Positions 1 through 64,000 of a stretch of 64,000 nucleotides of DNA are shown here, piece after piece. The notes beneath the pieces are model-generated. The model made no database searches. It saw only the letters and a list, made by a program, of their open reading frames with translations, and was not told the origin of the DNA. The stretch comes from Sphingomonas sp. Lineage in GTDB: Bacteria; Pseudomonadota; Alphaproteobacteria; Sphingomonadales; Sphingomonadaceae. The stretch lies in the NCBI GenBank assembly GCA_025356055.1, contig JANXUU010000133.1, positions 11,570 to 75,569 of the forward strand. The letters are read 5' to 3'. The position numbers and the translations under genes are program-made. Positions within the stretch are counted from its first letter, which is position 1. Every line of letters begins with the position of its first letter.

Positions 1-24
1 CCTTCTCGTCGTCGTGCCGCGGAC

Positions 25-1946
<1,922 letters not shown>

Positions 1947-2000
1947 TTAGACGCCTCGTCTCGATGGGGCAACCGCTCGACGGCCACCGTCATCACATCC

Positions 2001-2025
2001 GGAACGATCGGGGGCGTGATCGGTT
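2001..2025 (+). promoter_or_regulatory. EcfG-type (GSR sigma) promoter
   Basis: GGAAC-N16-GGTT, about 50 nt upstream of the ATG at 2076. Confidence 0.7.
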
Positions 2026-2075
2026 TTCCTGGTGTAATGGGCGCCTATGTTCGTCCGCAACCCAGGAGCGATCCG

Positions 2076-2549
2076 ATGAAAATCCTTTTAAGTCTCGCGG
2101 CCGCCGCTGTGGCGCTGAGCGCCAGTCCGGCGTTGGCGCATCCCGGCGGCGGACACGGCGGCGGTAATGATCGCGGCAATGGTGGCCAAGAGTGGAAACA
2201 TGGTGGCGACGACGGGGATCGCGGGGATCGAGGGGATCGCCACGATCGCCGAGATGGTGATCGAATCAACTATGGCTATCACCATAGTAGCTATCGCAAC
2301 TGCCCGCCGGGGCTGGCCAAGCGCCACAATGGCTGCGTGCCCCCAGGCCAGGCGCGCCGCTGGGCGCAGGGCTCGCGCTTGCCCTACGGCTATAATAGCT
2401 ACACGCCATACAACCAGCTTCCGCAGCGCTACATCGACCAGTATGGCTTGGATTCAAACAACCGCTACGTCTATCGCGACAACACGATCTATCAGGTCGA
2501 TCCCCGAACATCGATTATTCAGCGAATCCTCGGCGGCCTCGTCCGCTAG
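2076..2549 (+). CDS. Secreted Gly/Asp/Arg-rich protein with CPPGLAK...GCVPPGQ motif and RcnB-like C-terminus
   Basis: AGGAG RBS at 2064, signal peptide MKILLSLAAAAVALSASPALA, terminator directly downstream. Confidence 0.8.
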   Translation: MKILLSLAAAAVALSASPALAHPGGGHGGGNDRGNGGQEWKHGGDDGDRGDRGDRHDRRDGDRINYGYHHSSYRNCPPGLAKRHNGCVPPGQARRWAQGSRLPYGYNSYTPYNQLPQRYIDQYGLDSNNRYVYRDNTIYQVDPRTSIIQRILGGLVR

Positions 2550-2571
2550 GTTTTCGGGCTGAGAAAATCAT

Positions 2572-2604
2572 GCCGCCCGGTTAGCGCCGGGCGGCCTTTT
2601 CTTG
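2572..2604 (+). terminator. Intrinsic terminator between convergent genes
   Basis: GCCGCCCGG-ttagcg-CCGGGCGGC followed by CTTTTCTT. Confidence 0.8.
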
Positions 2605-2607
2605 GCG

Positions 2608-4044
2608 TTACTTGCCAGCGAGATCGCGAAGCATGATTTCCCAGTGGACGACGTTTTCATCGAGTGACTTGATTGGAAGCCGCTCATCCTTGCCGTGGGC
2701 GCGAAAATCGATCGGCACGACCACCATTGCGCCGTTGGTGCCATAGACGGGCACGCCGGCAACGCGGAACGGCCGTGCGTCGCTCGCCCCAGTCGACATT
2801 TCCGGGAATATCGGAAAGCCGGGGTGTAGGCTCGTCACGGCGTGGGTGAACGCGCTGACCACGTCAGGCCGGAGCGGTGATGCTACGCTCGCGACATAGT
2901 TGTCATTGCGACTGACGACCACTTCGGGATCGGCGACGACGCGGGTGAGCTCGGCCTGGATGGCGTTGGGATCTACCCCCGGGAAGATACGGCAATTGAT
3001 CATCGCCGTGGCGAGTTGCGGCAGCGCATTGTCGGCATGACCGCCGAACAGCCGCGTGGGGACGCACCGCGTGCGGGTCAGCCCGACCTCTTTCTCGTCA
3101 GCTTCGATCGCGTCGGCGGCGACGCCGTCTTTCGGATCAGCGAGCCATGCGCGCATCGCGTTGCCGAGCGGACCTTTCTCCATTTTTGACCGTGCACCGA
3201 AATAGGCGCGGGTCGTCTCGTTGAGCATCGGTTCGAAGCGATAGCCCTCGATCTTGTCGAGTGCATGGGCCAGCGAATAAATCGCGTTGTCCTTGCGTGG
3301 CTTCGACGAATGGCCGCCGCGATTGCGCACCGTCAGGGTGTAGCTGGCGAAGGTCTTCTCGGCGGTCTGAATCGTGAAGCCGACCGGCGTGCCATCGGGC
3401 AGCACGCCGCCCCCGCCGCCGTCCGCGTTGAGTCCGAATTCGGGATGGCCGAGGAGGTCGAGCCATTCCTTGGCACCCTTCTCGGAGCCAATGCCGTTAG
3501 TCTCCTCGTCGCCAGTGAACAGCACCACAATGTCGCGGGTCGATTTGAAGCCCGCCGCGCGAAGGTCGATCAGCGCTTGGGTCAGCGCGGTAATCCCATC
3601 CTTCATGTCGATCGTGCCGCGACCGTAATAATAGCCGCCCTTCTCGGTCAGCACGAACGGATCGGTGGTGGAATCCTCGCGCTTGGCCTCCACGACGTCC
3701 ATGTGGCCCATCAGGAGCAGCGGCCGCCCCTTGGGCGTCCCAGTCGCCCGCCAGCGAACGATAAGCGCGGCGGTGTCGTCTTCGCCGGTCGTCGCGCTGC
3801 CGGTGTGATAGGGCATGACGTGGACGTCGGCCTTAGGAAAGCCCGCGGCGATATATTGGTCGGCGAGATATTGCGCCATTGCCGGGGTTTGGTGACGGCC
3901 GATGACGGTCGGCATGTCGATGATCTTCTCAAACATAGCGCGCGTCGCTGCCGAACGGGCGGGAGACAGGGTCGGCACGGCGGCAACTGCGGGAACGGAG
4001 GTGGCGGCGGTGGCGGCGAGAAGCAGGGCAATCATGGTACGCAT
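2608..4044 (-). CDS. Secreted M20/M25/M40 family metallopeptidase
   Basis: Signal peptide; GHMDVV, GRGTIDMK, GDEE, GGHSS and HGKDER motifs. Confidence 0.9.
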   Translation of the reverse strand: MRTMIALLLAATAATSVPAVAAVPTLSPARSAATRAMFEKIIDMPTVIGRHQTPAMAQYLADQYIAAGFPKADVHVMPYHTGSATTGEDDTAALIVRWRATGTPKGRPLLLMGHMDVVEAKREDSTTDPFVLTEKGGYYYGRGTIDMKDGITALTQALIDLRAAGFKSTRDIVVLFTGDEETNGIGSEKGAKEWLDLLGHPEFGLNADGGGGGVLPDGTPVGFTIQTAEKTFASYTLTVRNRGGHSSKPRKDNAIYSLAHALDKIEGYRFEPMLNETTRAYFGARSKMEKGPLGNAMRAWLADPKDGVAADAIEADEKEVGLTRTRCVPTRLFGGHADNALPQLATAMINCRIFPGVDPNAIQAELTRVVADPEVVVSRNDNYVASVASPLRPDVVSAFTHAVTSLHPGFPIFPEMSTGASDARPFRVAGVPVYGTNGAMVVVPIDFRAHGKDERLPIKSLDENVVHWEIMLRDLAGK

Positions 4045-4143
4045 CGGTGACCTTTCACGTGAAATGACGCTTCAATTTGAGCGGCAATCGCGCGCTTGTC
4101 GATACAACTATCGCGCTTACGCGTCCGTGGCTATGGCGACACT

Positions 4144-4683
4144 ATGCGCCGTATCCTGCTGAGCGCTGCCCTGAGCAGCCTGTTCCTGCCCGCCCCCGCC
4201 CTGGCCCTGTCACACCACGGCTGGAGCCAGGCGAGTTCGATCGCACGTGACGGGCTGGTTGCGGTGGCGTTCGGCTTGCCCGCGATCAACGGCGACTGGC
4301 GCGGGGTCGAACAATCGGGCCTGTCGGTGGGCGCGGCGTTCGCGGTGACCGAGGGCCTAAAATACACGATCCATGAGCACCGCCCGGACGGCAGCGACAA
4401 TAAAAGTTTCCCGTCGGGACACGCGTCGGCCAGCTTCGCCGCCGCCGCCAGTCTCGAGAAGCGCTATGGCTGGCGGGTCGGCCTTCCGGCCCACCTCGTC
4501 GCGGCGTTCGTCGGCGTGTCGCGGGTCGAGGCGAAGAAGCACTTTGTCGGCGACGTGCTGGTCGGCGCAGCGATCGGCGAGGGTGCCGGCTGGCTGCTGA
4601 CGTCGAAGCGCGACGCCCGCGTACGGTGGTTGCCATGGGGCGACGCGCATGGCGGCGGAGTCAGCGCCGGGATGCGCTTCTAG
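4144..4683 (+). CDS. PAP2-family phosphatase
   Basis: K..I.E.RP, SFPSGHA and SRV.AKKHF.DV motifs; ATG at 4144. Confidence 0.88.
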   Translation: MRRILLSAALSSLFLPAPALALSHHGWSQASSIARDGLVAVAFGLPAINGDWRGVEQSGLSVGAAFAVTEGLKYTIHEHRPDGSDNKSFPSGHASASFAAAASLEKRYGWRVGLPAHLVAAFVGVSRVEAKKHFVGDVLVGAAIGEGAGWLLTSKRDARVRWLPWGDAHGGGVSAGMRF

Positions 4684-5783
4684 GCGGTCGCTCCGTGCCC
4701 TTCGGCGAGATAGTCGGCGCTTTGCATTTCCTCCAACCGGCTGACGGTCCGCTGGAACTCGAAATTGCCGTCGCCAGCGGGATAGAGGCCGGCGGGTTCG
4801 GCGTCGGCGGCGGCGAGCAGTTTCACCCGCTGTTCGTAGAGCTGGTCGATCAGCGTCACGAACCGCGCCGCCTCGTTGCGCATCTCGGCCGTCATGACGG
4901 GGATGCCGACGATGAATACCGTGTGGAAATGGTGGGCGATGGCGAGATAGTCGGCCGCCCCGCGCGGTTCGCCGCACAACCGCTTGAACGAGAAGACCGC
5001 AACGCCCTTGAGCGACTTGGGCACGTGGAGGGCGCGCCCGCCGCCAAGGTCGAGATCCTCGATCGGGACATTGGCGCGGTCCTCGACCGGATAGTCGGTC
5101 AGGCGGAAGAAGGCGTCGCTAAGCGCCGCACTGGCAGCGGGGCCGTTGGGGACGTGCCAGGTCTCGACGCCCTGAAGGCGGTCGAGGCGATAGTCGGTCG
5201 GGCCATTGAGCGGGACGACCTCGAGCCGCGCGGTCAACAGGGCGATGAACGGCAGGAACAGCTCGCGGTTGAGCCCGTCCTTGTAAAGATCCGACGGCGG
5301 CCGGTTCGAGGTCATCAACAGCCGAACCCCCTCGTCGATCAACGCGGTGAACAAGCGCGACATGATCATTGCGTCGGCGCTGTTGGTGACCATCATCTCG
5401 TCAAAGGCGAGGAAGTGGACCTCGTCGGCGAACTGTTTTGCGACCGCGATCACCGGGTCCCCGTCCTCGGTCGCGCGTGCGGCGCGGAGGCGCTGGTGGA
5501 CGTCGAGCATGAACGGGGCGAAGTGGGTGCGGCGCTTGGGCTCTATGGGGATGTGGGCGAAAGCCAAGTCCATCAGCATCGATTTGCCGCGCCCGACCCC
5601 GCCCCACAGATAGACCCCGGCGCGAACCGGATCCCGACGACCAAGCAGCCGGTCGAATAGGCGCTGCGGACGGGCAGCGGCAAAACGATCGAGCGCGGCC
5701 ACGGCGCGCGCCTGGTCGGGGTCGGGCTTTAGCTCACCGGCCGCCAGCAGCGCCTCGAAGGCGGTGCAGACCGGACTTTTCAC
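4680..5783 (-). CDS. zapE: AFG1/ZapE-family ATPase
   Basis: GVYLWGGVGRGKS Walker A, FDEM Walker B, TSNRPP; GTG start overlaps the upstream TGA. Confidence 0.92.
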   Translation of the reverse strand: MKSPVCTAFEALLAAGELKPDPDQARAVAALDRFAAARPQRLFDRLLGRRDPVRAGVYLWGGVGRGKSMLMDLAFAHIPIEPKRRTHFAPFMLDVHQRLRAARATEDGDPVIAVAKQFADEVHFLAFDEMMVTNSADAMIMSRLFTALIDEGVRLLMTSNRPPSDLYKDGLNRELFLPFIALLTARLEVVPLNGPTDYRLDRLQGVETWHVPNGPAASAALSDAFFRLTDYPVEDRANVPIEDLDLGGGRALHVPKSLKGVAVFSFKRLCGEPRGAADYLAIAHHFHTVFIVGIPVMTAEMRNEAARFVTLIDQLYEQRVKLLAAADAEPAGLYPAGDGNFEFQRTVSRLEEMQSADYLAEGHGATA

Positions 5784-6202
5784 GAGCGCTCGCGGATGCG
5801 CTTTAACGTGCCGGTAAAGTTGTGCGTCGGTTGTCCACCCTGCTCGCAATGCCCGGCCATGAAAGCGATACCGCCCCTGGTCTTGCCGATCAGGCGAACG
5901 AAGGCGTCGAGCGGCGCGCCGGCCATGGTGCGGGCGATAAAGTGGGTCGAGCAGTCGAGCGTAACGTAGTGACCTGGGTCGCGACCCACGATCCGACCCC
6001 CGGCGAAAATCGCCATGTCGATAAAAGTCATCACCGCACCGCCGTGAATCGATCCGCCCAGGTTGAGCATCAGCCCCGTCGGGTGCATGCGCACTTGCAC
6101 GACGCCATTGCCGGCATCGCGATAGCTCATCGGACCAATCGCAGCGGCGAAACTCTCAGGCGGGATGTCGCCGAAGCTGAGCCAGCCTCCGACGTCGCTC
6201 AA
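5780..6202 (-). CDS. PaaI-family thioesterase
   Basis: [16 protein letters not shown] hot-dog motif; coupled to sdhB and zapE. Confidence 0.85.
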
Positions 6203-6978
6203 GCCGCTCGCTCAGCGATCAACTTCTTAGTCTCGGCAATCGCCTTGGCAGGATTGAGGCCCTTGGGACAGACATTGGCGCAGTTCATGATGGTATGGCA
6301 GCGATACAGGCGGAACGGGTCCTCGAGCTGGTCTAGCCGTTCGCCGGTCATCTCGTCGCGGCTGTCGACGAGCCAACGGTAGGCCTGCAGCAGGATCGCG
6401 GGACCCAGGAAGCGGTCGGCATTCCACCAATAGCTCGGGCATGAGGTCGAGCAGCAGGCGCACATGATGCATTCGTAGAGACCGTCGACCTTGGAGCGAT
6501 CCTCGGGGCTTTGCAGCCGCTCCTTGCCCGATGGCGGCGGCGAGGCGCTTTTCAGCCACGGCTGGATCGAGGCATATTGCGCATAGAAGTGGGTGAAATC
6601 GGGGACGAGATCCTTGACCACGTCCATGTGCGGGAGCGGCGTGATCCGCACCTCGCCCGAAAGATCTTCGATCGAAGTGGTGCAGGCGAGGCCATTCTTG
6701 CCGGCGATGTTCATCGAGCACGACCCACAAATCCCTTCTCGGCACGAACGGCGGAAGGTTAGCGTCGGATCCTGATCATTCTTGATCTTGATGAGCGCGT
6801 CGAGCACCATCGGTCCACACTTGTCGAGGTCGATGGTGTAGGTGTCGTAGCGCGGGTTGGCGCCGCTATCGGGGTCGTAGCGATAGACTTTGAACGACTT
6901 CAGCCGCCCGCCCTCATCGGGGACATGCGCCTTGCCCTGCTTGACAACGCTGTTCTTGGGAAGCGTGAACTCGGCCAC
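6199..6978 (-). CDS. sdhB: Succinate dehydrogenase iron-sulfur subunit
   Basis: [26 protein letters not shown] and [12 protein letters not shown] clusters; CAGGAG RBS. Confidence 0.98.
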
Positions 6979-7180
6979 TGACGGCTCCTGAATGACGGGC
7001 GTGCCGCGCCGCTACCATGCAGCGCACCGGGTTTCAAATGGGGTGTGGCAAGTCGTTCGTCGAGGGCTCCCGCAATTTTGCCGCAGATGATGGCGCCGTT
7101 CGTCGGTTCGTAAGCGTGACCGCTGGCCCGCTCCAACAGCACCGTGTTGTCGAACTGATACAGGTGATCCGGTTCCGACG

Positions 7181-7450
7181 TTCCTTCCCGTCGTCGTCCT
7201 CACGGCGACACTGTCGCCGAGCGGACAAGCGGCCGCCCCGGCTGGACTTAGCGCTGCGCAAACCTTCGAAGGGCGGCTGACCATCTCCGCAACGGTCTAT
7301 TTCGCTCCCTTCGCGCCATCGACCGCGCTCGACATGGCGCAGCACGCTCCCGGCTTCAGCCTTGATCTGAGCAACAGCGACGTGCGCGGATTTGCAGGCG
7401 CCGCGGGGTACGTCGGAAGGCGTGGGCCACGGAGGAGTATTCGCACTTGA
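7181..7450 (+). pseudogene. Remnant of a TonB-dependent receptor N-terminus/plug
   Basis: Frame reads ...VYFAPFAPSTALDMAQHAPGFSLDLSNSDVRGFAGAAG..., resembling recalled sphingomonad TBDR plug starts; no start codon upstream in frame and an early TGA. Confidence 0.55.
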
Positions 7451-7638
7451 CCGACGGATTGCTTTAGCTCGGCCTCGGCAGCGACCGGATCGATTTGCTC
7501 CAGGACCGAATAGTGAAACCGGATGGTTCGACGCATTGGGCAATATCGCAAGCGGTACGCGGCGGTTCGTGGCCGTGACGCTGGACTAGCCGCTGACAGC
7601 CAGCGCGCCTTGAAGATCACGCTGAAACTTAGCTTCGG

Positions 7639-9768
7639 CTAACGGACCGGACTCGGCTCGACCGGGTCCATCAGCTTGCGGGTGAGGTAGATCATCTGCA
7701 GCGCCCTCAGCCGCGCCGACTGGCGCAAGTTGACGTCGGTCGCGTGCCCGCCCTGCGTGTCCTCGAAGAAATAGAAAGGCAGGCCGAATTCCTCCATCCG
7801 CGCCGCGAACTTGCGCGCGTGCTGCGGTCCGACGCGGTCGTCTTTCGTGGTCGTCAGCAAGAACGGCACCGGATAGGCGACACCCTTACGAAGCGCTTGA
7901 TAAGGACCGGTTTTCTCCCAGAAGACGCGAACCGCCGGATCAGTGACGCTGCCATATTCACCTTCCCACGACGCCCCCGCAGCGATCTTCAAAATACGGA
8001 TCATGTCGAGCAGGGGTACATCGATGATCGCCGCGTTCCACAGCTCGGGGTGCTGCGTGAACTGAACCCCCGTCAGCAGCCCGCCGTTTGAGCCGCCACT
8101 GATCCCCAGTCGCCTCGGGCTGGTCACTCGCCGCGCGATCAGGTCGCGGCCGACCGCGACGAAATCGTCATAGACGACCTGTCGCTTGGTGCCGAGCCCG
8201 GCCTCGTGCCACTTGGGTCCAAACTCGCCGCCGCCACGAATGTTGGCGAGAACATAGACTCCGCCCTTCTCGAGCCACAGTTTGCCGGTAGTCGAGGAAT
8301 AGCTCGGGGTCATGCTCTGCTCGAACCCACCATAGGCATAGAGCAAGGTCGGATTGTTGCCGGTGAGCGGCATGTCGCGGCGGTGAACGAGGAAATAGGG
8401 GATTTTCGTCCCGTCGCTCGACACTGCCTCATGCTGCTCGGAGACGAGGTTCGAAGTGTCGAATTTTTCTCCCTGACGGCGAATTTCGCGCGTCGCGCCG
8501 GTGCCCGCATCGACCAGCCACTGAGATGGGGGGACGAGGAAACTGGTTACCTGGACCAGCGCGCGGTTGTCGTGGCTGGTCGCATCGGCGACTCCGACGC
8601 TGCTGTTGTCGGGAAGCTTTAGCACCGAGCGGCTCCAGCCGCCCTTCGTGGTCGGGGTGAATCGAACGAGCCGGCCCCGGACATTGTCGAGCATCGTCGC
8701 AATCACACTGTCGCGTGTCACCGCAGCGCTTTCGAGCGCTTCTCGCGATCCGGCTGTGGTGATCAGCGTCGGTCGCAAATGATCGGGGTTGGCGCGCAGC
8801 CCGGCAAGATCGAGCGAGACCAGTGAGCCGGCGGGATAGGTCGCGCCTGATCCCGCCGGATGCCAATCTTCCTTGGTCTCGACGATCACCCGGCCGTTGA
8901 CCATTCCGTGGACCACCGATTTCTCGGGCAGGCCAAGTCGGCGAACCCCCTTCGCGCCGATGAGATACGTCTCGTTATGATAGAAATCCTTGCCGCGCAC
9001 GATCAGCGGCAGGATGCGTTGCTGGGCGTCTCGAAGTACCGCGGCAGCCGTCGCGACGTCGCTCTTCTGTCCACGGTAGATTTCGGTCGCGGCGTTGAGC
9101 GGCTGGCCGCGCTTCAACCGCTTGACGACATAGGCATAACCCGAATCGGTAAGCTGCCCGGGCTCCCACTCGCGCGAGACGAGCAGCGTGTTCTCATTCT
9201 CCCACGACACTTCCTGCTTGCCCTTCGGCAGGATAAACCCGCCCGCGACGAACTTGCCAGTGACGAGATCATACTCGCGCACCGTGACCGCGTCTTCACC
9301 GCCGTCCGACAGCTCGATGAGGCAGCGCCGTTCGGCGGGCTCGGCGCACGACGCGCCCTTCCACACCCAGTTCGCCTGTTCGTCAGCGGCCAGCCGGTCG
9401 AGGTCGAGCACCGTTTCCCAATGCGGGGTCGCGCTCGAGAAGCTCGCCACGCTCGTGCGCCGCCAGATGCCGCGGACATGGGTTTCGTCCTGCCAGAAAT
9501 TATAGACTTTGCCGTTGATGAAACTGCCAGCCGGAAGCCGGTCCTTGGCCTGCGCAAGCGACAATGCCTCGGCGAAATAGGCGGGGTAGCGCGGATCGGC
9601 CTCAAGCACCCCGGTGGTCTTGGCATTATGCGCCGCGACCCACGACATGACACGCGGCGAGGTTAGTTCCTCGAGCCACAGATAAGGATCGTCGTTCGCG
9701 CCCTGTGCCATCGCCGTCCCCGCGCCGAGCACTGTCAATCCCACCATCAACCAACCAATCCTGCGCAT
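7639..9768 (-). CDS. Secreted prolyl oligopeptidase (S9A)
   Basis: DDPYLWLEE, YAYGGF, NIRGGGEFG, GGSNGG nucleophile, DDRV, GGH; AGGGAG RBS before MRRIG. Confidence 0.93.
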   Translation of the reverse strand: MRRIGWLMVGLTVLGAGTAMAQGANDDPYLWLEELTSPRVMSWVAAHNAKTTGVLEADPRYPAYFAEALSLAQAKDRLPAGSFINGKVYNFWQDETHVRGIWRRTSVASFSSATPHWETVLDLDRLAADEQANWVWKGASCAEPAERRCLIELSDGGEDAVTVREYDLVTGKFVAGGFILPKGKQEVSWENENTLLVSREWEPGQLTDSGYAYVVKRLKRGQPLNAATEIYRGQKSDVATAAAVLRDAQQRILPLIVRGKDFYHNETYLIGAKGVRRLGLPEKSVVHGMVNGRVIVETKEDWHPAGSGATYPAGSLVSLDLAGLRANPDHLRPTLITTAGSREALESAAVTRDSVIATMLDNVRGRLVRFTPTTKGGWSRSVLKLPDNSSVGVADATSHDNRALVQVTSFLVPPSQWLVDAGTGATREIRRQGEKFDTSNLVSEQHEAVSSDGTKIPYFLVHRRDMPLTGNNPTLLYAYGGFEQSMTPSYSSTTGKLWLEKGGVYVLANIRGGGEFGPKWHEAGLGTKRQVVYDDFVAVGRDLIARRVTSPRRLGISGGSNGGLLTGVQFTQHPELWNAAIIDVPLLDMIRILKIAAGASWEGEYGSVTDPAVRVFWEKTGPYQALRKGVAYPVPFLLTTTKDDRVGPQHARKFAARMEEFGLPFYFFEDTQGGHATDVNLRQSARLRALQMIYLTRKLMDPVEPSPVR

Positions 9769-9881
9769 GAACCGCTCCCTTTGATGTTGGCGACGCTCGC
9801 CGAACGCCGCGACGGGGTCAAGTCCATCCGGGCGCTTAGCAGTGTCAGCCACCGTTCATCGGAATTTCCGTAAAGGTTCCC

Positions 9882-9900
9882 GATGATATAGTGTCACAAT
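9882..9900. promoter_or_regulatory. Possible Zur-like (Fur-family) operator
   Basis: Reverse complement ATTGTGACACTATATCATC matches 13 of 18 defined positions of AATGTTATANTATAACATT; lies in the divergent promoter region of the TBDR. Confidence 0.35.
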
Positions 9901-9967
9901 GTATCGAGGCGGCCATGTGGCTGCCATCCGCCCCAAACTACCCTCCCTTGATGAACGAGCTTTCCGC

Positions 9968-12136
9968 ATGCGCCGAGTAACGTCCCTATCCACGCTTGCC
10001 CTGCTGATGGCCGCCAGTGCGTCGGCCAATGCTTCGGAAGCCGCCCCGCCCGTCGGCAATTCACGCGAGACGACTGCCGATCCGGCGCCGGTCGGCGAGA
10101 TTGTGGTAACGGGACGTCGGCTCGACGCGGCCCGCGATTCGATCGCTCCGGCGCTGGGCGCAAGCGACTATTCCTTGAGCCGCGCGACACTCGACAAGCA
10201 GCCGGGCGGCGCCAACCTCAGCCTTGCCGCGACCCTGCTTCAGGCGCCGGGCGTGACGCAGGACAGCTATGGGGCGATCCACGTCCGCAACGAGCACGGC
10301 AACCTTCAATATCGCCTCAACGGGATCATCGTTCCCGAAAGCATTTCCGGCTTCGGCGCGACCTTCGACCAGCGCATCGCGAGTTCGATCGACCTCATCA
10401 CAGGCACGTTGCCCGCCCAATATGGCTATCGCACCTCGGGCGTGATCAACGTCAAGACGCAGTCGGGGTCGTTCGCGAACGGCGGCGAGGTCGGCATCTA
10501 TGGCGGCAGTCGCGGCACGATCCAGCCGAGCGCGAGTATCCAGGGCTCGGACGGACACTTCAACTATTTCGCCAGCGGCTCCTACCTCCAGAACGATATT
10601 GGGGTGGAGAATCCAACCCCCGCCAGAAATGCCATCCACGACCGGACCAGGCAATATCGCGGCTTTGTTTATGTTTCCGACATCCTGTCCGAAAGCAGCC
10701 GCATCTCGGCGTTCGGCGGCACCTCGATCGGGCGCTTCGAGATTCCCAACGTGCCCGGCCAGTCACCCGCCTTCACGGTCAATGGCGTGTCGAATTTCGA
10801 TAGCGCCGCGCTCGACCTCAACCAGCGCGAGGTGACGCACTACGGCGTGCTCGCGTATCAATTTGCCGGCTCGAACCTCAATTTCCAAGTGGCACCGTTC
10901 GTCCGCTATTCGCAGACGCGCTTCATCCCCGATCCGAACAATGGCGACATTATTTTCAACGGCTTTGCCGACGCCGCCAAACTGTCGAGCCTGGCCGCCG
11001 GGGTGCAGGCCGACGGATCGACCAAGCTCGGCGACAGTCACACCGTCCGCTTTGGCGTGTTCCTCCAGAACGAGCGTACACGCACGGCGGTGACCTCGCG
11101 CGTGCTGCCGGTCGATGGCAACGGCATCCAGACCAGCCAGAACCCCTTCCCGATCGCCGATCGGGGCGGGCGCAACGGCCAGCTTTACGGCACCTATCTC
11201 CAGGACGAATGGTCGGTCACGCCTAAGCTGACGATCAACTATGGCGCCCGTTTCGACATCGTGCGCGCCTACACTCGCGAACAGCAGCTCAGCCCGCGCG
11301 TCAACTTGGTGTGGGTGCCGAACAAGGCTGTCACGCTCCACGCCGGCTATGCGCGCAACTTCACGCCGCCGCCGCAGGAGCTGATCGGCGCGCCGACGCT
11401 GGCGCTGTTCGACGGGACGACCAAACAAAGCGAGCTCATGACCGCCGACCCGGTGCGGGCCGAGCGCGAGCATTATTTCGATGCCGGTATCGAATTCAAG
11501 CCGGCGCGCGGGCTGAAAATCGGGCTCGACAATTACTACAAGCTCAAGCACAATCTGCTCGACGAGGGCCAGTTCGGTTCGGCGCTTGTCCTGTCGCCGT
11601 TCAACTATGCCAAGGGCTATGCGTGGGGGGTCGAGCTCAGCGCGAACTACACGCGCGGGCCGTTCGACGTCTACGCCAACGTCGCGCACGGTCAGGAGAA
11701 GGGCAGGAACATCAATTCAAGCCAATATTTTTTCGCTCCGGACGAACTCGCCAAAATCCGCGACCGGTATATTTTTACCGACCACAGCCAGGATTGGACG
11801 GCATCGGGCGGGGGCAGCGCGACAATCCGCAATGGCGCGGGAACGCTCGTGCCGACGGTTGACTTTATCTATGGCAGCGGGCTTCGCAAGGACGATCCCA
11901 ACCCGTTTACGGCCATCCCCAACGGCGGCAAGCTGCCGGGCTATTTCACGATGAACCTCGGGATCGCCCAGAATTTTACCAGGGCGGGGGCGCTCAAGGG
12001 GGTGACCTTGCGGGTCGATGTCGCGAACCTGTTCGACAAGACCTATCTCATCCGAGACGGTTCGGGGGTCGGCGTCGGTGCCCCGCAATATGGCGCGCGG
12101 CGCGGCATCTTCGCGGGGATTACGAAGAAGTTCTAG
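9968..12136 (+). CDS. TonB-dependent receptor
   Basis: Signal peptide, EIVVTGRR TonB box, plug HVRNEHGNLQYRLNG, C-terminal NLFDKTY...GITKKF ending in Phe. Confidence 0.93.
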   Translation: MRRVTSLSTLALLMAASASANASEAAPPVGNSRETTADPAPVGEIVVTGRRLDAARDSIAPALGASDYSLSRATLDKQPGGANLSLAATLLQAPGVTQDSYGAIHVRNEHGNLQYRLNGIIVPESISGFGATFDQRIASSIDLITGTLPAQYGYRTSGVINVKTQSGSFANGGEVGIYGGSRGTIQPSASIQGSDGHFNYFASGSYLQNDIGVENPTPARNAIHDRTRQYRGFVYVSDILSESSRISAFGGTSIGRFEIPNVPGQSPAFTVNGVSNFDSAALDLNQREVTHYGVLAYQFAGSNLNFQVAPFVRYSQTRFIPDPNNGDIIFNGFADAAKLSSLAAGVQADGSTKLGDSHTVRFGVFLQNERTRTAVTSRVLPVDGNGIQTSQNPFPIADRGGRNGQLYGTYLQDEWSVTPKLTINYGARFDIVRAYTREQQLSPRVNLVWVPNKAVTLHAGYARNFTPPPQELIGAPTLALFDGTTKQSELMTADPVRAEREHYFDAGIEFKPARGLKIGLDNYYKLKHNLLDEGQFGSALVLSPFNYAKGYAWGVELSANYTRGPFDVYANVAHGQEKGRNINSSQYFFAPDELAKIRDRYIFTDHSQDWTASGGGSATIRNGAGTLVPTVDFIYGSGLRKDDPNPFTAIPNGGKLPGYFTMNLGIAQNFTRAGALKGVTLRVDVANLFDKTYLIRDGSGVGVGAPQYGARRGIFAGITKKF

Positions 12137-12579
12137 GGACCCGCGGCGGCGAGCGCCTCGGCGGCGTGGCCCGGGACCTTGACCTTTGGCCAGGCACGCA
12201 CGACCCTGCCGTCGCGGATCAAGAATGTCGCGCGTTCCATTCCCATATATTTACGGCCGTACATCGACTTTTGGACCCAGGTGCCGAACGCGTCGCTGAT
12301 CGCGCCGTCTTCGTCGCTCGCGAGCGGGACGGCGAGGTCGTACTTGGCAATGAACTTGTCATGCTTGGCCATCGCGTCGCGCGACACGCCAACGACGCGC
12401 ACGCCTGCGTTCGCGAATTCGGGGGCGAGCGTGGTGAAGTCCTGCGCCTCGCGCGTGCATCCCGAAGTGTCGTCCTTGGGATAGAAATACAGCAGGATCG
12501 CGCCCCTCGCGAGGTCGAGAGTCGAGCCGTCGCTGAGCTTCACCGCCATCGCGGGGACTGGGTCGCCTTCACCGATCAT
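12133..12579 (-). CDS. bcp: Peroxiredoxin BCP/PrxQ
   Basis: LYFYPKDDTSGCTREA motif. Confidence 0.93.
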   Translation of the reverse strand: MIGEGDPVPAMAVKLSDGSTLDLARGAILLYFYPKDDTSGCTREAQDFTTLAPEFANAGVRVVGVSRDAMAKHDKFIAKYDLAVPLASDEDGAISDAFGTWVQKSMYGRKYMGMERATFLIRDGRVVRAWPKVKVPGHAAEALAAAGP

Positions 12580-15254
12580 GTCTTCACCTCGTTCCAGAAA
12601 CTCGCGATCCTGTGCCGCGCCGCGCGCTCGGCATCAAGCAGCGTTTGCCAATCGGGCTGACCGCACGCTTCGGCGACGAGCTGACGACTGGCGGTGGCGG
12701 GCTGTCCGCCCTGCGCGACCAGCCTGAGTGTCACGAGCAAGCGGAGGAGCAGGCGCATGTCCTGATCGATCGCTGGATCGGCGAGCCCGGCCTCGGCGAG
12801 CCTGGCAATGGCCACTTCGAGCCGCGGGTCGAGGCCCTTGCCGTGGATCAACTGGAGCGTGTGGATAGCGAATTCCAGATCGACCAGCCCGCCCTCGCCC
12901 AATTTGACGTCGAGCGGCCCCGAGGGCGGCTTGTGGCGCGCCATGTCGAAACGCATTTGTCGCGCGTCGGCACGGACCTTGGCACCGTCGCACGGCGCGC
13001 TGAGCAGGGCGCGGATCATCGCCGCAAGCCGTTCGCGGGCCGGTGCACTGCCATAGACCGGGCGCGCGCGGCACAACGCCATATGCTCCCACGTCCACGC
13101 CTCCTCGCGCTGATAGCGTTCGAACCCGGCTAGGCTGACGGCGAGCATGCCCTCGCTGCCTTGCGGGCGGAGGCGGGTGTCGACCTCGTAGAGTGGCCCG
13201 GCGGCGGTGGGCACGCTGAGCGACGAGACGATCCGGCTGGCAAGGCGGTTGTAATAGTCGGTCGCGGTGAGCGGCTTGGCACCATCGCTTCGCGCGTTCT
13301 GAGGCGCGTCAAACAGGAAGATAAGGTCGAGGTCCGAAGCGTGGGTCAACGCCTGCCCGCCGAGCCGGCCGAGCCCCAGGATCATCAGTTCGCCGCCCGC
13401 TACCTCGCCATGCGCCGTGGCGAATTCGGCTCTGGTCGCATCGGCCAGCGCCCCGATCGCCCCCTCGGCAAGATCGCTATAGCCGCGCGCGATCACGAGC
13501 GGATCGCGATGCGCGGTGACCAGCTGGACACCATAGGCGAAGCGTCGCTCGTTGACCGTGCGCCGCGTGATTTCCAGCGCGCGATCGAGCGGTTCTCCGG
13601 CGACGGCGCGCGACAGGTCTGCGTGAATCTCGTCAGCGATGGCGGGCTCTGCGAAGCTCGAATCATCGATCAACCCGTCGAGCAGGTTCGGTCGCCGCGC
13701 CAACTGATCGGCGAGCAACGGCGCGTGGCTGAGCAATTGGGCGAGCAACCGGGCGAGCGCCGGGCGCGCTTCGAGCAGGCGGAACAAATTGACCCCGCTC
13801 GGCACGCGCTCGATCAGGTCGGCAAGTCGGTTCAGAGCGTGGGGCGGGTCCCCTGCCCCGCCGATCGCCGCCATCAGCGTCGGCAGCATCGCCTCGAACG
13901 CGGCGAGCGCGGCGGGTGAGCGCAGGGCGCGCGCCCGGCCACTGCGCCAGTCGGCGATCCGCCTGGCCGGCGTGGCGACGTCGGTAAAGCCGAACCGGCC
14001 AAGCTCGATACCCAACCGCTCGGGGTCCAGCGGCAATCGATCGCCGGGATCGCCGACCAAGGCGTCGAACTGGGCGCTCACGGCTCCGACATGCGGGGCG
14101 AGACTGGCGATGAGTTCCGACCCATCGGCCAACCCGGCCAGCCGCGCGACCGCGTCGAGCGCGGCAGGGTCGGCGGGCAAGCGGTGGGTCTGCTGGTCGT
14201 CGATCATCTGCACGCGGTGCTCGGCGGTGCGCAGCGCGCGATAGGCGGCGGCAATCACTCGGCCGACTTCGCGATCGATCCACCCTGCGGCTTCGAGCGC
14301 GACCAGCGCGTCGATCGTCGCGGGGGCGCGAAGCGAGGGGTCGCGTCCGCCGTGGATGAGCTGCTGAACCTGTGCAAAAAATTCGGCCTCGCGGATCCCG
14401 CCATTGCCGCGCTTGAGGTCGAAACCGGGGCCCAGGGCCTGGCCTTTCTCATAATGATCGCGGATCCGGATTGAGAGCTGACGGATCTCGTCGATTGCGC
14501 CGAAATCGAGTGCGCGGCGCCAGATGAATGGCTGAATTTCGCTCAGGAAATGGGTCCCCAAGGCGATATCTCCGGCGGCGCAGCGGGCGCGGATGAAGGC
14601 GGCGCGCTCCCACGGCAGGGCCGAGCTTTCATAATGCGCAATTGCTGCGTCGACGGGGAGCACGATCGGCGTAATTTCAGACGACGGGCGTAGGCGAAGG
14701 TCGACCCGCGCGACGTATCCGTCGGCGGTGCGCGCCTGCATCAACTCGACCACGCGCCGCGCGATGCGAACCGCGTTTTCGCCCCGGTCGTCGCGCTGGC
14801 GCTTCGGCAGCGTCACAGGATCGAAGATCAGGATGAGGTCGATGTCGGACGAGTAATTCAGCTCGCGGCTGCCAAGCTTGCCGAGCGCTAGCGCCGCCAT
14901 CCCGCGTGGCTCGGCGCCCGGCACGCGCTCGGTAATCGCCTGCGCGATGGCGGTGTCGAGCGCCAAGTCGGCGAAGTCGGACAAGGCGGCGGTGACCTGT
15001 TCAAGCGATAATTCACCCGCCAGGTCGCCGAGCGCGACGGCCAGCGCGAGCGCCCTCCTGCGGCGTCTGAGCAACACTCCGCCTTCGGCGTTTTCGCCCG
15101 AAATTGCCTTCGCGATGGCGGCTTTGGCACCTTGATCCGAGAATATTTTTATCAATCCTGGCAAGGCGTTGATTGCTTCGCGCAGGAAGGGAGCATTTGT
15201 CTTGGCGCGCTCGATCGCGATCGCCCGCAGCTCCGTTCCGGCAGCGTCCCTCAT
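12576..15254 (-). CDS. glnE: Glutamine synthetase adenylyltransferase/adenylyl-removing enzyme
   Basis: Two nucleotidyltransferase repeats (LGKLGSRELNYSSDIDL; LGRLGGQAL...SDLDL), DLRLRP and DTRLRP. Confidence 0.95.
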   Translation of the reverse strand: MRDAAGTELRAIAIERAKTNAPFLREAINALPGLIKIFSDQGAKAAIAKAISGENAEGGVLLRRRRRALALAVALGDLAGELSLEQVTAALSDFADLALDTAIAQAITERVPGAEPRGMAALALGKLGSRELNYSSDIDLILIFDPVTLPKRQRDDRGENAVRIARRVVELMQARTADGYVARVDLRLRPSSEITPIVLPVDAAIAHYESSALPWERAAFIRARCAAGDIALGTHFLSEIQPFIWRRALDFGAIDEIRQLSIRIRDHYEKGQALGPGFDLKRGNGGIREAEFFAQVQQLIHGGRDPSLRAPATIDALVALEAAGWIDREVGRVIAAAYRALRTAEHRVQMIDDQQTHRLPADPAALDAVARLAGLADGSELIASLAPHVGAVSAQFDALVGDPGDRLPLDPERLGIELGRFGFTDVATPARRIADWRSGRARALRSPAALAAFEAMLPTLMAAIGGAGDPPHALNRLADLIERVPSGVNLFRLLEARPALARLLAQLLSHAPLLADQLARRPNLLDGLIDDSSFAEPAIADEIHADLSRAVAGEPLDRALEITRRTVNERRFAYGVQLVTAHRDPLVIARGYSDLAEGAIGALADATRAEFATAHGEVAGGELMILGLGRLGGQALTHASDLDLIFLFDAPQNARSDGAKPLTATDYYNRLASRIVSSLSVPTAAGPLYEVDTRLRPQGSEGMLAVSLAGFERYQREEAWTWEHMALCRARPVYGSAPARERLAAMIRALLSAPCDGAKVRADARQMRFDMARHKPPSGPLDVKLGEGGLVDLEFAIHTLQLIHGKGLDPRLEVAIARLAEAGLADPAIDQDMRLLLRLLVTLRLVAQGGQPATASRQLVAEACGQPDWQTLLDAERAARHRIASFWNEVKT

Positions 15255-15285
15255 GATAAAAGCGCGTCGTTGTCGAGCATTGAGC

Positions 15286-15310
15286 GAAACATAGCGGCAT
15301 CTTGGCCGTT
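15286..15310 (+). promoter_or_regulatory. EcfG-type promoter
   Basis: GAAAC-N16-CGTT upstream of the small ORF at 15365. Confidence 0.6.
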
Positions 15311-15364
15311 GAAGAGATGATGACTTATTCCCGTCACAATCTGAGGAACCCGGAGACCGACCAG

Positions 15365-15508
15365 ATGGATCGCCGAATGATCAGAGTGGAATTTCCTCCA
15401 TCCCAGGCTGGGATCGCCGCTGCGCTGCGCCGCTCGTTCCGGGCGCTGCCAGCCGAAGCCGACACCTGCGCTGGCGATTTTGCGGCGCTGCTGTCCACCC
15501 TTAGCTAG
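15365..15508 (+). CDS. Small NepR-like protein (47 aa)
   Basis: GGAGA RBS; MDRRMIRVEFPP...GIAAALRRSF...DFAALLSTLS parallels the NepR core (I/VG.ALR..Y...LL..L). Confidence 0.6.
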   Translation: MDRRMIRVEFPPSQAGIAAALRRSFRALPAEADTCAGDFAALLSTLS

Positions 15509-15584
15509 AACCTGATCGTTTGGGCTGCGAGCGCTTCCACCTTCGTCGGTAGCGTAAGTCAGGCATCAATCAATAGCTGGCAGA

Positions 15585-16247
15585 TCATGCCGCCGCTCCC
15601 GACGACGCGTCATGGTTGCGGCTCAGTTCGTCGACTTCGCTCATGATCGTCTGCAGCGCTGTCTTGTTGGGATCGGTGACGTGTTGACGACGCGACGGCA
15701 GCTTCCCCCCGGTCAGCAGCGCTTCAAGCGCAACGCGGCCTCGCGCGACGCGGCTCTTGATAGTGCCGACCGCACAGCCGCAAATCTCGGCCGCCTCCTC
15801 ATAAGCAAAGCCGCCCGCGCCGACCAGGATCAACGCCTCGCGCTGCGGCTGCGGCAGGTGCAATAGCGCGCGCTGCATGTCGCCAAGTTCGATATGGCGA
15901 TCCTGGCTCGCTGGCGCAGCCAGAATCTTGGCGGCGGTGATGTCGTCCCATTCGCCCTTGAAACGCGCGCGCCGCATTTGGCTAAGGAAGAGGTTGCGCA
16001 GGATTATGAAGGTCCAGGCGCGCATATTGGTACCCGCCTGGAAGCGTTTGCGCGCAGCCCACGCTTTGAGCAGCGTTTCCTGTACGAGATCGTCGGCGAG
16101 GTCGCGGCTGCCCGAGAGCGATCGACCGAAGGCGCGAAGGTGCGGGATGACCGCGCCGAGCTGGTCCTTGAACTCGTCGTCGGGCAGCGGCACCGGCTCG
16201 GGCCGCGGCGGCTCGACATAATCATCGCCATCTTCGTCGGTAATCAC
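15585..16247 (-). CDS. ecfG: ECF sigma factor EcfG (sigmaT/RpoE2 type)
   Basis: PHLRAFGRSLSG, ADDLVQETLLKAW, AWTFIILRN, GTIKSRVARGR; located in the phyR/nepR locus. Confidence 0.92.
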   Translation of the reverse strand: MITDEDGDDYVEPPRPEPVPLPDDEFKDQLGAVIPHLRAFGRSLSGSRDLADDLVQETLLKAWAARKRFQAGTNMRAWTFIILRNLFLSQMRRARFKGEWDDITAAKILAAPASQDRHIELGDMQRALLHLPQPQREALILVGAGGFAYEEAAEICGCAVGTIKSRVARGRVALEALLTGGKLPSRRQHVTDPNKTALQTIMSEVDELSRNHDASSGAAA

Positions 16248-16328
16248 TTGGTGCCACCCTTGCGCACGAAGGCCGAAGCCTCGAATACGGTTTTAAACTC
16301 AATCGTGCGATCTGTCGAACTTAGTGCC

Positions 16329-16466
16329 TCAACGGTTGATGAACAAGATGAGCGCGAACAGCGCGATCACCAAGATCAGCCCATAGGAGAGCACATTGCG
16401 TGCGACGCCCGGAGTGCTGCCCGCGCGCGCTTCGGTGGTCGTGAGGTGTTCCTGTTCGTCGGCCAT
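16329..16466 (-). CDS. Small single-TM membrane protein (45 aa)
   Basis: MADEQEHLTTTEARAGSTPGVARNVL followed by a hydrophobic helix; perfect EcfG promoter upstream. Confidence 0.75.
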   Translation of the reverse strand: MADEQEHLTTTEARAGSTPGVARNVLSYGLILVIALFALILFINR

Positions 16467-16509
16467 GATGCTGTTTTCCGTTCCGCGAATAGATTCGGTT
16501 CGGACTAGC

Positions 16510-16534
16510 AACGAAGCGAACCCGGCCATGTTCC
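16510..16534 (-). promoter_or_regulatory. EcfG-type promoter
   Basis: Minus strand GGAAC-N16-CGTT, exact consensus. Confidence 0.8.
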
Positions 16535-16553
16535 CACGACCGGGCGCTTTCGG

Positions 16554-17354
16554 TCAGGCAGCGGGAACCGTCGCCGCGTCGAAGAACAGCGCCTGGCTGA
16601 TGGCCGCCTTGACGGTCGAACGCTGGAACGGCTTGGTAATCAGGAAGGTGGGTTCCGGACGCGTTCCGGTCAGCAGACGCTCCGGGAAAGCCGTGATGAA
16701 AATCACTGGCACCGAGAATTCGGCGAGGATGTCCTTGACCGCGTCGATCCCGCTTGAATCGTCGGCAAGTTGAATGTCGGCCAGGACCAGTCCCGGAGGA
16801 TGCTGGCGCGCCTGGGCGACCGCCTCGTCGCGCGTGACGGCGACACCGGTAACGTTATGGCCAAGGTCGCGGACGATCGTTTCGATATCCATCGCAATGA
16901 TCGGCTCGTCCTCGATGATCAGTACGTCGGCCAGCGTCTGGCGCTCGATTTCAGCCATTGCTTCGGACACCAGTCCGTCGACGTCGTCAGGGCTCGAGCC
17001 AATCAGATAGGCAGTGTCGTCGGTCGAAAAACCCTCGAGGCTGGTCAGCAGCAGCGCCTGGCGCGACAGTGGCGTGATTCGCGACAGGCGCGCGCGGGCA
17101 ATGCCCTCGGCATTGTTGTAACCGTCGCCGGGCTCATCACCTTCCTCGATATTGGCACTCGACCAGATCGCGTGGAAGGTGCGATAAAGGCCGAGGCGCG
17201 GATCGACATCGCGCGGAAAATCCTCGGGGCTGGCGACGATCGCCTCGAGCGCAGCGCGGACGAAGGCGTCGCCATGTGCCTGGCTCCCGGTCAGCGCACG
17301 GGCATAGCGGCGCAGGAACGGAAGATGCGGAGCAAGGTCCTGACCAAGCGACAT
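16554..17354 (-). CDS. phyR: Anti-anti-sigma response regulator PhyR
   Basis: N-terminal sigma-like domain (LPFLRRYARALTG) fused to a C-terminal receiver (IIEDEP, LADIQL, FITAFP, KPF). Confidence 0.96.
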   Translation of the reverse strand: MSLGQDLAPHLPFLRRYARALTGSQAHGDAFVRAALEAIVASPEDFPRDVDPRLGLYRTFHAIWSSANIEEGDEPGDGYNNAEGIARARLSRITPLSRQALLLTSLEGFSTDDTAYLIGSSPDDVDGLVSEAMAEIERQTLADVLIIEDEPIIAMDIETIVRDLGHNVTGVAVTRDEAVAQARQHPPGLVLADIQLADDSSGIDAVKDILAEFSVPVIFITAFPERLLTGTRPEPTFLITKPFQRSTVKAAISQALFFDAATVPAA

Positions 17355-17492
17355 AGACGGGGAAACTCCTGTTTCGGTACAAGCGTCGGTCCTATTGGGC
17401 GCGGGCTCGGATCGATGCAAGGGCAAGGGCACATCCCGGCCAGGCCGGACAGCGGTAAAAACATGGCTGCGGACAAAAGCATGAGCACCACC

Positions 17493-17519
17493 GGAACAAA
17501 GCTGCGCGGATTTGGTTTC
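17493..17519. promoter_or_regulatory. Overlapping divergent EcfG promoters for nepR (+) and phyR (-)
   Basis: Plus strand GGAAC-N16-GGTT (17493-17517); minus strand GAAAC-N16-TGTT (17519-17495). Confidence 0.7.
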
Positions 17520-17668
17520 TCGCTCTGGGATACATGAATCCGGCAGCCGATTGACGCCCCGCCGGAGCAATCATAGGGGCAGCGCACGCCGATTACGGAA
17601 TATTGCGTTAACAGGTAAATTAGTCGGGTAGGGCGTTGAGGCCTTGTCCGCCCTTGGGGGACGAGAGG

Positions 17669-17869
17669 TTGAGTGGCAGCGATCAAGCCGAACCGCGGGG
17701 CGACAGCGACGAAGGCCGGGAAGACGGCAAGGAAACAAAGGTGGCAGCGAATAAAAAATCGTCGAGCCGCCCCCGCGATGTCGGTCGCGCCTTGCGATCG
17801 GTCTATGACGATACGCTGCGTGAGGATGTTCCAGTCGATCTCATGGATTTGCTGGGACGGCTCGGGTAG
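17669..17869 (+). CDS. nepR: Anti-sigma factor NepR
   Basis: DVGRALRSVYDDTLREDVPVDLMDLLGRLG core; TTG start after a purine-rich RBS; divergent from phyR. Confidence 0.9.
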   Translation: MSGSDQAEPRGDSDEGREDGKETKVAANKKSSSRPRDVGRALRSVYDDTLREDVPVDLMDLLGRLG

Positions 17870-17899
17870 GATCAGGCTGCCCGTCGGAAACGCGGGCTG

Positions 17900-19423
17900 A
17901 TGCGCGGAACCTTCGCCCGGCTGCCGACCGCGGTTAAATTGCTTCTGATCATGTCGCTCGCGCTGATGCCGATCGGCATTGCGATGATCTGGACCGTGCA
18001 GAGCGGTATCGATCACGCCAATGCCCTGCTTGATCAGCGCGCCGAGGAGCAGGATCAGGCGGCGTCACGCGCGATTGAGAGCCTCATTGGGCGCAATGCG
18101 CTTGCTTTGCGCATTGCCGCCAGTGCCGCGATCGCGGTTCCGGGCGACGGTGATTGCGCGGAGGCCGGCCGCTCACTCAGCATCGCGCCAGGAGTCTCGC
18201 GCAACTTTTCGATTGAGCTTGCCGACGGTAGTGAGAATTGCGTCACCGCCGATTTTCGCCGCCCAACAGGCGCGCGATTCGCCCCGCCTGGCGGAATTGC
18301 ATTGTGGCTCGACCCGGCGGGCGGTGCGCTGTTTGTTCGAGTCGGGCTCGGCGGAGGTATGGCGACCGATCGGTTGCCGTTCGGCGAGCTTGCGGCCGCC
18401 GCACTCGACGTTGCCCCCACAATCGTCTCGTTGGGACTCGACGACGGGGTCCACGCCGCGCCCATCATCGGTAATCGCCGCGCGGTCTTCCACGGCACCC
18501 GGGCCAGCACACATCGAGTAGCTGGAGACCAGCTGGCGATCAGGGTTTCGGTCCACACGGAACGACTATCGACCGTTGAATGGCTGCTCCTGTTTTTGCC
18601 GACGATGATGTGGGTAATCGCCGCACTGGTAAGTTGGTGGCTGGTGTCGCGGCTGCTTATCCGCCCGCTTCGCCGGCTCGAACGAGCGGTCGCGACCTAT
18701 GACCCGTCGGCGGGCGGTTTCACCCTGCCGCGAGGTCTCGGACCCGCGGTCGAGATCGAGAGCCTCGGCAACGCTTTCGCGCGATCTGTCGAGCGGATCG
18801 AGAATAGCGAGCGCGAGATGGGCGATGCGCTCGAAGGCCAGCGCCGGCTCGTCCGCGAGGTCCACCACCGGGTGAAGAACAACCTGCAAGTCGTTGCCTC
18901 GCTACTTAGCATTCATGGCCGCAATGTCACCGCGCCCGAGGGCCGTTCGGCCTATGCCGCAATCTCCCGGCGGGTCGATGCACTCGCCGTCGTCCACCGC
19001 AACCATTTCGCGGAAGGCGAGGCCAATCGCGGGATCGCGCTGCGGCCGCTGTTCACCGAATTGGCGGCGGGATTGCGCGGCTCGGCACCCGACGAGGCAC
19101 GGCGGACCGCGATCCTGCTCGATGTCGACAGCGTCGCGACAACGCAGGACGTCGCGGTTGCCGCAGCCTTTCTTGCCACCGAAGTCGTCGAGTTTGCGAT
19201 GCTCCGCCAGCCCGCCTCGTCGATCGAGATCGAACTTCGTCGCACGAACGAACTGACCGCCCGCCTGACGATCGAAAGCGCTGTGCTGACCGAGCCCGAT
19301 GGCGAGGACAAGGAAAAGGTCCAGTTCGAGCGGGTCATCACCGGGCTTTCCCGCCAATTGCGGTCCTCGCTTGAACTTCGCCTCGGCCGGATGAGTGTCG
19401 AATTACCGGTTTTTCCGGCTTGA
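17900..19423 (+). CDS. phyT: Membrane HisKA_2 (HRxxN) protein with degenerate ATPase domain, PhyT/PhyP-like
   Basis: Two TM helices, HAMP, EVHHRVKNNLQVV H-box; N-box Asn and G1/G2 glycine boxes not recognisable; directly downstream of nepR. Confidence 0.75.
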   Translation: MRGTFARLPTAVKLLLIMSLALMPIGIAMIWTVQSGIDHANALLDQRAEEQDQAASRAIESLIGRNALALRIAASAAIAVPGDGDCAEAGRSLSIAPGVSRNFSIELADGSENCVTADFRRPTGARFAPPGGIALWLDPAGGALFVRVGLGGGMATDRLPFGELAAAALDVAPTIVSLGLDDGVHAAPIIGNRRAVFHGTRASTHRVAGDQLAIRVSVHTERLSTVEWLLLFLPTMMWVIAALVSWWLVSRLLIRPLRRLERAVATYDPSAGGFTLPRGLGPAVEIESLGNAFARSVERIENSEREMGDALEGQRRLVREVHHRVKNNLQVVASLLSIHGRNVTAPEGRSAYAAISRRVDALAVVHRNHFAEGEANRGIALRPLFTELAAGLRGSAPDEARRTAILLDVDSVATTQDVAVAAAFLATEVVEFAMLRQPASSIEIELRRTNELTARLTIESAVLTEPDGEDKEKVQFERVITGLSRQLRSSLELRLGRMSVELPVFPA

Positions 19424-19485
19424 TTGGTCAAATCGGTGCCGCGTTGGCAGTTTTTTTCGTCGCGCGTTTATTTTCGAAATAGCGC

Positions 19486-19511
19486 GGAACCAGTTCCGGA
19501 GATTGAGCGTT
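19486..19511 (+). promoter_or_regulatory. EcfG-type promoter with no downstream ORF
   Basis: GGAAC-N17-CGTT. Confidence 0.75.
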
Positions 19512-19517
19512 TTACAC

Positions 19518-19616
19518 TTCGGATAGCGACCTTTTGCCCCCCCGCTCTCGCTATCCGACTACATGGGCCCGGAACCGCCAACCTCCCCCCCCGGTGGCGT
19601 TTCCGGGCCCAAAAAA
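19518..19616 (+). ncRNA. Putative GSR small RNA (GsrN-like) with two C-rich loops
   Basis: 11-bp stem 19519-29/19548-58 with loop CCTTTTGCCCCCCCGCTC; 10+5-bp stem 19565-80/19595-610 with loop ACCTCCCCCCCCGG; EcfG promoter just upstream; ends are approximate. Confidence 0.65.
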
Positions 19617-19628
19617 TGTCTGGGACGT

Positions 19629-20405
19629 CTAGACCTCGATATTCTGTGGGTTCGTCGGCGCATTCCGCGCGGCGCGCCAGTGCGTGATTCGGATCGCGAT
19701 AATAGCGAATTCGTAGAGCGCGTAGAGGGGCACCGCGAGCAGCAGCATCGACACCGCGTCGGGCGGAGTGAGAACCGCCGAGACCGCCAGCACTATCACA
19801 GCCGCATAGCGCCGCGACTTCGACAGTTGATCGCGCGTCACCAGGCCGGCACGCTCCAAGATCATCAGCAGGATCGGCAGCAGAAAAGCGACTCCGAAGC
19901 CGAACAGGAAGCGCGTGACAAAGGTCAGGTAATTGCCCACCCCGGGCAGCGCCTCCTGCTGAACGCCACCGATATTGCCTTGGTAGCTGAGTAGATAATG
20001 AAGCGCGAAGGGCATCGTCACGAAATAGGCGAACGCCGCGCCGCCGATGAAGAACAGCGGGGTCATCAGCAGGAACGGCAGGAACGCGCGCTTCTCCTTG
20101 GCGTACATGCCGGGCGCGACGAACCGCCAGATTTGCGTCGCCAGCATCGGGAAGCTGATCATCAGCGCGGCGAAGAAGGCAACCTTCACCTGGGCGAAGA
20201 ACGCCTCGAAAATGTCCGTGTAGATGAGCTTTCCCTGGCCTGCCCTGAGCAGGGGCTGGACGAGGAAGGCGAAGATCGGCTTGGCGACGATCAGGCACAG
20301 ACCAAACGCGACGACCAGCGTCGAGACGGACCACAGCAGCCGTCGACGGAGCTCGACCAGATGCTCGAGAAGCGGCGCCTTGCTCTCGTCGAGGTCGCTG
20401 ATCAT
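19629..20405 (-). CDS. tatC: Tat translocase subunit TatC
   Basis: PLLEHLVELRRRL, WRFVAPGMY..E, LTPPD. Confidence 0.96.
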   Translation of the reverse strand: MISDLDESKAPLLEHLVELRRRLLWSVSTLVVAFGLCLIVAKPIFAFLVQPLLRAGQGKLIYTDIFEAFFAQVKVAFFAALMISFPMLATQIWRFVAPGMYAKEKRAFLPFLLMTPLFFIGGAAFAYFVTMPFALHYLLSYQGNIGGVQQEALPGVGNYLTFVTRFLFGFGVAFLLPILLMILERAGLVTRDQLSKSRRYAAVIVLAVSAVLTPPDAVSMLLLAVPLYALYEFAIIAIRITHWRAARNAPTNPQNIEV

Positions 20406-20770
20406 GGCAACTCGCGCGGCGGCGGGAGGTCGAGCGGAAGCGAAGGCTCGTCCGGCGGCGGCGGGGCCGCGTCACTTATCGCCAGTGGAGCGGTCGGCGC
20501 GGGCTGCGCAAACGGCTCAGGATAGATTGCGGTCGACGGGAATTGCGTCATGATATGCGCATTCTCGTCGCGCCATTTCTTTTCCATTTCCTCGAGTTCG
20601 GCCTCGCGCACGATATTTTCGATTCCTGCGGTGAAGTGCCGCGCATAGCCCCGCGCCCGGCCGACCCAGCGACCGACCGTCATCATCACCCGCGGCAGAT
20701 CCTTGGGTCCGATGAAGATCAGCGCAGCGACCGCGACGATCAGCAATTCTGAGCTGTCGATGCCGAACAT
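20402..20770 (-). CDS. tatB: Tat translocase subunit TatB
   Basis: MFGIDSSELLIVAVAALIFIGPKDLP. Confidence 0.95.
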   Translation of the reverse strand: MFGIDSSELLIVAVAALIFIGPKDLPRVMMTVGRWVGRARGYARHFTAGIENIVREAELEEMEKKWRDENAHIMTQFPSTAIYPEPFAQPAPTAPLAISDAAPPPPDEPSLPLDLPPPRELP

Positions 20771-20781
20771 CGGCGGGAATC

Positions 20782-21201
20782 CTAGCTTGTTGGTTCGCCA
20801 CCGGGGGGGACGCCGCGCGCCGGCGAGGGCGGCGTACTTTCGGACGGCAAACTGTCGGGCACCATTTCGACTTTGTCAGGATGCGCGTCCGGCGATTTGG
20901 GCGGCGTCACGGGCTGGGGCGGAGGCGCATATGCTGGCGGCGGTTTTGCGGCCTCGAGCGGGGGGGTGTAAGCCTGCGGAGGAGGAGTGTAGGCCTGCGG
21001 CGGAAGCTGCTGCGGGGATTGCGGCGGGAGCATGCGAGGATCGTGCGAACGGTTGGCAGGATCGTCTTCGGCCATGCCCTGTTTGAAGCTCTTCAATCCC
21101 TTGGCGACGTCGCCCATCATGCTGCTGAAGCGATTGCCGCCGAACAAAAGCAACACGATTACGCCCAGGATGAGCCAGTGGATGAGGCTGAAACCGCCCA
21201 T
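20782..21201 (-). CDS. tatA: Tat translocase subunit TatA with long Pro-rich tail
   Basis: [21 protein letters not shown]...[14 protein letters not shown]. Confidence 0.93.
20959..21000 (-). repeat. 21-nt imperfect tandem repeat (PQAYTPP x2) in tatA
   Basis: CGGGGGGGTGTAAGCCTGCGG followed by AGGAGGAGTGTAGGCCTGCGG. Confidence 0.85.
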
Positions 21202-21235
21202 AATATTCACTCCCAAAGAAGGACTTGGTCCTTAC

Positions 21236-21799
21236 CTAGTCCTCATCGCCGCGGGTTTCCAGCGATAGCGCCTCTTCTTCGTCGAGTGGGTCGAGCAGGC
21301 CCGCCGCCTTGAGGTCGTCGATCCCCGGCAAGTCGCGCCGCGAGCCAAGTCCGAAGTGGGTCAGAAAGGCCGGAGTCGTGGCATAAAGCAGCGGGCGCCC
21401 GGGGCTTTCGCGGCGACCCGCGGTGCGCGCCCACCCGGCCTCCATAAGCACGTCGATCGTACCTTTCGAAATCTGCACGCCGCGGATCGCCTCGATTTCG
21501 GCGCGGGTGACCGGCTCGTGATAAGCGATGATCGCGAGGCATTCGGTGGCCGCGCGCGACAAGCGACGCGGCTCTTCGCGCGTGCGGCGAAGCAAGTGTG
21601 CAAGATCGGGCGCGGTCTGGAAATGCCACCGTCCGCCGCGCTCGACCAGTTCGATGCCGTGGCCGGTGTAGCGCTCGGCAAGGGTCGCCAGCGCCGCCGC
21701 GATATCGCCCCCTGCGACATGGAGTGCGATCTCGTCGGGGGAGAGCGGGTTGCTGGCTGCGAACAACACGGCTTCGACGGCACGGACGAGATCGTTCAT
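21236..21799 (-). CDS. scpB: SMC-Scp subunit ScpB
   Basis: AVEAVLFAA, LSRAATECLAIIAYHEPVTRAEIEAIRGV, PGRPLLYATT. Confidence 0.95.
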   Translation of the reverse strand: MNDLVRAVEAVLFAASNPLSPDEIALHVAGGDIAAALATLAERYTGHGIELVERGGRWHFQTAPDLAHLLRRTREEPRRLSRAATECLAIIAYHEPVTRAEIEAIRGVQISKGTIDVLMEAGWARTAGRRESPGRPLLYATTPAFLTHFGLGSRRDLPGIDDLKAAGLLDPLDEEEALSLETRGDED

Positions 21800-22572
21800 C
21801 AGCGCGCTGCCCTGACTTCGAGCGGAGCGAACGGCCCGTCTTGAGAGAGTTCGAGCCGTCCCTGCCGTGCCAGCTCGAGCGCCGCGACAAACGATGAGGC
21901 CAGTGCGGATTTTGCGTAGGCCAAGTCGAGCGAAGGGGGCACAAACGCCTCGATCCGCATCCAGTCGACCGCGGTGCCGAGCATTCGCGCGACCCGCTCG
22001 ATCGCCTCGTCGAGTGCCATCACCGCGCGGTGGGCGACGATGTGCATTGCCGGCTGGGTCCGCGCCTTGACCAGGCCATAGGCGGCGTAAAGTTCATAGG
22101 GCGTCGACTGCCACGTCGAGCTGCGCATCAGTCGCAGGCCTTCGGGTGCGCCGCGGGCGAAGACGTCGCGGCCGATGCGATCGCGACCCATCAGCCGCGC
22201 GCCTGCGTTGCGCATCGCGTCCAGTCGCGCCAGCCGCTGCTGCAGCCGCCAGGCGAGCTCCTCTGGACTGGGATCGGCCTCGGGGTCCGTAGGCAGCAGC
22301 AGGCAGGATTTGAGATAGGCGAGCCACGCCGCCATGACGAGATAATCGGCCGCGATCTCGAGCCTGATCGACTCGGCGCTCTCCAGATAGGCCAAATACT
22401 GCTGGACCAGCGCGAGGATCGAAATTTCGCGAAGATCTACCTTCTGGCTACGCGCGAGGGTCAGCAGCAGGTCTAGCGGCCCCTCCCAGCCATCGAGGCT
22501 GAGCGTCAGCGCCTCATCGCGCCCCGCCCCATCGAAGAATTCCGCGCGATCCACCGGCGGAAGGTTAGCCAA
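21799..22572 (-). CDS. scpA: SMC-Scp subunit ScpA
   Basis: WEGPLDLLLTLAR.QKVDL, ADYLVMAAWLAYLKS, SSFVAALEL. Confidence 0.95.
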   Translation of the reverse strand: MANLPPVDRAEFFDGAGRDEALTLSLDGWEGPLDLLLTLARSQKVDLREISILALVQQYLAYLESAESIRLEIAADYLVMAAWLAYLKSCLLLPTDPEADPSPEELAWRLQQRLARLDAMRNAGARLMGRDRIGRDVFARGAPEGLRLMRSSTWQSTPYELYAAYGLVKARTQPAMHIVAHRAVMALDEAIERVARMLGTAVDWMRIEAFVPPSLDLAYAKSALASSFVAALELARQGRLELSQDGPFAPLEVRAAR

Positions 22573-22575
22573 GGA

Positions 22576-23583
22576 TCAGGCCAACGCCAACAACTGGTCG
22601 CGCGTGTCGATCGCCTCGGCGAGGCTCATCCCCGCGTCGTCAGAAACGCGCGCCGCCATCGCGCGCGCCAACCGCGCCTGCGCCTTGTCCGAAAGGCCAG
22701 CGACCGCCTGCGCGATGCGGACCGTTTCCTCGAACACCCCCGAGCAGTGCAGCGCCACGTCGCACCCCGCCGACAGACATGCTGCGGCGCGCACGGCGAT
22801 GTCTCCGTACAATGCCTCCATGCCGATGTCGTCGCTCATCAGGAAGCCGTCGAAGCCGATCCGTCCCCGGATGATGTCCCGAATGATGGTCGGCGACTGG
22901 CTGGCGGGAAGCTCGGTGTCCCACGCGCGATAGACGATGTGGCTGGTCATCCCCATCGGGGCGTCCGCGAGGCGCTCAAACGGTTCGAGGTCGATCGCAA
23001 GCTCTTCCTCGCTCGCGTCGACGAACGGCAGTTCCTTGTGGCTGTCGACCAGCGCGCGACCGTGGCCAGGGATGTGCTTGACCACTCCGACGACCCCGCC
23101 CGAGGCAAGCCCCTCGAGCTGCGCGCGGCCGAGTGCCGAGACCTGCATCGGCTCAGCGCCCAACGCCCTGTCGCCGACGATATCGCTCGCGCCGGGCTGG
23201 CGGACGTCGAGCATGGGGAGGCAGTCGACGGTGATCCCGACCTCGGCGAGGGTCAAAGCGATGGCGCGGGCGTTCCAGCGGGCAGCCTGAATCGCCGAAG
23301 CGGGCGCCAGCTGGTAAAGCCGGTCAAACGCCTCGTTAGCCGGGAAGGCGGGCCATATGGGGGGACGCAATCGCGCAACGCGCCCCCCCTCCTGATCGAT
23401 CAGGATGGCGAGGTCGTCGCGCCCGTGGAGGTCACGCAGCGAGTCGGTCAGCGCCTTGAGCTGTGCGCGATGCTCGACATTGCGGCCGAACAATATGTAG
23501 CCCGCAGGATCGGCCTCGCGAAACAGGCTCGCCTCTCCGGCGCCGAGCGTCGGCCCGGCGAGACTCAGGATCGCCGCGAGCAT
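22576..23583 (-). CDS. nagZ: Beta-N-acetylhexosaminidase (GH3)
   Basis: ILFGRN, IDQEGGRVARL, KHIPGHG, DSH, SDDIGM. Confidence 0.95.
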   Translation of the reverse strand: MLAAILSLAGPTLGAGEASLFREADPAGYILFGRNVEHRAQLKALTDSLRDLHGRDDLAILIDQEGGRVARLRPPIWPAFPANEAFDRLYQLAPASAIQAARWNARAIALTLAEVGITVDCLPMLDVRQPGASDIVGDRALGAEPMQVSALGRAQLEGLASGGVVGVVKHIPGHGRALVDSHKELPFVDASEEELAIDLEPFERLADAPMGMTSHIVYRAWDTELPASQSPTIIRDIIRGRIGFDGFLMSDDIGMEALYGDIAVRAAACLSAGCDVALHCSGVFEETVRIAQAVAGLSDKAQARLARAMAARVSDDAGMSLAEAIDTRDQLLALA

Positions 23584-24299
23584 CAGCCGATGACCACGCA
23601 ATTCTCCCCCGCAACGCGCAAGCTCTGGCACATCGCCCTCGCGTCGGCGGGCGAAGCCGCCCCGGCGCGCAGGCGATAGAGCTTTGTGCCCGACACCGGA
23701 GCGACGATCTTGCCCATCGCCTCGAGCCCCGGGAAGCGCGCGGTAAGCGCCTTCCACGCCGCTTCGGCCTTGGCACCCGACGAGAAGGCACCGAGCTGGA
23801 TGACGCTGCCCGATCCTCCAGTCGGGGCGGCCTCGGCAGGAGTGGTCGCGGCGGGCGTCTCGACCACCGGCTCGCGAGTCTCGTTCGACGGAAAGGTTTT
23901 GGGCTTGGGGTTGGGCTCGGTCTTCGGCTTGGGCCCGGGGCGGGCAACGGGGGCTTCAGTCACCGCATTCATGTCGATCTGGGCATCGGTATCGGAACCC
24001 GCGCTGGTCGCGAAGGCGGTCTGGCTGTCGCCCGCGACATCGAGCCCGCCCGGATTGGCCGGCTTGATCTTGTAGGGGCGCGGGTCGGCCTTGATCAGTT
24101 CGGGCGGCCCACTCGTCGGCCCCGTCGCGCGCCGGCCGATAACGAACATCGTTGCCGCGATTAGCAACACGGCCACCCCGACCATCGCCAGCGCGGCCAA
24201 CATTTTGCTTGCCGACACCCCGCGCGGGCCGTCCTCGTCGGGCACCGCCTCAAGCCACGGTAGCCCCTCTTCGTCGAACCCGGCGCGGCGGTCGGTCAT
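23583..24299 (-). CDS. Single-TM SPOR-domain protein, FtsN-like by position
   Basis: LPWL motif, TM helix, Pro-rich linker, IQLGAFSS...YRLRAG...C...C SPOR domain; immediately upstream of nagZ. Confidence 0.85.
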   Translation of the reverse strand: MTDRRAGFDEEGLPWLEAVPDEDGPRGVSASKMLAALAMVGVAVLLIAATMFVIGRRATGPTSGPPELIKADPRPYKIKPANPGGLDVAGDSQTAFATSAGSDTDAQIDMNAVTEAPVARPGPKPKTEPNPKPKTFPSNETREPVVETPAATTPAEAAPTGGSGSVIQLGAFSSGAKAEAAWKALTARFPGLEAMGKIVAPVSGTKLYRLRAGAASPADARAMCQSLRVAGENCVVIG

Positions 24300-24313
24300 G
24301 CGGTCCTGATCCT

Positions 24314-25078
24314 TCAGTAAACGACGATGCAGGTCTTCGCCGCGGCGCGAAGGCGTTGGCAGGTGACCTCGGAATAAGCTTGGCTCGGGGTGATGAATTG
24401 CACCCGGTAAAACAGTTTCCGCGTAGCCTTTGGCCGGAAAGGAAGCACCGCTTTCGGTAGCGCCTCGAGTAGACCGCGATATTTGTAACGGAACAGCTGT
24501 GCGGCTGCCTCCGCCTCGTGCACGCTTTGGTAGGCGCCGAGCTGCACGACGCGGCCCGACTGCGCGACAGTGGGCGAGTAAGCAGATTTCGCCGTGGCGA
24601 CGCGCGGCAGGTCTCCACGGTGCACGTTGACCTGCGCCTCTTTCACGATCCTGCGGACGGCGCGGATTTGCTCGTTGCTGAGGTGAAGCCCGCTGCTCGG
24701 CCTCGCCGATGCGATAACGCGAACGACCTTCGTCGTCGGGCGCGGCTCCTCCGCTGCGCGCGCGAGCGCGGGAGGTGTCTTCGCCGCCGGCGGAGTTGGG
24801 GTTGTCGCCGCGACCGGTGCGGTCTGGGGCGCTGGTTGGGCCGAAGGAAGCGATACCGCGACCGGTGGCCGAAGCGGCGTTTGCCCGCTTCCGCGTCCGA
24901 GCACGAATGCGCCCGCCGAAACCAGCGCGAGGATCAGTAGCGAGACGAACCAGCGCATGCTCGACCCGCCCAAATGTGTCGCTACCGGGTTTGCCGCAGG
25001 CGGCCTCGTGCCATCGAGCCACGGCAAGCGCGCTTCGCCGCTGTCGCCGTCCAGTCGCGGCGGGATGCTCGCCATCAA
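24314..25078 (-). CDS. Second single-TM SPOR-domain protein
   Basis: LPWL motif, TM helix, Pro/Ala linker, VQLGAYQS...FYRVQF...C...C SPOR domain. Confidence 0.8.
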
Positions 25079-26805
25079 CGCATTTCCTCGGCGGCGGCGA
25101 CTCCCATCAGCGCCAGTCCGCTGCGAATAACCTGCGCCACCCCGCGCGCCAGTTCAAGCCGGGCGCGGGTCAGATCGGGCTGATTTTCCAGCACAAAGCG
25201 ACGTGACGGATCGTCATTGCCGCGATTCCACAACGAGTGGAAAGCGGCGGCCAGGTCATTGAGGAAGAAGGCGATCCGGTGTGGCTCATGCGCCAGCGCG
25301 GCCGCCTCAACGATGCGCGGATATTGCGCGGCGACCTTCACCAACCCCAATTCCTCGGCATCAAGCAGGGTCAAGTCGGCCGGACCATCAGTCGCGATCC
25401 CCATCTCCGTCGCCTTCCGCCCGAGCGAGGCAACCCGCGCATGGGCATATTGGACGTAGAACACGGGATTGTCCTTCGACACCTCGACCACCTTGGCAAA
25501 ATCGAAGTCGAGCGGGGCGTCGGCGCGCCGCGTCAGCATCATGAACCGCACGACATCCTTGCCGACTTCACGCACGACATCGGCCAGCGTTACGAAATTA
25601 CCCGAGCGCTTCGACATCTTGATCGGCTCGCCGGCCCGGAGCAGCTTGACCATCTGGACGATTTTGACGTCGAGATCGACCCGCCCGTCGGTAAGCGCGG
25701 AGACCGCGGCCTGGATCCGCTTGACCGTGCCGGCATGGTCGGCGCCCCAGATGTTGACGAGGTGATCGGCCTTGCTCGCCTTCTGCAAATGGTAAGCCGC
25801 GTCGGCGCCGAAATAGGTCCAGCTGCCGTCCGATTTCTTCATCGGTCGGTCCTGGTCATCACCAAACTGCGACGAGCGGAACAGCGTCAGCTCGACCGGC
25901 TCCCAGTCGTCCGCTGCCTCGCCCTTTGGAGCCTCGAGCACGCCTTTATAGATGAGGCCCTTCGCATCGAGTGTCTCCATCGCGCGGTCGACCAGGCCGG
26001 CTTCCTGGAGCGCCATTTCCGACGCGAAGACGTCGTGGTGGACCCCAAGCAGGGCAAGATCGGCGCGGATCAGGTCGAGCATCGCCCCGACCGACTTGCG
26101 CTTGAACAGCTTCAGCCATTCGCTCTCGGGCAAGCCGACGTAGCGGTCCCCGAATTCGCTCGCCAGCGCCTGCCCGATGGGGATCAAATAGTCGCCCGGG
26201 TAGAATCCTTCGGGGATTTCGCCAATCGCTTCGCCTAGCGCCTCGCGATACCTAAGGTGCGCTGAGCGGGCGAGTGTATCGACCTGGCTCCCAGCATCGT
26301 TGACATAATATTCGCGCGTAACATCGAACCCTGTGGCCTCTAGCAGGTTCGCCAGCGCATCGCCGACCACTGCGCCTCGGCAATGGCCCATGTGCATTGG
26401 CCCGGTTGGATTGGTAGAGACATATTCGACATTGACCCGCTGGTCCTTGCCGACGCTTGACCGGCCATAGGTATCGCCCGCAACAACGATCTCGGCGAGT
26501 TCGTCGCGCCAAGCCTGGTCGGCCAGGCGGATGTTAATGAAGCCGGGTCCGGCAACTTCGACCGAGGTGACTCCCGGCATCGCCTCGATCTTGGGCGCGA
26601 GCAGCGCGGCGAGGGCGCGCGGGTTGGTCCCGGCGGGCTTGGCCAGCACCATCGCGGCGTTGGTGGCGAGGTCGCCGTGGCTCGCGTCGCGCGGCGGCTC
26701 GACCGCGACATTCTTCCGGTCCAGCCCGACGGGAAGAGCGCCCTGCGCCTCGAGCGCGAAGAGCGCTTCGTCGAGCAGGTGCGAATAGCGTGCATAGAGG
26801 GACAA
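25075..26805 (-). CDS. argS: Arginyl-tRNA synthetase
   Basis: [34 protein letters not shown]; TTG start at 26805 or 26823. Confidence 0.97.
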
Positions 26806-26922
26806 GTTCGGCCACCGGATCAAGTGCGGGAGGCCGCCTCTCTAGCGCGCCTGTTCTCGCTAGTCACCGGTCTCGTGCTCAGGCCAGCGGTCCGGAGAAT
26901 ATTCAGCGCTTACGGAACGAAT

Positions 26923-26943
26923 GGGAGGCGCCCTCCCTTTTTT
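26923..26943. terminator. Hairpin between DUF1501 and argS
   Basis: GGGAGG-cgc-CCTCCC with a T6 tract on the plus strand, although flanking genes are on the minus strand. Confidence 0.4.
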
Positions 26944-28084
26944 ACGCGATGACGAGCCGTTGCATGAGTGGCGCGGGGCGCGTTTCGGGGAACAACAGGC
27001 CAGCCGTGCGCAGCGGATCAAGTCCGAAATGCTGCGCCATTGCTCCTGCTACAAGCGCGTCGAGGTCGGTTGTCGGCTTGAGGTCGCGGCCTTCGTATAG
27101 CGCGGCGGGCGAGAGTCCCGGCCAGTCGGCAATGACGCGCCCGCCGGCGACCGCACCGCCCATCAACATCGCCATCGCGCCCGTGCCGTGGTCGGTGCCG
27201 CCGGTGCCGTTGGCCTTCGCTGTCCGCCCGAATTCGGTTGCGACGAGGACCAGGGTGTTGCTCCATTCTGCCCCGAGCCCGGTACGAAAGCCGGCGATGG
27301 TCGTGTCTAGCTGGTTGAGTTGTGCCGCCAGTCTTCCGGTCTGGCCGCTGTGCGTATCCCAGCCATTGGTTTCGATCATGCCGACCCGCGCCCCGTCAGG
27401 GCCGCTCATCTGTCGCGCTGCGAGCGCGCCGAGCGCTGCGCCGCCCTTGCCCGAGGCGAGGTCTCCGGCCTTGTCGCGCGCGGCGAGCGCCTGGTGCCAT
27501 AGAGGCCCAAGCTGAGCGTCCCTGGCGTAGAGATCGCCGGCACGTAGCATAAGGTCGTCGGCGGCGTCGGGCAGCGCCGATGGGGCATAGCTTTCCACCG
27601 GGATCGAGCCACGAAGCGCGAGCGGGACGGCGAGCGAGAGGGCGATGCCCTTATCGCCGGGCAACTCGCCGAGGAGGCGGTTCATCCATCCGTCCTTGAG
27701 TCGGTAGGCGCCGCCCGCCCCACTCTCGAGCACGTTCTGGCCGTCAAAGTGCGAGCGGTCGCGATAAGGCGAAGCGACCGCATGGATGAACAGGGCTTGC
27801 TTCGCCGCGAACAGTTTCGCGCTCTCGGCCATCGCCGGGTGGAGGGTGAACATCCCGTCGAGCTTCGTGCCGCTCGCCGCATCGCGAGCGAGATCGCCGC
27901 GAAGGCCAGCGTATGCGGGGTCGCCATTCGGAGCGAGGATTGCCAACCCGTCCGCCGCACCGCGCTGGATGATAAACAGGAAGCGCTTGTCGGTGTCGGC
28001 CCGCGCGAAGGCGAGGCGCGGATTGGCGAGGAGTGCGGCGGCTCCGGCGCTGGTCGCCGCGAGAAAGTTTCTGCGATCCAACAT
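26942..28084 (-). CDS. DUF1501-family protein with twin-arginine signal
   Basis: MLDRRNFL, QRGAADGL, RSHFDGQ, GWDTH, TEFGRT..NG..GTDHG, GRDL.PT.D. Confidence 0.9.
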   Translation of the reverse strand: MLDRRNFLAATSAGAAALLANPRLAFARADTDKRFLFIIQRGAADGLAILAPNGDPAYAGLRGDLARDAASGTKLDGMFTLHPAMAESAKLFAAKQALFIHAVASPYRDRSHFDGQNVLESGAGGAYRLKDGWMNRLLGELPGDKGIALSLAVPLALRGSIPVESYAPSALPDAADDLMLRAGDLYARDAQLGPLWHQALAARDKAGDLASGKGGAALGALAARQMSGPDGARVGMIETNGWDTHSGQTGRLAAQLNQLDTTIAGFRTGLGAEWSNTLVLVATEFGRTAKANGTGGTDHGTGAMAMLMGGAVAGGRVIADWPGLSPAALYEGRDLKPTTDLDALVAGAMAQHFGLDPLRTAGLLFPETRPAPLMQRLVIA

Positions 28085-28086
28085 TT

Positions 28087-29511
28087 CTATCTCCGCAAGA
28101 ATTCTGGCGAGACAAGCATCAATGCGAGCCCCGTTGCAGGGCTTTCCGACCGGGCGATCGCGGTCGCCGTAGCGGGGGTCAGCGATGCCCCCAGGACCCG
28201 CGGTGCAACGGTTCGCGCATCGAGCCCCTGCCCGGCCCTGAGCGCCAGTCGCTGCGCAGCTTCGACCCGCCGGACGAGGGCGTCGGGTCCGGCCCAGGCG
28301 GCGGCGATGTCGTCGAACCCGGCCGGGCTGTCGGGGCGCCACACCGGCTGGCCCAACTGGGTCAGCAGTGCCGCGGTGGCATCCCCGTCGATCCGCTTCA
28401 ATCCCACCGCGCGGAGCGAGGCGACGGTCCAGTCCCACGGGTTGCGGAACTTGACATTGGCGGGGTCCCACGCCTCGGGCGAAGCAAGCAGCGCGCGGTA
28501 AACGGTCGGCAGGTCGCCGCGCGATTTGATGAACGCCGCCTCGATCCGGGCGACCATCGCGGGCGGCGGATCATCGGCGGCGAAGTGGCGCGCCAGCTTG
28601 GTCGCGAGGTGGCGGGCCGTAGCGCGATGAACGGCAAGATCGGCAAGGACGGCGCGGGCCTGCTCCTCGCCTCCCGCACGGTAGCGTCGCCCGACGATGA
28701 CGCGGTCGCCAGGCTCGTGAAGGCCATCGACGAAGGCGAACTGGCCCGGCTCGCCGATCGCGAACCGCGCCGCCGGGCCACGCGCAATGCCGGCAACGGT
28801 CCAGCCGGTCAGCGCCCGGGCGAACTCGGTAACGTCAGCCTGGGCATAGCCGGTGCGCACGCCCAATGTGTGGAGCTCAAGAATTTCGCGCGCAAGATTC
28901 TCGTTAAGGCCCTTCTTGTTGCGACCGCGTTGAGCAAGCGCCGAGTTCGGCCCGACCGAGGTCGCCTGGTCGAGGTAGAATAGCATTGCCGGGTGCTGCT
29001 CGACCGCGACCAGCATGTCTTCGAACCGGCCCATCAGGTGCGGACGGATCGCTTCATATTCGAGCAGGCCGGCAAAACCGACAGTTGTCTCCTTGGCTGC
29101 CGAGACGGCGAAATGATTGGCCCAGAAGTGTGTCAATCGCTCGGCGAAAGGGGTCGGGGTGGTCAGCGCGCTGTTGATGCGCGCGCCGACGAGGGTCGCA
29201 TAGGCCTCTCGACCAGCTATCCGAGCGGCCATCAACTCAGGGGTCTTGAGTGGCTTGGCGGGCATCGACGCGGGGGTCATCATGTTGGCTGCGGGCGGTT
29301 CGGCCTGCGCAGTGCGCTTGGCCATCGCGCGTTCCTGGAGATAGTCGGCCAGTTCGATCGCGACGCTGCGACTATCGGGAATGCCCGCGACGTGCGGTTC
29401 GAAGCGGGACAATTGCTCGCTCGCCCAGCCGCGCGGATCACCGGTTGCTGTCGGCTCGTCGGCGCGTGCACCGAGTCCGAAGCGGTTTTCGGCAAAGCTC
29501 GTCGAGATCAT
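28087..29511 (-). CDS. DUF1800-family protein
   Basis: ERLTHFWANHF, HPAMLFYLDQ, NENLAREILELHTLG, TGW, SPEF.RR. Confidence 0.9.
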   Translation of the reverse strand: MISTSFAENRFGLGARADEPTATGDPRGWASEQLSRFEPHVAGIPDSRSVAIELADYLQERAMAKRTAQAEPPAANMMTPASMPAKPLKTPELMAARIAGREAYATLVGARINSALTTPTPFAERLTHFWANHFAVSAAKETTVGFAGLLEYEAIRPHLMGRFEDMLVAVEQHPAMLFYLDQATSVGPNSALAQRGRNKKGLNENLAREILELHTLGVRTGYAQADVTEFARALTGWTVAGIARGPAARFAIGEPGQFAFVDGLHEPGDRVIVGRRYRAGGEEQARAVLADLAVHRATARHLATKLARHFAADDPPPAMVARIEAAFIKSRGDLPTVYRALLASPEAWDPANVKFRNPWDWTVASLRAVGLKRIDGDATAALLTQLGQPVWRPDSPAGFDDIAAAWAGPDALVRRVEAAQRLALRAGQGLDARTVAPRVLGASLTPATATAIARSESPATGLALMLVSPEFLRR

Positions 29512-29569
29512 CGATCGCTCCCCTGGCGGAAAACGCGAACGTTATGCCTCGACCATGAACCGATCGTGA

Positions 29570-30727
29570 CTAGAAGCGATCGGGCAGCTTGACCGGACCG
29601 ATCAGATCCTCGTGGCGGGCGATGGCGAAGCGGTCCGTCATCCCCGCGATGAAGTCACCAATCCCACGCAGCCGAGCGGTTTCACCTTCTCCACGCTGCC
29701 AGCCCGCAGGAAGCGGCGCGGCACCGGCGCGATAGGCGGCGGCGAGGTCGGCGACGATGCGCTGCGCCTCGATCCGGATCGGAGTTAGCGCGGCGCTGTT
29801 GTAAAGACGCGCATAGAGAAATCGCTTGAGCTCGCGCTCTTCAGTCTCGATCGCCGGGGAAAAACCAACCAGTGTGCGGCCGGCGGAGCGGACGTCGCCG
29901 ATGCTCGCCACGCCAGCTTCGGTGACGCGGCGCCTGGTCTCGTCGAGCACATCGCCGACCATTGTTCCGATCATGTCACGCACCAGAGCGCGCTGGCGGC
30001 GATCAAGACCAAGCCCGGGATGGCGCTCACAGATCGCGGCCCAGTGCCGCGCGACGATCGGCACCTCGAGCAACTCCTCGAGGACGAGGATTCCAGAGCG
30101 CAGGCCGTCGTCGATATCGTGATTGTCATAGGCGATATCGTCGCCGATCGCTGCGACCTGCGCCTCGAGGCCCGGCCAGCTAAGCAGTTCCAGCCCATAC
30201 TCCCCGTCCGCCTCGGCCAGCGCCCACGGTGGAGCGGCGACCGGGCCATTATGCTTGGCCAGCCCTTCGAGCGTCTCCCACGTCAGGTTGAGCCCGTCAT
30301 ACTCGGGATAAACCCCTTCAAGGCACGTCACGAGCCGCAACGTGTGGGCATTATGATCGAAACCGCCGACGTCGGCTAGGCTGCGCTGCAATGCAGCTTC
30401 GCCGCCGTGGCCGAACGGCGGGTGACCAAGGTCGTGCGCGAGGGCCAGCGCCTCGGTCAAATCCTCGTTGAGCGCAAGCACCCGCGCGATCGTGCGGCCA
30501 ATTTGCGCAACTTCGATCGAATGGGTCAGGCGGACCCGGAAATGGTCGCCGTCGGGGGCAACGAACACCTGCGTCTTGTGGCGCAATCGGCGGAAGGCGA
30601 CCGAGTGAATAATGCGGTCGCGGTCGCGCTGGAAGGCGTCTCGAGGTCCGCGCGGGCCTTGATCGGGTTCGGCGAACCGCCGACCGCGCGAATGGGACGG
30701 GCGCGCGGCGAGCGATGCAAGGTTCAT
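29570..30727 (-). CDS. dgt: dGTP triphosphohydrolase (HD family)
   Basis: RDRDRIIHS.AFRRL..KTQVF, RLTHSIEV, HDLGHPPFGH, DDIAY, IAGMTD. Confidence 0.95.
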   Translation of the reverse strand: MNLASLAARPSHSRGRRFAEPDQGPRGPRDAFQRDRDRIIHSVAFRRLRHKTQVFVAPDGDHFRVRLTHSIEVAQIGRTIARVLALNEDLTEALALAHDLGHPPFGHGGEAALQRSLADVGGFDHNAHTLRLVTCLEGVYPEYDGLNLTWETLEGLAKHNGPVAAPPWALAEADGEYGLELLSWPGLEAQVAAIGDDIAYDNHDIDDGLRSGILVLEELLEVPIVARHWAAICERHPGLGLDRRQRALVRDMIGTMVGDVLDETRRRVTEAGVASIGDVRSAGRTLVGFSPAIETEERELKRFLYARLYNSAALTPIRIEAQRIVADLAAAYRAGAAPLPAGWQRGEGETARLRGIGDFIAGMTDRFAIARHEDLIGPVKLPDRF

Positions 30728-32037
30728 GGAGCGGCGAGTTTCCTGACGGGCTGCCCAGCGGGGCTTACCCAGCTAAAGCCAGTGATTTGTGCATCGGCAA
30801 GCTCCTCAACAAATATTTCGCTGTTTTCGCGGTCCTTGAATGGGCCGATCAGCAGCTTCGTGCGCTCGCCGACGGTGCTGACGAACGGCCTGATGCCGGT
30901 GAACAGGTCAGGCTTGCGCGCGGCGAGACGGGCGAACTGGGCGCCGAGCGCGCCCTCGTCGAGCCCGCTGGCGAGCTGGACCCAGACGCGGCTTGGCGCG
31001 GGAGCGGCAACCAGGGCGGGTGGGAGCGTGCGGATCGGGTTCAGGGCGGCTTGCTGCGGCGCGATGGATGGCGCTGCCAATGGCGAAACTGGCTGTTTTA
31101 GAAGGGCCTCGATCCCGCCAAGCCGATTGGCGTTTCTTGGTTGCGGGCGACCGAGGCTGCCGATCGCCGGCGGGTGTGCGCTCACGGTACGCGGAGTGGG
31201 CAAGGGCGGCACCATGGCTGAGGCGAAGGGCGATGACGGTAGCGGGATCGCACTCGCCAGGCCGCCAGCGCCGCTCGGGATGATGCCGAGATGAACCGCG
31301 GCAGCCTTTTGCGCTGGGGAGAGGCTGGCGAGGCGGCGGAAGAAGGGGTCGAGGTGGCTTGCCATCCCCGGCATATTCGCCTCGAGCGTTCGATCGGCGC
31401 CGTCCGTGTCTCCCCCGAGCGCGGCGACGAACGCGCGCACACGGACGGTCGCGCTGTCGTGGCGTTGGGCGAGCGGGACCAACGTCGCCAGCGCCCCCAC
31501 CCGATTGCCCGAGATTGCCTGGCTCAGCGCCAGCCGGCGGCGCGCTTCATCGGGGTCGGGACCGGCCAGCGCGATCGTGTAGTCGGCCTGCGCCAGCGCC
31601 TGTTGGCCAAGCAGGTCGCGGGCAAGGCCACGGTCGAGTGCAAAGCTCGATACCGTTGCCCCAAGCCGGGCAGCGCGTTCGAACTCGGTCAGTGCGTGAC
31701 TCGCCTCGCCCATGGCAACCAGTGCAGCGCCCATACCCGCCTTGGGCGCCGCCGCGCTCGGCCAGACATCCGCAGCGCGGCCGAAGAAACCGACCGCCAC
31801 CTCGGCATCGCCGGTGGCAAGCGCCGCGCGCCCTGCGCCGACCAGTGCCTTATAGTCGCGCGGGCTTTGCGCGAGGATGCGGACGTTGCGGGCCAGCGCG
31901 TCGGCAGGATTCTCCGCGCCAAGTGGCGCCGCCGGAAGCGGCGGCGGGCTGCCGTCGATATATTGCGCTGCCGCTGGGGTCGCGGCGAGCAGCGCGCACA
32001 GGCCATAAGCCGCGCGCGAAACACTCAAGGTCGCCAT
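30724..32037 (-). CDS. Secreted TPR + SPOR domain protein
   Basis: Signal peptide, Ala/Leu-rich TPR-like repeats, C-terminal WVQLASG...LLIGPF SPOR domain. Confidence 0.8.
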   Translation of the reverse strand: MATLSVSRAAYGLCALLAATPAAAQYIDGSPPPLPAAPLGAENPADALARNVRILAQSPRDYKALVGAGRAALATGDAEVAVGFFGRAADVWPSAAAPKAGMGAALVAMGEASHALTEFERAARLGATVSSFALDRGLARDLLGQQALAQADYTIALAGPDPDEARRRLALSQAISGNRVGALATLVPLAQRHDSATVRVRAFVAALGGDTDGADRTLEANMPGMASHLDPFFRRLASLSPAQKAAAVHLGIIPSGAGGLASAIPLPSSPFASAMVPPLPTPRTVSAHPPAIGSLGRPQPRNANRLGGIEALLKQPVSPLAAPSIAPQQAALNPIRTLPPALVAAPAPSRVWVQLASGLDEGALGAQFARLAARKPDLFTGIRPFVSTVGERTKLLIGPFKDRENSEIFVEELADAQITGFSWVSPAGQPVRKLAAP

Positions 32038-32127
32038 GATCCTCCCCATGCCGCACTTCAGCTTGCTCCAGCCTTGCTGAAAAGCGGCTCGCGGCGAGGC
32101 GTGGCGCGGGGGCGGCGAACAGAGACG

Positions 32128-32154
32128 AAAAAGGGCGGAGGTTGCCCCCCGCCC
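32128..32154 (-). terminator. ftsZ terminator
   Basis: Minus strand GGGCGGGGGG-caa-CCTCCGCCC-TTTTT. Confidence 0.7.
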
Positions 32155-32180
32155 CCTTCGCCTGTTCCAAGTGTCCGCCG

Positions 32181-33515
32181 TTACTGGTTGTTCTGGCGGT
32201 TGAGGAAGCGCGGAATATCGATCGGCTCACGGCGAAAGCCGGGGCCGCCGTCCTCGTCGATGTTCGCCTTGGGAGCGCCACGCGCGATGTTCGACATGCG
32301 TTCGAACAGCGTGCCGGTGTCGCGCTTCGGCTCGGTTTCGTCGGCGGGCGGCGCGATCGGCGCGGCGCCGACCGGGCTGGTCAGGATATCATCACTGTCG
32401 AGCAACAGCTCGTCGCTCGCCTCGTCGGTGAGGTCGAGCGGCTCCTCGTCGGCCAGCGGTGCCGGGGCGGGCGCGAGCGCCGCCATCGCGGCGGGTGCGC
32501 GGCTGGTCGGGAAGGTGAACACCTTGCCCGGTTGCGGAGAGGCGAGGGCATCGACCTCGATCCCGGTGGCGACGACCGAGACGCGAATGCGGCCTTCCAT
32601 ATTGTTGTTGAACGCGGAACCCCAGATGATGTTCGCGTCGGGGTCGACCAGTTCCTTGATGTGACTGGCGGCCTCGTCGACTTCCATCAGGCGCATGTCC
32701 TCGCCGCCGGTGATCGAGATGATGACGCCCTTGGCGCCCTTCATGCTGACGCCATCGAGCAGCGGGTTCGAGATTGCCTTTTCGGCCGCCTCGATCGCGC
32801 GGTTATCGCCCGACGCCTCGCCGGTGCCCATCATCGCCTTACCCATCTCGCCCATCACCGAGCGGACGTCGGCAAAGTCGAGGTTGATAAGGCCCGGCAT
32901 GACCATCAGGTCGGTGATCCCGCGCACGCCCTGCTGAAGCACCTCGTCGGCCATTTCGAAGGCCTGCTTGAAGGTCGTTTCGGCAGAAGCGAGACGGAAC
33001 AGATTCTGGTTGGGAATAACGATCAGCGTATCGACATATTTCTGCAGTTCCTCGATCCCGGCGTCGGCCGCGCGACCGCGGCGCGAGCCTTCGAACGCGA
33101 ATGGCTTGGTCACGACTCCGACGGTCAGGATGCCGCGATCGCGCGCGGCTTTGGCGATGACCGGAGCAGCGCCGGTGCCGGTTCCCCCGCCCATGCCCGC
33201 GGCAATGAAGCACATGTGGGCGCCGTCAAGGGCGCGCTCGATGTCCTCGAGCGTCTCTTCGGCGGCAGCGCGACCGATCTCGGGTCGCGAGCCGGCGCCG
33301 AGCCCTTGCGTGATTTTGAGCCCGAGCTGGATTCTGCGGTCTGCCGAGCTGGCGTTGAGCGCCTGCGCGTCGGTGTTGGCAACGAGGAATTCGACCCCCT
33401 GGACGTCGGACTTGATCATGTTGGCAATGGCGTTGCCGCCCGCGCCGCCGACCCCGATGACCGTGATCCGGGGACGAAGCTCGTCGACTTCCGGACGGAC
33501 GAAATCGATACTCAT
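32181..33515 (-). CDS. ftsZ: Cell division protein FtsZ
   Basis: [26 protein letters not shown]-terminal DIPRFLNRQ. Confidence 0.99.
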
Positions 33516-33573
33516 AGGACCAACCCCCAAATTGCCAACGCGCTGAACTGTGGTCCCAAATCTTGCACTATGC

Positions 33574-33674
33574 GACTCCGTCTCCCAAGCGAAAAATGGT
33601 CGAAAGTGGAAAAAAGGTCACCAGGCGATTCATTATGGCACATCAGTGAGTCCCGCGGGCATCAGGATTGAGTC
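33574..33674. promoter_or_regulatory. Cluster of four GANTC (CcrM) sites upstream of ftsZ
   Basis: GACTC 33574, GATTC 33627, GAGTC 33648, GAGTC 33670. Confidence 0.6.
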
Positions 33675-33683
33675 CCGGGCGCA

Positions 33684-34937
33684 TCAGTAACCCTGTTTAA
33701 GCGCGCCGATCAGCTTGCCCATGAAGCCGGTCGCCGCCCGCTTCTCGCGGACTGGTCCGGCGATGTCGCGAATGTCGCCCGATCCGCTGGCCGCGAGATT
33801 GGCCAGCCCGACCAGCGTCGCGAACGCCGGTCCGCTATGCGCTTCGGGTAACCCGGTGATGCTGCGCGGCCGCCCGACGCGAACCGCGCGGCCGAGCACG
33901 CCCTGCATGTAATCGGCGATGTTCTTGAGCTCCGCCCCGCCCCCGGTCAGCACGACCTGTCGCCCGACTGGCCCGGTGAAGCCGAGCTCCTTCAGCGCCT
34001 TCTCGATCTCGTTGGTCAGTGTCTCGATCCGCGCGCGAATGACCGTCATCAACTGAGCGCGGGTCAGCCGCAAAGGCTCGCCCAGATCGTCGCCGCCGAC
34101 TGGACGCGCGTCGATCATCTCGTGATTGTCGCGTGGGCTCGTCATCGCCGATCCGTAGAAGGTCTTCAATCGCTCGGCGTCGCGGCGCTGGATTCCGAAT
34201 GCGCAGGCGATGTCCTCGGTGATGTCCTTGGCGCCCAGCGGGATCGAGCGCAGCCCGACGAGCATCCCGCCGGCATGAAGCGAGACGTTGGTGACTTCGG
34301 CGCCAAGCTCGATCAGCGCGACCCCGATGTCGCGCTCCTCCTCGGTCAGGCAGGCAAGCCCGGCCGCGACCGGCGACGCGATGATCGCATTGACGCCAAG
34401 GTGCGCCGAGCGGATCACGAAATCGATATTCTTGAGCGGCGCCTCGTCGGCGGCGACGACGTGGATGTCGACCCCAAGCTTGTTGGCGAACAGACCGACC
34501 GGCTGCTTGACCCCCTGGTTGTCATCGATCGTGAACAGCGCCGGGTTGGCGTGGAGCACGACCTGGCGTTCGCGCTGGATCGCGCCGCGCCCGGCGACGA
34601 GCAACTGTTCGACATCGGCCTGCTCGACCTGGTGCCCGCCAAGCTCGACCTCGACCGTGGCGAGATCGCTGACCAGCCCGCCCGCGCCATAGCTCGCGAA
34701 GACGTCGTCGACGCTGACCCCCGCCATGCGCTCGGCGAGTTCGACCGCTTCGCGCACCGCGACTTCGCTCGCCTCCATGTCGGTGATGTAGCCGCGCTTG
34801 ACCCCGCGGCTTTCGCGCTGGCCGGTGCCGAGCACGCGCAGGCGTCCGTCGGGATCGCGTGCGACGATCATCGCGCTGACCTTCGACGAGCCGATGTCGA
34901 GCGCGGTGAACAGGGGTTGATCGGTATTGGCGGCCAC
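33684..34937 (-). CDS. ftsA: Cell division protein FtsA
   Basis: ALDIGSSKV, IELGAEVT, VVLTGGGAEL. Confidence 0.97.
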   Translation of the reverse strand: MAANTDQPLFTALDIGSSKVSAMIVARDPDGRLRVLGTGQRESRGVKRGYITDMEASEVAVREAVELAERMAGVSVDDVFASYGAGGLVSDLATVEVELGGHQVEQADVEQLLVAGRGAIQRERQVVLHANPALFTIDDNQGVKQPVGLFANKLGVDIHVVAADEAPLKNIDFVIRSAHLGVNAIIASPVAAGLACLTEEERDIGVALIELGAEVTNVSLHAGGMLVGLRSIPLGAKDITEDIACAFGIQRRDAERLKTFYGSAMTSPRDNHEMIDARPVGGDDLGEPLRLTRAQLMTVIRARIETLTNEIEKALKELGFTGPVGRQVVLTGGGAELKNIADYMQGVLGRAVRVGRPRSITGLPEAHSGPAFATLVGLANLAASGSGDIRDIAGPVREKRAATGFMGKLIGALKQGY

Positions 34938-34939
34938 TC

Positions 34940-35884
34940 TTAATCCTTGGTCGAAGTCGTGGCCGGAGCCGAAGCGCCGGCGGCATTGGCAGCGATCTCG
35001 GCTGGCGCGATCGCTTCGCCCGGTGCGCGCGGCAGGCGGACGGTCATCTTGCCCGGCAGGCGTAGGTCGAACCGCTTGAGCCCGCGCCCGAGGAGCCCGG
35101 CGGACTTGTCCATTTTCGCGAATTTCTCGAGCGCGTCTTTGGCCGCCTGTCCGCCTTCGGGGAGGACAACGGTCTCGCCCGACTGGAACGACAGGTCCCA
35201 GCGGCGCTGGCCGACCCAGTTGGCGGCGACAAGTTGCGGCTTAAGCGTCGGCACGCCCGACAACAGCCGGTCGAGCGCGGTCGCCTGGTCGTTGGCACCC
35301 GGCCCGATCAGCAGCGGCAAGTCGGGCATCTGCGACACCGGCACACGGTCGAGCACGACGCCGTTTTCATCGATCAGCGAGAGCTGCTCATGGTCCTGCC
35401 ACAGTGCGGCGGGCTTGCGCTCGACGATGTCGATGACCAGCCCGTCGGGGAGACGTCGCGACACACGCGCATCCTTGATCCAGCCATAGCGCAACAGCCG
35501 CTCGCGGATCGCACCAACGTCGACCAGCGCCTCGGCCGGCTTGCCGCCCGGGCTTCCCGCCTCGGCGGCGCGGTGGAGTTCATCGGTCACGACTTCGTCG
35601 ACCAGGCTGCGCTTCATCTTGTTGAGCCCGACAATCTGGTAGCCATCGACCGCAAATCCGGCGCGGCCAAGACCGTCGCCGATCGCGTTGCCGGCCTTGG
35701 CAGGAAGATCGAGCGCAACCGCGGCGACCGCAATGATCGCCACCACGAACAACCCGAAGGCATAGCCGGCGAGCCGGTTGGCATTTTTTTCCTGCACGGG
35801 AAGATGCGCGGCGATGCGTTTGGACACGCTCTTCGGTGCGGTCTTGCGATTGCGCGAGGCCGGACGGCGGACGGCGGCGTTCAT
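34940..35884 (-). CDS. ftsQ: Cell division protein FtsQ
   Basis: TM helix, POTRA (WIKDARVSRRLPD), IVERKPAALWQ, RRWDL, DLRLP; dcw position. Confidence 0.93.
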   Translation of the reverse strand: MNAAVRRPASRNRKTAPKSVSKRIAAHLPVQEKNANRLAGYAFGLFVVAIIAVAAVALDLPAKAGNAIGDGLGRAGFAVDGYQIVGLNKMKRSLVDEVVTDELHRAAEAGSPGGKPAEALVDVGAIRERLLRYGWIKDARVSRRLPDGLVIDIVERKPAALWQDHEQLSLIDENGVVLDRVPVSQMPDLPLLIGPGANDQATALDRLLSGVPTLKPQLVAANWVGQRRWDLSFQSGETVVLPEGGQAAKDALEKFAKMDKSAGLLGRGLKRFDLRLPGKMTVRLPRAPGEAIAPAEIAANAAGASAPATTSTKD

Positions 35885-36831
35885 TTGGCGCGCCCCAAAG
35901 CTTCCGCGATCAGCTGCTCGACCAGCTCGCCATAAGAAATGCCGCAATGGCGCGCCTGCTCGGGGACCAGGCTGAGCGGAGTCATCCCGGGCTGGGTGTT
36001 GACCTCGAGCAGGAAGATCCCCGCCTCGCCCTGCGCGTCATCCCAGCGGAAATCCGACCGCGATGCGCCCTTGCACCCAAGCAGTGCATGGCTGCGTGCC
36101 GCCATGTCCATCATCGAGGCGGAAATCTCGGCCGGAACCTCGGCGGGGCAGACATGTTCGGTCACCCCGTCAGTATATTTCGCCTCGAAATCATAGAAGT
36201 CGTTGTGCGGTTTCAGCTCGGTCACGCACAACGGCTTGCCGCCAAGCACCGCGACGGTGAGCTCCTTGCCGCGGATGAACGGCTCGGCGAGCAGCGAGGA
36301 AAAATCCTGCCACGGCCCCTTGGCCTCGCGCCCGATCGGGTTGCCCATGTTGCCGCCCTCGGTGACGATCGCGACCCCGACCGAAGAGCCCTCGTTGACG
36401 GGTTTGAGCACATAGGGGCGCGGCAGTGGGTCGTCCGCGTAGAGGCTCTCGCTGTCGACCACCTTGCCCGCGGGCATGCGGATGCCGTGGGGCACGAGCA
36501 CCGCCTTGGTCAGTTCCTTGTCGATCGCGACCGCCGAGGTGGTGCAGCCCGAATGGGTGTAGGGAATGCCCATCAGGTCGAGCATCCCCTGCACCGTCCC
36601 GTCCTCGCCCGGCGTGCCGTGGAGCGCGTTGAAGACGACGTCGGGCGCAAGATCGTACAGGCGAGACGCGACCTCACGGTCCATGTCGAGCTCGGTGATC
36701 CGCTCATATCCGCGTTCGCGAAGGGCCTGCGCGACCCCCTTGCCGCTCATCAGCGACACCGGCCGCTCGGCCGACCAGCCACCCATCAGCACGACGATGT
36801 GAAGGTTCCTGTCGAGTCCAGCCACGCTCAC
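35881..36831 (-). CDS. ddl: D-alanine-D-alanine ligase
   Basis: GGWSAERPVSL, ALHGTPGEDG, EGSSVG, EVNTQPG; GTG start overlaps murB stop. Confidence 0.96.
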   Translation of the reverse strand: MSVAGLDRNLHIVVLMGGWSAERPVSLMSGKGVAQALRERGYERITELDMDREVASRLYDLAPDVVFNALHGTPGEDGTVQGMLDLMGIPYTHSGCTTSAVAIDKELTKAVLVPHGIRMPAGKVVDSESLYADDPLPRPYVLKPVNEGSSVGVAIVTEGGNMGNPIGREAKGPWQDFSSLLAEPFIRGKELTVAVLGGKPLCVTELKPHNDFYDFEAKYTDGVTEHVCPAEVPAEISASMMDMAARSHALLGCKGASRSDFRWDDAQGEAGIFLLEVNTQPGMTPLSLVPEQARHCGISYGELVEQLIAEALGRAK

Positions 36832-37715
36832 GCTTCTCCGATCCGCTGGATTTCCCACTCGAGCAGGATGCCCGAACTAGCTTCGACGCGGCGGCGAACT
36901 TCCTCGCCCAGCGCCTCGATTTCCGCAGACGTCGCGCTACCGAGGTTAAGCAGGAAGTTGCAATGCTTCTGAGATACTTGCGCGTCGCCGATGGTCAGGC
37001 CCCGGCAGCCGGCCTCGTCGATCAGCGCCCATGCCTTGTGGCCCGGCGGGTTCGTGAAGGTCGATCCGCCGGTGCGGCTGCGCAATGGCTGCGAGTCTTC
37101 GCGCGCCTGGGCGATGCGGTCCATCTCGGCCCCGATCGCGGCGGCGTCGCCGGGGGTTCCGCGCAGGGTGGCGGAGACCACGACAGCGCCTTCGGGGAGG
37201 TCGGAGTGGCGATAGGTGTAGCCAAGGCGGTCGAGCGACCATTGCTCGACGCAGCCGTCGCGCAGGACGAGCTTCGCACTGACCAGAATGTCGGCGACTT
37301 CGCGTCCATAAGCGCCACCGTTCATCCGCACGAACCCGCCGACCGTGCCGGGAATCCCGCGCAAGAACTCGAGCCCCGCAATCCCGGCGTCCCGCGCGGT
37401 CGAGGAGACGAGGATGCCACTCGCCCCGCCGCCACAGCGGAGCGTGACGTCGTCGAGCTTCTCGATCCTGGCGAACGGTTTGCCGAGGCGGATCGTTACC
37501 CCGGGAACCCCGCCATCGCGCACGATCATGTTCGAGCCGAGGCCGAGCGCCATCACCGGAATCAAGGGGTTGAGGTCGCGAAGAAATCCGATCAGGTCCT
37601 CCTCGTCCGCCGGCTCGAACAGCGTTTGCGCCATGCCGCCCGACTTGAACCAGACCAGCGGGGCGAGCGGGGCCTGCTCGGTCAGCTGGCCGCGAACGGT
37701 TACGCCGACGCTCAT
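36828..37715 (-). CDS. murB: UDP-N-acetylenolpyruvoylglucosamine reductase
   Basis: [37 protein letters not shown]. Confidence 0.96.
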
Positions 37716-39124
37716 TTCGTCGCCCGCGCCATGCATACCCCGTCGGCCAGCGCTGCTGCCCATTTCGTAATGTCGCCAGCGCCCATGCAGATCACGAGAT
37801 CGCCCGCAGCCGCAAGGTCACGCAAGCCGTCGCAGAGGTCGTCGAGGTCGGCAACGGTGCGCACCATGCGGTGGCCGTGAGCGCGAAGTCCTTCCGCGAG
37901 CGCCGCCGAATCGATCCCTTCGATCGGAGCCTCGCCGGCGGCATATACCGGCGCGACGAACACCACGTCGGCTTCGTTGAAGGCGTTCTGGAAGTCTTCC
38001 ATCAGGTCGCGCAGCCGAGTGAAGCGGTGCGGCTGGACAACCGCGATGACGCGCTCAGTTGCAGCCTCGCGCGCCGCCGACAGCACCGCCATGATCTCGA
38101 CCGGGTGATGCGCATAATCGTCGATGATCACCGTGCCGTCGACTTCGCCGACCTTGGTGAAGCGCCGCTTTACCCCCTGAAACCGTGCAAAACCGCCGAC
38201 GATCGTGGCATTGTCCATGCCAAGCTCGATCCCGACCGCGATGGCGGCGAGCGAGTTCAGGACATTGTGCCGGCCTGGCATTGGAACGTGAATTCCGCAA
38301 ATCGACCGTTTGGTCCCATCACGCTGGAGGACGGTGGCATCATACCGCGTGCCATCGGGCCCGGTGGTCACATTGTCCGCGCGCAAGTCTGCAAGCGCCG
38401 AAAAGCCGTACGTCACGATGCGCCGGTCACGGATCCGGCTGAGCATGTTCTGGACTTCGGGATGGTCGACGCACAATATCGCCAGCCCGTAGAAAGGGAC
38501 ATTCTCGACGAATTCGACAAAGGCGTCCTTGACCGCCTCGAAGTTGCCATAGTGATCGAGATGCTCGGGATCGATGTTGGTGACGACCGCGATCGTCCCG
38601 TCGAGGCGCAGGAAACTGCCGTCGCTCTCGTCGGCCTCGACCACCATCCAGTCGGATTTGCCGAGCCGCGCGTTCGAGCCATAGGCGTTGATGACCCCGC
38701 CGTTGATTACCGTCGGGTCGATCCCCCCTGCGTCGAGCATCGCCGCGATCATGCTCGTGGTTGTCGTCTTGCCGTGGGTGCCGGCGACCGCGATCGTCGA
38801 TCCCATCCGCATCAATTCGGCGAGCATTTCAGCGCGACGCACGAGGGGCAGGCGCCGCTCGATCGCGGCCTCGACCTCGGGGTTGCCGCGCGCGATCGCG
38901 GTCGAGCAGACCACCACGCTGGCGTCGCCCAGATTATCCGCCGAATGACCGATCGTCACCGGGATTCCGACCTTGCGCAGACCCTCGACGGCATAGCCTT
39001 CGACCTGGTCCGAGCCCTGCACCTGGTAGCCCAGTTGATGCATCACCTCGGCGATGCCCGACATTCCAATCCCGCCGATGCCGACGAAGTGGATCACCCC
39101 GATCTCGGTCCCCATCGCCTTCAT
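37712..39124 (-). CDS. murC: UDP-N-acetylmuramate-L-alanine ligase
   Basis: [34 protein letters not shown]. Confidence 0.97.
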
Positions 39125-40278
39125 GCGGCGACGCCATTGGCCGGAACGGGCGAAGTCCGGCGCGGCTCGAGGCTCGACCCGACCAGCAACGGCGACAGCC
39201 CGCCCGCGATCCGCTCGACAAGGTCGGCAAGGTCGCGCGCGGCGTGGGGCCTTCCGACCGACAGCGAGCGAGCGGCCGCATTGGCGAGCGCCTGTGGATC
39301 GGCGGCAAGCGCCTCGATCTGCCGCGCCAGCGCTTCTGGCGTAAAGTCGGCCTGCGCGATCATCCGCGCGCCGCCCGCCGCCGCCATCTCGCGCGCATTC
39401 ACGGTCTGGTGATCGTCGGCGGCGCTGGGCAAGGGCACAAGGATCGCAGGGCGCCCGGCCGCAGTAAGCTCCGCAATCGTCGACGCCCCCGCGCGCGCAA
39501 TGACGAGGTGCGCATCGGCAAGCTTATCGGGCATATCGCCGATATAGGTCATCAGTTCGGCCGGAATGCCGAGCTCGCGATAGGTCGCGCGGACCGCCTC
39601 GATGTCGTCGGGCCGACACTGCTGGACGACTTGCAGCCGCATTCTAAGCGAAGGCGACAGCGCACCGAGTCCTGCGGGAACGACCCGCCCAAGCACGCTT
39701 GCCCCCTGGCTTCCGCCGGTAACGAGGATTTTCAACGGCGCGGTCTCGTCGAACAATGGGAACGGTGCCTCGCCGAGCCGCGCGACGCTCTCCCGCACCG
39801 GGTTGCCGACAAGAACGGTTTTCGCGAGGAACGCGGGTTTCAACCGCTCGACATTGGCATAGGCGGTGGCGATCGCCTTGGCGTTTCCCGCCACCATTCG
39901 ATTGACCCGCCCGAGCAGCGCATTCTGCTCATGGATAATCGTCGGAACCCCCAGCGAGCTCGCCGCGAGCAGCGCTGGAAACGCCGGATAACCGCCAAAT
40001 CCAACAACGACCTGAGCCCCCGCCTCGCGATAAAGCGCCTTGGCCATCCGCCGCCCAGCCATCACCGCGCGCGCCGCCTTGAGCCACCCGATCGGCCCCC
40101 CGCCAAGCCGCCCGGCGGGCAGGACATGCGTCTCGATTCCCTCGAACAGCCCGGGAATCTTCTTGCCGCGCTCGTCGGTGACCAGCTTGACCGCATGCCC
40201 CCGGCTGCGCAGTTCGCCCGCCAGCGCGTGGGCCGGAACCATATGCCCGCCGGTCCCGCCCGCGGCGAGGAAGATCAT
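39121..40278 (-). CDS. murG: Lipid II GlcNAc transferase
   Basis: AGGTGGH, GFGGY, HEQN, GNPVR, GGSQGA, RAGAST; ATG overlaps the ftsW TGA. Confidence 0.96.
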
Positions 40279-41498
40279 CAGTCGGGAAGGCAATCGCCGC
40301 TCCATTTCACGACATAGGGGGAGCGCGCGAGATAGGGGTTTCGCCGGGTGAAGGCGAGCAGCAATCCCATGCCGATCGACAGCGCCAGCATCGACGAGCC
40401 GCCATAGCTGATGAACGGCAGGGTCATCCCCTTCGACGGGGCGAGCTGAACGTTGACCGCCATGTTGATCAGCGCCTGAAGCCCGAACTCGATGACCAGC
40501 CCGGCTCCGGCGAGGATCGCGAACAAATTCTCCTCGTCGAGCAGCTTGACCAGCACCCGAACGACGATCGCAAGGTAGAGCAGCGCGATCGCGAGGCAGG
40601 CGATCAGCCCGAACTCCTCGCCGATGACCGAGAAGATATAGTCGGTGTGTGGCTCCGGCAGCCCGAACTTGCGCGTCCCCCCACCCGGCCCCATCCCGAA
40701 CAGCCCGCCTGCGGTCAGCGTGCGCAGCGCATTGTCGACTTGGAAGGTGTCCCCTTCGCCGAACAGGAACGCGTTGATCCGCGTCGTCGCGACCGAGTAG
40801 AACAGATAGGCCAGGATCACCGCCACCACCGCGCCCCCGGCAAGAATGCCGAGCGTGCGCAGCTTGACCCCGCCGAGCGCGAGCAGGGCGACCCACACCG
40901 AGCCGAAAATGATCGTCGATCCGAAGTCAGGCTGGCGCATCAGCATCACCGCGATCAGCCCGGTGAGCAGGCCGCTGATCGCGAACACGGGCAGGCTCTT
41001 GTCGGTTTCGCGCAGGGACAGCAGCCACGCCAGCGCCACGACGAAGAACGGCTTCAGAAACTCCGACGGCTGGAATTGCGCGAAGCCGAACCCGATCCAG
41101 CGCTTGGCCCCGTTCACCTCCGGCCCGATGATCGGCACGAACACCAGCGCGACCATGCAGATCACCGCGCCGAGCAGCGACAGCCGCCGCGCCCGTTCAC
41201 GCGACATCATCGAGATCAGGATCATCACCGGCAGCGAGATCGCGATCCACAGCAGCTGGCGATAGAAATAATGGAGCGAATTGAGGTGCACCGTTCCGCC
41301 AGAATAACGCTCCGCCACCGCTGGGGATGCGGCGGCAACCGCGATCAGCCCGATCCCGATCAGCACCGCGATCAGCAGCAGGAGGACGCGGTCGATCTCC
41401 CAGAACCAGCGCCCCATGGCTGAACGGTCCGACCGCCCGTAGCGGTTGGGATCGACCAGTTGCCGCGCCTTGATCGTGCCCGCGATGATCCTGTTCAT
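40278..41498 (-). CDS. ftsW: SEDS peptidoglycan polymerase FtsW
   Basis: NGAKRWI, QPSEFLK, QPDFG, HTDYIFS, KGMTLPFISYGGSS. Confidence 0.96.
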   Translation of the reverse strand: MNRIIAGTIKARQLVDPNRYGRSDRSAMGRWFWEIDRVLLLLIAVLIGIGLIAVAAASPAVAERYSGGTVHLNSLHYFYRQLLWIAISLPVMILISMMSRERARRLSLLGAVICMVALVFVPIIGPEVNGAKRWIGFGFAQFQPSEFLKPFFVVALAWLLSLRETDKSLPVFAISGLLTGLIAVMLMRQPDFGSTIIFGSVWVALLALGGVKLRTLGILAGGAVVAVILAYLFYSVATTRINAFLFGEGDTFQVDNALRTLTAGGLFGMGPGGGTRKFGLPEPHTDYIFSVIGEEFGLIACLAIALLYLAIVVRVLVKLLDEENLFAILAGAGLVIEFGLQALINMAVNVQLAPSKGMTLPFISYGGSSMLALSIGMGLLLAFTRRNPYLARSPYVVKWSGDCLPD

Positions 41499-42841
41499 AA
41501 CGCCCCCACTAATGTCCGAAACGCGTCGCCGCGCGCTTCGTAATCCTTGAACTGGTCGAAACTGGCGCAGGCGGGCGAAAGCAGGACCGTCTCCCCCGGC
41601 CGTGCGTCATGCGCCGCGCGAAGCACCGCGTGGGCGAGGTCGCCGCACTCGGCCACCTTGATGTGCGGCGCGAGGATGCGCGCGAACAGGTCGGATGCCT
41701 CGCCGATGGTGTAGGCCTCGCGCACGTTCTTGAAGAAGGGCGCGCATTCGTCGAGATTGTCCGACTTGGCTTGCCCGCCGCAGATCCAGCGGATCGCGGG
41801 AAAGGCGGCGAGCGCGGGGGCGGTGGCGGTGGCGTTGGTCGCCTTGCTGTCGTTGACGAAGGTGACGCCGTCCTTCTCGCGAATGCGCTCCATGCGGTGC
41901 GGAAGGCCGGGGTACGTGCGGAGACCGAGGTCGATAAGATTTGTTGGAAGCGGCAGATTGTCCAGCAGCGTAAGGGCGGCAGATACATTCTGCGCATTAT
42001 GGGGACCTTGGAGCGCTGGCCAATCTGATTGCGCAGAGAAATTCAGACCGCCGTCTTCAACTTTGCCATCATAAACTGCCCATCCGAGCAGGCCTGCAAC
42101 ATACTCGTCTGCCGCTTGCTGGCGATCGGCCCGTATTGCGAAAAACCTCGTTCGATCAAAGTCTGGTGTCCGCCAGACTTCGCTAGTTACAATCGCCGTA
42201 TGTGGAAAAGCCTGCATTTCGAAAAGGCGCATCTTCGAACCAGCATACGCCTCAAACCCATCGTATCGATCAAGATGATCGGGGGTGATGTTCAGCAGCA
42301 CCGCGACGTCGCAGTCGAGGCTTTGGGTCAGGTCGATCTGGTAGCTCGACAGTTCGAGGACGTAGACCCCGCCCTCGGGCAGCGGCTCCTGCGACAGGAT
42401 GGGGAGGCCGATGTTGCCGCCCATCAGGCTCGGCACGCCCGCGGTCTGGAGGATGTGGTTGACCAAAGCGGTGGTGGTCGACTTGCCGTTGGTGCCGGTG
42501 ATGCCGACGACCTTGTGCGGCGGCAGCTCGGCGCGGGCGCGGGCGAACAGCTCGATGTCACCAATGATCTCGACGCCCGCCTCGCGAGCCCGCGCTGCGA
42601 TCGGGTGGCGGTTGAGGGGCAGACCCGGGGTGACAACGAGGCTGTCGAATTGGGTGAGGTCGATCGCATCCAGATCGGCCAGTTCCGCGCCCTCCGGCAG
42701 CACCGACCGCGCTTCCTCCTTGGCGTCCCAAGCGGTCACCCGCGCCCCGCTCGCCAGCAACGCTTGGACCGTCGCCAGCCCGCTGCGTGCAAGGCCGTAC
42801 ACGGCGTAATGCTTGCCCGCGAAGGCCTTGGCCGTGATCAC
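41495..42841 (-). CDS. murD: UDP-N-acetylmuramoyl-L-alanine-D-glutamate ligase
   Basis: [47 protein letters not shown]. Confidence 0.97.
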
Positions 42842-43908
42842 CGAAGCTTCAGCGTGGCGAGACCTGCCAGCGCGAGGATGAAGCTGATGATCCAGAAGCG
42901 GATCACCACCGTCGGCTCGCTCCAGCCGAGATGTTCGAAATGATGGTGGATCGGCGCCATGCGGAACACGCGCTTGCCAGTGCGCTTGAACCAGAACACC
43001 TGAACGACGACACTGACCGCTTCGAGCACGAACAGCCCGCCGACGATCGCCAGCACGAACTCATGGTGCGTCGCGACCGCAATCGCGCCAAGCGCGCCGC
43101 CGAGCGCGAGACTCCCCGTATCGCCCATGAACACTGCCGCCGGGGGCGCATTGAACCACAGGAACGCCAGCCCCGACCCGACAATCGCCATCGTCAGCAC
43201 CGACAGGTCACCTGCGCCCAGTACATGCGGGATCCCGAGATAGGCGGCGAACTTGGCGTTGCCGACGAGGTAGCTGATGATCAGGAACGCCAGTGCGGCG
43301 ATAATCACCGGCATCGTCGCCAGTCCGTCGAGCCCGTCGGTCAGATTGACCGAATTGCCGAACGCGACGATCACGAACGCCCCGAACGGGATGTACAGCC
43401 AGCCGATGTCGATGACCGGCCCGTTGTAGAAGGGCACGTACAAATGCGTGCCATGGTGCCGGACCATCAACCAGGTCGCGAACCCGGCGATCAGGAACTC
43501 GAACAGCAGCCGCGTCTTGCCCGATAGCCCCTTGTGGCTCGCCTTCCTGACCTTGTCATAATCGTCGAGGAACCCGATCAGCCCGAACCCGGCCGTCACC
43601 AGCAAGCACGCCCAGACGTAGGGGTTGCCGAGGTCCATCCACAGCAACACCGAGACCATCATCGAGACAAGGATCAGCAGGCCCCCCATCGTCGGGGTAC
43701 CGCGCTTGGCGAGGTGGCTCTGCGGACCGTCGGCGCGGATCGGTTGGCCCCTGTCCTGCTTGGTCCGCAGCCAGCGGATGAACGCCGGCCCGAAGAACAG
43801 CCCGATCGCCAGCGAGGTCGCGCTCGCCGCCCCGGCGCGAAAGCTGATGTAGCGAACCAGGTTGAGGGCGTGCGGAAATCCGAAATATTCGGCGATCAGG
43901 TAAAGCAT
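42838..43908 (-). CDS. mraY: Phospho-N-acetylmuramoyl-pentapeptide transferase
   Basis: [37 protein letters not shown]. Confidence 0.98.
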
Positions 43909-45281
43909 GACTGCCCCCCTGCCACCCGTTCGACCAGCGCCGCAAGTCCGACCGAGTTGGACGCCTTGACGAGCACGACGTCGCCGGGCGAGAGCAACCG
44001 CTCAAGTATCTCGGTCGCCTCCGCACAGTCGCTCGCACGCTCGACCGGGATGGAGCCGCCAAGCGCCTCTTCGAGAGCAAACATTTCGTCGCCGATCAGA
44101 ATGAGCCGGTCGACATTCGCGTCGAGTACCGCCGGGGCGAGGCCCGCGTGGAGCGCCGGTCCATGCTCGCCAACCTCGCGCATTGGACCCAGCACGGCGA
44201 TCCGCCGTTCGACCCCGCGCTCTTCGCCGAGGCTCTTCAGGGTCGCCGCCATCGAAGCCGCATTGGCATTATAGCTTTCGTCGATCAGCAGTGCGGTTCC
44301 GCCGTCAAGCTTGATCCGGTGGCGCTCGCCGCGTCCCTTGAGCCCGTCCATGTCGGCCAGCGCGAGCCCGGCCTGCGCGAGGTCGCACCCCGCCGCCTCG
44401 ACCGCCGCCAGCACGGCAAGCGAATTGGTCACCCAATGATCGCCGCGCTGACTGATCGTGTAGGTCAGTTCGCTCTCCATCAGCCGCGCGGTGATCAGGC
44501 TCCCACCATTCTCCGCGCGCACCGCATGGACCGCCGCAACATCGGCCTCGGGCCCGCCGAAGGTGATGATCTCCCCCGCGTGCCGCCGCGCTGCCTTGAC
44601 CAGCGCGTCGCGGTGCGGCGTCTCCTCTGGAACGATGGCCACGCCGTCAGGCTCGAGGCCCTCGAATATCTCCGCCTTGGCCGCCGCAATGGCCTCCATC
44701 GAGCCCAGATTCTCGATATGCGCCGACGCAATCGCCGTGATGATTGCGACATGGGGTCGCACCAACCGGGTCAACGCGGCAATCTCGCCCGCATTGTTCA
44801 TCCCCATTTCGAGCACCGCATGCTCGGTCTCGCGCGGCATCCGCGCCAGGCTCAGCGGCACCCCGGTGTGGTTGTTGTAACTCTTGACCGAGCGATGGAC
44901 CTGGCCCCGGCAGCCCCGTTCCAGCGCCACGAATAGCGCCTCCTTTGTGCTGGTCTTGCCGACCGATCCCGTCACCCCGAAGATCTTCGCCGAGGTCCGC
45001 GCCCGCGCCTCGACCGCCAGCGCCGTGAGCGCCGCCGGCACGTCATTTACCAGCACATGCGGCCCGGCGACGGCATGAGAGACGATCGCCCCCGCCGCCC
45101 CGCTCGCGAACGCCGCTTTGACGAAATCATGCCCGTCGGCGACCGTACCCGGCATCGCCACGAACAGGTCGCCTGGCCCGACTTCGCGGCTGTCGAAGGC
45201 GACGCCGTTTGCTTTGAACGAAGCGCTCGCCACACCGCCCGTCGCCGCCTCTATTTCGGCGCTGGTCCACAATGTGCTCAT
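43896..45281 (-). CDS. murF: UDP-N-acetylmuramoyl-tripeptide-D-Ala-D-Ala ligase
   Basis: [38 protein letters not shown]. Confidence 0.96.
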
Positions 45282-46741
45282 GCCGCGCACTCGCGCGCCA
45301 CGGCGACGTCGTCGAAGGGCACCGTCCGGTCGGCCAATATCTGTCCCTGCTCATGCCCCTTGCCCGCCAGCAGCACGACATCCCCCGCGCGCGCCTCGGC
45401 GATCGCGGCGGCAATCGCTTCGCGCCGCCCGCCGATCTCGCGCAGGCCAGCGCCGCCCGACATCACCGCCGCGCGGATCGCCGCCGGGTCTTCCGAACGC
45501 GGATTATCGTCGGTGACGATTGCTACATCCGCCAGCCGTCCCGCGACCTCCCCCATCGGCGCGCGCTTGCCCATGTCGCGATCCCCGCCTGCGCCAAAGA
45601 CGATGATCAGCCGCCCCTGCCCTTGGCTCGCAACATGCGGCCGAAGCGCGGCAATCGCCGCTTCGATCGCGTCGGGTGTATGCGCGTAGTCGACATAAAC
45701 CGGCACCCCGCCCGAGGTGATCACCGCGCGCTCCAACCGCCCACGCACCGGCGCGAGCCGCGCCATCCCGCGAAACGTCTCGGCCCAGTTCCCGCCCGAC
45801 GCCAGCACCAGCCCCGCAGCGACCAAGACATTCGCCGCCTGATATGCGCCGATCAACGGCAGGTGGAGCTTATGCTCCTTGCCTTCGTGCCGGAGGATCA
45901 GCGCCTGCCCAAGTGCGGTCGGGGTCTGCGAAACGAGTTCGATCGTCTCCGCCCCCGGCCCGACCGTGACCAGCTTGAGACCCCGCGCCTTTGCACGTTC
46001 GATCACTTCCCCCGAACGTAAATCCCCTGTCCAAACGACCGCCGTCGCGTCGCTCGCCACCACCTCATCGAACAACCGCATTTTCGCTGCGAAATAGGCG
46101 TCCATGTCGGGGTGATAATCGAGATGATCGCGGCTGAGGTTGGTGAACGCCGCCGCCACCACCCGCTGCCCCTCCGAACGAAACTGGTCGAGCCCATGGG
46201 ACGATGCCTCATAGGCGACGTGGCTGATCCCCATCCGCCTCAGTCCCGCCAGATTCGACAGAAACGTCACGATGTCGGGCGTCGTCAGCCCGGTTGACAC
46301 CTGATCATCGGCGGTCGTTACCCCAAGCGTCCCGATCGACGCCGAGCGCAGTCCCGCCATCCGCCATAGCTGGCGAACCATTTCGACGGTGGAGGTCTTC
46401 CCGTTGGTCCCCGTCACCGCGACGATTGTCTCGGGATAGGGGGCAAGCAGTTTCGCCGCGAGCTTGGCGAACAGTCGCCGTGGCTCCGGATCGGCAAGAT
46501 GCACTGCTCCCGCGACCCTTGCCTCGGGCCGAGCGACGACCGCCACCGCCCCACGCTCGATCGCGCTTCCGATAAAGTCCTCACCGTTGTGTGCACTCCC
46601 CCGGAAGGCTCCGAACAAGCACCCTGCGGTTACCTTGCGGCTGTCGATTGCCGCTCCCGACACTTCCAGGTCAGGATCGAGCCGCAAAAGATTGGCGCAG
46701 TTGTTGTTGTTGTCGATCCGCAAGAGATCGCCGAGGCGCAT
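45278..46741 (-). CDS. murE: UDP-N-acetylmuramoyl-dipeptide-DAP ligase
   Basis: TGTNGKTST, LTTPD, EASSHG, DYAHTPD, DNPR, AGKGHE. Confidence 0.97.
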   Translation of the reverse strand: MRLGDLLRIDNNNNCANLLRLDPDLEVSGAAIDSRKVTAGCLFGAFRGSAHNGEDFIGSAIERGAVAVVARPEARVAGAVHLADPEPRRLFAKLAAKLLAPYPETIVAVTGTNGKTSTVEMVRQLWRMAGLRSASIGTLGVTTADDQVSTGLTTPDIVTFLSNLAGLRRMGISHVAYEASSHGLDQFRSEGQRVVAAAFTNLSRDHLDYHPDMDAYFAAKMRLFDEVVASDATAVVWTGDLRSGEVIERAKARGLKLVTVGPGAETIELVSQTPTALGQALILRHEGKEHKLHLPLIGAYQAANVLVAAGLVLASGGNWAETFRGMARLAPVRGRLERAVITSGGVPVYVDYAHTPDAIEAAIAALRPHVASQGQGRLIIVFGAGGDRDMGKRAPMGEVAGRLADVAIVTDDNPRSEDPAAIRAAVMSGGAGLREIGGRREAIAAAIAEARAGDVVLLAGKGHEQGQILADRTVPFDDVAVARECAA

Positions 46742-46745
46742 CGCC

Positions 46746-48458
46746 TCAATGCTCCTTGGTTTCGTGAACGAAGGGCAGGACCTCGCTCATGTTCGCGTCG
46801 CGGTGCATGTCCGGCCGTACGCCGAGCATCGGCGCGATCCGGCTTACGGTTCGGGAATAGGCGGGGCCGATATTCCACGCGGCGGTGTGGAAGCCGAATG
46901 TTTTCGCGGTCGGTTTCGGATCGTCGAGCATCATTACCATCGCGTAACGCGGCTCGTCCATCGGGAACACGCCGGCGAAGCTCGTGACCACGGCCGCCGA
47001 GGTGTAACGACCGCCCGCAAGCTTCTCGGCGGTACCGGTCTTGCCGCCGACGCGATAGCCTGGCGCATCGGCCATCCTGCCGGTGCCCTTCATGACGACC
47101 AACCTCAGCAATGCGCGCGACTTGTAGCTGGTTTCCTCGGTGAACACACGGTGGCCTTGGCCGACCGGATGATGAGCGTCGATCTTGAGGATGGTCGCTG
47201 GATGATAGACCCCGCCGTTGAACAAGGTCGCATATCCCGTTGCCAGGTGGAGCGGCGTTACCGCAATGCCATGGCCGAAGCCGACCGTCATGGTCGCGAC
47301 ATCACCCCAGTTGGCACCCGGTGTCAGAGTGCGGCCGCGCTCCCTCAGTTCGATCTGAACCGGCGCCAGGAAGCCCATGCTGGCGAGGAATGCCCTCTGC
47401 CGGGCCGCGCCGACCTGGAGCGCGATCTGCGCAGCGCCGATGTTGGAACTTTCTTCCATTATCTCGGCGACTGAACAGGCCCGGCCGAAGGGATGGGTGT
47501 CGTGGACCGTCACCTTGCCATAGTGGAATTCCTTAGGACAATTATACATTTGCCCGACCGACTTCACCAGGCCCAGGTCCATCGCCATGCCGACCGTGAA
47601 CGGCTTGAACGTCGAGCCCAGTTCGTAAACGCCGAGCGTTGCGCGGTTGAAGCGGGCCTCGGGCGATCCCTGTCCCGCGACGTTGGGATTAAGCGTTGGT
47701 AGCGAGGTCATCGCCAGCACTTCGCCGGTGTGAATATCCATCACCACGCCCGCCGCGCCGATTGCCGAAAATTCCGTCATCGCCGTGTTGAGCTCATGCT
47801 CGAGTGCTTGCTGCACCTTGCTCGAGATCGACAGGGTGATCGGGGTGCCACGGGTCGCCGGATCGGACAGTTGCTTGTCGAACGCGCGTTCCGCCCCGGC
47901 CGCGCCATGCCCATCAATATCGGTGAAACCGAGCACATGCGCGGCGAGGCTGGTCTGCGGGTAAAGCCGGTCCGGAGTCCGTTCGAGCGCCATCCCCGGC
48001 TCACCCAGCGCATTGACCGCCTCGACCAGCTGCGGTGAAGCCCGGCGCTGGAGGTAAAAGAATGGCTTGCCCGAGCGGATCATGGCGAAATAGCTCGCCT
48101 CGTCCTTTTCGGGCATCAGCTTTGCAAGGTTGCGCGCAAGCGCATACTTGTCGCCGATAACTTTCGTCGGCTGCAGCGCGATGCTCCACACGTCGATCGA
48201 ACTTGCCAGTAAATGTCCGTCGCGATCGACAATGTCCCCACGCGGCGGGATCAGCGCGTTCACCATCCCGCGCCGCCCGGCATGATCACCGAACGCCGCC
48301 AGCCACAGCAGTCGGCAGACAATCAGCGCGACGATCACGCCATAGCCGATCATCCCGAACATCAGTCGTTGGTGAAGGACCGCGAGAATCTGCCGACGTT
48401 GTCCGACCAGTCGGAGCCGCTCGGGCCTGGTGACGAGAGCGGGCGTGGGCGCGTTCAT
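46746..48458 (-). CDS. ftsI: Penicillin-binding protein 3
   Basis: RGDIVDRDG, ELGSTFK (SxxK), SSN (SxN), KTGT. Confidence 0.95.
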   Translation of the reverse strand: MNAPTPALVTRPERLRLVGQRRQILAVLHQRLMFGMIGYGVIVALIVCRLLWLAAFGDHAGRRGMVNALIPPRGDIVDRDGHLLASSIDVWSIALQPTKVIGDKYALARNLAKLMPEKDEASYFAMIRSGKPFFYLQRRASPQLVEAVNALGEPGMALERTPDRLYPQTSLAAHVLGFTDIDGHGAAGAERAFDKQLSDPATRGTPITLSISSKVQQALEHELNTAMTEFSAIGAAGVVMDIHTGEVLAMTSLPTLNPNVAGQGSPEARFNRATLGVYELGSTFKPFTVGMAMDLGLVKSVGQMYNCPKEFHYGKVTVHDTHPFGRACSVAEIMEESSNIGAAQIALQVGAARQRAFLASMGFLAPVQIELRERGRTLTPGANWGDVATMTVGFGHGIAVTPLHLATGYATLFNGGVYHPATILKIDAHHPVGQGHRVFTEETSYKSRALLRLVVMKGTGRMADAPGYRVGGKTGTAEKLAGGRYTSAAVVTSFAGVFPMDEPRYAMVMMLDDPKPTAKTFGFHTAAWNIGPAYSRTVSRIAPMLGVRPDMHRDANMSEVLPFVHETKEH

Positions 48459-49111
48459 CAGTGCGTGGCTTTGTCCTTGGTGACCGTGGTCTCGGCCGGG
48501 TGTGCTGACGACTTGGCGTCATGCTTTGTCGGGAGCAAGGGCGCGGACTTGGGGACCGTCGCGATTTTGACCGCGTTGGTCGTAATCGAAATATTCTTGA
48601 CGGCTTTTAGAGGTTTTTGCGGCACGGCAGATGTCGTCGGCAATCTGTAGCTTGCGACATGCATCATGCTCGCCGCTCCGTCCTTTCGGGGAGCACTGTT
48701 CGGAGCAGGGACAGCTTCGGTCGCAGCGACATCGGCATCATAGTCAGCGGTCGGCTGGGCCGGCGCGGGCCTGGGCGCCGCCGCCAGCACCACTGGCGCG
48801 GTCATGTCGACCTCGTCACTCGGTCGGGCGAGACGAGCAAGCTGATAGCCGCCATCGACGAACTGATCGGCCTTGGGCGCCGACAGCGCGAGCACCTTGA
48901 CGTTCCACCGCTCAAGCTGCTCGAGCCGTCCGCGCGTGCCGATCTCGGTCTGCAGCGTGCGTATCTCGCGCTGGGCGAGCACGATCCTGTTCTCGACTTC
49001 CTCGAGCCCGGCGCGTTCTGACGCGACCCGTAGCGAAACAAGGTAACAGCTCAGCGCGGCAACCGCGATTCCGGCGACGGAAATGACCGGACGGAAGGAA
49101 CGAGCGCTCAC
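48458..49111 (-). CDS. ftsL: FtsL-like protein with long C-terminal extension
   Basis: TM helix plus coiled coil, located between rsmH and ftsI. Confidence 0.7.
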
Positions 49112-50103
49112 GGGCGGCCTCCTGCTTTACGCGTGACTTTGGGTGGCTGGGGCTGGTCCCACGCGGGCGCCGCGGTGCGAACTGCACTTCGCAGCCGAGC
49201 CGAGCGCGCGCGCGGGTTCCGGGCCAGCTCCGCGTCCGATGCGGACAGCGGCTTGGCGACTTCGTTGAAGCTCGGTGGCGGACCGGCGGCGGCGAGCGGG
49301 CGATGCCGCGATCCTGCCGGCACATCGCCGCTGCGCTCCTTCATGAAGCGCTTGACGATGCGGTCCTCGAGGCTGTGGAAGGTGACCACCGCCAGCCGCC
49401 CGCCCGGCCGCAGCGCGCGTTCGGCGGCGCGCAGACCGGCTTCAAGCTCGTCGAGTTCGGCGTTCAAATGGATCCGGATCGCCTGGAAGGTGCGAGTCGC
49501 CGGGTCAGTCTTCATCCCGGCGTGATGGCGCAGCGCCTTGCGCACCACCGCTGCCAGCCCCGCAGTCCGCGTCAGCGGCCGCGCAGCGACGATTGCCCGG
49601 GCCACCGACCGCGCGCGCGGTTCCTCGCCATATTCCTTGATGACGCGCGCAATCTCGGTCTCGTCGGCTTCGTTGACGAACTCGGCCGCGGTCAGCCCGG
49701 CCTTGCTCATCCGCATGTCGAGCGGACCGTCCTGCCCGAAGGCGAAGCCGCGCTCGGCCTGGTCGAGCTGCATCGACGACACCCCGATGTCGAGCACGAT
49801 GCCATCGACCGGCGACAGGTCGCGCTCGTCGAGCACCCGGTCCATTTGGCTGAACCGTTCCTCGATAAGCGTCAATTTCGGGTCAGGGACGAGCGCCGGC
49901 CCGTTCGCGATCGCATCCGGATCGCGATCGAAGCCGATCACCCGCCCCGCTCCCGCTCCGAGCAGGGCGCGCGTATAGCCCCCTGCCCCGAACGTGCCGT
50001 CGACCAGCGTTTCGCCTGGGACGAGGCGAAGGGCAGCGACGACTTCATCGACCAGTACCGGCACGTGGCCCGTGGGGACGGCCTGCGGCGCACAGGGACT
50101 CAT
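49108..50103 (-). CDS. rsmH: 16S rRNA m4C1402 methyltransferase
   Basis: [39 protein letters not shown]. Confidence 0.97.
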
Positions 50104-50591
50104 GCGCCAAGGCCCCGTTCCTCAAGCCGGAAGCGGGCGATGTCCTTCATGTCCTCGGGGATGCGCGCATCGCCAAGGAACAGCTTTGGATTCCAGATTT
50201 GAAACGTCTCACCAGTGCCGAGGAACAGCGCAAGATCCTCGATTGCGCTTTTGCGGCGCATCATCGGCGGCAACAGGATCCGCCCCGACGAGTCGTAGGG
50301 CGTCTCTTCGGTCGCAGCGAAAGCCATCAGGTTGCGGCGCTGATACTCGAGTTCCGCGTCGGGATTGGTTTCTTCCTTTTCGAGCAGGCGCTCGAGCTTG
50401 GCGTGGCGCGCCGAGGCATAGCCGGGGTCATACGCGCTCAACGCCGGGAACTGGTCATGCTTGGCAAGGACGATGGTGCGCGCGTCGCCGCGCCGTTCGA
50501 TCACTTGGCGCAGGAAGGCGGGCACGGACACACGCCCCTTGGCGTCGACCGCGTTCAGCGCACTACCTTGGAACAGATGCTCCAGTGCCAC
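50100..50591 (-). CDS. mraZ: Division/cell-wall cluster transcriptional repressor
   Basis: [10 protein letters not shown] and DSSGRILLP SpoVT/AbrB repeats; first gene of the dcw cluster. Confidence 0.93.
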
Positions 50592-50736
50592 TTGAACGTC
50601 CCCTCATGCGCTACGGCGCAGTGCCTCTTTCATGCGCAAGGCTTCCCCCTCCGCGCCGGCAGGGCCGATGCGGTCGATGAAGGACTCGGATAGGGTTGCC
50701 CCGCGCTACAGCTGCTGTTGGTAACTCAGCTTAACC

Positions 50737-50780
50737 AGGGATACAATGGGAATTCATGCCGTTACTGGGGAATTCATGCC
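50737..50780. repeat. 10/20-nt periodic direct repeats upstream of mraZ, candidate MraZ operator
   Basis: AGGG, TGGG and GGGG ending at 50740, 50750 and 50770; GGGAATTCATGCC repeated at a 20-nt interval. Confidence 0.55.
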
Positions 50781-50948
50781 AAATAACGGATTATCGTGAG
50801 AAAACTGCTCTTTCTGACGGGCCTACTATTCTTGTGTTCACTTGATGTTCCGCCGTGGTCAGGCCTGTGGATAAGCCTGTTGACAAGCAACCGTGGACCA
50901 GCCGCCACAGTTCCTCCAAAGTAGAGTTAAGTCTTTCCGCTTCCCGCT

Positions 50949-51683
50949 CTAGCGCGCGGCAGGCGCTTCCAATCGATCCAATTCGGCCACAACCGCATCG
51001 AGATTGTCGCCGATCCCTTGTCCGCTGAGCTGGGGATCGAGCAGGTCGGCATCGGCGAAGATCGTCGCCTTGCCCCGCCCAATGGCACAGCGCGCCACCG
51101 TTCTCTCGGCGGTTAGTGCACAGGCCGCCCCATCGAGTCGGCCTGGCGAGGATAGGGTCAGGCTCCGCCCGTCGAGCGTGACCGTGACCGGCCCGCGGAC
51201 GGACGGCGCTTCGAGCGACAGGCCCCAGTGCGCAAGGAGGCCAGTATCAGCGAACCCCGGCGGTGGCCGAAGCCGGTCACCGAACGGCCGCTCGCTCGGC
51301 CAGTCAAGTCGCGGATCGGCCAGCAGCAGCACGCGACCACCCCCGTGCACCCAGCGGTCGAGATCGACCAGCGCCTCAGCGGTCTGCGCGCGAGGGTGCG
51401 CCATGAACAACAGTCGAGCGCCCTTGAGGCTATCCGCGTCGGCCAGCGCAATCGGCTTGATCGCATAGCGCTGATCAAGGCGCTTCATCACCGGCGCCTG
51501 TTTGCCACCAAGCGAGAAGCCTTCGGAGAATAGCAGCGGCAGGCTGGTCAGCAGCAGCAGTTGCGGGCGGGCTGCGGGCGGGCGGGTCCCGAGCGGCGCG
51601 GCCTCGCGATGCTCCGCCAGCAGCAGCGCCGCTGCCAGCAGCAGCACGATTCCCGCGACGATCGCCGCGCGTCGGCTCCTCAT
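50949..51683 (-). CDS. Membrane-anchored protein with GldG/ABC-auxiliary-like domain
   Basis: N-terminal TM, LLTSLPL, LDRWV.GGGRVLLLADP. Confidence 0.6.
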   Translation of the reverse strand: MRSRRAAIVAGIVLLLAAALLLAEHREAAPLGTRPPAARPQLLLLTSLPLLFSEGFSLGGKQAPVMKRLDQRYAIKPIALADADSLKGARLLFMAHPRAQTAEALVDLDRWVHGGGRVLLLADPRLDWPSERPFGDRLRPPPGFADTGLLAHWGLSLEAPSVRGPVTVTLDGRSLTLSSPGRLDGAACALTAERTVARCAIGRGKATIFADADLLDPQLSGQGIGDNLDAVVAELDRLEAPAAR

Positions 51684-51922
51684 CGCGCTTTGTGGCTGGC
51701 CGCGCTGTTGTTGCCCGGGTCCGCCGAAGCGCCCGGCGCGACTCCAAGGTCCGACAACGGATCGCTCGGAAAGCTATTTTGGGCACTGTTCGCCGCATTG
51801 GGAACCGCGCCGCCTTCTCGGCTTGACCGGCTTACGACCGCCCCCAACAGGACCAGCACAAATACAAACGCTAGTCCCGTTAATCCGATACGAACGCGCT
51901 GCACTCTGCCTTTTCCCTCCAA
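51680..51922 (-). CDS. Small membrane protein of unknown function
   Basis: QRVRIGLTGLAFVFVLVLL TM, DPLSDLGVAP; stop overlaps the next start. Confidence 0.65.
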   Translation of the reverse strand: MEGKGRVQRVRIGLTGLAFVFVLVLLGAVVSRSSREGGAVPNAANSAQNSFPSDPLSDLGVAPGASADPGNNSAASHKAR

Positions 51923-52007
51923 TCCCCTGAAAACAGCCTAAGGGTCGCGAGTTTTGAATGCAAACGTGTCTTGACGGCGCGCTTGGCAACCGCAAAAGGC
52001 TCTCCGC

Positions 52008-52382
52008 ATGAATCGCACCCTCATCATCGCCGCCCTCGCCGCCACCGCAATCACCGCGTGCAGCAAGTCAGATCACACGATCGTCGCCGGATCGAAGGAC
52101 GACGGCGTAACGGTCAACACCGCCGCCATCGTAATGCCGCCCGCGATCGAATCGACAAAGTCGTACCGTTGCAAGGACAATACGGTCGTCTATATTGACT
52201 GGCTCAACGACAAGAAGACCGCCGACATCCGCGCCTCGAAGGCAGGGTCGGCCTCTCGCGTTGTTTCTGCCGAGGCTGGTAAGCCAATGACCGCTGCCGG
52301 TTACTCGCTGACGGGCACCAAGGATTCGGCCTCGGTCACCGTTGAGCGCCCAGACAAGGGCTCGCAAAGCTGCAAGGCCTGA
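52008..52382 (+). CDS. Lipoprotein of unknown function
   Basis: Lipobox ITAC, YRCKDNTVVYIDW, terminal Cys; own terminator. Confidence 0.8.
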   Translation: MNRTLIIAALAATAITACSKSDHTIVAGSKDDGVTVNTAAIVMPPAIESTKSYRCKDNTVVYIDWLNDKKTADIRASKAGSASRVVSAEAGKPMTAAGYSLTGTKDSASVTVERPDKGSQSCKA

Positions 52383-52405
52383 CTTCTTCATTTTGTCGCT
52401 TATTT

Positions 52406-52436
52406 GGGCGGCGGGCTTCGGCTCGCCGCCCTTTTT
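52406..52436 (+). terminator. Intrinsic terminator
   Basis: GGGCGGCGGGC-ttcg-GCTCGCCGCCC-TTTTT. Confidence 0.85.
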
Positions 52437-52437
52437 G

Positions 52438-54921
52438 TTAGAGGTCGGGCAGCGCCTGCTTCGCCTGACCCCAGCCGGCGAGGAGCGGCGACGCGGCCCG
52501 CTCGAGCAATTCGTCGACATCGCGGATCGAGAATCGGTTGCCACCTTTCGCACTCGCCATTTCATTCCAGTCGATCGGCGCCGCGACTGGGGCGCCCTTT
52601 CGCGCTCTTGCCGAGTAAGGTAAGACCGCGGTTGCTCCTCGCTGATTGCGAAGCCAGTCGATGAAGATGCGCCCGGTGCGCTGGTTCTTGCGAATGTTGG
52701 CGGTGAACTCCTTGGGATATTGCTCTGCGATCGCGCGACTGAAACGTTCGGCGAAGCTCTTCACCGCCGGCCAGTCCGATGTTTGGTCGAGCGGCGCCAC
52801 GACGTGAATTCCCTTTCCTCCCGACAGCAGCGCGAAAGTCTCGAGCCCAAGGTCGGCGAGCAACGCACGCAACTTCTCTGCCCCGTCGCGCACCGCCCCA
52901 AAGTCCAGTCCCTCGTCAGGGTCGAGGTCGAACACCAGCCGGTCGGGTTTTTCCAACGGATCGATCCGGCTCCCCCAACCGTGGAATTCGATCGTTCCCA
53001 TCTGAACGCAGCCGAGCAGCCCTTCGACCCGGTCGACATAAAGGTAATCCTCGGTCGAACCATCCTTTTCGGTCACCGGGACGTGATGCACGAAGTCGCC
53101 CATCGCTCCCGTGTCATGCTTCTGGAAAAAGCATTTCTTCGCCCTGCCTTGTGGACAGCGGATCAGCGTCAGCGGGCGGTTGGCGGCGTCGATCATGATC
53201 GGCGCCGCAATCGCGGCATAATAATCGGCAAGCTGGCCCTTGGTGATCTCGTCGCCGGGAAAAATCACACGGTCCGGATTGGTGATCCGCGCGCCCAATG
53301 AGGCGAAGGTGGCAAGCTCGGACCTTTGCGTTTTGGCGGGTTTGGCGACTTTCTCGGGGAGTTCGCGTACGACCTGATCGGCGCGCTTGTCCTCGCGCAG
53401 GGCGATGAAGCTCGGGTGGCGAAGCACGCCCTCGGTGGTGAACTCGGTGAAGGCGATCTCGCACACCAGGCTGGGCTTGATCCAGTGCGACCCGCGCCAC
53501 ACCGTGCGCGGCACCGTCACGGGCGCTTCTTTCACTTCGAGCGGCGCCATCGTCTCCGACAGGCTCTCGAGCAGCTTGGTATCGAACCCCGTCCCGACCT
53601 TGCCTGCATAGGTTAGTTTTTTTCCCTCTCTCGCCGCAAGATGGAGCGCTCGAAACCCGCGGCGCTTGTCGCTTTCCTGCCAGCCGATAATTACGAACTC
53701 CTGGCGGTTGGTGCACTTTACCTTGAGCCAGTTCTTCGCCCGCGCGCCGGTGTAGGGCGCGCTCGCTTTCTTGGCGATGATCCCCTCGCCGCCCTCCTTG
53801 CAGATTGCCTCGAACAGCGCTTCGCCCTTGGCGAGGATATGGTCGCCGTAGGCGATCGGCCCGCCGACCCCCTTGAGCAATGACGCGAGCCGCTCCTTGC
53901 GCTCAAGATTGCCGAGCTTCGAAATATCCTCGCCGCGATCGACGATCAGGTCGAACGCGTAGAAAGCGATATCCGCCTTGCCGTCCTTCAAGGTCGACTG
54001 GAGCAGCTGGAAATCGGGCTTGCCTTTGACCCCCAGTGCCACCGCCTCGCCATCGATTAGACAACCCGCCGGAAGATCGGCAGCCGCTTTGACCATCCCG
54101 CGAAACTTGTCCGACCAATCCTTGCCATTGCGAGTCCACGCCGTCGCCGCCCCGCCCCCGGTTGCCAGCAGCAGACGGTAGCCGTCGTACTTATATTCGA
54201 ACATCCAGCCCGATCCGCTCGGCACCGCATCGACCAAAGTCGCCAATTGCGGCGGGCGAAAATCCGGCGGCGGAACCGAGGCCGCCTTGTGTGTGCGCCC
54301 GCCCTTCTTGCCGCCCTTGCTCGACAACCACACATCGGTGCCCGCCGTGATCTCGGCCATCGTTCGCCCGGTCGTCACACTGGTGAGACCATCCTCAACC
54401 AGCGCTTCGCCGTCGTCGCAGGCATTGTCATCGGTAACTTTCTTGAGCATCCAGTTTTCGCCTTTTTCGCCCGGTTTGCCCTTGAGGCGAAACATCACCC
54501 ACTCGCCCTTCATCCGCTCGCCTTCGAGCGTGAAATGCAAATGCCCCTCCTCGATTGTCTTCCTCGGATCCTTGTCGGGGTGTGGGATCCACTTGCCTTG
54601 ATCCCAAAGCATCACCGTGCCGCCGCCATATTCACCCTTTGGGATCGTCCCTTCGAACGTCCCGTAATCGAGCGGATGGTCCTCGGTCCGAACCGCCAGC
54701 CGATTGTCTTTCGGGTTGAGGCTCGGCCCGCGCGGCACCGCCCAGCTCTTGAGCACGCCGTCGAGTTCGAGCCGAAAATCCCAGTGGAGGCGCGAGGCGT
54801 CGTGCTTCTGGACGACGAAGCTGTCACCCTTCCCCTTGAGCTTGCGCCCCTTGGGCTCGCCGGTCTTCGCGAAATCGCGTTTTTCGTTGTATGTCTCGAT
54901 GTCGAGCTTGCGGGCTGGCAT
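52438..54921 (-). CDS. ligD: NHEJ DNA ligase D (phosphoesterase-ligase-polymerase)
   Basis: FVVQKHDASRLHWDFRLE, EYKYDGYR, WLKVKC, DRLVFDLDP, IDWLRNQRG. Confidence 0.97.
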   Translation of the reverse strand: MPARKLDIETYNEKRDFAKTGEPKGRKLKGKGDSFVVQKHDASRLHWDFRLELDGVLKSWAVPRGPSLNPKDNRLAVRTEDHPLDYGTFEGTIPKGEYGGGTVMLWDQGKWIPHPDKDPRKTIEEGHLHFTLEGERMKGEWVMFRLKGKPGEKGENWMLKKVTDDNACDDGEALVEDGLTSVTTGRTMAEITAGTDVWLSSKGGKKGGRTHKAASVPPPDFRPPQLATLVDAVPSGSGWMFEYKYDGYRLLLATGGGAATAWTRNGKDWSDKFRGMVKAAADLPAGCLIDGEAVALGVKGKPDFQLLQSTLKDGKADIAFYAFDLIVDRGEDISKLGNLERKERLASLLKGVGGPIAYGDHILAKGEALFEAICKEGGEGIIAKKASAPYTGARAKNWLKVKCTNRQEFVIIGWQESDKRRGFRALHLAAREGKKLTYAGKVGTGFDTKLLESLSETMAPLEVKEAPVTVPRTVWRGSHWIKPSLVCEIAFTEFTTEGVLRHPSFIALREDKRADQVVRELPEKVAKPAKTQRSELATFASLGARITNPDRVIFPGDEITKGQLADYYAAIAAPIMIDAANRPLTLIRCPQGRAKKCFFQKHDTGAMGDFVHHVPVTEKDGSTEDYLYVDRVEGLLGCVQMGTIEFHGWGSRIDPLEKPDRLVFDLDPDEGLDFGAVRDGAEKLRALLADLGLETFALLSGGKGIHVVAPLDQTSDWPAVKSFAERFSRAIAEQYPKEFTANIRKNQRTGRIFIDWLRNQRGATAVLPYSARARKGAPVAAPIDWNEMASAKGGNRFSIRDVDELLERAASPLLAGWGQAKQALPDL

Positions 54922-54924
54922 CGA

Positions 54925-55800
54925 TCAGGCCCGCTTGCGCGCCGGAGTCGTTTTTTTCGCAGGTGCCGCCTTGGCCTTTGCCGCCGGCTTCTTGGCAGGC
55001 GCCTCGTCCTCGGCCCCGCCCAGGCTCTTTTTTAGCGCTGCCATCAGGTCGATCACATTCGAGCCTTTGGCCGGCGCGTCATCGTCGGGATCCTGGATGA
55101 TCAGCTCACCCTTCGACTTGCGCTTCTCCTCGATCAGGCTTCGCAGCGCATCGACGTAGCGATTGTGGAACTCGGCCGGATCGAACGTCCCTGCCTTCTT
55201 GGCGATCAGCGTCGCGGCGAGATCGAGCAGGTCGGGATCAGGCTTGGCATCGCCGATCTCGCGGAAATAGCTCGCCGCCTTGTTGACCTCGTCCGAATAG
55301 CGCAGCGTCTCGAGCACCATTCCGCGCCCGCACGGTTTCAGGCTGACGACATATTCCTGCCCACGCATCGCCAGTTGCCCGACTCCGACCTTCTTCGCCG
55401 CCCGCAACGCATCGCGAAGGACCACGAACGCTTCCTCGGCAAGGTCGTCGGCGGGGACGACATAAGAGGGCTTGTCGTAATAGATCGCGTCGATGTCGCC
55501 ATAATCGACGAACTGGGTGAGCTCGAGCGTCTTGCGGCTCTCCAGCTTGACCGCCTCGATCTCCTCTGGCTCAAGCAGGACATATTCGCCTTTCGAGACT
55601 TCATATCCCTTGACGATCTCGTCGACGTTGACCGGCCCGATCCCGGGCACGACCTTTTCATATTTGACGCGCTTGCCGGACGGCTCGTGGACCTGGTGGA
55701 AGGCGATCGAGGCGCCACTCTTCGTCGCGGGGAAAATCTCGACCGGGATCGCGACGAGCGCCAACCTGATCTGTCCCCGCCATGCTGGCCGCGCTGCCAT
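54925..55800 (-). CDS. ku: NHEJ protein Ku
   Basis: WRGQIRLALVAIPV, KGYEVSKG, YYDKPSY, basic C-terminal tail. Confidence 0.96.
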   Translation of the reverse strand: MAARPAWRGQIRLALVAIPVEIFPATKSGASIAFHQVHEPSGKRVKYEKVVPGIGPVNVDEIVKGYEVSKGEYVLLEPEEIEAVKLESRKTLELTQFVDYGDIDAIYYDKPSYVVPADDLAEEAFVVLRDALRAAKKVGVGQLAMRGQEYVVSLKPCGRGMVLETLRYSDEVNKAASYFREIGDAKPDPDLLDLAATLIAKKAGTFDPAEFHNRYVDALRSLIEEKRKSKGELIIQDPDDDAPAKGSNVIDLMAALKKSLGGAEDEAPAKKPAAKAKAAPAKKTTPARKRA

Positions 55801-55864
55801 CGCTGTTCCCCTGTTCGGTGTGGAGCCAACAACAGTCGGCTGCGTGAAATTGTGGAGCCGATTC

Positions 55865-55889
55865 AATCATCGGACGCAGGGGTCGTTCC
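55865..55889 (-). promoter_or_regulatory. Possible EcfG-type promoter of ku-ligD
   Basis: Minus strand GGAAC-N16-GATT; -10 element deviates from (C/G)GTT. Confidence 0.4.
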
Positions 55890-55935
55890 CGAAGGTTGAC
55901 CGAAGGCGGCGGGCAATGGCAAAGGCAAGCATGAT

Positions 55936-56009
55936 GCGGGTGTAGCTCAATGGTAGAGCAGAAGCCTTCCAAGCTTACGACGAGGGTTCGATTCCCTTCA
56001 CCCGCTCCA
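55936..56009 (+). tRNA. tRNA-Gly (TCC)
   Basis: GCGGGTG/CACCCGC acceptor stem, anticodon loop CT-TCC-AA, GGTTCGATTCC T-loop, encoded CCA. Confidence 0.97.
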
Positions 56010-56296
56010 GGATTATAATCCCCAGGTCGCCAATGGGATGACCCTTCGCGCGTTGATCGTTCCCAAGGGCCAGCAAATGCCCGCCAATGACGTGCGGCAG
56101 ACCTGCGAAGGGACTAGCTGTGGGTCCGAACACGAGCGCGCTGCGGGCAACAGGTAAAGTGTGAGGTAGAACGGTCTGCGGCGTTCGCCCCGCCCCGGCT
56201 CAATGTCGTTGGTCGCGGCGGTAATTTGTCGCTCGCGTCAACGTCGTCCGATATGGTCAAGCGCGACGCCGATCGGATCGGACATTCCAGGCGCGC

Positions 56297-58660
56297 TCAG
56301 CCGAACCGCCGCGTGTCGATGAGCAATTGCGCGACAGCGTCGATGATGGCCTTGGAATCGAGCCGGTACAGGTCGAACAGATCGGGCAGGTCGCCGGTCT
56401 GGCCGAAGCGATCCGTGCCGAGCGGGCTGACACGCATCCCGCGCACCCCGCCGAGCCAGGACAGAGTCGAGGGGGCACCATCGATGATGGTGACCAGGCC
56501 GGCATGCGGGGCAAGGTCGTTCAGGAGCGCCTCGGCGTGGCAGGGTTCGCCCGCCTTGCCGGTCCAGCGCGACGCCTGATGCGCCGACCAGTCGCGGTGC
56601 AGCAGGTCGGGCGAGGTGACCATCAGCAGCCCGAGCCCGAGAACGTCGTCGGCCAGTTCATCAGCGGCGGCGAGCACTTCAGGCGTGACCGCACCGGTGA
56701 AAGCGATGGCAAGATCGGCAAGGCCGGAGGGCTTGCGCAACCAGTAGCCACCCTTGAGCGCGGGTTCGCGCCAACGGTCGTCGACGCGCTCGATTTGCGG
56801 CAACGCGCGCGTCGTCAGGCGCAGATAGACCGACCCGCCGTCCGGAGCCTGCAGATGCTCGAACGACCAGCGCATGATCGCTGCCAGCTCGTCAACATAC
56901 GCCGGCTCGAAATAGGTCAGGCCGGGCTGGCCAATCCCGATCAGCGGCGAGTTGATCGACTGATGCGCCCCGCCCTCGGGCCCAAGCGTCAGCCCCGATG
57001 GGGTCGCGACGAGAAGGAAGCGCGCACCCTGGTAACAGGCATAGTTCAACGCATCGAGCCCGCGCGCAATGAACGGATCATAGACCGTGCCGATCGGGAT
57101 CAGGCGAGTCCCGAACAAGGGCGCGGCGAGGCCGAGCGCGGCGAGCATCAGGAACAGGTTATTTTCGGCGATGCCCAATTCAATGTGCTGGCCCGCGCCA
57201 TGTCCGGCCCATTTCTGCGCGGTCGGGATTTTAGCCGCCGCGAACACGTCGCGAAGTTCCTGCCGCCGAAACAGCCCGCGCTGGTTTACGAACGCGCCAA
57301 GATTGGTCGACACCGTGACGTCCGGCGAGGTGGTGACGATGCGGTCGGCGATGGCGGCGCCGGACTTGGCGAGGTCGAGCAGGATGCGTCCGAACGCCGC
57401 CTGGGTCGCCTGCTCCGCGCCATCGGGAGTAGGAATGTCGGGCACGGCAACGGGCGGCGCGACCGGCTCACCCTTCGCCCTCGCGAGCGCGCTGCCCTCT
57501 ACGACCGCGCGGGCGGCCGCGGCGGCATTGTCGCCCATGCCGCCATAGGGCTCCCACTCGTCGCCCGGCTCGATCCCCATCGCATCGCGCAGGCTCTCGA
57601 TCTGCGTCGGGTTCATCAGACCGGAGTGATTGTCCTTGTGCCCGGCGAACGGCAGGCCGCGGCCCTTGATGGTATAGGCGATGAACAGCGTCGGTCGCTC
57701 GTCATCGCACCGCGCAAAGGCCTCAAGCAGCGTCTCGATGCAATGTCCGCCAAGATTGGTCATGAGTGCCGCCAGCGCAGCGTCGTCGTGCTCGGCTAGG
57801 AGGTCGAGCGACTTGGGCGATCCGGAGAGATCGCGTTCCAGCCGCTCGCGCCATGCCGCTCCGCCCTGATAGGTCAGCGCGGCAAATTCGGCGTTCGGGC
57901 AATTGTCGATCCACTCGCCGATCGCGGCCCCGCCGGGCCTGGCGAACGTCGCAAGCTGGATCTTGCCCTGTTTCAGCGTCTCGACCCGCCACCCGCACGT
58001 CTCGAAGATGTCGTCGAACCGGCGGAACATGCGATCGGCGGTCGTGCTGTCGAGCGACTGGCGGTTATAGTCAACGATCCACCAGCAATTGCGGACGTCA
58101 TGCTTGAAGCATTCGATCAGGCACTCGTAGATATTGCCCTCGTCGAGCTCGGCGTCGCCCATCAGCGCGATCATCCGCCCGGCGTCGGCCTCGGCCATGT
58201 CGCCATGCGCGATCAGATAGTCCTGGACGAGGCTGGCGAAAGCGGTGACCGCGACGCCGAGCCCAACCGAGCCGGTTGAAAAGTCGACCGGGATCGAGTC
58301 CTTGGTGCGCGATGGATAGCTTTGCGCGCCGCCAAGCCCGCGATACCGCTGCAAAGCGTCGAGGCTCTGCTGGCCCAGCATGTAGTGAATCGCGTGGAGC
58401 ACCGGCCCGGCGTGCGGCTTGACCGCGACCTTGTCGTTGGGGCGCAACGCACCGAAATACAGCGCGGTCATGATCGCGGTGATCGACGAGCAGCTCGCCT
58501 GATGGCCGCCGACCTTCAGCCCGTCGCGCGAATCCCGCAGGTGATTGGCGTTGTGGATCGTCCACGACGACAGCCAGCGCAGCCTTGCCTCGATGCTGTC
58601 GAGCACGGCGATTTCCCCGGGCAAGGGCTTTGACGGATGCGGCAATGTATTGGCGATCAT
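56297..58660 (-). CDS. Homodimeric AceE/MdeB-like ThDP-dependent 2-oxoacid dehydrogenase E1
   Basis: VGGHQAS, QSYP, FSTGSVGLG, GDAELDE...DYNRQSLD ThDP motif, GIAENN, EGGAHQS; start 58660 or 58672. Confidence 0.85.
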   Translation of the reverse strand: MIANTLPHPSKPLPGEIAVLDSIEARLRWLSSWTIHNANHLRDSRDGLKVGGHQASCSSITAIMTALYFGALRPNDKVAVKPHAGPVLHAIHYMLGQQSLDALQRYRGLGGAQSYPSRTKDSIPVDFSTGSVGLGVAVTAFASLVQDYLIAHGDMAEADAGRMIALMGDAELDEGNIYECLIECFKHDVRNCWWIVDYNRQSLDSTTADRMFRRFDDIFETCGWRVETLKQGKIQLATFARPGGAAIGEWIDNCPNAEFAALTYQGGAAWRERLERDLSGSPKSLDLLAEHDDAALAALMTNLGGHCIETLLEAFARCDDERPTLFIAYTIKGRGLPFAGHKDNHSGLMNPTQIESLRDAMGIEPGDEWEPYGGMGDNAAAAARAVVEGSALARAKGEPVAPPVAVPDIPTPDGAEQATQAAFGRILLDLAKSGAAIADRIVTTSPDVTVSTNLGAFVNQRGLFRRQELRDVFAAAKIPTAQKWAGHGAGQHIELGIAENNLFLMLAALGLAAPLFGTRLIPIGTVYDPFIARGLDALNYACYQGARFLLVATPSGLTLGPEGGAHQSINSPLIGIGQPGLTYFEPAYVDELAAIMRWSFEHLQAPDGGSVYLRLTTRALPQIERVDDRWREPALKGGYWLRKPSGLADLAIAFTGAVTPEVLAAADELADDVLGLGLLMVTSPDLLHRDWSAHQASRWTGKAGEPCHAEALLNDLAPHAGLVTIIDGAPSTLSWLGGVRGMRVSPLGTDRFGQTGDLPDLFDLYRLDSKAIIDAVAQLLIDTRRFG

Positions 58661-58873
58661 GTCCACGGCCATGGCATAAACCGCGCCGGTCATCCCGGCA
58701 AAAATTATTACGGCATAAGAGCCTCGCATTCAGGTCATGGCGATGCCTTGCCTGCGCACCGCAATTGCGATGATCGAAAACGCGATGATTTTGACATGCC
58801 GCCATGCGCAAATGCGATTTTCAATCGACCCGCCGGTCGTGCGAATTACGGCCGCATGATGGGGAGGCGTTAG

Positions 58874-60079
58874 GTGGACCTTGAGGAGATCTCGGCGCAG
58901 TTGTGCGCGCGGCCTCCTGGCCATTCGCTGCCCCAGCCATTCTACACCGACCCCGATTTCTTCGACTTCGATCTGACCGCGATTTTCGCGCGAAGCTGGC
59001 TGTTCGTCGGGTTCGAGGTCGAGCTCGGCAAACCCGGCGATTATCTCTCGCTGACCATCGGGCAGTGGCCGATTTTGATCATGCGCGGCCGCGACGGGAC
59101 GGTGCGCGGCTTCCACAACAGCTGTCGTCATCGCGGGTCGGCGCTGTGCCCGTCCGGATCCGGCCATGCCGCGCGCATGGTCTGCCCCTATCACCGCTGG
59201 ACTTATGGGCTCGACGGCAAGTTGCTCGCGGCGGGGCGGATGCCGGACGATTTCGACAAGAGCGAGTACGGCCTGAACCCGATCAACCTCGAGATCGTCG
59301 CCGGAGCGATTTTAGTGTGCCTTGCCGACACCCCGCCGCCGCTCGACACGATGCGCCGCGACCTGACGCCGCTGCTTGCCCCGCAGAACTTCGCCCATGC
59401 CAAGCTCGCGCACCAGTCGGTCCTGATCGAACAGGCTAATTGGAAGCTGGTCATGGAGAACGCGCGCGAATGCTATCATTGTGCGACCGGCCACCCCGAG
59501 CTGTCGCGTACCTTCCCGGTCAACGCCTCGGCCTATTTCGACATTGATACCGAAGCGTCACGGGGATTCGAGGAGCGCATCGCCGCGCTCGGCCTGCCGA
59601 TGGGCCCGGCGGGCGAGGATTGGTGGCAGGCGGTTCGCTTCCCGCTAAACGAAGGCACGGTGGCGATGACCATGGACGGCCAGTTCAACGTCGCGAAACT
59701 GATGTGCGAAGCGGGCGGCGGCGACACCGGATCGATGCGCTGGGCGATCGAGCCCAATGTCTTCTGCCATTCGACCAGCGAATATACGTTCGCCTTCACC
59801 GCCATGCCGATCTCGCCGACCGAAACCCATGTCGTGTCGAAATGGCTGGTTCATGAGGATGCGGTCGAGGGGGTCGACTATACAATCGAGACGCTGACCG
59901 ACCTGTGGACCCGAACCAACCTGCAGGACAAGGCACTGGCCGAGAACAACCAGCGGGGCATTTTCTCACCCGGTTACACGCCGGGGCCGTACAGCCCCGA
60001 CGCGGAATCGCTGACGATGCGCCTCGTCGACTGGTATTGTGCGACTTCGCGCCGCTTTCTCGACGAGGCCAGGGCATGA
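58874..60079 (+). CDS. Rieske non-heme iron oxygenase alpha subunit, GbcA/Stc2-like
   Basis: CRHRG...CPYHRWTY Rieske motif, ENARECYHC..GHPEL iron ligands, QD...E.NQRG. Confidence 0.88.
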   Translation: MDLEEISAQLCARPPGHSLPQPFYTDPDFFDFDLTAIFARSWLFVGFEVELGKPGDYLSLTIGQWPILIMRGRDGTVRGFHNSCRHRGSALCPSGSGHAARMVCPYHRWTYGLDGKLLAAGRMPDDFDKSEYGLNPINLEIVAGAILVCLADTPPPLDTMRRDLTPLLAPQNFAHAKLAHQSVLIEQANWKLVMENARECYHCATGHPELSRTFPVNASAYFDIDTEASRGFEERIAALGLPMGPAGEDWWQAVRFPLNEGTVAMTMDGQFNVAKLMCEAGGGDTGSMRWAIEPNVFCHSTSEYTFAFTAMPISPTETHVVSKWLVHEDAVEGVDYTIETLTDLWTRTNLQDKALAENNQRGIFSPGYTPGPYSPDAESLTMRLVDWYCATSRRFLDEARA

Positions 60080-61335
60080 CCACGCACGACGACCCGACCT
60101 GGCATCCCGAAACGCTGGCCGTGCGCGCCGGCTATGATCCGGCGAGCGCGGGCAATTCGGCCAAGCCACCGATCACCATGACCTCGACCTTCGCCTATAA
60201 ATCTGCGCGGCAGGCGAAGGATATCCACGAAGCCTATTTCTCCGGCACCGGGCCCGAGGCGGGCAAGCCCAACCACATCTACGCGCGGCTCGGCCACCCC
60301 AATCTCGACATGGTCGAGGCGCGGCTGGCGGCGCTCGACGGTGCCGAGGCAGCCGCGGTGTTCAACAGCGGCATGGCAACCCACAGCGCGATCGCTCTGG
60401 CGCACCTGCGGCCCGGCGACAGCGTCGTCTTCAGCCGCCCGATCTATGGCGGGACCAACGGGCTGCTGACCCAGTTCATGCCGAACTTCGGGGTGAAGCC
60501 GTTCGCCTTTACCGACGGTTGCGACCGAGCGGACATCGAGCGCTCGGTCGAGTTGGCCCTCGCGGCGGGTCCGCTCAAGCTGATCGTCATCGAAACTCCG
60601 GCCAACCCCACCGCGGCGATGGTCGATATCGCGCTGATCGTGGAAATCGCCGATGCAATCGGGATGCGCACCGGCACGCGCCCGCTGGTAGTCGTCGACA
60701 ATACGCTGCTCGGCCCGCTGATGCAGCGCCCAATCGCGCTCGGCGTCGACCTGTGCATGACCTCGCTGACCAAATAGTGCGGCGGGCACAGCGACTTGCT
60801 TGCCGGCGGGGTAAGCGGGCGGGCCGAGCTCATCCACCCGCTCCGCCTGCTGCGCACCACGCTTGGCAGCCACCTTGACCCCTACACGAGCTGGCTGTTG
60901 CTGCGCTCGATGGAGACCGTCCACCTGCGGATGGAGCGCGCCTCCGCCAATGCCCGCCGCGTCGCCGAAGCGCTGCGCGTCCACCCCAAGGTGGCCAGCA
61001 TCACCTACCTCGGCTTTCTCGAAGACGGATCGCCCGAGCGCGCTGTCTACGGCCGTCAGTGCACCGGCGCCGGATCGACCTTCTCGTTCGCGCTTCACGG
61101 CGGCGAGGCCGAGGCGTTTCGCTTCCTCGATGCGCTCCGACTGCTGAGCTTTGCGGTCAGCCTTGGCGGGTCGGAAACGCTGATCACCCATCCCGCGACG
61201 ACCACCCACTATTCACTGTCGCCCGAAGAACGCGCGGCGGGCGGGATTACCGATTCGACGCTTCGGCTTTCGGTCGGGATCGAGCATGGCGACGACCTGA
61301 TCGCCGACATCACGCGCGCGCTGGAGGCAGTCTGA
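60076..61335 (+). pseudogene. Cys/Met-metabolism PLP enzyme (methionine gamma-lyase/cystathionine gamma-synthase family) with an internal TAG
   Basis: HPETL, IYARLGHPN, FNSGMA, ETPANPT, DNT, SLTK*CGGHSD, VSLGGSETLITHP, LRLSVGIE all in one frame; TAG at 60775-60777. Confidence 0.85.
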
Positions 61336-62717
61336 TGGTCACCGACCGCCACGCGATTAACGGCAAGATCTCTGCTCCCGACGAGCGGTTCGACGTCGTC
61401 GTGGTCGGCGCCGGATCGGCCGGCACCGCGGCGGCAATCGACGCGGCCAGGGGTGGGGCGTCGGTCCTGCTGATCGACGAGAACCCGGTCCGCGGGGACA
61501 TGATCGGGACCGACGTTCCGCTTTATTTCGGCGGCCGGATGACGGCGGCGGTGCAGAGCCCGCAGCGGATGGTCGAACAATTGTTCGCCACCAACCCGTT
61601 GCTCGAGGAAGCCTTCGACGCCGGGGTCGATGTCCGCCTCGGCACCTGCGCCTGGGGCCTCTACGTCAACGGCCCGGCGATGCGCACGCTGCCCGAACCC
61701 TTGCTCGGGATCGCCGACAGTGAGAGCGCGACGATGATCGGCTTCGGGCGCCTGCTGCTCGCAACCGGCGCGCGCGACGTCGTCCTCGGGTTCGAGGGCT
61801 GGACTCGCCCGGGGGTGATGGGTGCGCAAGGGTTCGCAATGCTGCTCGCCCGCTACGACGCTTTGGCGAGCCGGCGGATGCTCGTCGTCGGTGGCGGCGA
61901 GCTTGGCCGGGAGACCGCCCGCCTCGCCCTCGATCGCGGGCTCGAGGTTGCGGGGATCGTCAGCCTTGGCGCGATCGATCCCGTCGGCGATGTCCCGCTG
62001 TTCCCGCACCACAGCATCGCAGCGACCCAAGGCGGGATCGATGGAGTCGAGCGGGCCGTGCTGGCTTCGCTCTCCGGCGACGGACGAACCACCATCGAGT
62101 GCGACACGATCGTCCTCGCCATCGCCGCCGCGCCCGCGACCGAGTTGCTCGATGCAGCGGGCGTCGGGCCGGGTGGCACGATCGAGCTGATCGGTGACTG
62201 CGCCACCGTCCCGCGCCCCGACCCCGCCCTGCTTGCCGCCTGGTCCGCCGCGCTCGGCCGCTACGCCACTCCGGCGACCATCGTCTGCCAGTGCGAGGAG
62301 GTCACCCGCGCCGACCTGATCGGGGTCCAGCCACCCAACTATCTCGATCGCCCCGCCCCAATGGCCGCCCGCTCGCTCGCCTCGCTGCTCAACGACGGCC
62401 CCGCCCACCCCGATCAGATTAAGCGGCTCACGCGGGCCGGGATGGGCGCATGCCAGGGCCGCCGCTGCCGCGAGCAGGTGACTTGCCTCCTCGCCGCCGA
62501 GCAGGGCACGACGCCAGACCGTGTCCCCGTCGCCAGCCTGCGCGCGCCCGTCCGACCCATCCCGCTCGGCATCCTCGCTGACTGGAACGAGCGCCCCGAG
62601 ATGGCCGCCGGTTGGGACGTGTGGTTCGGTATCCCGACCCAATGGCTGCCCTATGCCGTCATCGGCACGCCCGAGGAAGCGGAACTGGTCGCGAACGGCG
62701 GGAACATGCATGTCTGA
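61335..62717 (+). CDS. HcnB/OoxA-like FAD/NAD(P) oxidoreductase with C-terminal BFD-like Cys motif
   Basis: VVVVGAGSAG, ATGARD, GWTRPGVM, IVCQCEEV...KRLTRAGMGACQGRRC. Confidence 0.85.
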   Translation: MVTDRHAINGKISAPDERFDVVVVGAGSAGTAAAIDAARGGASVLLIDENPVRGDMIGTDVPLYFGGRMTAAVQSPQRMVEQLFATNPLLEEAFDAGVDVRLGTCAWGLYVNGPAMRTLPEPLLGIADSESATMIGFGRLLLATGARDVVLGFEGWTRPGVMGAQGFAMLLARYDALASRRMLVVGGGELGRETARLALDRGLEVAGIVSLGAIDPVGDVPLFPHHSIAATQGGIDGVERAVLASLSGDGRTTIECDTIVLAIAAAPATELLDAAGVGPGGTIELIGDCATVPRPDPALLAAWSAALGRYATPATIVCQCEEVTRADLIGVQPPNYLDRPAPMAARSLASLLNDGPAHPDQIKRLTRAGMGACQGRRCREQVTCLLAAEQGTTPDRVPVASLRAPVRPIPLGILADWNERPEMAAGWDVWFGIPTQWLPYAVIGTPEEAELVANGGNMHV

Positions 62718-63858
62718 CCCTGCACTCCCCAAGGGCGCGTCGGTGGTCGTCATCGGAGCGGGCGTGACCGGGCTCAGCGCCGCCTGGTGGCTCGCGCGCG
62801 ACGGCTATGACGTGGTCGTGCTCGACAAGGGGATCGTCGGCTGGGAAGCGTCGGGCCGCAACGGCGGTGGCTGCTCGCACTATCAAAGCCCGCTATTCGT
62901 CGAGGAGCAGCGGCTGTGGCCGCAGATGGACGAACTGCTCGGCTATCCGACCGAACATCGCCCCGAGCGGATCATTCTCCAGCGCGACCAGCACTTGCTC
63001 GATCATTATCGTGCGGTTGGCCGGATGTGCACCGCGCTCGGCTATCGCGTCGACGATCTCGATTCGCAACAGGCACAGGAACTGGTTCCGCTGACCGACG
63101 GGTCCTGCCTTGGCGGGATCCACCTGCGCTTCGGCGGTCATGCCAATCCGCAGCGTACGGTGCAAGCCTATGCCTGGGCGCTGCAGGATCTGGGCGGCAA
63201 AATCTTCCAGCATTGCCCGGCATTGTCGATCGAGGTGGCGGGCGGGAAAGCCGTCGCGGTCAACACCCCGCGCGGGCGGATCGAGTGCGATGCGCTGGTC
63301 GTCGCCGCTGGGCCGCAAACAGGGATGCTGCTCGAGCCCCTCGGCGTAAACTTCCCGATCACGTCGGCTCGCGCCGAAATGATCGTCACCGAACCGGCGC
63401 CGCTGATGGCGATCGGCGGGGTCGACGGCAACGGGCTCTACGGCCGCCAGACGATGCGCGGCAACCTCGCCTTTGGCGGCGGCCCGCACGAATGGATCGA
63501 CATGGAGCCGACCGGCCCCGCCGCGCGTCCGGTCTCGCCCCTCGCTCGCAACCTCGCCCGCCGCGTCGCCGAGATGTTTCCCAAGGCGGCGCACCTCAAC
63601 GTCATTCGCAGCTGGGCCGGGGTGATCGAGAATACGCCCGATGGCCGCCCGATCATCGACCGCCTGACCGACCCCGCCAACGTCACCGTCGCGACCCTGT
63701 CGGGCGTGGGGTTCGGCCTGTCCCCGGCAAGCGGCCACGCGATCCGCGATCTCGTCGTCGACGGGTCATGCTCCTTCGCGGAAATCTCGAAGCTCGGCCT
63801 CGCCCGCTTCGCCGCTCTCGAGCCCGACTGGCGCGAGCGGCGCGGGTGGGCGGCGTGA
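62710..63858 (+). CDS. DAO-family FAD-dependent amino-acid oxidoreductase, HcnC/OoxB-like
   Basis: VVVIGAGVTG, EASGRNGG, RSWAG....TPDGRPII, GVGFGLSP. Confidence 0.85.
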   Translation: MSDPALPKGASVVVIGAGVTGLSAAWWLARDGYDVVVLDKGIVGWEASGRNGGGCSHYQSPLFVEEQRLWPQMDELLGYPTEHRPERIILQRDQHLLDHYRAVGRMCTALGYRVDDLDSQQAQELVPLTDGSCLGGIHLRFGGHANPQRTVQAYAWALQDLGGKIFQHCPALSIEVAGGKAVAVNTPRGRIECDALVVAAGPQTGMLLEPLGVNFPITSARAEMIVTEPAPLMAIGGVDGNGLYGRQTMRGNLAFGGGPHEWIDMEPTGPAARPVSPLARNLARRVAEMFPKAAHLNVIRSWAGVIENTPDGRPIIDRLTDPANVTVATLSGVGFGLSPASGHAIRDLVVDGSCSFAEISKLGLARFAALEPDWRERRGWAA

Positions 63859-64000
63859 CTTATTACTCAGCACTCGCACTGATCAAGGCGGGCTTCACCG
63901 GCCAGAAGAAATGGGACCGGGCATGGCGCGATCCCGAGCCCCGGAAGCACTATGACATCGTCGTCATTGGCGGCGGCGGGCACGGCCTCGCGACTGCTTA
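63855..64000 (+). CDS. soxB: Sarcosine oxidase beta subunit family, 5' part (cut by window edge)
   Basis: GTG start overlapping the upstream stop; YSALALIKAGFTGQKKWDRAWRDPEPRKHYDIVVIGGGGHGLATA is the typical SoxB N-terminus. Confidence 0.85.
   Translation, partial: MTYYSALALIKAGFTGQKKWDRAWRDPEPRKHYDIVVIGGGGHGLATA

Follow-up and report, generated by a model that had tools for sequence, protein, structure and literature searches.

What does the 205-nt gap encode that separates a kinase gene from tatC at a general stress locus of this sphingomonad? The gap (19424-19628) lies in the window, by which we mean the whole 64,000-nt stretch analysed here. It runs from the stop codon of the kinase gene to that of tatC, and its extent is as given in the original prediction, which had placed an EcfG-driven sRNA with two C-rich loops in it. 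Sphingomonas melonis and Sphingopyxis have served for detailed studies of the PhyR-NepR-EcfG response, which concern proteins and promoters only. In S. melonis, only ~35% of the EcfG-dependent genes have an EcfG motif (PMC6599016). For the indirect part of the regulon, a conserved sRNA that EcfG drives from within the core locus would be an obvious candidate. We consider it likely that the gap contains an EcfG-dependent sRNA gene. It appears as a real, conserved and apparently undescribed gene of the EcfG type, which represents a new family of a known, predicted kind. It would be an independent gene (19486-19616, + strand), coding for a non-coding RNA of ~95 nt.

The genes around the gap are those of the general stress response. 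The upstream gene (17900-19423, + strand) codes for a PhyK/PhyT-like kinase of 507 aa with HAMP and HisKA_2 domains (Pfam HisKA_2, 1.1e-16). Its top match in NCBIfam is PhyK, with a score far under the cut-off. The gene for NepR (within 17636-17869, + strand) was assigned by Pfam/NCBIfam, as was phyR (16554-17342, - strand), which scores above the NCBIfam cut-off for the PhyR family. In the window, the gene that follows nepR is that of the kinase, not ecfG. An ECF sigma factor gene adjoins phyR (15585-16247, - strand) and is probably ecfG, judged by its Sigma70_r2 and r4 domains and a PhyR-sigma2-like match. It is preceded by an exact GGAAC-N16-CGTT motif (16534-16510, - strand), which suggests that ecfG is auto-regulated. 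On the other side of the gap, tatC is convergent (19629-20405, - strand; Pfam TatC, 2.9e-69), and tatB and tatA are also among the neighbours (Pfam/NCBIfam). With ecfG (at a distance of 3 kb, in the same locus), phyR, nepR and the kinase gene as neighbours, the element is positioned at the edge of the core general stress locus. The gene order phyR (-), nepR (+), kinase (+), sRNA (+) is conserved across genera, and the kinase gene is found upstream of the sRNA in most relatives. The kinase gene has an intrinsic terminator of its own (19437-19457, + strand; TGCCGCGTTGGCA followed by T7). This is the sole match in a terminator scan of the gap, and it implies that transcription of the kinase operon stops ahead of the sRNA promoter.

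The predicted promoter (19486-19511, + strand) is an exact match to the EcfG-type motif, with GGAAC as -35 element (19486-19490), a spacer of 17 nt and CGTT as -10 element (19508-19511). Its distance to the first hairpin is 7 nt, as originally described. The motif derived for S. melonis Fr1 matches this promoter (PMC6599016), and the gsrN promoter of Caulobacter reads GGAAC-N16-CGTT (PMC5869019, supplement). On its own, the motif is not significant: the window has two matches (1.05 are expected), and the 31 strict matches in the 2.5-Mb genome are roughly the chance number. Significance comes from positional conservation in relatives. In all 46 loci analysed, which cover 13 genera, a GGAAC-N16/17-(C/G/A/T)(G/A)TT motif ends 7-8 nt before the start of the RNA model. 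Only two peaks of information content are found across the 45 upstream columns, GGAAC (1.3-1.9 bits) and CGTT (1.2-2.0 bits). The spacer has an information content of ~0.1-0.3 bits and drifts, while the -35 and -10 elements keep a fixed distance. Such a profile is the footprint of a sigma factor site.

Transcription of gsrN starts at the base of its 5' hairpin, ~10 nt past CGTT (PMC5869019, supplement). By analogy, the start is expected here at 19518-19522. The conserved helix truly begins at G19521, which is consistent with this prediction. In most relatives, an A6-A7 tract is found ~14-20 nt upstream of the -35 block, and such a tract also precedes the GGAAC of Caulobacter gsrN. It is possibly an UP-like element. 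The window has instead the T7 of the kinase terminator, slightly farther upstream.

Downstream of the promoter, the + strand is predicted to fold into two hairpins (-52.4 kcal/mol; z = -8.4 versus shuffles, compared to z = -4.1 for the - strand). Both stems had been described as perfect, and this holds for the first one. Stem-loop 1 (19519-19558) has arms at 19519-19529 and 19548-19558 that form 11 perfect pairs. Its loop (19530-19547), the presumed first seed, is CCUUUUGCCCCCCCGCUC; it has 18 nt rather than the 14 nt originally assigned. Stem-loop 2 (19564-19611) is long and GC-rich, and its stem has two 1-nt interruptions (pairs 19564-19574/19601-19611, with inner helices 19576-19580/19595-19599 and 19582-19583/19593-19594). 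The strictly unpaired part of its loop (19584-19592) is UCCCCCCCC. Loop 2 contains CCUCC, the anti-Shine-Dalgarno sequence, and the exposed AACCUCCCCCCCC is presumed to be the anti-Shine-Dalgarno seed of this hairpin. The hairpins are separated by a 5-nt A/U-rich linker, CUACA (19559-19563), which is single-stranded in the minimum-energy and consensus folds. In relatives, the linker is A/C/U-rich (e.g., GACAU or UUAAAU). By analogy to GsrN (PMC5869019), it is a possible processing site.

The element is conserved well beyond the window. By BLAST, 33 of 36 congeneric genomes have it, with identities of 82-95%. The similarity begins at the promoter or at the first hairpin and ends right past the second, and the flanks diverge. 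A covariance model (R1), built from 29 distinct copies, detects one full-length copy in each of 54 genomes among the 301 from Sphingomonadales. All belong to a single family and are distributed over 13 of the 86 genera, which include Sphingomicrobium, Sphingomonas, Allosphingosinicella and Stakelama. An exact-pattern scan gave matches in Sphingomonas (many species, leaf isolates included), Sphingomicrobium, Allosphingosinicella, Sphingosinicella, Stakelama and Sphingorhabdus soli.

Covariation in relatives, a check proposed together with the prediction, was analysed in 46 sequences from 13 genera. Standard pairs occupy 95.6% of the pair cells, compared to 29-46% after shifting the 3' partners by 1-3 columns. 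Compensatory changes were found in 21 of the 27 pairs (6 of 10 in stem 1 and 15 of 17 in stem 2), and shuffles never reach the observed values. This alignment was fitted to the model and thus leans towards the structure, but an independent within-genus alignment (MAFFT/RNAalifold) recovered both helices, 4 of the pairs being compensatory. Most genera do not keep the outermost pair of stem 1. When it is excluded, G-U occupies 61 cells and A-C only 2. Because G-U pairs are so much in excess over A-C, the helices fit the + strand only and would be disrupted on the - strand.

The two C-rich loops, on which the original prediction had centred, turned out to be the most conserved parts of the element, and their cores are the most conserved columns overall. 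All 46 sequences have the same loop 1 core, CCCCCCCGCU. Loop 2 has a run of at least five C in all relatives, with variable length. It had also been stated that the gap has no ORF. Mechanically derived ORFs do span it (e.g., an 87-aa ORF with TTG start, 19424-19687), but among relatives, the C-runs vary in length by 1 to 5 bases. This is incompatible with a coding region, so that the non-coding character stands. Taken together, the element is structured, conserved and strand-specific, its sigma-type promoter is conserved and its C-rich loops are invariant. The comparison of relatives argues firmly that it is not a chance structure.

The genome has further BLAST matches to the element, neither of which appears to be a second gene copy. 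One (G000:C14:2552-2687, 87% identical, on a 3-kb contig) could be taken for a paralog. It is flanked by a kinase gene and by tatC, the products of which have 83% and 84% protein sequence identity to those from the window, so that this contig seems to come from another, related strain in the bin and to carry the corresponding locus. The third match (C154) is located inside a coding region.

The 3' end is where the copy from the window deviates. It had been cautioned that the second stem is followed by A6 (19611-19616, + strand) rather than by a U-tract and that the 3' end is thus non-canonical. This is correct for the window but does not extend to most relatives, which have a U-enriched tail directly past stem 2. 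In the 46 relatives, the 12 nt past stem 2 contain 4.65 T on average, compared to ~2.2 expected from base composition. Typical tails are AAAUUUUUUCC or ACACUUUUUUUCGG, which make for an ordinary, if modest, intrinsic terminator. Stem-loop 2 probably doubles as terminator hairpin. The copy from the window has 3 T in these 12 nt (AAAAAAUGUCUG). Hairpin 2 does not look like a plain intrinsic terminator here, being followed by A6 on the + strand and by AUGUAG on the - strand, and the terminator scan found no canonical terminator past A6 in the window. The tail also starts with A5 in the copy from the other strain in the bin and in that from the nearest relative, where a canonical terminator is found ~20 nt farther on. 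With A6 in place of the U-tract, the 3' end of the window's copy and any Hfq-binding tail are uncertain. It is possible that the hairpin as such defines this 3' end or that transcripts extend into tatC.

GsrN from Caulobacter is the obvious RNA for comparison. It is a SigT-dependent RNA of ~100 nt, and a C-rich tract in its 5' hairpin pairs with G-tracts (PMC5869019). It is cleaved in the linker, which results in a stable 5' isoform, it is stabilised by Hfq, and its homologs usually adjoin ecfG, nepR or phyR (PMC5869019). GsrN-like RNAs were predicted across the Alphaproteobacteria, with none reported from Erythrobacter litoralis, the one sphingomonad in that survey (PMC5869019). The element shares with GsrN a GGAAC-N16/17-CGTT promoter, a length of ~100 nt and a 5' hairpin at or beside the transcription start (predicted here). 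In both RNAs, this hairpin displays a GCCCCCC(C)G tract and is connected via a single-stranded linker to a GC-rich hairpin at the 3' end, and the gene is, in most species, positioned beside core stress regulator genes. There are differences in detail. A plain hairpin loop holds the C-tract here, compared to an internal or multi-branch loop in GsrN, and the 3' hairpin carries a second C-rich loop here but a GUGA tetraloop in GsrN. The layout is nevertheless of the GsrN type (~100 nt, a 5' hairpin with a C-rich tract and a 3' hairpin), although the U-tail is missing from the window's copy.

Common descent with GsrN did not become apparent. The sequence of gsrN (CCNA_R0081) was taken from the supplement of PMC5869019 (Tien et al. 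2018). Its global alignment with the element scores 45, compared to 51.9 +/- 5.0 for shuffles. There is also no bridge between the two families, as a broader covariance model (R2) had no match outside Sphingomonadaceae when 400 genomes from 308 alphaproteobacterial genera were searched. A validated target of GsrN in Caulobacter is katG (PMC5869019). The only katG copy in the genome analysed here (G000:C130, start ~44732) has no G-tract in the 200 nt upstream, so the pairing of GsrN type with the katG leader has no counterpart. As homology to GsrN is not detectable and katG is not preceded by a G-tract, we regard the element as GsrN-like in kind, which is known, but as new at the level of the family. 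The term GsrN-like, as used in the original prediction, is thus appropriate as an analogy of design and position, while it does not apply in the sense of homology. In Rhizobiaceae and Bradyrhizobiaceae, GsrN-like sRNAs have been defined by position, with evidence of intergenic transcription being among the criteria (PMC5869019, Figure 9). The features of this definition that can be read from sequence are all present here: a near-consensus EcfG site, the proximity to ecfG/nepR/phyR and an exposed 5' C-rich loop. We thus propose that, in design and position, this RNA corresponds to GsrN in sphingomonads, while representing a separate sequence family. The GsrN principle would then apply to a further order, for which the original survey, with one species examined, reported no such RNA.

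The element is also distinct from other RNAs that it resembles. An Rfam 15 scan of the gap with permissive filters did not return a matching family, only chance-level matches. One of these, mir-2765, has 14.3 bits. Another is ar14 (RF02344), which is at 12.4 bits (E = 5.9), compared to a gathering threshold of 58.8, so that the element is not a member of this family. The resemblance to ar14 is one of architecture. It has tandem hairpins with C-rich, anti-Shine-Dalgarno-like loops, and its two loop motifs align onto both loops of the element. The loops analysed here are, however, homopolymeric C-runs and not CCUCCUCCC as in the ar14 type. Promoter and context also differ, the upstream gene being that of the kinase here and not a small DUF1127 gene. 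Among the alphaproteobacterial sRNAs with CCUCCUCCC loops is the "cuckoo"/CcsR type. SuhB from Sphingopyxis was considered and is a different RNA, which was reported to be under a LysR-type regulator with a regulon largely separate from the stress regulon. A literature search did not retrieve a paper that describes this RNA or contains its loop sequence, and small RNAs are not mentioned in the paper on the general stress transcriptome of S. melonis. The element defines an RNA family that is absent from Rfam, with covariation sufficient for curation.

We propose the following mechanism. Under stress, RNA polymerase with EcfG would start at the base of hairpin 1 (~19518-19522), and transcription would normally stop past hairpin 2, as far as can be predicted from the sequence. 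The resulting RNA, according to the comparative analysis, would consist of two hairpins and a short A/U-rich linker, each hairpin having an invariant C-rich loop. By analogy to known C-rich RNAs, the loops may act as seeds on G-rich stretches of mRNAs, either G-tracts or Shine-Dalgarno sites of the GGAGG type. Pairing may then alter translation or stability of the mRNA, as with GsrN and other sRNAs with C-rich loops, and the RNA would constitute a post-transcriptional arm of the stress response. Our confidence in pairing between loops and mRNAs is lower than that in an EcfG-dependent sRNA.

Candidate targets were searched in the genome. Loop 1 would match GCGGGGGGGC. Genome-wide, a perfect match of 13-14 nt to either loop does not occur except on the antisense strand of the gene itself. 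A perfect 13-bp site behind an EcfG motif (C116:49282) was rejected, as it is on the antisense strand of a real gene and as the 491-aa ORF assigned to it is spurious. Ribosome-binding sites with G6-G8 precede the genes for an asparaginase, the CpaC secretin, a DUF885 protein, a MAPEG protein, an S9 peptidase and an NlpC/P60 protein. Sites like these could be occluded by a C-rich loop, which makes the genes natural candidates. The asparaginase gene has a G8 site (AGGGGGGGGCAAUG, G000:C150:19700-19713). This was the one G-tract site tested for conservation, and the G8 tract is absent in other genera. An ftsB-like gene (G000:C40:23166-23477, + strand) begins with AUGAGCGGGGGAGCAAAA, which provides 15 nt of complementarity to loop 1, with one mismatch, within codons 1-6. 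This complementarity is kept in the nearest relative only, while a shorter G-rich patch (Gly-Gly codons) recurs in the genus. Upstream of ftsB, the sequence CTTGCC...GTGATTCT is conserved across the genus, and TGATTC is conserved across several families of the order. A convincing conserved target was not found in this search, which was crude, so that its negative result weighs little.

It could be argued that there is no separate transcript at all, with the hairpins being terminators or insulators between the kinase gene and tatC and with the promoter motif occurring by chance. GC-rich hairpins are indeed common between convergent genes, and the number of motif matches in window and genome is about that expected by chance. 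All 46 loci, however, have the motif at a fixed distance although its spacer drifts, and invariant loop sequences are not required of a terminator. In addition, the kinase gene has its own terminator upstream, a U-tract past the hairpins is missing on the tatC strand, and the element is far from tatC in other genera. We consider this reading very improbable. If there is an EcfG-dependent RNA, it might do something other than pair with mRNAs. It could bind or titrate a protein, or be a sponge for G-rich RNAs. The loop, being invariant over 13 genera, would also fit a protein-recognition site, and no conserved mRNA target has come up. Against this, exposed C-rich loops are an established device for mRNA pairing (GsrN, PMC5869019), and little can be concluded from a target search as crude as ours. 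A non-pairing RNA thus seems quite unlikely.

The close neighbourhood of tatC raises a different issue, namely that the RNA might act mainly in cis on tatC in the genus of the window, coupling the stress response to Tat export. Stress-induced read-through could produce an antisense RNA into tatC, or the 3' UTR of tatC could carry a perfect complement of the sRNA. The layout is convergent, A6 replaces the U-tract and a - strand terminator was not found between tatC and the kinase gene. The stop codon of tatC is only 18 nt past the end of stem 2, and tatC is found 19-118 nt downstream of the element throughout Sphingomicrobium. The lost U-tract and the short distance leave room for a cis effect on tatC. 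Hairpin 2 is, however, strong enough to stop or protect the transcript even when a U-tract is missing. The distance to tatC is 260-570 nt in Sphingomonas and in most of the other genera, and an intervening gene is present at least in one Sphingomonas genome. The element is thus independent of tatC, and tatC cannot explain the conservation of loops and structure in the family as a whole. A main role in cis is therefore unlikely. We also regard it as unlikely that in Sphingomicrobium, besides a role in trans, the sRNA and the 3' UTR of the terminator-less tatABC mRNA form a mutual antisense or sponge switch. If such a switch exists, the tatABC 3' UTR would complement both seed loops, and the general stress response would be linked to Tat export. 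The reading that we prefer is an EcfG-dependent sRNA that would act in trans. As far as it can be computed, the original prediction is supported, with covariation on the + strand, a conserved EcfG-type promoter, the position within the ecfG-phyR-nepR-kinase locus and two highly conserved C-rich loops.

The region between sRNA and tatC has additional features in other genera. In one Sphingomonas-type genome (G062, L067 1640-1850), it contains a gene for a 41-aa entericidin-like lipoprotein (MRKFFGLAIVASALLVSACNT...), which is preceded by a further motif of the GGAAC type. This gene is missing from the window. The sequence GGAACG is found ~50-60 nt past the sRNA in many other genera, too.

The element is abundant in soil and rhizosphere metagenomes. 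Transcript-like short contigs were sought in metagenomes, and only genomic contigs were obtained. Among the matches listed, about one-fifth of the soil and rhizosphere contigs that carry the element start or end within ~80 nt of it. Assemblies seem to break at the element, either due to its homopolymeric C-runs or because a conserved element is common to co-occurring strains.

Follow-up and report, generated by a model that had tools for sequence, protein, structure and literature searches.

A conserved alphaproteobacterial operon with a proposed role in the catabolism of a betaine-type amino acid

A 64,000-nucleotide stretch of Sphingomonas sp. DNA (the window) ends within an operon that couples genes for oxidative amine demethylases to a gene for a Cys/Met-family PLP enzyme. 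We propose, with a probability of roughly 60% and on the strength of sequence comparison, that this conserved alphaproteobacterial operon serves to break down an imported amino acid of the betaine type (alpha-N-methylated) other than glycine betaine or stachydrine. The gene order Rieske oxygenase, PLP enzyme, OoxA, OoxB and SoxBDAG is found again in some 80 species-level genomes from the Sphingomonadales and the Caulobacteraceae, which bears out the view of a first-pass annotation that a conserved catabolic operon here unites oxidative demethylases with a gamma-lyase-family PLP enzyme. That annotation did not recognize the gene combination, and neither a comparable pathway nor a description of the operon was found in the literature that we searched.

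Organization of the locus

Pfam and family models place the open reading frames and protein families where the first-pass annotation had put them, and the junctions and strands agree with its account of five coupled genes divergent from an AceE-like E1 gene. The features in the window are as follows:

56297..58729, minus strand: E1-like thiamine-diphosphate enzyme, a distant AceE/transketolase relative of 810 aa (Pfam Transketolase_N, Transket_pyr, PDH_E1_M)
58730..58873, no strand: divergent intergenic region between the E1 gene and the Rieske gene, read from the sequence
58874..60079, plus strand: Rieske non-heme-iron oxygenase of the quaternary-amine N-demethylase group, Stc2/GbcA-like (PF00355 and PF00848)
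60076..61335, plus strand: Cys/Met-family PLP enzyme, a divergent branch of NF005455/PRK07049 (PF01053 over both halves)
60775..60777, plus strand: in-frame amber codon TAG inside the PLP gene (aaa tag tgc)
61335..62717, plus strand: OoxA/HcnB-like alpha subunit with FAD/NAD-binding fold (Pyr_redox_2, a weak BFD-like 2Fe-2S domain, SO_alpha_A3)
62710..63858, plus strand: OoxB/HcnC-like beta subunit, a DAO-family amine dehydrogenase (PF01266, DAO, 216 bits)
63855..64000, plus strand: soxB, 5' end in the window (TIGR01373, 65 bits for the 48 aa that the window covers)

From the Rieske gene to soxB the genes are chained by overlapping stops and starts, the junctions read from the sequence being ATGA, TGATG, ATGTCTGA and GTGA, with 8 nt shared by the OoxA-like and OoxB-like genes. 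A GGAGG sits 7 nt upstream of the GTG start of the Rieske gene, and promoters presumably lie in the intergenic region between this gene and the divergent E1 gene. No E2 or E3 gene was found near E1; ku and ligD lie upstream of it.

The operon continues on contig C45, which overlaps the end of contig C23; soxD, soxA, soxG and purU follow past the window on the same strand. The first-pass annotation had proposed inspecting the genes beyond position 64000 for a reductase, a transporter and a regulator: soxDAG and purU are there, and none of these three, a regulator and a transporter being found in relatives instead. A GcvA-like LysR gene is divergent from the operon at 69 of 84 related loci and absent from this one, and for transport the relatives have an MFS protein or, in the case of Radicibacter daui, an ABC system of the ProXWV type.

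Conservation across genomes

Failure of the genes to co-occur elsewhere would, by the reasoning of the first-pass annotation, have counted against the cluster; instead their order holds at virtually all of the 80 loci retrieved from named genomes, and the genes are therefore not neighbours by chance. In R. daui, and at every locus retrieved with the PLP protein as the query, the PLP gene stands in translational coupling between those for the Rieske protein and OoxA. In the 84-locus comparison the OoxA-like gene was found at 77 loci, and purU and frmA recur beside the operon at 16 and 11. The Caulobacteraceae version consists of four genes, and two Novosphingobium loci (L074 and L089) are without the Rieske gene. 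Among plasmids, the sole close match is N. capsulatum's copy of this operon; the rhizobial plasmid homologues examined (about 49% identical) are solitary, with neither Rieske nor OoxAB genes. Esterase-like genes are neighbours at some loci (PAF-AH-like at 21, DUF3089 at about 7, peptidase S15 at 3), and may be merely inherited synteny.

In R. daui, a LysR gene and a ProX/W/V-type betaine ABC importer are divergent from catabolic genes for a Rieske protein, a GbcB-like reductase, the PLP enzyme, OoxA, OoxB and a SolA/MSOX-like oxidase. SoxBDAG is replaced by a non-orthologous, monomeric sarcosine-oxidase-like enzyme, and the set again comprises three oxidative amine enzymes and a PLP enzyme. 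The GbcB-like reductase (213 bits, cut-off 500) was seen in R. daui alone.

The Rieske oxygenase

The first gene of the operon encodes a protein (PF00355, 54 bits; PF00848, 109 bits) with the Rieske [2Fe-2S] ligands CxH...CxxH (CRHRG...CPYHRW) and a Ring_hydroxyl_A domain. It also carries the mononuclear-iron motif E-C-x-H-C-x3-H, bridging Glu and Cys pair included (residue roles from PMC7948474), in which ENARECYHCATGHP aligns with ENNRECYHCSSNHP of the stachydrine N-demethylase Stc2. Stc2 (3VCA) is the closest solved structure, at 390 bits, and because the alpha-carboxylate of the substrate ligates the iron in the Stc2/GbcA group (PMC7948474), this relationship points to an alpha-betaine as the putative substrate.

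In the tree, the operon-linked Rieske proteins, the one studied here among them, form a clade of their own (support 98/98), apart from Stc2 and 3N0Q. An Asn at the position of CntA Tyr203 is the signature of clade Vb (PMC7948474); the protein studied here has Ala at this site, as do 39 of the 75 operon-linked Rieske proteins, the other 36 having Gly, and the Asn is kept in Stc2, 3N0Q and non-operon paralogues as well as in GbcA and BmoA. Before the second iron-binding His, Asn is replaced by Gly, Ser or Cys in the 75 operon-linked proteins. The other Rieske, DMGDH and Sox-like modules of the same genome keep the Asn signature and are better candidates for the common betaines. No dedicated FNR-plus-ferredoxin reductase gene stands beside the oxygenase in the locus, and no GbcB-type reductase was detectable in the 97%-complete genome, where a motif scan gave only a PaaE-like protein.

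The flavoprotein pair and the sarcosine-oxidase-type genes

The OoxA-like and OoxB-like genes have the architecture of OoxAB, HcnBC and PDH1, with a DAO-family beta subunit adjacent to an alpha subunit carrying Pyr_redox_2, Fe-S and SO_alpha_A3 regions, although Fer2_BFD falls just below its cut-off (24.8 against 26 bits). Kinship to any characterized member is too remote to suggest a substrate: the closest solved structure to the OoxB-like protein is the beta subunit of Pyrococcus L-proline dehydrogenase (1Y56_B, 90 bits), no solved structure matched the alpha subunit at E <= 1e-8, and the genome holds no paralogue of the latter. The OoxB-like gene is the best conserved of the operon (64-91% identity across loci), and together with the alpha subunit its product is proposed to act as the second demethylase.

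The genes that follow are those of a heterotetrameric enzyme of the sarcosine-oxidase type, B, D, A and G in this order. SoxB at its full length of 418 aa scores 643 bits on TIGR01373 (cut-off 529), SoxD matches PF04267, and SoxA combines Fer2_4, SO_alpha_A3 and GCV_T; SoxG, which has no Pfam match, was assigned by its position and by tblastn matches of the SoxG-position protein at related loci. PurU carries Formyl_trans_N and ACT.

The PLP enzyme and its amber codon

Read through its amber codon, the PLP protein scores 518.5 bits on NF005455 ('cystathionine gamma-synthase family protein'), barely above the cut-off of 504; its counterpart in the R. daui operon scores 517.3 bits, and a paralogue present throughout the genus 666.8. 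Aligned with methionine gamma-lyase (MGL) of P. putida, it is a fold-type I Cys/Met enzyme that retains the PLP-binding Lys (Lys211) and the equivalents of Tyr59, Arg61, Tyr114, Ser340 and Arg375. The hallmark of MGL is Cys116, within a YGCT motif; here this residue is Gly (YGGT), and the score on the MGL equivalog TIGR01328 is 340.5 bits, below the cut-off of 549.7. The residues that it retains are the catalytic ones for gamma-elimination, and we propose that the enzyme is a gamma-eliminating lyase.

The amber codon, which the first-pass annotation of this cluster does not mention, replaces a Tyr codon directly 3' of that for the PLP-binding Lys (SLTK*CGGHSD). A genome of the same genus (G018) has TAT at this position, and protein P0006 (98% identical) has Tyr; intact orthologues with 73-98% identity are widespread. 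Relative to P0006, amino-acid differences number 6 in 233 residues before the stop and 4 in 185 after it, and no suppressor tRNA was found among the 41 tRNAs of the genome. We think that the codon is probably a real and recent mutation, a consensus error or one due to a minor variant being a lesser but serious possibility. With a premature amber in the lyase gene, the last step of the pathway, that of the lyase, has probably been lost in this genome's copy.

The E1-like enzyme

The E1-like protein scores 139.7 bits on the aceE model (cut-off 859.9), and its closest solved structure is the PDH E1 of E. coli, at 106 bits. Alignments of its relatives begin at residues 14-42, so translation may in fact start at an internal Met close to residue 20. 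A link between the operon and an E1-type 2-oxoacid enzyme, as the first-pass annotation had it, does recur (13-16 loci, in at least four different arrangements), with E1 as a facultative neighbour: it occurs in 29 of 41 related genomes regardless of the operon, and is common in relatives that lack it. The protein is 72-83% identical to the operon-adjoining E1 copies of other Sphingomonadales and only 63-68% identical to those of its genus-mates, and operon and E1 appear to have come together from a different Sphingomonas lineage.

Proposed pathway and alternative readings

The steps given here are drawn from the gene families; their order, what each enzyme does chemically and the substrate are all inferred. 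The Rieske oxygenase would hydroxylate an N-methyl group of the quaternary amine, freeing formaldehyde; the OoxAB-like two-subunit flavoprotein would then oxidize the tertiary amine; and SoxBDAG (in R. daui the monomeric sarcosine-oxidase-like enzyme) would pass the last methyl group to tetrahydrofolate, the folate being recycled by PurU. The resulting free primary amino acid would be the substrate of the Cys/Met-family PLP enzyme, which by alpha,gamma-elimination or, less likely, alpha,beta-elimination would yield a 2-oxoacid and ammonia. Where E1 is linked, the 2-oxoacid, probably 2-oxobutyrate, may be decarboxylated by the E1-like enzyme. Our guess at the substrate is homoserine betaine, whether free or in the form of the glyceryl ether that remains from algal DGTS lipids. 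There are counterpoints: the genes of the operon would also be enough to take glycine betaine to glycine, all characterized relatives of the OoxAB-like pair are distant, the locus encodes no reductase for the Rieske enzyme, the Rieske gene is missing from the two Novosphingobium loci, and ordinary enzymes could use homoserine made by the pathway, so that a dedicated lyase is not strictly required.

It seems rather improbable that the operon is simply a sphingomonad glycine betaine pathway, in which the Rieske protein is GbcA, the OoxAB-like pair a dimethylglycine dehydrogenase, SoxBDAG a sarcosine oxidase and the PLP enzyme an accessory (for example, in linked sulfur or one-carbon amino-acid metabolism). 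All three demethylations from betaine to glycine would be covered, purU and frmA are near, and R. daui has a ProXWV-type importer whose binding protein finds its closest solved structure in one annotated as glycine betaine/proline-binding. The Rieske protein reaches 414 bits on the GbcA model (NCBIfam NF058607 equivalog), below the cut-off of 670, a threshold that discriminates poorly in Alphaproteobacteria, as every homologue in this genome, G018 and R. daui misses it. An accessory PLP gene, however, is hard to square with its coupled position between the Rieske and OoxA genes at every PLP-query locus and in R. daui; all 75 operon-linked Rieske proteins have lost the clade Vb Asn and stand in a separate clade, and the modules that keep this signature are encoded elsewhere in the genome. 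The domains of the flavoprotein pair also match those of octopine/nopaline oxidase and HcnBC-type pairs, as in an opine-type pathway where an N-(carboxyalkyl) amino acid is cleaved and the freed amino acid degraded by the PLP enzyme. We give this very little credence: similarity to characterized members is low, an opine-type transporter is absent, the plasmid matches examined are the N. capsulatum operon or solitary rhizobial homologues, and the constant partners (quaternary-amine demethylase, sarcosine-oxidase-type enzyme, purU and frmA) indicate C1 release.

The substrate favoured by the first-pass annotation, a methylated sulfur amino acid (S-methylmethionine or an N-methylated Met or Cys) that would be demethylated and then split at its C-S bond as by MGL, with an MdeB-like E1 decarboxylating the 2-oxobutyrate, is not upheld, and we hold it to be quite unlikely. 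To our knowledge, S-demethylation by group V Rieske enzymes has no precedent. Methionine gamma-lyases are the top models for the PLP enzyme after the uncharacterized PRK07049, and the pairing of E1 with a gamma-lyase recalls mdeAB of P. putida, whose MdeB prefers 2-oxobutyrate (preprint 10.1101/2022.07.13.499613). Yet group V Rieske enzymes, among them the Stc2/GbcA N-demethylase group, act on quaternary N-methyl groups (PMC7948474), the MGL Cys is Gly and the MGL model score low, no thiol- or sulfur-handling gene occurs among the labelled neighbours at 80 loci, and E1 is a distant AceE relative distributed regardless of the operon. An N-trimethylated methionine could still be the substrate.

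Comparison with known systems

One of the closest known systems is glycine betaine catabolism in Pseudomonas and Chromohalobacter, where GbcAB/BmoAB is followed by DgcAB or dimethylglycine dehydrogenase and finally by SoxBDAG. Both would remove three N-methyl groups by stepwise oxidation, beginning with a group V Rieske monooxygenase and ending with a heterotetrameric sarcosine-oxidase-type enzyme, and both have PurU and formaldehyde detoxification genes near. In contrast, the second step here would fall to an OoxAB/HcnBC-type two-subunit flavoprotein rather than DgcAB or DMGDH, the Cys/Met-family PLP enzyme is an invariant coupled member, the Rieske protein lacks the clade Vb Asn and belongs to its own clade, and the sphingomonad operon is without a reductase gene. 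With Stc2 of Sinorhizobium meliloti, a stachydrine (proline betaine) demethylase, the Rieske protein shares its Rieske and mononuclear-iron motifs, with a pair of Cys flanking the first His ligand; it differs in belonging to a sister clade, in reading ENARECYHCATGHP for ENNRECYHCSSNHP, and in a wholly different gene context that lacks the stc3/stc4 reductase genes and stcD.

Like mdeAB of P. putida, the locus has a gamma-lyase-family PLP gene beside an E1-type ThDP gene without E2 or E3; unlike them, the two genes diverge and are not co-transcribed, the E1, itself distant from AceE, accompanies the operon only facultatively, and the lyase lacks the Cys typical of MGL. With OoxAB/NoxAB, HcnBC and archaeal PDH1 the flavoprotein pair shares overlapping genes for a DAO-family catalytic subunit and a Pyr_redox_2/Fe-S/SO_alpha_A3 subunit, whereas its nearest solved beta subunit is as remote as 90 bits, it has no HcnA-like third subunit, and its genes stand among those of N-demethylases rather than opine, cyanide or proline genes.

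Gene content and boundaries of the operon

The window (C23:11570-75569) comes from a 2.5-Mb assembly in 157 contigs that is 97% complete, and in its 3' part five plus-strand genes are oriented away from a minus-strand E1 gene:

56297-58729, minus strand: E1-like thiamine-diphosphate enzyme, 810 aa (Transketolase_N, Transket_pyr and PDH_E1_M domains)
58874-60079, plus strand: Rieske/Ring_hydroxyl_A oxygenase
60076-61335, plus strand: Cys/Met-family PLP enzyme
61335-62717, plus strand: OoxA/HcnB-type protein (Pyr_redox_2/BFD-like/SO_alpha_A3)
62710-63858, plus strand: OoxB/HcnC-type protein (DAO family)
from 63855, plus strand: soxB, 5' end only in the window

These positions and domain matches confirm the layout proposed in the first-pass annotation (five families and a divergent AceE-like E1), and the gene junctions read from the sequence (ATGA, TGATG, ATGTCTGA and GTGA) make its description of the genes as translationally coupled correct. 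Downstream, soxB is complete on contig C23 (643 bits against a cut-off of 529 for TIGR01373), and soxD and soxA come after it; contig C45, which overlaps the end of C23, supplies the end of soxA and then soxG and purU. The end of C23 and the start of C45 have more than 100 identical bases in common inside soxA, so the break is an assembly artefact and the operon runs on without interruption as far as soxG and purU. A reductase, a transporter and a regulator had been looked for beyond position 64000; soxD, soxA, soxG and purU stand there instead, and none of the three is encoded at this locus.

The E1 of the window is 82-83% identical to the operon-linked E1 of some other Sphingomonas loci, compared with 63-68% to the E1 of its genus-mates, a pattern of identities which suggests that E1 and operon were acquired as a unit. 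Upstream of E1 lie ku and ligD (52438-55866, minus strand; the 827-aa LigD has phosphoesterase, ligase and primase-polymerase domains), and upstream of these a division and cell-wall cluster at about 43400-50600 on the minus strand, in which mraZ and rsmH are followed by ftsL-, ftsI-, murE-, murF- and mraY-like reading frames, recognised by eye from N-terminal sequences only. As ku and ligD separate this cluster from E1, the acquired block may begin at or near E1.

Distribution among bacterial genomes

With the read-through PLP protein as query, thousands of relatives were found, those at 73-98% identity coming from Sphingomonas, Novosphingobium and related genera. Eighty loci of named species-level genomes, with 10-kb flanks, were scored by tblastn with the window's proteins, and all neighbour counts rest on that search. 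The recurrence expected of the cluster is borne out across the 80 fetched loci: wherever the contig extends far enough, the order Rieske, PLP, OoxA, OoxB is kept by tblastn (two Novosphingobium loci lack the Rieske gene), and SoxB, D, A and G directly follow OoxB in nearly all Sphingomonadales loci.

Table. Neighbours of the operon (tblastn)
GcvA-like LysR regulator, divergent from the Rieske gene: 69 of 84 loci
Secreted PAF-acetylhydrolase-like hydrolase: 21 loci
MFS transporter, anion:cation symporter type: 20 loci
purU: 16 loci
E1: 13-16 loci
frmA-type formaldehyde dehydrogenase: 11 loci
DUF3089 hydrolase: about 7 loci
S15 peptidase/esterase: 3 loci

A four-gene form without sox genes occurs in Novosphingobium capsulatum, N. 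pokkalii and Caulobacteraceae MAGs; in two of the latter (loci L104 and L107) an AbrB/VapC-like toxin-antitoxin pair is found between the LysR and Rieske genes. At L074 (Novosphingobium sp. B 225) and L089 (a related MAG) the LysR gene stands directly before PLP, OoxA, OoxB and SoxBDA, with no Rieske gene; L074 also has, some 1.4 kb downstream of the soxA that belongs to the operon, another SoxA-like match, on the opposite strand.

Within the window's genus the operon is present in 2 of 25 genomes, and the remaining genomes carry a PLP paralogue at 44-50% identity, as does the window's genome itself (on contig C21). PLP homologues at 46-53% identity in other genomes of the same order were set aside as paralogues, since no OoxA-like gene is found there; the roughly 49%-identical homologues on rhizobial plasmids, which stand alone (one beside an Lrp regulator), also fall outside this system.

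Among 400 sampled alphaproteobacterial genomes there was one further carrier, Radicibacter daui, where a GcvA-like LysR gene and a ProX/ProW/ProV-type ABC importer are divergent from six genes, which encode a Rieske oxygenase (59% identical), a GbcB-like FNR-ferredoxin reductase, a PLP enzyme (61% identical), OoxA, OoxB and a monomeric SolA/MSOX-like oxidase. Importer and reductase are thus present in R. daui and absent from the window locus, and the third amine-oxidizing enzyme differs, but both versions combine three oxidative amine enzymes with a PLP enzyme.

The Rieske oxygenase and its substrate class

The nearest solved relative of the Rieske protein is the stachydrine N-demethylase Stc2 (390 bits), and the protein belongs to the quaternary-amine group of Rieske oxygenases. 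Enzymes of the demethylating clade Vb bind the substrate carboxylate to iron, and in them Asn occupies the position of CntA Tyr203 (PMC7948474). In every one of the 75 operon-linked Rieske proteins, R. daui and Caulobacteraceae included, the motif is EN[A/G]RECYHCxx[G/S/C]HP; Stc2, 3N0Q and the Rieske paralogues beside DMGDH and second Sox-like genes (from the genome's own contigs C5 and C75, and the upstream copy in locus L047) read ENNRECYHCxxNHP. In a maximum-likelihood tree the operon-linked proteins form one clade (98/98 support), sister to Stc2 and 3N0Q. The model for GbcA, the glycine betaine oxygenase, was dropped as a discriminator, as no alphaproteobacterial homologue tested reaches its cut-off.

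At least four Stc2/GbcA-like Rieske genes occur in the window's genome (on contigs including C27, C5, C43 and C75), all of them followed by demethylase genes of their own, so the organism seems able to tell several methylated amines apart. Together, the kinship with Stc2, the altered motif, the separate clade and this genome's several Rieske genes argue, at the level of sequence, that the substrate is an alpha-betaine but neither glycine betaine nor stachydrine; they also disfavour S-demethylation.

One of these genes, on C27 (about 1-23000), belongs to the operon-linked type (70% identity) but stands alone, with its own GcvA-like LysR gene; its neighbours encode a DUF3089 protein, a TonB receptor, a TPR-sulfotransferase, an MFS transporter, an aldehyde dehydrogenase, an enolase-family protein, a GMC oxidoreductase and two DMGDH-like proteins. 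Short contigs carry two or three near-duplicate modules (DMGDH-like, Rieske, SoxB', SoxD'), which may be paralogues or strain variants.

A motif scan of the window's genome found no GbcB/VanB-type reductase for any Rieske oxygenase: the single match to FNR plus plant-type ferredoxin is a PaaE-like protein on C115, and the only flavin/Fe-S proteins encoded beside the genome's Rieske genes are OoxA- and SoxA-type alpha subunits. We speculate that in sphingomonad operons without a reductase gene, a flavin and iron-sulfur alpha subunit (OoxA or SoxA) may supply the Rieske oxygenase with electrons derived from amine oxidation.

The PLP enzyme and its amber codon

Judged by its profile score, the PLP enzyme belongs to NF005455/PRK07049 as a divergent member: it reaches 518.5 bits where the cut-off is 504, compared with 666.8 for the genus-wide paralogue. 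Its nearest structures, 5IJG and 7SWH, come from structural genomics and are uncharacterised. Aligned to methionine gamma-lyase (MGL) of Pseudomonas putida, it keeps the equivalents of Tyr59, Arg61, Tyr114, Lys211, Ser340 and Arg375, but has YGGT where MGL has YGCT and Arg-Thr where MGL has Lys240-Asp241: it looks like a competent gamma-family enzyme, yet no typical methionine gamma-lyase.

In the window the gene is interrupted by TAG at 60775-60777 (SLTK*CGGHSD), in place of the Tyr right after the PLP-binding lysine. Amber suppression or recoding is ruled out: no suppressor tRNA with a CUA anticodon occurs among the genome's 41 tRNAs, and relatives have Tyr at this position, encoded by TAT in the only other operon-bearing genome of the genus (PLP protein 92% identical) and found also in a 98%-identical metagenomic protein. 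Amino acid differences from the latter are no commoner past the stop (4/185) than before it (6/233). For these reasons the codon reflects either a nonsense mutation of very recent date or an erroneous base. If it is real, the pathway loses its last step and the next gene is no longer translationally coupled; the lyase of this genome is probably inactivated.

The E1-like enzyme

The E1 is, by sequence, only a distant relative of AceE, with 139.7 bits on the aceE model (cut-off 859.9); the E. coli PDH E1 matches at 106 bits. Its arrangements number at least four. It can lie upstream, on one strand or the other and with LysR in between or not; in one case, the Sphingomonadales MAG locus L057, it is found in opposite orientation between OoxB and SoxB, where it splits the operon. 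Its standing as an operon-specific partner is weakened by its presence in 29 of 41 related genomes irrespective of the operon, and by the paralogous PLP gene having no E1 neighbour. The E1 orthologues of three genus-mates (G021, G024 and G011) each showed one internal stop in a six-frame search (TAG, TAA and TGA), which may be start-extension artefacts or pseudogenes. In P. putida, 2-oxobutyrate from the lyase MdeA is taken by the E1 homologue MdeB (preprint 10.1101/2022.07.13.499613); the recurring linkage fits a 2-oxoacid product, suggestively only, because many relatives have the E1 but not the operon.

Proposed pathway

No PLP enzyme can make an aldimine from a tertiary or quaternary amine; the one encoded here must therefore act last. 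That R. daui repeats the pattern, with a different third enzyme, is the strongest reason to propose three successive demethylations and then a PLP reaction on the primary amine that they free. Of the first-pass interpretation, a conserved and apparently undescribed demethylation-plus-lyase pathway stands, and the sulfur chemistry is left without support.

Homoserine betaine is a cyanobacterial solute and the head group of the lipid DGTS. It would suit a pathway in which the demethylated amino acid requires a Cys/Met-family enzyme and is turned into 2-oxobutyrate, and on these grounds we tentatively propose, at a probability of roughly one in four, that the operon is an as yet undescribed bacterial pathway for the breakdown of homoserine betaine, whether as the free compound or as the DGTS-derived glyceryl-O-homoserine betaine. 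The latter would be left by deacylation of DGTS from algal, fungal or bacterial membranes; the trimethylammonium group would become a primary amine through the action of three different demethylases, and the CGS-family PLP enzyme would eliminate the gamma-substituent, glycerol ether bond included, to give 2-oxobutyrate for the linked E1. Gamma-elimination on the glyceryl ether of homoserine would explain how the ether bond is broken. The three unrelated esterase-like families beside the operon in different lineages are weakly compatible with release from an esterified precursor; the R. daui importer, whose OpuAC-family binding protein has a glycine betaine/proline-binding protein as nearest solved structure, points rather to a small free betaine. 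The DGTS-synthesis family BtaA (PF11899) had no match in the genome or 40 relatives, as it had none in the control genomes.

Soils, fresh waters and the sea contain much reduced carbon and nitrogen in the form of betaines and betaine lipids. To our knowledge a catabolic route has been worked out for just a handful of them: glycine betaine, the proline and hydroxyproline betaines, and carnitine. As the operon is conserved, regulated, easily recognised and carried by cultured strains (Sphingomonas echinoides, Novosphingobium capsulatum, Radicibacter daui), the identity of the betaine and the role of a gamma-lyase in a demethylation pathway are directly testable. Identifying the substrate would give a function to the PRK07049 subfamily of PLP enzymes, to a new Rieske N-demethylase clade with an altered pocket and to an OoxAB-type flavoprotein. 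For the window's own genome the result is more modest: an apparently acquired copy of the operon whose lyase seems to be knocked out. A full-text literature search found no description of the operon, its matches concerning general betaine, CntA and mde topics only; set against known systems, the operon is a variant, apparently undescribed, of the betaine demethylation theme.
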